Virus record (IMG/VR): IMGVR_UViG_3300042519_002211
Span: 1-24,393 of that record
DNA: 24,393 nt
Direction: 5' to 3' (one strand)
DNA from: a virus
Lineage: Duplodnaviria; Caudoviricetes
Translations under genes and position numbers: made by a program
Shown here: one piece after another, positions 1 through 24,393 of the stretch
Position numbering within the stretch: position 1 is the first letter of the stretch
Layout of the letters: every line of letters begins with the position of its first letter
Notes under the pieces: model-generated
The model's database searches: none
What the model was told of the DNA's origin: nothing
What the model saw: only the letters and a program-made list of their open reading frames with translations

Positions 1-26
1 GTATTCTCTCATTGAACTACACAGGC
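1..26 (-). tRNA. tRNA 5' fragment (truncated by window edge, anticodon not visible)
   Basis: Minus strand GCCTGTG-TA-GTTC-AATGAGA-GAAT = acceptor 5' strand plus D arm. Confidence 0.7.
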
Positions 27-35
27 ATATAAAAT

Positions 36-113
36 TGGTGCGCAGTGACGGACTCGAACCGTCATTATTCCACTTTGTAGGAGTGGTACCATTACCAATT
101 AGGAGAACCGCGC
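36..113 (-). tRNA. tRNA-Val(TAC), atypical (C33, irregular D arm)
   Basis: GCGCGGT/ACTGCGC-A-CCA; anticodon arm CCACT-CCTACAA-AGTGG; T loop TTCGAGT. Confidence 0.8.
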
Positions 114-174
114 ATTGTGACCCGACTCATCTCACGGGCCTAGTGTTTCTTTCATGCACACTTAACAAATTGTT

Positions 175-423
175 TTAGTTGTAATACCACAAATCCGTCT
201 TCTTATCAACGGGAAGTATAACTTCTCCGTCTTCATCTGGACGTTGCATCGCATTCTTGATTTTTGGTCTAGTTACTGGTCTAATTTTTTTCAATTGACC
301 GTCTTTATTTTTCTTGGATGGCTTGTACCATTTCTTTTTGTCGGCGGTGGCTTTCCACTCGGCTCCGGACAACGGAGAACCACTCGCTTCAATATAATAA
401 TCTTTCCGTTTTGTATTGCTCAT
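175..423 (-). CDS. small basic hypothetical protein
   Basis: 82-aa Lys-rich ORF filling the gap between tRNAs, same strand as the array. Confidence 0.55.
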   Translation of the reverse strand: MSNTKRKDYYIEASGSPLSGAEWKATADKKKWYKPSKKNKDGQLKKIRPVTRPKIKNAMQRPDEDGEVILPVDKKTDLWYYN

Positions 424-446
424 AAGATTTTAGTTTATGTTTTAGA

Positions 447-522
447 TGGTCAGCGCGGGGGGATTTGAACCCCCGATAAAAGCTCCCGAAGCTATTGTGT
501 TACCAAGCTACACTACGCACTG
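447..522 (-). tRNA. tRNA-Pro(CGG)
   Basis: CAGTGCG/CGCGCTG-A-CCA; loop TTCGGGA; T loop TTCAAAT. Confidence 0.9.
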
Positions 523-526
523 ATAC

Positions 527-641
527 TAGATTCCGTTTTTGACTGCCGTGCTATCGTTACACTATACGCCAATTTAGGTAGGCGCAGCCGGAATTAAACC
601 GACTCGTGCAGTTTGGATTTTTATGCTGCTGTTGGAATCTA
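527..641 (-). ncRNA. ACAGCA closed-stem RNA enclosing a circularly permuted tRNA-like domain (Y RNA/YrlA-like topology)
   Basis: Terminal stem TAGATTCC/GGAATCTA, then ACAGCAG; T arm GTCGG-TTTAATT-CCGGC, closed acceptor TGCGCC..GGCGTA, D arm GTGT-AACGATA-GCAC, anticodon stem ACTGC/GCAGT. Confidence 0.7.
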
Positions 642-644
642 AAA

Positions 645-720
645 TGGCTCCCGCTTAACGCCTCGAACGTTATATCAACTGTTTAACAGACAGTCGGCTC
701 ACCAGTTTGCCTCAACGGGA
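645..720 (-). tRNA. tRNA-Asn(GTT)
   Basis: TCCCGTT/AGCGGGA-G-CCA; ACTGT-CTGTTAA-ACAGT; G at position 8. Confidence 0.88.
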
Positions 721-1018
721 ATAAAATTAATTCGTCGTGGATTTCGTTGTGACAATTGGAGCATACCAATTCACATTTATCTACTTCTTGTATCAGTCGC
801 TCATACGATCTTGAAGTTCCACTAATTTGAAAGTCTTTTTTGCTTGGGTCTCTGTGATGAAATTGTAGCGCACGAGCACATTTGTTATATCCGCAACATA
901 CACACTTCCCGCCTTTATACTCAATCAGTCGTAACTTCGTTCTTACCCTCCAAGCCATTACATTTGCGACGAGTTGTTTTTTTCTTACATTAGATACTTT
1001 TTGTTGATTAACTTTCAT
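683..1018 (-). CDS. HNH endonuclease (Cys-rich, free-standing)
   Basis: CxxCG...LQFHHRDP...CELVCSNCHNEIH pattern; 3' end overlaps tRNA-Asn. Confidence 0.85.
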   Translation of the reverse strand: MKVNQQKVSNVRKKQLVANVMAWRVRTKLRLIEYKGGKCVCCGYNKCARALQFHHRDPSKKDFQISGTSRSYERLIQEVDKCELVCSNCHNEIHDELILFPLRQTGEPTVC

Positions 1019-1070
1019 AGTTAATAACTATAAGTCACTCCAACAAAACGTGCTATATATTTCATTAAAT

Positions 1071-1146
1071 TGGAGGGAAGGGTGGGATTCGAACCCACGC
1101 GCTTTCGGTTAACAACCGATTGCTCTGTCCACTGAGCTACCGACCC
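1071..1146 (-). tRNA. tRNA-Asn(GTT) with Lys-like acceptor, two mismatches and U73
   Basis: GGGTCGG/CCTTCCC-T-CCA; loop TTGTTAA; canonical D and T arms. Confidence 0.82.
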
Positions 1147-1227
1147 AAATTGCTTCGCCCGCTCCAAGGCCCAGACATTCTTGGAATTAAACAGCTTTCA
1201 TGGTTTGATTACCGTGAAACAGGGTCA

Positions 1228-1313
1228 TGGTGCTCTCGATAGGACTCGAACCTACATGTGCGTTTAAGCGATGGTTTAGGAAACCACTGACCGTCCAATT
1301 GGACCACGAGAGC
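1228..1313 (-). tRNA. tRNA-Arg(CCT) with long variable region
   Basis: GCTCTCG/CGAGAGC-A-CCA; GTGGT-TTCCTAA-ACCAT; variable region CGCTTAAACGCACAT. Confidence 0.85.
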
Positions 1314-1318
1314 GTAAA

Positions 1319-1390
1319 TGGCAGAGCCGGAAGGTAACGCTCCCTCGTCCAGAGTTTTGGAGACTCTGTTGATGACTTCATCACGGCTCT
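1319..1390 (-). tRNA. tRNA-Trp(CCA), atypical (minimal D loop, T loop AGCGTTA)
   Basis: AGAGCCG/CGGCTCT-G-CCA; AGAGT-CTCCAAA-ACTCT. Confidence 0.82.
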
Positions 1391-1400
1391 ATAAATTAAT

Positions 1401-1533
1401 CCATTGACTTCCGACTCGAACGGACTCGTCGGCTTTTGGACCGGCTCGGTACGAGTATCTTTCCGTGGCCTTTGGAAGCTTAACTCGTGTTAGTCTTGTT
1501 ACAGACAACATCATCCAAGATGCTTAATCAATG
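1401..1533 (-). ncRNA. enlarged tRNA-like RNA (8-bp acceptor, 4-bp T stem, multi-helix insert, no CCA)
   Basis: CATTGATT/AGTCAATG; D-like stem AGCATC/GATGTT; T arm TCCG-TTCGAGT-CGGA; internal ACGAGT/ACTCGT helix. Confidence 0.6.
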
Positions 1534-1536
1534 AAA

Positions 1537-1613
1537 TGGGGCGCTAGACGGGAATCGAACCCGCTCACCAAGTTCCACAAACTTGTGTGCTAGACCGTTA
1601 CACCACAAGCGCC
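1537..1613 (-). tRNA. tRNA-His(GTG) with encoded G-1
   Basis: G-GCGCTTG/CTAGCGC-C-CCA; CAAGT-TTGTGGA-ACTTG. Confidence 0.92.
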
Positions 1614-1618
1614 ATAAA

Positions 1619-2410
1619 TTATTTTTGTTTGAAGTATAGAAACGACCGCTTCAACGCAACAACAAACTCTTTGTATCCATCAACCATTTTTTTATACTGT
1701 TCGTCTGTTAATGAGTAACTTTTCCTGAGTCGCTCCGAGTTTTCTCCAAAGTTTACATAGTTGGTAATTTTAGCATTACCCTTGTTGTAAAACTCGGCTT
1801 TAAATTTATCAAAGTCCAGTTGATTATCATTCGGAAACTTTTTTAAGTATTGATACGCATGTTGCTTCGCGTGCGCTTTTAATTCGCCGGGATGTAGCTG
1901 GTAGTCCATCCACTTCACTAAAATGTTTTGCTCATTTTCGTCTTCGCCGGTACCGCTATCAACTGCGTGTTGAACCTCATGTTGTAAAGATATTTTATAT
2001 GTGTCAAAATCCGTCAACATTTTTTCTACGTTGATGACCAATTCAACTTTTATACCTTGGTAAGAATTAAATTCGGCATTAGAGTTTCCAAAGACTGAGA
2101 ACACAATTTCTATTTTCTTTCTTATTTTTGGCAATACCTTTATTAACTCGTCCGGTAATTCTACTTCAAGAGACTTCAACCCCTTCTTAATTTTTACACG
2201 TCTGTCCGCTGGAAAGTTGCTGGGCGGGTTATACTGTTCCCGAAACCATTGCATGAAATTTTGTTTAGTTATTTTAGAATGAAGCGCCTCGCCCGTAACA
2301 TCCTTCAACACGTCTCTAAACACAACGTATAAATATTTTAAACCTTTGTTCTGCTCTGGCGTTAAGTCCTGCTCGTTCATTATCTGTTCCACGATAGTCT
2401 TTAATTTCAT
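1619..2410 (-). CDS. putative zincin-like metallopeptidase (HExxH), probable virion protein
   Basis: HEVQH motif plus downstream E (GELKAH); N-terminus MKLKTIVE; TATTTATT just upstream. Confidence 0.65.
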   Translation of the reverse strand: MKLKTIVEQIMNEQDLTPEQNKGLKYLYVVFRDVLKDVTGEALHSKITKQNFMQWFREQYNPPSNFPADRRVKIKKGLKSLEVELPDELIKVLPKIRKKIEIVFSVFGNSNAEFNSYQGIKVELVINVEKMLTDFDTYKISLQHEVQHAVDSGTGEDENEQNILVKWMDYQLHPGELKAHAKQHAYQYLKKFPNDNQLDFDKFKAEFYNKGNAKITNYVNFGENSERLRKSYSLTDEQYKKMVDGYKEFVVALKRSFLYFKQK

Positions 2411-2447
2411 ATGTATAATAAATATATATCGATACTTATATTAACAC

Positions 2448-2777
2448 ATGCAATTCACAACAAATAGAATCTATCCCATCGCCGCATCTTTCAGAAAAGC
2501 CGATGGGTTTACATCCGGCTCATTAAGCTTTAGTTTTATAACCGGCGACGTTGTTAATTTCAATTGTTTTATGGGCGACGTGGTGTATGTTGATAAACCG
2601 GGAGTGTTAACTGCGACTAGCCCAGTATACGACATGGGACCATTTTATTATACAATAATCGGGCAGAACGAAGCAACCAATACTAATATCGCTATAACTT
2701 TAAATTTTGACCGAGACATTTGCGCATCTTACGTCGGAACTTTAGGTGAAAAGGTGTGGTTCCGCGCTAAACCATAA
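2448..2777 (+). CDS. hypothetical protein (beta-rich)
   Basis: 109-aa ORF divergent from 1619-2410, TACTTATA motif at 2433-2440. Confidence 0.65.
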   Translation: MQFTTNRIYPIAASFRKADGFTSGSLSFSFITGDVVNFNCFMGDVVYVDKPGVLTATSPVYDMGPFYYTIIGQNEATNTNIAITLNFDRDICASYVGTLGEKVWFRAKP

Positions 2778-2780
2778 AAT

Positions 2781-2858
2781 TGGTACAGGTGGTGAGATTT
2801 GAACTCACAGTCTTCTGGTCCCAAACCAGACGCGATGACCAAGTTACGCTACACCTGT
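2781..2858 (-). tRNA. tRNA-Pro(TGG)
   Basis: ACAGGTG/CACCTGT-A-CCA; TCTGG-TTTGGGA-CCAGA. Confidence 0.92.
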
Positions 2859-2884
2859 ATATGCTAGTAATAAATATAACACTG

Positions 2885-3000
2885 GCTAAATTTTCGACGT
2901 GATTGGTATGCGTCGGACCACCAAGGGGCTACCCTCATTTGAGCAGGAACACTCACCCAGAGTTGCGCATTATTAAGAGGCGCTGAGTGACAATTATCAA
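2885..3000 (-). ncRNA. candidate structured RNA
   Basis: Helices CACTCA/TGAGTG, GCGC/GCGC, CGACG/CGTCG; TATTTATA motif immediately upstream (3004-3011). Confidence 0.4.
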
Positions 3001-3063
3001 TTTTATAAATAAACCTTTCCGTTATCTGTTTACCGGGCTTTTTTACTTATAAAACTAAATTAA

Positions 3064-3144
3064 TTCAATGCACCCAAGCAGACGAACGATGCACCGTTAC
3101 AGAACGCTGAATTATCTTTGGGCTATACTGTTTTTTGCATTGAA
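3064..3144 (-). ncRNA. closed-stem RNA (ACAGTA variant of the ACAGCA family)
   Basis: Terminal stem TTCAATGCA/TGCATTGAA, ACAGTA after the 5' strand, inner CCCAA/TTGGG. Confidence 0.45.
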
Positions 3145-3145
3145 A

Positions 3146-3221
3146 TGGTGGGAAACCTCGGATTCGAACCGAGAACCTTCGCTGTGTAAGAGCGTTGCGC
3201 TAACCGTTGCGCCAGTCTCCC
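3146..3221 (-). tRNA. tRNA-Val(TAC)
   Basis: Canonical cloverleaf, loop CTTACAC, CCA encoded. Confidence 0.93.
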
Positions 3222-3230
3222 GTAAAAATA

Positions 3231-3308
3231 TCGAAGAAGGGTGGATTTGAGCCGCCGACCTCACGGACGTTGAAACACCGGCGCTCTTTCTCTGAACTAC
3301 TTCTTCGA
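3231..3308 (-). pseudogene. tRNA-like element with distorted anticodon arm, no CCA
   Basis: TCGAAGAAG/CTTCTTCGA acceptor, D arm GTTC/GAGC, T loop CTCAAAT; anticodon region TGTTTCAACG has no clean 7-nt loop. Confidence 0.6.
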
Positions 3309-3311
3309 AAA

Positions 3312-3387
3312 TGGTGGACCATGCCGGGATTGAACCGGCCACCTCATGCTTGCAAAGCACGCGCTCTACCAAATGAGCTAATGGCCC
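3312..3387 (-). tRNA. tRNA-Ala(TGC)
   Basis: Canonical, G3:U70, loop TTTGCAA. Confidence 0.95.
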
Positions 3388-3390
3388 ATA

Positions 3391-3576
3391 CTAGATGCTT
3401 TTTTACTTTGCGGCTGTGATAACGGACATATTGAGTGTTTTCCGCATGGCACCGTAAGCTTGATCCATTGCTGGATTTCTACCTACGACATATTATTCAT
3501 ATGTTCGCTCCTATCGATTACTCGACGGTTGCTACCTTAGAACCGTTATTTAGTATAACTTTGCTGTTAGCATCTA
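3391..3576 (-). ncRNA. ACAGCA closed-stem RNA (long member)
   Basis: TAGATGCT-A-ACAGCAA ... AAAAAAGCATCTAG; internal hairpin AACGG..CCGT and TGCGG/CCGCA helix. Confidence 0.6.
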
Positions 3577-3675
3577 AACCGATAGTTTTGCGTGTTACAT
3601 CGTCTCAACACGGATAACCCGCACCACTATCAAAATTGTTCAACATATTATAACATTCTTCCTATATTTATAATC

Positions 3676-4218
3676 ATGCTATTACTGGAAATTGTACGAC
3701 AACTGTTGGTGGAAAGAATGTCATTTACTGATTTATTCAAGTCTTCTACTCCCGCAAGAAAAGACCGAGCTAAGGGAATGAAAAGTCAGTCGCTGCCAGT
3801 TATGGCAAGTCGCGGCCCGAAGCATTGGAATTTTAGATTTACGAGTGCACCCAACAATAACACCACAGGTAAAAGTTGGAAAGGTAGAATCGGATTTCCC
3901 AAGTCTACCGGTGTCGCCCGACCAGATAGACTTATGTGCGAAGTTGACTGTGAATGCCCGGATTATAAATACCGTTGGGCTTGGGCCAACAATCGTAAAG
4001 ATGCTGGTCCGATTGGGTTTGGTAGTTTTAACAAATGTATTGATCAAGCGCCAAGAGAAACTAACCCGACGAATCGCCCCGGTTTATGCAAACACTTGCT
4101 TGCTCTGAAAGACGGGCTACGCCAGAAATTAAAAGAAAGTCAGCAACCAACACTCGAAGCCAAGCTAGCTGAGATTGTGGATAAAAATCCTCAGTTCACG
4201 GTAACGTACGAGGAATGA
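3676..4218 (+). CDS. SWIM-type zinc-finger phage protein
   Basis: CECPDY...CKHL motif; start reassigned to ATG 3676, just after TATTTATA (3665-3672). Confidence 0.75.
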   Translation: MLLLEIVRQLLVERMSFTDLFKSSTPARKDRAKGMKSQSLPVMASRGPKHWNFRFTSAPNNNTTGKSWKGRIGFPKSTGVARPDRLMCEVDCECPDYKYRWAWANNRKDAGPIGFGSFNKCIDQAPRETNPTNRPGLCKHLLALKDGLRQKLKESQQPTLEAKLAEIVDKNPQFTVTYEE

Positions 4219-4221
4219 GAT

Positions 4222-5184
4222 ATGATTAAATTAAAAGATTTACTTAACGAGATTCAGTCGAAACCATTGACTGTGTATCATGGAACAGGTTCGAAATTTA
4301 AAAAGTTTGACTTGAAAAAAACTACTCAAGGTATTATATGGTTTACGTCTGATAAAAACAAAATATTGTCAAACGACGCGGGTGCACAAGGTAAAGGTTA
4401 CTTAATTACTGCCGAAGTCGCCATCAATAATCCTGCTGGGTGGGATGAATACGACAAGCTTGGACTTGGTCAGATTAAAGGTAATGGATTTGATGGAGTA
4501 ATCCTAAAAGACGCTGATGGCCAATTTGACTGTTTTGTATTTTCTCCACGGCAAATAAAAATAATAAAATCGGAAAAAATACCAGATCATCAATTGAGCG
4601 AAGAAGATTATAAAGGTCAACATCTTGCGCCGGATAAAGATGGCGGAGCGCCATTGTACGATTTAACAAAGATTTATCCAGACGATGTTTATTCATCGAA
4701 GGCCGAACAATATTATGGGGATCGATCAACTGAATACAGTGATGCTGAGACCGTATCTATAATACAAAACGCAAGAGGACCCCTAAACAAAAACAAGCAA
4801 ATCAAAATATATAGGGCAGTGCCAAACATCAATAAAGAGACGGAGAATAAAATTAAAGATATATCAACCGTTGCTGGTTACATCATGAAATTTGGATTTT
4901 TACCAGTAGGCAGTAAATATTCCGATTTATATCCCGAGTTAAAATATAACAAAGACGCTTTGCTTGAAAAATTGTTTGCCGAGATGGACATGCTCAGATC
5001 GAAGAAATTGGAAGGTTTAAAAATCAATCCCGGTGATTGGGTGACAATAAATAAAAGATACGCTATTAGTCACGGCAGAAATACTCTTATGGGAGATTAT
5101 AAAATCTTAACAAAGACTGTTCCGGCCAAACATCTGTTTACTACCGGGGACAGTTTGCACGAATTTGGATATGATCCAAGTTAA
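4222..5184 (+). CDS. putative ADP-ribosyltransferase-fold protein (two ART-like domains), probable virion/injected protein
   Basis: VYHGT..FD..IWFT..GFDGVI (domain 1); IYRAV..NPGDWVT..YA..HG (domain 2); N-terminus MIKLKDLLNE. Confidence 0.6.
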   Translation: MIKLKDLLNEIQSKPLTVYHGTGSKFKKFDLKKTTQGIIWFTSDKNKILSNDAGAQGKGYLITAEVAINNPAGWDEYDKLGLGQIKGNGFDGVILKDADGQFDCFVFSPRQIKIIKSEKIPDHQLSEEDYKGQHLAPDKDGGAPLYDLTKIYPDDVYSSKAEQYYGDRSTEYSDAETVSIIQNARGPLNKNKQIKIYRAVPNINKETENKIKDISTVAGYIMKFGFLPVGSKYSDLYPELKYNKDALLEKLFAEMDMLRSKKLEGLKINPGDWVTINKRYAISHGRNTLMGDYKILTKTVPAKHLFTTGDSLHEFGYDPS

Positions 5185-5186
5185 AT

Positions 5187-5263
5187 TGGTGGAAAGGATG
5201 GGAATCGAACCCACAACACGGACATTGCAAATGTCTGTCGCTATCCTTAGTACATGCCTCCCC
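5187..5263 (-). tRNA. tRNA-Ala(TGC), atypical D arm
   Basis: GGGGAGG/CCTTTCC-A-CCA with G3:U70; GACA-TTTGCAA-TGTC; C8. Confidence 0.82.
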
Positions 5264-5269
5264 AAAATT

Positions 5270-5396
5270 TTTGTCTGAAAAAACGCTGCTGTGTAGCTAT
5301 ACTGAGATTAGTTGTCCACGTCCCAATGTGCATAGTCAAATCTACCAGCATACCCTAGCACCGGACAATTAGAGGTGCATGTTCATAACAGACAAA
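5270..5396 (-). ncRNA. candidate pseudoknotted RNA
   Basis: Terminal TTTGTCTG/CAGACAAA; hairpin GCACC/GGTGC whose loop TTGTCC complements GGACAA inside the TATGCTG/CAGTATA arm; ACAGCAG near the 3' end. Confidence 0.55.
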
Positions 5397-5400
5397 TTGA

Positions 5401-5481
5401 ATACGGTGTTCTACCATGTTGAACTACCCCAAAATACTCGAACGCGCTCTGGGGAGAGACCTCGAACCTCCATTTCCGTAT
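5401..5481 (-). ncRNA. circularly permuted tRNA-like RNA
   Basis: ATACGG, T arm GGAGG-TTCGAGG-TCTCT, closed acceptor CCCCAGAG..TTTTGGGG, D arm GTTC-AACATGGTA-GAAC, CCGTAT. Confidence 0.75.
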
Positions 5482-5488
5482 CTTAAAG

Positions 5489-5565
5489 TGGTGGGCAAAG
5501 TGGGATTCGAACCCACGACCTGCGCGTTATCAACACGCTGCTCTAACCAATTGAGCTACATGCCC
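5489..5565 (-). tRNA. tRNA-Ile(GAT)
   Basis: Canonical, loop TTGATAA. Confidence 0.95.
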
Positions 5566-5572
5566 GGAAATA

Positions 5573-5671
5573 CAAGACGGAGAGATAAGGGATTTAGGCT
5601 CCCTTTTTAAGTAGCCTGCCTTTCGGCGTTACTTCAATGTAGTTATATTTTTTGTTTGCTGTGTCCGTCTT
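5573..5671 (-). ncRNA. ACAGCA closed-stem RNA
   Basis: AAGACGGA-C-ACAGCAAAC ... TCCGTCTTG; internal GCC-GAAA-GGC and AGGGA/TCCCT hairpins. Confidence 0.62.
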
Positions 5672-5674
5672 AAA

Positions 5675-5749
5675 TGGTAGTCGTAGAAGGATTTGCACCT
5701 CCACCGCACGGTAATCAGCCATGCGTGCTATCTGTTACACTATACGACC
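5675..5749 (-). tRNA. tRNA-Ile(GAT), atypical (T37, T loop TGCAAAT, no D-loop GG)
   Basis: GGTCGTA/TACGACT-A-CCA; CATGG-CTGATTA-CCGTG. Confidence 0.82.
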
Positions 5750-5756
5750 ATAAAAT

Positions 5757-5894
5757 TTTTGTACAAACCGGTGTTTTCTTCCTTACTTCGTGTCCACGGT
5801 ACGTTTTCGTGTTATGCTGCCCAAATATCGTCTGAGTGCATTATACCCTTTTCAGTTTACAACAGTAGACGTACTCTACTTGATTTGTACAAAA
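5757..5894 (-). ncRNA. candidate structured RNA
   Basis: Terminal TTTTGTACAAA/TTTGTACAAAA; hairpin AGTAGA-GTACG-TCTACT with loop complementary to downstream CGTAC. Confidence 0.45.
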
Positions 5895-5971
5895 TGGTGG
5901 TCACCGTGGGACTCGAACCCACCTGATCTGCAATGTCGATGCAGTGCCTTAACCCCGAAGACTAGACGACC
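5895..5971 (-). tRNA. tRNA-Val(GAC), C33
   Basis: CTGCA-TCGACAT-TGCAG; CCA encoded. Confidence 0.85.
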
Positions 5972-5977
5972 ATGAAA

Positions 5978-6295
5978 TTATTTGCCTCTTGGAGCAGCAT
6001 CGCCGGAATGAAGGCTTTTACCTTTACCATCCCCAAATATTTGCTCATACGCCTCAACCCTAGTTAAAAATTTGCTGGTTTTCGTATCAAAGAACCCATC
6101 TTCTATTTCATTTCCTCCATCATACGAATCCAAATCATCAACTGTAAAATTATAGTTTGGGTATTTGTCATTCAATTTTTCGACCGCGTGAAAATGTGTT
6201 TTTCCCGTAAATATTTCTCCGTCTGGCATTGCGATTGCAGCCAACAGTCCGTACTTAGATGCTGCACCTTCCAATATCAGACTCTTTAGTTTCAT
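5978..6295 (-). CDS. hypothetical protein, probable virion protein
   Basis: 105 aa, N-terminus MKLKSLILE, TATTTATA at 6300-6307. Confidence 0.75.
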   Translation of the reverse strand: MKLKSLILEGAASKYGLLAAIAMPDGEIFTGKTHFHAVEKLNDKYPNYNFTVDDLDSYDGGNEIEDGFFDTKTSKFLTRVEAYEQIFGDGKGKSLHSGDAAPRGK

Positions 6296-6394
6296 GTATT
6301 ATAAATATAATTGAACTGTTATAATAAAAGGAGAGTATAGGAGATTTATCAGCTTAACTAGTATATTTTTGCTTTAGTCCCGTCAACTCTATAG

Positions 6395-6468
6395 TGGCTG
6401 GGATACATGGATTTGAACCATGAATAGACGAGTCAAAGTCGTCTGTGTTACCATTACACCATATCCCA
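6395..6468 (-). tRNA. tRNA-Gln(TTG)
   Basis: TGGGATA/TATCCCA-G-CCA; GACGA-CTTTGAC-TCGTC. Confidence 0.95.
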
Positions 6469-6482
6469 ATATCTATACTAAA

Positions 6483-6611
6483 TGGTGGACCGTGGTGGAA
6501 TCGAACCATAGACTTATTCTCGGTAATTATTCTGAATAACTTGTCTATTTTTACCGTCTGCGATGACTACAACCGGTTTCGTCATCGACGCATTACTTAT
6601 GCTAATGGCCC
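6483..6611 (-). ncRNA. Ala-acceptor tRNA-like RNA without a standard anticodon arm
   Basis: GGGCC/GGTCC-A-CCA with G3:U70, T loop TTCGATT; centre is CGATGAC/GTCATCG and CGGTAA/TTACCG helices. Confidence 0.65.
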
Positions 6612-6615
6612 ATAA

Positions 6616-6690
6616 TGGTGGATCGTCCCGGTACTGCCCCGAGTTCTCAAGGTTAAGAGCCTAGAGCATCACTTTATATGCTTACAATCC
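6616..6690 (-). tRNA. tRNA-Lys(CTT), atypical (A8, T loop GGCAGTA)
   Basis: GGATTGT/ACGATCC-A-CCA; loop CTCTTAA. Confidence 0.8.
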
Positions 6691-6696
6691 ATAAAT

Positions 6697-6783
6697 TGGT
6701 GGTGTGGAAGGGACTCGAACCCCCGGTGGTTTTTACACGACAGCTTAAAAGGCTGCACTATTCGCCGCTATAGGAACCACACC
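6697..6783 (-). tRNA. tRNA-Lys(TTT) with long variable arm
   Basis: GGTGTGG/CCACACC-A-CCA; GCAGC-CTTTTAA-GCTGT; GTG-TAAAAAC-CAC arm. Confidence 0.85.
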
Positions 6784-6791
6784 ATAAAATA

Positions 6792-6915
6792 TTTGATAGA
6801 CCAAGAAGAATCGAACTTCTGCCTCATATAACCCATCTCCGGAATTACGCCTGAGTCGAACAGGTCTGGATTCGGCGTTGCCGTGCGTGCTACCACTACA
6901 CTATAGTATACCAAA
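6792..6915 (-). ncRNA. tRNA-like RNA whose anticodon loop is replaced by an insert with a second T-loop hairpin
   Basis: D arm GTGT-AGTGGTA-GCAC, T arm AGAAG-TTCGATT-CTTCT, internal CCTG-TTCGACT-CAGG; no CCA. Confidence 0.65.
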
Positions 6916-6921
6916 ATTGAA

Positions 6922-7020
6922 TTTGACGAATAAGCCTCTATTCGTGACTTATCTCCGGGTCATACGGACTTTTACCGTCTCCACATAGGAGCACTCATGC
7001 TGCGGATTTTTATCGTCAAA
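6922..7020 (-). ncRNA. multi-hairpin closed-stem RNA
   Basis: TTTGACGA/TCGTCAAA ends; GCAGCA; hairpins CTCC/GGAG, ACGG/CCGT, TGAC/GTCA, GAATA/TATTC. Confidence 0.5.
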
Positions 7021-7060
7021 AATGTTATTATAATCACTGCATTATATTTATAATTACTAT

Positions 7061-8407
7061 ATGTACATCAAACTGCTACCTTTATTACTGGAAAGTCGTA
7101 TTTCCGACTTCAAAGATAAATATGCTAATCTTCCCGTCTGGATGCAGCACTTACTTATAGATGGTGACTTTACCCCCAACAAGAAGTATCTAGATTGGCT
7201 TGGAAAGATCGTCACCGCTGCCGACAAAATTGAGAGTGAGGCATTTGCCAATGATTTATTGGAAAGAATCGAAGTCCATTTCAATAAGTTATCGAACATT
7301 GACATCAATAAATTCAAAACGTATGAAGAATTTGTCAAAGCCACTGATGACGCTAGCAAGAACCTTAGCAAAAGAGAAAGATTGGCCGCAGACACCGAAC
7401 TGATCTACGAAGATGACAGATTTTTAATTGTCGGTCCGCGCTCACAAGATGCAGTTGGAAATTTTGCAGCCGGAAAAACCAACTGGTGTATTTCAAGCAG
7501 CGAAGATTATTGGCAGGATTACTACTCTGAAAACACCGTAATTCTTATACATGACCGAGAATCTGAAAAACCAATGGCTCGATTGGCGTTGCTCTCTCCG
7601 TCCGGGGCGAACAGTCGTGATTGGGCATTGTATAATTCTCAGGACCATACCATGTCTAGACCGGGGGAATATTTATCAGAAATATTGCCGGAAGAAGCAA
7701 TGGAAAAATTAACGGAATACCTTGATGACGATGAAAGCAATATTTCAGACAGACAGCAAGAAGTGGAAGAAAAGAAAAACGAAGAGTGGGTAAAAGATAA
7801 TGGCGACGAGTTTGTTCCTAAACTGTCTACGCTAATAGCAGAACATTATAACATCCTAGACGACGGTCGTATAGAGGACGACCTAGAAGAATATCTAGGA
7901 ACCGAAGATTACGATGCGCTGGGGAAAGACTTAGCGTGGTGGTGCATCTCTTATCATGGAAGAGACAATGGTATATTCCTCTCTGAAGATTTGACCAAGT
8001 TCTTGAAAAGTTACGAAGGAGATTATCTCGACCAAATCACCAACGCTATAACACACGTTGTGAATATTAAAACTTACGGCAAACCAATGTCAAATATTGT
8101 TCGCGGTGTATTGGACGATTCTAGTTACGAAAACTTGGTGAGATTATCCGATTTCAATCTAGAAAGTGTGTTAGGGAATGCGATGAAAAAATATCAAGCA
8201 TATCGAAATTCTTCAAATCAAACATACATGTTCGCCGACCCACAGACCCAAGAAAAATTTATTCCAAAAGATATTAACGATATAGTTGAAATGTTAACTT
8301 TTGGTGGCGCGGAGGAAGTTGCTAATTATATCAGATTGCGCAGTAAGCAAAAAATCCGCGAGCACAGAATCAAGTTGAAAAACTTAATTCGTAAATGGAA
8401 AACATAA
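7061..8407 (+). CDS. hypothetical acidic phage protein (NWCISS motif), probable virion protein
   Basis: 448-aa ORF; N-terminus MYIKLLPLLLE; TATTTATA at 7045-7052. Confidence 0.85.
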   Translation: MYIKLLPLLLESRISDFKDKYANLPVWMQHLLIDGDFTPNKKYLDWLGKIVTAADKIESEAFANDLLERIEVHFNKLSNIDINKFKTYEEFVKATDDASKNLSKRERLAADTELIYEDDRFLIVGPRSQDAVGNFAAGKTNWCISSSEDYWQDYYSENTVILIHDRESEKPMARLALLSPSGANSRDWALYNSQDHTMSRPGEYLSEILPEEAMEKLTEYLDDDESNISDRQQEVEEKKNEEWVKDNGDEFVPKLSTLIAEHYNILDDGRIEDDLEEYLGTEDYDALGKDLAWWCISYHGRDNGIFLSEDLTKFLKSYEGDYLDQITNAITHVVNIKTYGKPMSNIVRGVLDDSSYENLVRLSDFNLESVLGNAMKKYQAYRNSSNQTYMFADPQTQEKFIPKDINDIVEMLTFGGAEEVANYIRLRSKQKIREHRIKLKNLIRKWKT

Positions 8408-8409
8408 AA

Positions 8410-8488
8410 TGGTGGCGATAGTCGGGAGTCGAACCGACCTTTGAATATTGAGAATATCCTGTCCTTTCCAAACATAGACGATATCGCC
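8410..8488 (-). tRNA. tRNA-Glu(CTC)
   Basis: GGCGATA/TATCGCC-A-CCA; GGATA-TTCTCAA-TATTC; 8-nt T loop. Confidence 0.88.
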
Positions 8489-8500
8489 ATTTAAATATTT

Positions 8501-8772
8501 TTGAAGAGTGTGCTATTACGCCAAAAGAGCTAACACCGTTTCGCGGCCAAATATATAACAACTATATTTGCGCTTACATTTTCGGCACCGAGCTACAGTC
8601 AATTCCGTAGTTCTTACCGGTTCACGTCTGAATTGCCTCCACGCGAACCATTATAGTTGGTAATGGGAAATGCAGAATTCAAGAATTCAAGAATTCATCG
8701 CTGCACTTTTACTAGCTTGGAGTACGGACTCTACTCATTATAGGATTGCTGCCTCTAGGCCAACCTCCTCAA
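8501..8772 (-). ncRNA. ~270-nt multi-helix RNA candidate
   Basis: Terminal TTGAGGAG/CTCTTCAA; helices GAGTA/TACTC, TGCAG/CTGCA, GGTTCGCGT/ACGTGAACC, CTACGG/CTGTAG, CAAATATA/TATATTTG. Confidence 0.55.
8674..8697. repeat. 3x tandem AGAATTCA
   Basis: Direct 8-mer repeat within the candidate ncRNA. Confidence 0.9.
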
Positions 8773-8888
8773 CAAAAAGTTAAAAAACGTACTTGTGTTC
8801 TATTGTATCTTCGCAGACACCCACTAATACATCTTCGGTCAGTTTTTTCGGACGTATACATACAAAGAAATACCGTTTGCAAAAATTA

Positions 8889-9011
8889 TTTATCGTTTCA
8901 GGTCGCTCAATTACTTCATTTCATTGTAGGAATCGAACCTACGCCAAGGAACTTAACCCTGCACTTCCACCGCGCTCACTACTCTTTTTCACTGCCCTCA
9001 ATGACGATAAA
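8889..9011 (-). ncRNA. closed-stem RNA containing a T-arm module
   Basis: TTTATCGT/ACGATAAA ends; CATT/AATG stacked on GTAGG-TTCGATT-CCTAC. Confidence 0.5.
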
Positions 9012-9012
9012 T

Positions 9013-9087
9013 TGGTAGCCCCACCGGGTCACGATCCCGGCTCTTCTGCTTGAAAGGCAGACGAACTCGCCATTATTCTATAGGGCC
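9013..9087 (-). tRNA. tRNA-Glu(TTC)
   Basis: TCTGC-CTTTCAA-GCAGA; T loop ATCGTGA (A54). Confidence 0.9.
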
Positions 9088-9091
9088 AATT

Positions 9092-9162
9092 GTGCAGCGT
9101 TCTACCTGACTAAACTACCCCCGTTTTACTGGTGGAGAGGATTTGAGCCTCTGTTTCTGCAT
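9092..9162 (-). ncRNA. circularly permuted tRNA-like RNA
   Basis: TGCAG, T arm AGAGG-CTCAAAT-CCTCT, closed acceptor CCACC..GGGGG, D arm GTTT-AGTCAGGTA-GAAC, CTGCA. Confidence 0.72.
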
Positions 9163-9170
9163 TCAAAAAA

Positions 9171-9230
9171 CAAGACGCATTTTTAGTTCATGTATAGGAT
9201 GAATTTTTTTAGGATTGCTGTATGCGTCTT
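9171..9230 (-). ncRNA. ACAGCA closed-stem RNA (minimal member)
   Basis: AAGACGCAT-ACAGCAATCC ... AAAAATGCGTCTTG. Confidence 0.65.
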
Positions 9231-9233
9231 AAA

Positions 9234-9315
9234 TGGTGCTCTCGATAGGATTTGAACCTACATTTTAATTTCCGTTACATGCCCAGACGTTCGAAGCGTC
9301 CGCTGATACGAGAGC
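9234..9315 (-). tRNA. tRNA-Arg(TCG)-like, D arm absent, long variable region
   Basis: GCTCTCG/CGAGAGC-A-CCA; only TATCAGC before GGACG-CTTCGAA-CGTCT; 23-nt variable region. Confidence 0.7.
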
Positions 9316-9321
9316 GTAAAG

Positions 9322-9396
9322 TGGTGCAGTACGGGGGATTCGAACCCCCACCCTCACGCTTCGCAAGCGTTTGCTCGTCCATTGAGCTTCTACTGC
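9322..9396 (-). tRNA. tRNA-Arg(GCG)
   Basis: ACGC-TTGCGAA-GCGT; canonical D/T arms; CCA. Confidence 0.87.
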
Positions 9397-9403
9397 ATTA
9401 AAA

Positions 9404-9477
9404 TGGCGGGAGTAGCGAGACTCGAACTCGCTTAACTAGCGTGACAAGCTAATGTAATACCCATATACCATACCCCC
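9404..9477 (-). tRNA. tRNA-Asp(GTC)
   Basis: TTAGC-TTGTCAC-GCTAG; G73-CCA. Confidence 0.92.
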
Positions 9478-9543
9478 ATAAAGTTTCACACAGCCATTAT
9501 TGACATTGATATAAATCAAGAGGACTACTGTGTATGTTTTAAA

Positions 9544-9619
9544 TGGTCCGGATGACAGGACTCGAACCTGCATAATCTCGCTTCCAAGGCGAGTCGCCAA
9601 CCTTTGACACCACATCCGG
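9544..9619 (-). tRNA. tRNA-Pro(TGG), A37
   Basis: CCGGATG/CATCCGG-A-CCA; CTCGC-CTTGGAA-GCGAG. Confidence 0.87.
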
Positions 9620-9633
9620 ATATAAATTGAAAT

Positions 9634-9716
9634 TGGTAGCAGAGGTAAGAATCGAACTTACCATACCTTTCGGCTGCGTTATGAGCGCAGTTAGCGTCCC
9701 GTGGCTTGTCTCTGCT
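9634..9716 (-). tRNA. tRNA with CAT anticodon (Met or Ile2), long variable arm, atypical D arm
   Basis: AGCAGAG/CTCTGCT-A-CCA; CTGCG-CTCATAA-CGCAG; CC-GAAA-GG arm. Confidence 0.8.
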
Positions 9717-9722
9717 ATAAAA

Positions 9723-9798
9723 TGGTGGTGCCTGCGGGAGTCGAACCCGCAACCTACAGATTAAAAGTCTGCTGCTCTGCCGATTGAGCTAAAACACC
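9723..9798 (-). tRNA. tRNA-Lys(TTT)
   Basis: Canonical, GCAGA-CTTTTAA-TCTGT. Confidence 0.95.
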
Positions 9799-9806
9799 AT
9801 AAATTT

Positions 9807-9953
9807 TTTAATGAGAGTGTGAGTTCCACTCTGTTATGATACTTTCGTATCGACACATACCGGTTGTTTCCAACGGCTATATTACATCGTTCTTGCGGAA
9901 CTTTGTTCTACGATTTCGGTATGCCGCTTGCATGCTTTCTCAGCTACATTAAA
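9807..9953 (-). ncRNA. GNRA-capped multi-helix RNA candidate
   Basis: CATACCG/CGGTATG, ATCGT/ACGAT, GTTG-GAAA-CAAC, GATAC-GAAA-GTATC, TGAGA/TCTCA, terminal TTTAATG/CATTAAA. Confidence 0.62.
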
Positions 9954-9954
9954 T

Positions 9955-10047
9955 TGGCTGTATCGGCTGGTGACGCACCAGCATTTGAGTTTCCTCATTG
10001 GTGGATTAACAGTCCACTACGGCAAGCTAACTATCCGTGTCGATACA
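9955..10047 (-). tRNA. tRNA-Asn(GTT), long variable arm, T loop TGCGTCA
   Basis: TGTATCG/CGATACA-G-CCA; GTGGA-CTGTTAA-TCCAC; GAG-GAAA-CTC arm. Confidence 0.8.
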
Positions 10048-10056
10048 ATATAAAAT

Positions 10057-10130
10057 TGGCTGAGTCACGTGGAATCGAACCACGACCATCTGTTTCAGAG
10101 ACAGAGGCACTACCACTATGCAATAACTCA
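10057..10130 (-). tRNA. tRNA-Gln(CTG)
   Basis: TCTGT-CTCTGAA-ACAGA; G73-CCA. Confidence 0.92.
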
Positions 10131-10138
10131 ATATAAAA

Positions 10139-10216
10139 TGGTGGCCGAGGTGGGACTCGAACCCACAGAATCTACGTTTTGAGTGTAGCACGTTTATCCA
10201 GTTACGTCACACGGCC
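10139..10216 (-). tRNA. tRNA-Leu(CAA), short variable loop
   Basis: Loop CTCAAAA; variable region ATTCT only. Confidence 0.88.
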
Positions 10217-10282
10217 AAAATACTGACGCGTTTATCGTAGGCGTCTCACGTCCGTCTAACGGAAGGTCACGGTGGACCTAAA

Positions 10283-10358
10283 TGGTGTGGCCTGCTGGAC
10301 TCGAACCAGCTTCTCGTCGTCTTCAGCGACACGTGAGCACCCGCTTCACCAAAGCCAC
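10283..10358 (-). tRNA. tRNA-Phe(GAA)
   Basis: TGTCG-CTGAAGA-CGACG; CCA. Confidence 0.9.
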
Positions 10359-10532
10359 ATAATCACGATTGCTTTTCCAACCGCGTATTTCGTTATAATT
10401 TTTACCACAAAGCAACGTTGTAACGAAAAACTCGTCGCTTATCAAAATTGAAAGTCGCGCCAAGAAAAGTGGCTGTTGGTTATTAACCAACCGTTTCATT
10501 GAATTTATGCAACTCATTGTTTCGACCTAAAA

Positions 10533-10610
10533 TGGTAGCCAAGGTGGGACTCGAACCCACAGAATTTAGTTTCTAAAACTAACACGTTTATCCAGTTACG
10601 TCACATGGCC
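10533..10610 (-). tRNA. tRNA-Leu(TAG), short variable loop
   Basis: TTAGT-TTTAGAA-ACTAA; body nearly identical to Leu(CAA) at 10139. Confidence 0.9.
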
Positions 10611-10619
10611 ATAAAATTA

Positions 10620-10726
10620 TTTGTTATGGATGGATTCGAACCATCGGCATCTGCTTATAGAGAACTTTTTCGGTGTCTTATACCATCATATCTCGTCAGT
10701 GATCTTCCTCTGAACTACACAACAAA
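10620..10726 (-). ncRNA. tRNA-like RNA with extended, anticodon-less central arm
   Basis: TTTGTTGTG/CATAACAAA acceptor, D arm, T arm GATGG-TTCGAAT-CCATC; centre CTG..GAGA..GGT/ACC..TCTC..CAG; no CCA. Confidence 0.62.
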
Positions 10727-10727
10727 A

Positions 10728-10801
10728 TGGTGCGCGGTGGGGGAATCGAACCCCCGTATCAACATTGGCAATGTCGTATTCTACCACTAAACTAACCACG
10801 C
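10728..10801 (-). tRNA. tRNA-Gly(GCC)
   Basis: CGACA-TTGCCAA-TGTTG; A73. Confidence 0.92.
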
Positions 10802-10814
10802 ATATAAAAACTGA

Positions 10815-10940
10815 GAATCATAATGGGACTCGAACCCACAATCATCAAACTCTATTCAAGTTTATATGTTTGACCGCCAGTTTTCGCCGTGCTCTTGATT
10901 TGGCTACTGACTCGCGCCTTTACCATTTGGTATATGATTC
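10815..10940 (-). ncRNA. tRNA-like RNA with two long central arms
   Basis: GAATCATA/TATGATTC acceptor, D loop AAATGGTAAA, T arm GTGGG-TTCGAGT-CCCAT, CAGT/ACTG and TCAAAC/GTTTGA helices; no CCA. Confidence 0.62.
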
Positions 10941-10944
10941 AAAT

Positions 10945-11021
10945 TGGAGTCCGTAACTGGAGTCGAACCAGCATAAATGTCTTTTGCAGAGACCGCCCTG
11001 ACCTTTCGGGCACACACGGAC
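10945..11021 (-). tRNA. tRNA-Cys(GCA)
   Basis: GTCT-CTGCAAA-AGAC; U73-CCA. Confidence 0.9.
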
Positions 11022-11045
11022 ATATAATTTTATCTAGTAAATTGT

Positions 11046-11118
11046 TATAGGCGAATTCCACTAACGCAATAATTGGAATGTCTTCGCTGAATTATAATTC
11101 AGAATATTGCGACCTACA
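11046..11118 (-). ncRNA. candidate pseudoknot RNA directly 3' of tRNA-Thr
   Basis: TGTAGG/CCTATA; crossing helices CGCAATA/TATTGCG and ATTCCA/TGGAAT; hairpin CTGAAT/ATTCAG. Confidence 0.5.
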
Positions 11119-11121
11119 AAT

Positions 11122-11208
11122 TGGAGCCGATGGTGGGACTCGAACCCACGTAGGGATTACTCCCGCCGCTTTACAAAAGCGGTGCTGTTGCCACTGAGCC
11201 ACATCGGC
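11122..11208 (-). tRNA. tRNA-Thr(TGT) with long variable arm
   Basis: GCCGATG/CATCGGC-T-CCA; CCGCT-TTTGTAA-AGCGG; GGGA-GTAA-TCCC arm. Confidence 0.88.
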
Positions 11209-11219
11209 ATAAATTAAAT

Positions 11220-11293
11220 TGGCTGGGATATATGGAATCGAACCATAACCTCTTGTTTCAAAGACAAGGGCACTACCACTATGCAATATCCCA
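11220..11293 (-). tRNA. tRNA-Gln(TTG)
   Basis: CTTGT-CTTTGAA-ACAAG; G73-CCA. Confidence 0.93.
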
Positions 11294-11295
11294 AT

Positions 11296-11325
11296 AAAAA
11301 AGACGGAGTTTAAGCTTCGTCTTTT
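11296..11325. terminator. possible bidirectional intrinsic terminator
   Basis: AAAAGACGGAG-TTTAAG-CTTCGTCTTTT flanked by A/T runs. Confidence 0.5.
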
Positions 11326-11344
11326 GTTTTAAATTGTTTGTGTG

Positions 11345-12022
11345 TTATTTAGCGTCCATCTCGTCGTCGACCTCAAGCATCGCCGATTTTGCAAAGACGT
11401 TTTTTACCACGCCAGTAAATATTTTATTTACATACTTTCGAGAATTGTTTGGTACCGGAACTTTATCCGCTTCTTCCAACTCCGGTGCTAAATGTCTGGC
11501 CAGTGGGTCACGGTTGACTTTTCCTTTAGATTTATTTAAGCCCGGTGCAGGAGATGATGCTGCCGGTGCTGCCGGTGCTGGTGCAGCCTTCTTGGCTGGC
11601 TTTTTTGCCGGTGCTGTAGGCGCTGCTGCCGGTTTCGCTTCTGGTTCGGTGGGTGCTGCTGACTTCTTCGCCTTAATCGCCTCAATTTTATTACCAAGTT
11701 CAGCCGCTTCTGCTTCAATATATGCCGCACGTAGTAATTTTTTTAGTCCCGCCTCAAGCTTTTCTTTCAAATCTTGAACTATTTGTTCTGCGGATTGCTT
11801 TGCTGCCGCCTGTGTCGGAGCGGGCGAATTTTTTATATCGGCGCGTTTATCGTGCATCTTTGAAAATCTGTCGTAGTGTGAACCACCCGAATCTGGTCCC
11901 GTCGTTTTTCCACCGGCAAATTGTTTTTTGACGCCTTGCCATAGGTCAGAACCCCAACCTTCTTCCATTGCTACTTCTTGAACAGTTTCGGCTATCAAAT
12001 TTTTGAGTTCTTGTTTATCCAT
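11345..12022 (-). CDS. hypothetical protein with Ala/Pro/Lys-rich linker, probable virion protein
   Basis: 225 aa; N-terminus MDKQELKNLIAE; TATTTATA at 12046-12053. Confidence 0.85.
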   Translation of the reverse strand: MDKQELKNLIAETVQEVAMEEGWGSDLWQGVKKQFAGGKTTGPDSGGSHYDRFSKMHDKRADIKNSPAPTQAAAKQSAEQIVQDLKEKLEAGLKKLLRAAYIEAEAAELGNKIEAIKAKKSAAPTEPEAKPAAAPTAPAKKPAKKAAPAPAAPAASSPAPGLNKSKGKVNRDPLARHLAPELEEADKVPVPNNSRKYVNKIFTGVVKNVFAKSAMLEVDDEMDAK

Positions 12023-12083
12023 AGGGTTTATAAATTGTTGTAATATATAAATAGCGAATAAACCTCAAAAAAATGCATTAAAA

Positions 12084-12169
12084 TGGTGGCCCATGTCGGT
12101 ATCGAACCAACCCAGCCCGAGGGCTTCGCATTTACAGTGCGAACCGCGTCCTTAGCGGTATAATGAGCC
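12084..12169 (-). tRNA. tRNA-Tyr(GTA)
   Basis: TCGCA-CTGTAAA-TGCGA; variable arm AGCC-CTCG-GGCT. Confidence 0.9.
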
Positions 12170-12246
12170 AAAAAATTTGGTGTACTCCGTACATAGTGGT
12201 TGCTATATATCTTCGGAATGGTTGGAACACCAAACCTAGTACAAAT

Positions 12247-12323
12247 TGGAGCGGGGTGGGGGATTCGAACCCCCACATCAAGTTTGGAAAACTCGTATGC
12301 TAACCGTTAAACATCAACCCCGC
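12247..12323 (-). tRNA. tRNA-Gly(TCC), first tRNA of the array
   Basis: GCGGGGT/ACCCCGC-T-CCA; CGAGT-TTTCCAA-ACTTG. Confidence 0.94.
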
Positions 12324-12332
12324 GTTTTAAAA

Positions 12333-12797
12333 TTACTCCTTAGCAGCATGCGATTTTATATAATTCAAGTTTAGTTGAATTGCAACGTCGTGCTTGGCAA
12401 CGTCGGTTTCTAGTTTATTTAATCTAGAGTCTAGTTTTTCAAAAATCAATGCACTCTTTTCCCACTTAATAATCTCTGCCATTTCGTGCTTCTCAAAGCT
12501 ACTAATTGTTGCTGCAATCGCCGCTGCATTTGATCGTTGATACTCAGCCGTGTTTCTTTGCTCGTCGGTTAAAGCGGTAATTGCCTTGGTAAGATGCGTG
12601 AATGCTTCTTTTTGATCGTTTGACAAGTTTACTATAATAGTCTTTTGCTCAGAATTTTGCGACTTCCAGTCGTCTCTCGAAATGTAGCGCCCGTCTAAAA
12701 AGAAGAATAGGGCCGCTACCAATATCGGCAATATAAACCACTTTAATAGATCCAGTTTCTGAGCATTGGTTTTTAGGAAAGATTCAACAGATGGCAT
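12333..12797 (-). CDS. single-TM coiled-coil membrane protein (possibly lysis-related)
   Basis: WFILPILVAALFFFL helix then heptad-rich region; start reassigned to MPSVES after TATTTATA (12816-12823). Confidence 0.7.
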   Translation of the reverse strand: MPSVESFLKTNAQKLDLLKWFILPILVAALFFFLDGRYISRDDWKSQNSEQKTIIVNLSNDQKEAFTHLTKAITALTDEQRNTAEYQRSNAAAIAATISSFEKHEMAEIIKWEKSALIFEKLDSRLNKLETDVAKHDVAIQLNLNYIKSHAAKE

Positions 12798-12974
12798 AGG
12801 TTTATGTCGATTATTTATAAATATATTAGACATATTCTAATCTTACACATTCGCATCATTATATATGAAATAACGATCCCATTCCGAACCGCGTGGAGGT
12901 TGTGTATATATCGGAACAAGAAGAAAACAACTCAACATGCTATTACGCATATCTTATTGCTGCTTTCTTCAACT

Positions 12975-12987
12975 TTATAAAAGAACT
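12975..12987 (-). promoter_or_regulatory. boxA-like antitermination site
   Basis: AGTTCTTTTATAA in the non-coding leader, resembling rrn boxA (GYTCTTT core). Confidence 0.4.
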
Positions 12988-13147
12988 CTAACGAACCCCG
13001 TACAAACCAGTGACTTTAGCACTCGTTCCGTCGGGGGGTTTGGACTTCTAACGTCCGTACATCCTTCGTTGTTTACTTTTTGCTTCGGTGCAAAAACTTG
13101 TTAAAAACCGCTAGACTAAAATTGATTTGTTACACTTAACTTTCTGT

Positions 13148-13175
13148 ACCTTACTCTTTTTTTATCTTCCGTCAA
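13148..13175 (-). promoter_or_regulatory. sigma70-like promoter (TTGACG-16-TAAGGT)
   Basis: Second copy of a duplicated promoter unit facing the tRNA array. Confidence 0.55.
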
Positions 13176-13239
13176 CTACTTTCTTAAAAAACTTTTTGTT
13201 ACTTATTTACCGACTTTACTTTTCGAACTTGATTTGCTG

Positions 13240-13267
13240 ACTTTATTCTTTTTTTAACTTCTGTCAA
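13240..13267 (-). promoter_or_regulatory. sigma70-like promoter (TTGACA-16-TAAAGT)
   Basis: First copy of the duplicated unit. Confidence 0.55.
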
Positions 13268-13289
13268 ATACTTTCTTAAAAACTTACTA

Positions 13290-13323
13290 AATAAAAAACC
13301 CACCCCTTTTTCTTGGGTGGGCC
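13290..13323 (-). terminator. intrinsic terminator of the putative attenuator
   Basis: CCCACCC-AAGAAAAAG-GGGTGGG followed by TTTTTTATTT. Confidence 0.85.
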
Positions 13324-13355
13324 TTCTAGGTTGGTAAATTTTTATTTTACTCCTA

Positions 13356-13469
13356 TTATGCCGCACCCCTCGTATTATCGCCTTCGACGGCTCCGAGTGT
13401 AGGTTGCGTAATAAAGCAACGGCTCCACTTGGAGTTGTTTGTTAGCGATTTCTGTGAATACTGTTTCAT
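13356..13469 (-). CDS. putative attenuator leader peptide MKQYSQKSLTNNSKWSRCFITQPTLGAVEGDNTRGAA
   Basis: 37 codons ending TAA TAG, lying between a promoter and a terminator; last codons overlap the antiterminator arm. Confidence 0.7.
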   Translation of the reverse strand: MKQYSQKSLTNNSKWSRCFITQPTLGAVEGDNTRGAA

Positions 13470-13504
13470 TGAATTGTTAAGACTGCTCTTAATTAATAAA
13501 TAGG

Positions 13505-13533
13505 ACTATGCCCGCAAAAAAATCAAAAGTCAA
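13505..13533 (-). promoter_or_regulatory. sigma70-like promoter (TTGACT-17-CATAGT) for the leader
   Basis: -35 at 13528-13533, -10 at 13505-13510, 35 nt upstream of the leader ATG. Confidence 0.6.
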
Positions 13534-13610
13534 TAACTTTTTTCGAAAAATCTCACTTTTTTCGCAAACTTCGTCGTCAGGGACTTTTTATAACGATATT
13601 TATACCCAGC

Positions 13611-13979
13611 ATGTTCACCTATAAGCAGTTTTTTTCAAGCCTTTTGACTGAGATGTACTATGGCAAGACTCACAAGGACACCGACTTGCCCGACAATCGC
13701 CCGTATGGCTTCATGGTATATCCCGATGGCACGTTTGGAATTGCCCATTCAATGATGAGTCACGATGATTTGGTCGGTGGCAGGAGCAACATGAACAAAA
13801 TTGTGTTTTTGGGCGGTGTGAGACTGGCAATTGGAGCAGACAACTCCAACGAACACTACTTTGCCGAGTATATAAAGGCGCGGGCAAAGCCACAGGCACT
13901 CAGGACAGCAAAAGACTTAGCGTCTTGGTATGGACTACCATTGAAATTTGAAGAATATGACGCAAACCGATTTGGTTAA
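13611..13979 (+). CDS. hypothetical protein, probable internal head protein
   Basis: N-terminus MFTYKQFFSSLLTE; TATTTATA at 13597-13604. Confidence 0.8.
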   Translation: MFTYKQFFSSLLTEMYYGKTHKDTDLPDNRPYGFMVYPDGTFGIAHSMMSHDDLVGGRSNMNKIVFLGGVRLAIGADNSNEHYFAEYIKARAKPQALRTAKDLASWYGLPLKFEEYDANRFG

Positions 13980-14000
13980 AAACTTAAATTATTACCTAAC

Positions 14001-14489
14001 ATGTTTACCTATAAGGAATTTTTTAACTATCTGTATGAAAATGACGCAGAGCACCAAAAAACTCTAAGTGATACCGGGTTTTGGGGGAAGCGCGGGGCTG
14101 GATGTATATTTTTAGCAGCAGACACAAAACGAATATGTTTACCACTGCGTTCGCGTAGTGTGGAACAACCAAATACATGGGGAGTGTGGGGAGGGGCACT
14201 TGATGGAGACGAAGACCCCGAAGAAGCAGTAAAACGAGAAGCTCAAGAAGAGACGGGGCATCGTGGTACAGTACAATTGATACCACTCCACGTGTTCTCT
14301 AAGGGAACGTTCAAGTATTATAATTTTTTGGCAATCGTTCCACACGAATTTTCTCCACAGCTAAATTGGGAAACGGCAGACTTTGTTTGGACAACTTTTG
14401 GAAAATGGCCTTCCCCTTTACATTTCGGTCTGGAATCGCTGATTAAAAATTCAGGAGATAAAATACAACAAGCGATTACAACGCTTTGA
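14001..14489 (+). CDS. Nudix hydrolase
   Basis: Nudix box GALDGDEDPEEAVKREAQEETG; N-terminus MFTYKEFFNYLYE. Confidence 0.92.
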   Translation: MFTYKEFFNYLYENDAEHQKTLSDTGFWGKRGAGCIFLAADTKRICLPLRSRSVEQPNTWGVWGGALDGDEDPEEAVKREAQEETGHRGTVQLIPLHVFSKGTFKYYNFLAIVPHEFSPQLNWETADFVWTTFGKWPSPLHFGLESLIKNSGDKIQQAITTL

Positions 14490-14958
14490 TTTGCCAATAG
14501 GTGCGAACCTTCATGAGCAATTTACCAAGATTGTTCTCACCACCAATGTTTATGTCTACTCCCCAGAATTTATCTCGCCACCAGTTAGTTTCTTCTATGA
14601 AACGGTCGCCAGTATCCAAGAGTCTTTGTCGCAATTCCGGGTGTTTGTTGTACTTTTCGAGTGTTACCCATGTCATTACCTTTAATTTACGAGAATCCCA
14701 CTCGTCCGGAGTTTTATCTAATGGCCGACACATTTTCCACACTTTCTTAGAATCGGCGGGAGTACAAGTGGTCAACATGCGGCGGTCAACCGGTACAACT
14801 TTAGACGCCTGATAAGCATTCTCTGTGCTAGGATAAATCAAACCCTCGTATTCAATGGCGCACACGTGGAAATTACTCAGAAATCTAAAGTTTCCAAAAA
14901 ATCCCTTGACGTTTTTATCGTCGTGGACCGCGATCTTTTTCCATTGCAGTTCGTTCAT
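14476..14958 (-). CDS. NADAR (YbiA-like) family protein
   Basis: FLSNF..YPSTENAYQASK..LLDTG..E..W.D.FWG..GENNLGKLLM; start reassigned to MNELQW. Confidence 0.92.
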   Translation of the reverse strand: MNELQWKKIAVHDDKNVKGFFGNFRFLSNFHVCAIEYEGLIYPSTENAYQASKVVPVDRRMLTTCTPADSKKVWKMCRPLDKTPDEWDSRKLKVMTWVTLEKYNKHPELRQRLLDTGDRFIEETNWWRDKFWGVDINIGGENNLGKLLMKVRTYWQIKAL

Positions 14959-14962
14959 AAAT

Positions 14963-15187
14963 TTAAAAAGAATCGTTCGCCTCGATTTCAAACAGCTTTT
15001 CGACACACTCTTTAAGCCAGAGTTTTGCTTGGGCGTGCTCTTTGACATGAACCGTCTCACCAAACAATTTTTCACAAGTCTCTGGTGAATGTATGTTATA
15101 TTTTTGTTCCAACAATTTCATTATGTCCGAAAAAGCTGCGTTGGCTTGCATTTTTGCAAACATATAATTTGGTCCTTGGCATGCCAT
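14963..15187 (-). CDS. hypothetical protein
   Basis: 74-aa ORF packed tightly in the minus-strand operon. Confidence 0.65.
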   Translation of the reverse strand: MACQGPNYMFAKMQANAAFSDIMKLLEQKYNIHSPETCEKLFGETVHVKEHAQAKLWLKECVEKLFEIEANDSF

Positions 15188-15189
15188 GT

Positions 15190-15360
15190 TTATTCAATGG
15201 TTAAATTTTTAAAATCTCTGGCTCTATAGAATTTTTCTCCGATCTTAATACAGGCAGTTTCAAACGATGAAGCGGAGACTAATACATGCTCATAAGCTTC
15301 TTCGTAACCTTGGCAGTATGCGTCGTAATAAAAAGCCACCAAGTATTGTTTATTTTTCAT
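15190..15360 (-). CDS. small hypothetical protein (56 aa, MKNKQYLVAFYYDAYCQGYEE...)
   Basis: Below the ORF-track cutoff; fills the gap between the ligase and the next gene. Confidence 0.6.
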   Translation of the reverse strand: MKNKQYLVAFYYDAYCQGYEEAYEHVLVSASSFETACIKIGEKFYRARDFKNLTIE

Positions 15361-15386
15361 TTGATCAATTCTGATCGGCGCTCATG

Positions 15387-16436
15387 TTATTCTTTATACT
15401 TCTCAAGATAACGATTACTGATCGTCTTGAAGCTCATACGACCTTTGAGAGTATCGCTGTAAGTTTCTTCTAGTGGACGCCAGACAATACCTTCGGCGGG
15501 AGTACCATTGTCGTAATTTAGACCGTTAGCGATGCCAAGCAAATGATTTACATCTCGTGGCCCAACCACACCACCAAAATCAAGCCGATATACGTTCTTA
15601 ACCACTTTCAATCCGTGCTTTTCTCCAAACGCAACAAGCTCGTTGTATCCGGCATACTTTCCTGTGTCAATGTCGTACAGGTTGAAGAGATAAAGGTCGA
15701 TTTCTGATAGCCCAAGTCGGTTCGCTTGAATTCCCGGTCCAACCATTTCACCTTGAACACAGATATTCTTTCCCTCGCTACGAAGGATTTCTTCTAGTTT
15801 TAACTTGCGCGCCAGTTTCCAATGCGCATTGTCTTCGGTTTCTTTTAAATTGAGATTGCGCGAACACACCCCGAACTCACCGTCGCGAAGATATGAAGTA
15901 AAACTCGTACCATCCATTTTCAAAGTACCAACCAACAGCAATCGTTTATCAATTGCTTCCTGTAAAACCTCTGGTACCGACTGTAAACGAGTCTCGTCTG
16001 TCTTGTGTAAGAACGACGGAAAGTTTCCTCTCGATATTCCAGCTAAATGCGCAGGAATGTAAGGTTCGTACTTTTCAATGCCCAAAAACCCAGTACAGTC
16101 ACACCCGACTTCATAGTTCATGCCCTGTAAGAATGCAATCAGGCTCGTATCAAATAAGCTAACGGGCAACATTAAACCCTGACTTAATTGACCACGCAGA
16201 CGGATTGTCTTAACGCGGAGTTTCTTTCCCGGTTCTTTACGTAAATGGTCATTCCAACTTGCAATCGGTAAAACCGAGTCAATTTCAAAAAAAATACCAC
16301 TGTCCCCGACTTTGAACTCGTTGACTTTTACAACACACTCCCAGCCCAAAACCTTGGCACAGAGAATGGCATCGGCCCCCGGAATTGGTTTGAGGTCCGC
16401 GATAACTTGAATAGATGCGAGTTTGCGTTCTGCCAT
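15387..16436 (-). CDS. ATP-dependent RNA ligase, DRB0094-like family
   Basis: N-terminal OB-like RKLASIQ..IPGADAI..SQGL, KTDETRLQ, motif I KMDGTS, QGEMVGPGIQ, EGIVWR, FKTIS; start at MAERKL. Confidence 0.92.
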   Translation of the reverse strand: MAERKLASIQVIADLKPIPGADAILCAKVLGWECVVKVNEFKVGDSGIFFEIDSVLPIASWNDHLRKEPGKKLRVKTIRLRGQLSQGLMLPVSLFDTSLIAFLQGMNYEVGCDCTGFLGIEKYEPYIPAHLAGISRGNFPSFLHKTDETRLQSVPEVLQEAIDKRLLLVGTLKMDGTSFTSYLRDGEFGVCSRNLNLKETEDNAHWKLARKLKLEEILRSEGKNICVQGEMVGPGIQANRLGLSEIDLYLFNLYDIDTGKYAGYNELVAFGEKHGLKVVKNVYRLDFGGVVGPRDVNHLLGIANGLNYDNGTPAEGIVWRPLEETYSDTLKGRMSFKTISNRYLEKYKE

Positions 16437-16445
16437 AATGCAGAC

Positions 16446-16473
16446 AGAATGCACAAATTTATTCAACTGTCAA
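16446..16473 (-). promoter_or_regulatory. sigma70-like promoter (TTGACA-16-CATTCT)
   Basis: Directly upstream of the RNA ligase start. Confidence 0.45.
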
Positions 16474-16486
16474 CTACTTTTTGTAA

Positions 16487-17101
16487 TTACCTATTGTAAG
16501 GAATCTTGTCGAAGTCCAGATTGTACTTATCGCACAAAGCTTTGCACTTTCTAAATGCCACAAATGCTTCTTTTTCATTATCAGACATTGCCATCGTCTT
16601 TAACTTCTTCGCGGTGGCAAACGTGTCTTCATGATCGATTCCTTTATACACGTAAGATACCATTTCTGGCAGTAACTTACTAGCATTTCCAGTAGAATTG
16701 TGCGCGTCCCCGGCACCGTGCTCAATTTCTGGATATTTCTTCTCCATTTCCTCTTTAAGAAGGTACAATTCTTTTACAGTCGGGTCTTGGCGAATGCTCT
16801 CGGTCAAAATGAAATACAAAAAGTTTAAAATCGGCGTTTGTTTGGTCGGAATGAAAAGTTGATTATCTTGGAATATTTGTTCTTCTTTCAACCCGCGACG
16901 TTGGCCATCTTCCAGCATCAATTTGCGCTTTTCCGTGCCTTCATCAATCTCCCTTTCATATTTTTTCTGATAGTCGCGCGACGCTTCCACCAACCCGGCT
17001 TTATCTTTTCGTAAATCTTGGGCCTTTTTAGCAAATATCTGGGCGAAGTTTGGATCGGCTTTTAGTCTGTCCAACGTAAATGAAGTAATGTTTGAACTCA
17101 T
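16487..17101 (-). CDS. hypothetical protein with C-terminal DUF2786-like motif
   Basis: KKLKTMAMSDNEKEAFVAFRKCKALCDKYNL. Confidence 0.7.
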   Translation of the reverse strand: MSSNITSFTLDRLKADPNFAQIFAKKAQDLRKDKAGLVEASRDYQKKYEREIDEGTEKRKLMLEDGQRRGLKEEQIFQDNQLFIPTKQTPILNFLYFILTESIRQDPTVKELYLLKEEMEKKYPEIEHGAGDAHNSTGNASKLLPEMVSYVYKGIDHEDTFATAKKLKTMAMSDNEKEAFVAFRKCKALCDKYNLDFDKIPYNR

Positions 17102-17145
17102 ATATTATATAAAACTGTATATATGTATATATATTATGGTAGAAT

Positions 17146-17172
17146 AAAAACGGCGATAAAAATCGCCGTTTT
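17146..17172. terminator. bidirectional intrinsic terminator
   Basis: AAAACGGCGAT-AAAA-ATCGCCGTTTT. Confidence 0.85.
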
Positions 17173-17193
17173 GTAAAGCTACTATCCTATTGC

Positions 17194-17886
17194 TTATGTG
17201 GCCGATTTTTTAAACAGATCGGTGTCAACTATACCAGACTTTACTGATCGTGCGTAGCTCATATACGACGTTGAAATTTTAGTCGACGCTTCCATTCTGC
17301 CAAAATCGGTATCAGCAACAGCTACGGTGTTAGCCGAACTGATTCCGAGCGTAGCAGATGTGGCAGCAACGTTATCGAAGCTTCCGCAACCAACGAATGT
17401 GAACGTCCACTTTCCGTCGGATTGAAAGTGGTCAAGCATCTTTTTGATGGCCGCTCTGTCCCACTTCTTTGAAGAATTTTCTGATCCGTCCGTGTAGATG
17501 GTGACAATTATCTTTAAGTTGTCGTCACCCAATTTGTCGCCGTGAAATCCCTTTACCTTCTCGATACCGTAACCGATTGCATCCAATAGGGGAGTCCAAC
17601 CACCGGGACGGTATTCCGCTTCCACCATGTCAGTAATATTCTCGACCTTTATGCCAACGCGAGTGAAAACGAAGTCGGTTTCACTTAGAGTCGATGGTAT
17701 TCCGTTGCCAATCCACATGTTGTCATTGGAACTAAACTGTAGTAATGTGTTTAAAATTACTATGTCGGCGTCTACTTCTCGTTTTAAGGTATTGATGTTG
17801 TCATTAATACCTTCAATGGTACGACCCCGATAAGGACTCATACTCGTGCTCTTGTCTACTATCGTTAATGCATGAATTGTTTTCAT
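17194..17886 (-). CDS. von Willebrand factor A domain protein
   Basis: MIDAS DKSTSM, TPLLDAIG, TDGSENSS. Confidence 0.9.
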   Translation of the reverse strand: MKTIHALTIVDKSTSMSPYRGRTIEGINDNINTLKREVDADIVILNTLLQFSSNDNMWIGNGIPSTLSETDFVFTRVGIKVENITDMVEAEYRPGGWTPLLDAIGYGIEKVKGFHGDKLGDDNLKIIVTIYTDGSENSSKKWDRAAIKKMLDHFQSDGKWTFTFVGCGSFDNVAATSATLGISSANTVAVADTDFGRMEASTKISTSYMSYARSVKSGIVDTDLFKKSAT

Positions 17887-17919
17887 ATAAAATTTATTTG
17901 ATTGTTGTTTGATTGAATA

Positions 17920-18888
17920 TTAGCCGACCCATCCTTTTGGTGGTTGGCAGTAGCTCGATTTGAATGCTTTTGGCATTTGCGGTTCTTCCGATACTCTTGG
18001 GTCTTCGTCTAAGTCCAAGCCCATATCTACTAGCGCAGTCTTACTGGCATAGTACGTGACGATTTCAGTAAGCAAGTCACCTTTATCAAAGTATTCCTTC
18101 TTTACCCTGTCATCCAGTTTCTTGCCCCAGCCAGTTCCAGTATCGAATTGCTTGTAGCTAATCGGAGCATCAAAGCTATTGGCTGACATTGAACGCAACA
18201 CACCGCCACACGATTGCCCGCCAGCACCTTTGGAAATGCCTTTAGACATATTAGCGGTGTAAGTGTATGACGTTGCGTTTGCCGCCGTGCCGAGTGAATT
18301 AACATCAGCACTATAGTTTGCGCACGTGGTAACACTGCCACCAGTACCGGAAACACCTAGCGTACCTCCCGTACCCACTGTGTAATTAGGACTACCGGAA
18401 GTGTAAATTATGTTAGGATACGACGGATATGGATTCCACGGATATACATAGTACGGCTGTGGGTGGTAATGATGAATTACCGTTGGTTGTGGAGCAGGAG
18501 CCTTATACTTTTCCTTGAATACTCGCACACCAATCACACCAGAATTTCTTGCGTCGCTGGTTGCATTTTGGACGTAGGTTTTACCTTTAGAAGTAAAGAT
18601 AAAGGCCGCAGAATTCTGATCGCTAATCCTGTAGCCTTTTATTTCTACATTACTATACGGGTCGAGTATGTAACCCTTGTTACTTTCCTCTGCCGCCTTG
18701 CCAGTAATAACGTCCAATCCATCCACGGACAAAACTGCCATGACCTTGAATGAATTGTCGTTCTTTAGACGAATGGAATAATTAGTTCCATGTCTGCTTT
18801 CAATGAATGACATTCCTTTGTGGGAGTATTCACGAGTTGGGCGTCCGTTTACTAGGACGCGCATATCTATACCATGATTGTATGACAT
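17920..18888 (-). CDS. hypothetical protein (beta-rich N-domain, low-complexity centre)
   Basis: 322 aa; LSVDGLDVITG..GYIL..IKGYR..GVIGVRVFKE; adjacent to vWA gene. Confidence 0.85.
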   Translation of the reverse strand: MSYNHGIDMRVLVNGRPTREYSHKGMSFIESRHGTNYSIRLKNDNSFKVMAVLSVDGLDVITGKAAEESNKGYILDPYSNVEIKGYRISDQNSAAFIFTSKGKTYVQNATSDARNSGVIGVRVFKEKYKAPAPQPTVIHHYHPQPYYVYPWNPYPSYPNIIYTSGSPNYTVGTGGTLGVSGTGGSVTTCANYSADVNSLGTAANATSYTYTANMSKGISKGAGGQSCGGVLRSMSANSFDAPISYKQFDTGTGWGKKLDDRVKKEYFDKGDLLTEIVTYYASKTALVDMGLDLDEDPRVSEEPQMPKAFKSSYCQPPKGWVG

Positions 18889-18953
18889 ATATCAAACCTT
18901 TTGTTATTTAGTTTTCTAGGCTCACAATGAGCACTTCAAGTCATATATATACG

Positions 18954-19493
18954 CTAAATTTTCTTTTCGTCAAGAAAATTCGCTCTTTGGCCAATTTTTA
19001 ATTTCAATAACTCGTCTAAAGCTCCCATCGGACGAAGTTCTGTATTATGCTTATAATAATTGACTATACCATATCCAAAATCTTTTGTTGGTGCTTCCAT
19101 TACTACCGACTTCTTTTCCCAGCCCAAAAATCTTACAGTATTATCGACTATCCCCGCCAGTACCAAAATATCCGCTGCGCCGGGGGCGTCCTTTTTTTTC
19201 AAAAACAAATAAATTGGTTTTCTAGCAGTTTTAACGTCAATTGATAAGTCTCTTGCTGGATATTGAAGCACAAAATCTACACTCTTGTCACCGTCTGGTC
19301 GAACTTCTTCATCCATTTTCAAGCCAAAAATTTTTGCGAATGCCATTTCCCCTTTAACTCCAATAACGTTTTCCTCCGATTCGTTCTTAAAAAACCGGCG
19401 GGTGTTATTATAATTATTGTGACCAGATTGGCGCTTCTTTCCCAAAGTTTCCGCCAACTCCCCGTCAACTATTACCGTGTATTTTGTATTCAT
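18954..19493 (-). CDS. putative PD-(D/E)XK nuclease-like protein
   Basis: GEMAFA..DKSVDF..IDVKT pattern. Confidence 0.65.
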   Translation of the reverse strand: MNTKYTVIVDGELAETLGKKRQSGHNNYNNTRRFFKNESEENVIGVKGEMAFAKIFGLKMDEEVRPDGDKSVDFVLQYPARDLSIDVKTARKPIYLFLKKKDAPGAADILVLAGIVDNTVRFLGWEKKSVVMEAPTKDFGYGIVNYYKHNTELRPMGALDELLKLKIGQRANFLDEKKI

Positions 19494-20139
19494 TTTTTAT
19501 ATTCTGCATATATTGCCACCCATCAACAATCCACTTACTGTAAACTTCATATTCCCCAAGTGTACCATACCAGCCACAGGCATACGGAGAATTGGATTCT
19601 ACCAAAGCAACATCACCGTTTGGGTACGTACCAAAGTCAACACATCCACAAAAGTCCTTGGGCCAATCTATATTAAGTACCGGGGCATTTGATTCTTCGG
19701 CTCCACAACACCATTTGGCGGCTACTACTTCGCCCCAAGATATATAATATCTCCATTCGTTGACAAATTGAACTATTTCGGAGCACCAGTACGGGCCTCG
19801 TTTCTTACCTTTCCACGTTCCGCTTGTCACGAATCCGGTGAACCTCTTGTGGCAATCTGCTGGCTTTATAAACACTTTGTTCCCAAATGGCCACTTTGTC
19901 TGCTGCCACACCTTTCTTTTGAGCCACGGGGCTAGAAACGCGGGATAATAGTCGGGCACAGTGGCATTTCCAAGCACTTGATCGGTCCATTGAACTGAAC
20001 CGTAGGCTACCCAGTCTTTTGGTACGTCTTGGGGCTTGGCGAAGAAACGTCTTGGAATCTTATAATAATTGGCGTACAGGCAAATGGCTTGGGCCTCTTT
20101 GCTGGTATCGCCGTGTTGTATTCCAAATCCGTTGATCAT
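19465..20139 (-). CDS. ATP-grasp domain protein (DUF4343/R2K-like)
   Basis: VFIKP..FTGFV..SEIV.F.NEWR..VDFG..LVESN..GWYG. Confidence 0.8.
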   Translation of the reverse strand: MINGFGIQHGDTSKEAQAICLYANYYKIPRRFFAKPQDVPKDWVAYGSVQWTDQVLGNATVPDYYPAFLAPWLKRKVWQQTKWPFGNKVFIKPADCHKRFTGFVTSGTWKGKKRGPYWCSEIVQFVNEWRYYISWGEVVAAKWCCGAEESNAPVLNIDWPKDFCGCVDFGTYPNGDVALVESNSPYACGWYGTLGEYEVYSKWIVDGWQYMQNIKNEYKIHGNS

Positions 20140-20420
20140 AAAAACTGCATTTTTGTCGTCAAGCTCCGATTTGTCAAGCTCCGACGCCGACGTAAAACAA
20201 TGTCATCCGGTGCAATTTTTTCTGTAACTACCAACGGTATGTATGGCGCGTAAACAATCCCCGTTTCCATAAATTGACTTCCTTTGAATCTCAATACAGG
20301 AGAACTGTTTGGTCTTGGGCATTTATATACTTTCCAATTTGTACCATCGAAAATATAGCCTCTCGCAACGGGCGCTACCGCTAACCCGACCAAAGTACCT
20401 AAAAATCTACGTCTATTCAT
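20136..20420 (-). CDS. Tat-like signal peptide fused to a major-capsid C-terminal-like motif
   Basis: MNRRRFLGTLVGLAVAP; FKGSQFMETGIVYAPYIPL. Confidence 0.7.
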   Translation of the reverse strand: MNRRRFLGTLVGLAVAPVARGYIFDGTNWKVYKCPRPNSSPVLRFKGSQFMETGIVYAPYIPLVVTEKIAPDDIVLRRRRSLTNRSLTTKMQFL

Positions 20421-20632
20421 TTTTTAATATCCATGTAGTAGACCGTGCCAGATGGTGGAGACATTGGGCGAACCTGTACTGATTCCTTTGCCACAAGGGA
20501 AGGAAAAACTCTTCGACATAACCCGGCCATTTTGTTATATGCCGCCGGTACATATGATGATACCGCGTTAACAACTAGTTTCGGTGCAGTGACCAACCCG
20601 ATCAAAGTTCCTAAAAATTTACGTCTGTTCAT
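20417..20632 (-). CDS. Tat-like signal peptide fused to a major-capsid Gol-region-like motif
   Basis: MNRRKFLGTLIGLVTAP; GLCRRVFPSLVAKESVQVRPMSPPSGTVYYMD. Confidence 0.72.
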   Translation of the reverse strand: MNRRKFLGTLIGLVTAPKLVVNAVSSYVPAAYNKMAGLCRRVFPSLVAKESVQVRPMSPPSGTVYYMDIKK

Positions 20633-20633
20633 G

Positions 20634-20894
20634 TTATGCGGTTCCCATCAATCTAAAAACTTCTTTCTTGTACAATAGGTTGTGTGGCACCGATTCGTCA
20701 AGCTCTCTCACTGCCGCGACGATTTCGGCCAGTAGCGGACCAGTTACAACGTCTCCCTGTGGAGGGTAACTTGTATAAACAGTGCCGGATGTGCGGGAAC
20801 CGAGTCGGTTGTCAACATAATAGTTCTCGCCATTATCGAACACAACAGCAATCGTTCCGCCATCCAAATATACAGTTATGTGTTTAATTTTCAT
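20634..20894 (-). CDS. hypothetical protein
   Basis: 86 aa, LDGGT motif, translationally coupled to neighbours. Confidence 0.7.
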   Translation of the reverse strand: MKIKHITVYLDGGTIAVVFDNGENYYVDNRLGSRTSGTVYTSYPPQGDVVTGPLLAEIVAAVRELDESVPHNLLYKKEVFRLMGTA

Positions 20895-21208
20895 AATCTT
20901 TCATCAATCAATTTTTTTATAATATCCCCATGACAATTTTGTGGCTTACAATAACAGACAAGGTACACGTCATTACCTCTGGCTAGGTTTGTAATTTTGT
21001 CAAGGTAATTATTAATAAGTGGATTGTTCATTCTGGCACGTTCAAGCCATTCGCTGTATTTTTCTATGGCTTCTTCGCGTGTTGCTACCTTGTGTTCCGC
21101 TTTGGTGTTATCCATATGACTGTATGGGTTCCCGAGAGGCGACCCGCGACCACAGTATATGTCATATGGAGTCGGTTTATGTGTATACTTGTTTACCACG
21201 GTGATCAT
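20891..21208 (-). CDS. DUF4326 domain protein
   Basis: YCGRGSPLGNPY..LVCYCKPQNCHGDII; start reassigned to MITVVN. Confidence 0.85.
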   Translation of the reverse strand: MITVVNKYTHKPTPYDIYCGRGSPLGNPYSHMDNTKAEHKVATREEAIEKYSEWLERARMNNPLINNYLDKITNLARGNDVYLVCYCKPQNCHGDIIKKLIDERL

Positions 21209-21404
21209 TTTAATATTTGCTTTTTCGTAAATTGTCAACTGCCCACAGAGGTTGGTAATTAGTATAATGAACAGCTTCATTGAACTGTCGTAGGTCAGTC
21301 ATATCAAATTTACTTCTTGTACTTGTTTACTACTTGTATGCGTACTATAGCTATTTTATGTAGTTTTTGGTTTTAGTATTTCGTCTATTATAGATAATTA
21401 GATT

Positions 21405-21623
21405 TCATAGCCATTTCTTTACCTCGGCATCGTTTTTATATCCACCCTTTTTGGCAGCAGATTTGATTTCTTTCAACTCTGCCCCTTTAATTTCTTCTGC
21501 CATTATATTGACCGGATGCATGTCATATATTTTATTATCGTCAGTAAGATAATAATTTTTATCAATACATTCAAGTCGTACAGTTTTGTTGTCTGTAAAA
21601 AATACAGCGTCGTTTATTTTCAT
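21405..21623 (-). CDS. hypothetical protein
   Basis: 72 aa, ATGA-coupled to the upstream gene. Confidence 0.7.
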   Translation of the reverse strand: MKINDAVFFTDNKTVRLECIDKNYYLTDDNKIYDMHPVNIMAEEIKGAELKEIKSAAKKGGYKNDAEVKKWL

Positions 21624-22021
21624 GCGATTTCTTCGACCGTTCCCTTGAGCGTCGGTCCACCTGACACAACGGTCCAGTCTGTTATTTGGTTGCTCATGGC
21701 CGGTTTGCCACCTTCCCGCACATTGACGGCGATTGTAATATGTGGAATTTTGTTCGTACTTGGGTACCCAACAACACGAACCGCAACAACTTTGTTACTT
21801 ACACCAATATGCGTTACTTCAAGCGTTTGATCTGTACCAACGTCCTTTTTAACGTACTCGGGTATGCCCGGAAATTGAATTGTCATGTGATGGCAGTACA
21901 TTTTCCAGCCATTCTGTTGAACTAAAATGGGCAACCGAACGCTGTTTACTTTTACGTTCTTGTCTGCCCACGCGGCTAACTTTAATTGAGACCGTTCGTC
22001 TAAGACTACTGCTGAGTACAT
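21620..22021 (-). CDS. 2H phosphoesterase (tRNA-ligase CPDase-like)
   Basis: Two HxT motifs: HHMTI and PHITI. Confidence 0.8.
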   Translation of the reverse strand: MYSAVVLDERSQLKLAAWADKNVKVNSVRLPILVQQNGWKMYCHHMTIQFPGIPEYVKKDVGTDQTLEVTHIGVSNKVVAVRVVGYPSTNKIPHITIAVNVREGGKPAMSNQITDWTVVSGGPTLKGTVEEIA

Positions 22022-22025
22022 AATG

Positions 22026-22979
22026 TTATTGTTTGATGTGGTTTAATATCTTATAAATAGTCGCCATGAAACAAATCTCACGGTCTGGTACAACTACATC
22101 GGCCTGTTGTCCATCGGCTAGGCACACGATGACTTCGCCTTGGTGATTTGGTGCATACTGTTCTACCTTTTCATATAGCTCGGTATAAAAATCCGCGAAG
22201 TTCTTTATTCCACTGTCCGCAATCACTTGACGAATATCATAAAAGGTCTGCTTGTTTCCGGTATAATCTTTCAACATCGATATTAACTTGGATTTCACGT
22301 CGCCAAGCAATACGTCTTCCTTGCCCAATTTCAATTCGCCGTCCAACACTCCGCGCTGTGCAGTGTTAATGATCGCTCGAATATCGGGGTAATGACTGTT
22401 GATTAACAGTACCAGACTTTCTCGATCAAATTTAATCGCCTCGGTTCTGAGAATATTGGCCAGCGTCATTGCTACTTCTTTTTTCGAAGGTGGACAAATT
22501 TCAAACAATTGACAGCGAGATTGAATCGGTTCAATAATTCGCTCGTGATGATTGCACGTCATAATAAAACGGGTGTGATTACTATACGTTTCCATTGTGT
22601 TTCTCAGCGCAGCTTGTCCTATGGGCGTCAACCCGTCTGCCTCGTCAAGAATAATAACTTTCAGCGGAGTAAACCCCATCGACGACGCGAAGCTTTTGAT
22701 TTTGCCACGAATTGTATCAATGCCATTTTCGTCCGACGCGTTGATATACATCACATCACACTTTATGGTTTTTGTTATAATTTTAGCCAGCGTGGTCTTG
22801 CCCGTACCCGGACCACCATACAACAACAGGTGTGGTATATCATTATCTTTAATATACTGCTTTACCTTCGTCTTTAGGTCTTCTCCGCCCACGTATGTAT
22901 CCAAAGCAGTCGGGCGATATTTTTCGACCCATAGCGTGTGAGTATTTACTTCCGATTTCTTAGGTGTATCGAATGCCAT
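22026..22979 (-). CDS. clamp loader AAA+ subunit (RFC small subunit / T4 gp44-like)
   Basis: LWVEKYRP, Walker A GPGTGKT, INASDENG, ILDEAD, SRC. Confidence 0.95.
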   Translation of the reverse strand: MAFDTPKKSEVNTHTLWVEKYRPTALDTYVGGEDLKTKVKQYIKDNDIPHLLLYGGPGTGKTTLAKIITKTIKCDVMYINASDENGIDTIRGKIKSFASSMGFTPLKVIILDEADGLTPIGQAALRNTMETYSNHTRFIMTCNHHERIIEPIQSRCQLFEICPPSKKEVAMTLANILRTEAIKFDRESLVLLINSHYPDIRAIINTAQRGVLDGELKLGKEDVLLGDVKSKLISMLKDYTGNKQTFYDIRQVIADSGIKNFADFYTELYEKVEQYAPNHQGEVIVCLADGQQADVVVPDREICFMATIYKILNHIKQ

Positions 22980-22983
22980 AATT

Positions 22984-23724
22984 TTAGTCCTCGCTATTCT
23001 TGCTCATCATGAAATACTTCGCCGTGTAATCTTGCGTCGTAAACTCAATCGCCGCCAGTCCATCCACGTCAATCTTTAGAATTGCACCGGCAGTTCCGCG
23101 GTTCTTCGATAGAATCTCTCGGAACAGTGGAGCATCAAAACTAATTGGATTTTCCACAGTATCCTTACCGGCGGTCGGCTCTACTTCCAACCTAATTCGA
23201 TTGGAATTTAGCGTGCTATATCCGACGACCAATTCCAATTTCTTTCCCTTCTTGTCCATCATCAACGTGAAACTCTGCGTTTCATTCACGTCCGTCAATG
23301 CAGCAGTCGCCTTTACGAATCGCGCAACAAAATCGTCGTTGATCGGAATTTCTACAGTATAATTGTCAGAATCTTCAATGTCCATCTCACTTGGGATTGT
23401 CGCCAAATTGGCCAACATACAGAACGACTCGGTGTTCTTATCGGAAATTGACAAGCTAATCGCCTCGGTATCATACTTTACGACCGCAATTTCGATTGTA
23501 TCATCTAGGACACTCAACATTCTCCGCAGTTGAGCGGTGTCGTTAATGCCATATTCCCCGGCGTCAATCTTGAGCGTGTTATGTGTAACATATCCAACCA
23601 GCGTCTTGGTGTCGTTACGAAAATGTGTACTCAATTTATCTCCATCCGATACAATCTTTACCGACTCCACTTTTCCGCCCAAGTTATACAACTCAACAAA
23701 TTTTATTAGTTCCGCTTTATTCAT
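22984..23724 (-). CDS. sliding clamp (T4 gp45/PCNA-like)
   Basis: 246-aa acidic beta-rich protein between polymerase and clamp loader; C-terminal YTAKYF. Confidence 0.75.
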   Translation of the reverse strand: MNKAELIKFVELYNLGGKVESVKIVSDGDKLSTHFRNDTKTLVGYVTHNTLKIDAGEYGINDTAQLRRMLSVLDDTIEIAVVKYDTEAISLSISDKNTESFCMLANLATIPSEMDIEDSDNYTVEIPINDDFVARFVKATAALTDVNETQSFTLMMDKKGKKLELVVGYSTLNSNRIRLEVEPTAGKDTVENPISFDAPLFREILSKNRGTAGAILKIDVDGLAAIEFTTQDYTAKYFMMSKNSED

Positions 23725-23732
23725 ATGGTAGC

Positions 23733-23761
23733 AATCTATGGTTAATAATCACAACTGTCAA
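23733..23761 (-). promoter_or_regulatory. sigma70-like promoter (TTGACA-17-TAGATT)
   Basis: Directly upstream of the clamp gene. Confidence 0.5.
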
Positions 23762-24393
23762 TTCGCTTTTTTCACTAGGAATTTATTTAGTTTTTCCATG
23801 TTTTCATTGTACAATTCCCAGTTCATTGCCGAGTAAAACATTTTCAGCTTCTTTTCCAACTCAGCGTTCCAGATTTGGGTCCGGTCAATGTGCCGATGCA
23901 AAAAGTCCATAACAACCTTCGGGTCAAACCCGTCGTCTTTAAAGGCGATACCGTCCAATCCAAACTCATTGGCTCTGAGATATGCCCATTTGATTTTTCC
24001 TCCACTCAAAATCGGCTCGACCGTTTTTACGTTGTAGTATTTGAGCATGTCGTTATATGCTAACGCTGCCTTACACTGTGCAGTTGAACCTTTGATAAAA
24101 TTGAATGGGTCGCGGTCGTGTGGATCAAAATTTGTAAACGGTGGTTTTTTGGCCGCAAATCGCACGGAAGTATTTTTGGCAATGTCTTGCAACTCAAACG
24201 TTTTCATTGTGCGCTTGAATGTCAATACTTTTGTATTTAGTTCATCGTTGGATGTTCCGCGCAAAATATCATCCAACACCGATTTCATGAAGACTCGGAA
24301 CTTCTGGGGGTACGACGAGCGGACCACGTCCAATCCTTTAATCTCAATGTCGTTCATGTCTTTGCCTTCTTCCATGTTATAAACTTTTAACAT
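23758..24393 (-). CDS. family B DNA polymerase, C-terminal part (5' truncated by window)
   Basis: IKGLDVVRSS thumb motif, KAALAYN, KIKWAYL. Confidence 0.9.
   Translation of the reverse strand: MLKVYNMEEGKDMNDIEIKGLDVVRSSYPQKFRVFMKSVLDDILRGTSNDELNTKVLTFKRTMKTFELQDIAKNTSVRFAAKKPPFTNFDPHDRDPFNFIKGSTAQCKAALAYNDMLKYYNVKTVEPILSGGKIKWAYLRANEFGLDGIAFKDDGFDPKVVMDFLHRHIDRTQIWNAELEKKLKMFYSAMNWELYNENMEKLNKFLVKKAN

Follow-up and report, generated by a model that had tools for sequence, protein, structure and literature searches.

A conserved leader ORF and predicted RNA switch ahead of phage tRNA genes: a putative ribosome-controlled attenuator responsive to shortage of nearly any amino acid

We analysed a 24,393-nt stretch of viral DNA, referred to here as the window. 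It is a whole virus record and occurs in lake-water metagenomes. As well as an RNA ligase, clamp loader and DNA polymerase, the window encodes 33 tRNA genes, called by ARAGORN, in a minus-strand array that reaches the contig end (positions 36-12323). The cassette described here precedes the array on the same strand. It starts with P1, a σ70-type promoter (13533-13505) in which TTGACT (13533-13528) and CATAGT (13510-13505) are separated by 17 nt. TATTTAT, a phage gene-start motif, lies directly 3′ of the -10 box (13502-13496). A leader ORF of 37 codons plus TAA follows (13469-13356). The sense codons occupy 13469-13359, with TAA at 13358-13356 and TAG at 13355-13353. The last three sense codons are segment 2 (13368-13360), the 5′ arm of an antiterminator (2:3; 13368-13315) with inner helices 13355-13352/13330-13327 and 13350-13346/13338-13334. 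Its 3′ strand (13322-13315) is shared with an intrinsic terminator (3:4; 13322-13293), whose U-tract runs to 13293. When both conformations were folded, energies were -21.3 kcal/mol for the antiterminator and -17.9 kcal/mol for the terminator. Beyond the terminator is P2, a σ70-type promoter-like unit (13267-13240), and its tandem copy P3 (13175-13148; 88% over 43 nt). The promoter, the ORF and the two downstream promoter-like units had all been recognised in the original prediction, made from the letters of the window, and the antiterminator pairs exactly as described there. Its account of the leader was also correct: 32 distinct codons, 19 amino acids, no His, the listed Ser, Gly and Ala codons and a TAA TAG end. 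No codon is used more than twice. Our analysis adds two elements. The first is a stem inside the ORF (13434-13391), formed by 13434-13426 and 13399-13391. The second, enclosed by this stem, is segment 1 (13408-13402), the T-Q-P codons. It is able to pair with segment 2 and is a candidate protector or pause hairpin.

Upstream, on the plus strand, are ORFs for a 122-aa protein and a NUDIX hydrolase. A common 37-nt repeat at their starts (13598-13634 and 13988-14024) gives the two proteins near-identical N-termini.

Relatives of the cassette were sought with several patterns. The first DNA pattern matched 17 stretches and, by blastn, only the phage's own contig matched. The 166-aa (see below) and 122-aa neighbour ORFs, used as bait, returned only an identical contig among viral contigs and nothing among metagenome contigs. 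Three lake DNA runs contained positions 12700-13800 with one substitution relative to the window, plus a short contig of a relative; an RNA-labelled run, X19, gave no contig. In the relative's contig, from run X17, conservation covers the 3′ half of the ORF, and a pattern built from this half found the whole cassette in 15/15 viral stretches matched. A pattern of promoter, TATTTAT and ATGA, with no other ORF sequence, matched 41 viral stretches. The cassette was present in 37 and the other four were discarded as unrelated. Of 38 stretches matched in a metagenome scan, 19 were homologs and 19 were discarded as unrelated. L109 was excluded from all counts because its 5′ end is missing. Together, 74 redundant matches reduced to 29 distinct ORF sequences, with nucleotide identity as low as 54% and amino-acid identity as low as 35%. 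A peptide scan (33 loci) added four new ORF variants, all close kin of already known clades, for 33 distinct in total. Detailed analyses cover the first 29.

Cassette carriers are T4-like giant phages related to that of the window. One, G001, is a complete 297-kb genome with T4-like tail tube, baseplate, gp32 and prohead protease families. No bacterial homolog was found in 185,579 genomes with one DNA pattern, which had 0 matches, and one peptide pattern. The sole peptide-pattern match, 11 residues inside a GC-rich gene, is a chance hit without ATG, terminator or tRNA. The leader peptide has no PHROG family and the leader no Rfam match. By inspection of G001, no second leader cassette precedes its second tRNA cluster (900 nt inspected), and among 28 short ORFs with at least 19 amino acids there is none except the leader itself. 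Other genes of G001 (L113-L127) include tmRNA, the second tRNA cluster at 196-198 kb, two RNA ligases and RlaP. The phage also encodes an Acb1-like protein, peptide deformylase, heme oxygenase with bilin reductase, and CsgF/CsgG. Such a gene set looks suited to repairing RNA and supporting translation.

The leader frame is open in 33/33 distinct variants, which are 37-43 codons long. ORF lengths are 111, 114, 120 or 129 nt, and indels inside the ORF are 3-nt only. Outside it, lengths vary by any number: the 5′ UTR is 15-35 nt and segments 2 and 3 are 44-59 nt apart. Shuffling bases within codon positions produced a mean of 8.0 stops, and never zero in 10,000 rounds, under a null that ignores kinship. 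Both alternative frames contain a stop in 29/29 variants. Because dN/dS is 0.63 by the Nei-Gojobori method and 0.66-0.73 in IQ-TREE, the ORF appears to be translated with weak constraint on the peptide sequence. A Shine-Dalgarno motif precedes only 20/340 G001 ORFs. Hence, the lack of one ahead of the leader ATG does not count against the ORF.

Some residues of the leader peptide do not change. W15, F19, Q22 and P23 are invariant in 29/29 variants and an Ile is present in 28/29. TnaC- and ErmL-type leaders are arrest peptides that stall the ribosome in response to a ligand. Similarly, W15, F19, Q22 and P23 could act in the exit tunnel to stall on one ligand or antibiotic, and folding predicts that segment 2 would stay unoccupied by a ribosome stalled near P23. 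Several features make such an arrest peptide improbable. In L020 the Ile is replaced by Asn and a codon is inserted between F and Q, while the distance from W to the start differs by one among variants. The conserved columns mostly each hold a different amino acid, the QP codons double as segment 1, and the dN/dS values are those given above.

We next consider the RNA. The antiterminator is predicted in 21/21 distinct fragments, at -17.4 to -25.2 and on average -20.8 kcal/mol. Mean energies across relatives are -16.7 kcal/mol for the terminator and -15.2 kcal/mol for the 1:2 hairpin. On the alignment, 89% of antiterminator cells are paired (2/500 shuffles). In L020, L033, L046 and L102 the inner helices are rebuilt from different sequence. 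Antiterminator halves pair more stably with their own partner than when swapped (-20.8 vs -17.2 kcal/mol), the own partner ranking first in 5/21, but covariation in the core comes from both-sided changes at 2/12 pairs. The ORF-internal stem covaries, with a score of 0.146 vs 0.091 and 0/500 shuffles as high. Its register is the best of seven and was chosen after a slide control; the register offset by two columns was 55.7% paired and gave no signal. The 1:2 hairpin is present in an RNAalifold consensus of 23 sequences. We considered that it might protect segment 2 and so make termination the default. This was not borne out at equilibrium, where 2:3 outcompeted 1:2 in constrained folds of 15/15 representatives. 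Kinetic trapping of segment 2 by the 1:2 hairpin could still occur.

To model ribosome position, the transcript as far as segment 4 was folded at equilibrium with an assumed ribosome footprint of -15 to +13 nt. In 15/15 representatives 2:3 formed when the ribosome was absent or had its A site on any of codons 1-30. From codon 31-33 onward it was lost in 15/15. In the 43-codon leader of L020, 2:3 returned with the ribosome at codons 42-44. Since 2:3 forms without a ribosome, the predicted default is read-through, and a ribosome would have to arrive in time for termination. The attenuator logic originally proposed, in which a ribosome reaching the stop melts the antiterminator, is supported to this extent. 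The claim that a stall at almost any codon permits read-through fits codons 1 to about 30-32. Termination is predicted once the ribosome reaches codon ~31-33, so a penultimate Val would escape sensing, and in 15/29 variants Val occurs only at that codon. For illustration only, and not as evidence, a race model with assumed rates raised read-through from ~4% to 18% when one early codon cost an extra 1 s, and to 58% when it cost 5 s.

If slow decoding is the signal, the amino acids encoded by the leader become important. Of 29 peptides, 11 contain 20 amino acids, 17 contain 19 and one contains 18. The four later-found variants contain 20 each. For comparison, at least 19 occur in 38/2036 (1.9%) of 37-codon windows in G001 genes. 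In 5000 stop-free nucleotide shuffles of the window ORF alone, 2.1% had at least 32 codons (p=0.021) and 0.26% matched it for codons and amino acids jointly (p=0.0026). Only the leader ORF combines both features among 207 ATG-started, stop-free 37-codon windows of the contig. Taken as a single sequence, the diversity of the window leader is unusual, not decisive.

Tyr occurs exactly once in 29/29 peptides, at column 4 (13 variants), 9 (10) or 15 (6). Arg shifts among columns 2, 10, 18, 19, 27, 32, 33, 35 and 36, Val also moves, and in L055 Cys is gone from column 19 and present at column 27. With 11 or 15 representatives, column shuffles gave p≤0.0008 for coverage. In a tree-aware per-column simulation with two trees, p was 0.017-0.019 for the share of peptides with at least 19 amino acids and 0.049-0.057 for mean coverage. 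The mean of this null is already 18.8 amino acids because most conserved columns each hold a different residue. Such one-residue-each columns match what a sensor would need, but many near-invariant columns are also paired in RNA stems, and RNA pairing and descent fix some of them. Part of the coverage pattern may hence come from RNA constraint and common descent, the tree-aware values being borderline. Coverage is also incomplete. Leu is absent from the whole peptide in 8/29 and Glu in 6/29. Within the sensing window, up to column 34, coverage falls to 18-20 in 27/29 variants; Val is missing in 15/29, Leu in eight and Glu in seven.

These data bear on a second alternative. The attenuator may read overall ribosome progress, as set by initiation, coupling, antibiotics or host shut-off, with amino-acid breadth a by-product of RNA stems and ancestry. 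Given default read-through in the folding, failed initiation would also switch it on. In addition, the covarying ORF-internal stem accounts for many invariant bases, a random 37-codon frame has at least 19 amino acids with p 0.037, and the tree-aware value for mean coverage and the absences of Leu and Glu point the same way. The behaviour of Tyr argues otherwise. One Tyr at three exclusive positions had p≤0.0002 in the simulation, although this statistic is post hoc; for Tyr at least once in all 29, p was 0.03-0.05. Synonymous variation at the His, Pro, Phe and Ser columns, TCN/AGY swaps included, also speaks against a by-product of RNA pairing. We consider this alternative unlikely.

The original prediction described the leader as sampling codons. 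Broad amino-acid coverage is indeed kept. The excess of distinct codons is modest: a mean of 30.7 compared with 28.8 (phage usage) or 29.9 (uniform usage) expected for the same peptides, without tree correction. Hence, amino-acid sampling fits better than codon sampling. We also asked whether the leader is a list of the array's own anticodons. This was not supported. The leader queries 20/26 anticodon types of the array in the window and 21/26 in G001, and 7/37 and 9/37 leader codons, respectively, are unread by the array via standard wobble.

The regulatory setting was examined by inspecting promoters. Between 8000 and 16000 there are 14 promoter-like sites, compared with 16.9 in shuffles. 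The P1 match alone is thus at chance level, and support for P1 comes from its conservation in relatives. TATTTAT lies no more than 45 nt upstream of 41/340 G001 ORFs (1.3% expected). At the locus it is present at P1 alone, not at the P2 and P3 units, and possibly marks a late promoter. Sigma70-like units follow the terminator in 26/28 variants with enough sequence (one unit in 22, two in four). That of L108 is doubtful, and L049 and L102 have none by consensus pattern. With a second promoter in 26/28, the switch would add to a basal level, so the original logic requires amendment: the switch probably boosts rather than gates transcription of the tRNA region. The simplest picture is an arrangement like the tandem promoters of rRNA operons, in which P2 and P3 would provide basal output and P1 a stress-dependent increment.

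A same-strand tRNA gene lies within 2 kb downstream in 25/29 variants, and the remaining four have less than 700 nt of sequence there. Every variant with ~1 kb or more of downstream sequence (25/25) leads into same-strand tRNA genes. The place of the cassette before tRNA genes is fixed while its upstream neighbour changes. With 33 open frames, 2:3 in every fragment folded and this constant position, the ORF-plus-hairpin arrangement is conserved in relatives. That the switch governs the whole tRNA array was an overstatement. Inside the array of the window there are plus-strand ORFs and a promoter-like site (8093-8064), and the contig ends where the called tRNA genes do; the G001 array has a promoter-like site at 89763. 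Such internal sites argue against whole-array control by the leader switch, whose target we infer to be the array.

The promoters also raise a third alternative. Promoter, ORF and terminator make a complete unit, and P2 is present in 26/28 variants. The cassette could then be a stand-alone gene for a small protein or small RNA with its own terminator, the array being driven by P2/P3 and the alternative hairpin not being ribosome-controlled. The stability of the whole-leader fold (z = -2.9) would suit such a gene. It is very improbable in light of the antiterminator, which is on average stabler than the terminator and was rebuilt with different sequence in four lineages. The lack of consensus P2 in L049 and L102, and the constancy of the tRNA genes with changing upstream neighbours, weigh against it too.

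On the comparative sequence evidence, the leader is a real, conserved cis-regulatory cassette. Together with the folding, this evidence makes a ribosome-controlled attenuator of some kind very likely. We think it probable that this attenuator acts on transcription at the head of the array and responds when almost any amino acid or tRNA runs short. Beyond P1 and an ORF whose last codons are segment 2, both evident in the sequence, we propose the following. Before segment 4 exists, segment 2 is predicted to pair with segment 3 and set read-through as the default. A ribosome at codon ~31-33 or the stop would cover segment 2, allowing the terminator to form and release an RNA of ~205 nt. The polymerase would win the race if the ribosome failed to initiate or lost some seconds at any of codons 1 to ~31. 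As the leader has about one of each amino acid, selection may have ensured that no single shortage is missed. P2/P3 would supply a basal level of transcription into the RNA cassette and tRNA genes, and read-through from P1 would supplement it. Such read-through may be the main route in L049 and L102, the two lineages that lack a consensus P2. There is a slightly better than even chance that the leader is a selected "pangram", a 37-codon test message with every amino acid once that gauges the decoding health of the infected cell. Starvation for any tRNA, or its cleavage by a host defence nuclease, would then increase transcription of the phage's replacement tRNAs. The connection to anticodon nucleases, raised in the original prediction, is an inference.

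Leader-peptide attenuators are known for amino-acid operons, including trp, his, leu, thr and pheA, and the multivalent ilvGMEDA and ilvBN, as outlined by Elf and Ehrenberg (PMC1183508). As in the trp and his systems of that outline, a short ORF lies between the promoter and the terminator of the cassette, the 2:3 and 3:4 hairpins are predicted to exclude each other, and 1:2 pairing is possible. A race between ribosome and polymerase, in which slow decoding gives read-through, is predicted here, and in silico the ribosome position decides the fold in 15/15 representatives. Unlike those systems, the leader has no run of regulatory codons, containing instead 18-20 amino acids with about one of each. 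Segment 2 is inside the last codons, a second promoter usually follows, and the downstream genes are phage tRNAs and RNA cassettes rather than biosynthetic enzymes. A long accessory tRNA array is also found in Anabaena PCC 7120, where the trn operon is described as induced by translational stress via the repressor TrcR (PMC10272220). Stress induction is likewise proposed here, through a cis RNA switch and leader ORF, in a phage, rather than a ribbon-helix-helix repressor of initiation. The mef/mel-type uORF attenuators, reported to sense antibiotics and control resistance genes (PMC4335068), similarly have a leader ORF where ribosome stalling would control premature termination. Our searches of the open-access literature, as distinct from subscription papers, turned up no leader-peptide attenuator described for tRNA genes or within the tRNA array of a phage.

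T-box riboswitches are terminator/antiterminator switches that respond to tRNA charging; each binds a single tRNA directly and works without translation. The cassette shares the terminator/antiterminator switch. Unlike a T-box, it has a leader ORF and is predicted to depend on translation. Consistent with this, no T-box (stem I specifier, T-box bulge antiterminator) was matched by Rfam models in 12300-14050 at E≤10.

The large tRNA sets of phages are explained by two competing views: codon bias, or replacement of tRNAs lost to starvation and host nucleases. If our reading is true, a switch that raises tRNA genes upon slow decoding would favour replacement. Leader-peptide attenuation, so far a matter of one to three amino acids and of enzyme operons, would also be extended to all twenty and to tRNA genes, and the cassette would be a compact genetic sensor of translation stress.

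Between the switch and the tRNAs are RNA cassettes and one membrane-type ORF. In the window, ~1 kb of such elements separates the terminator from the first tRNA. A structured RNA after P2/P3 (~13105-12985, minus strand) also occurs in L033, L094 and L108. At its place most other relatives (L020, L021, L040, L046 and L102) have a different conserved RNA, and neither matches Rfam. The next element is a long minus-strand hairpin (12970-12920) whose AAUAAG/UGA internal loop is kept in relatives while the stems change. It has no Rfam match and is a candidate protein-binding element. An HDV-like ribozyme fold follows at the head of the downstream transcript (12917-12843, minus strand; 25 bits, E 0.053, below the Rfam cut-off). 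The fold has P1, P3, L3, P4, GCGAA and P2 elements. Relatives score 29-33 bits and most have the core motif (e.g. L103:1959-2033, L108:1859-1925, L102:455-527). Typical theta ribozymes are described as adjoining a tRNA 3′ end (PMC10879173). Here, in contrast, the fold comes directly after the conserved hairpin, so its cleavage would fall at the 3′ end of a non-tRNA RNA lying upstream. The 166-aa ORF (12833-12333, minus strand) encodes a hydrophobic stretch and has no PHROG family. In relatives it is replaced by a ~105-aa holin-like membrane ORF. Within the window's part of the array no Ser tRNA was called, and the minus strand at 3232-3306 gives a tRNA-like Rfam match (30.3 bits) that was uncalled by ARAGORN.
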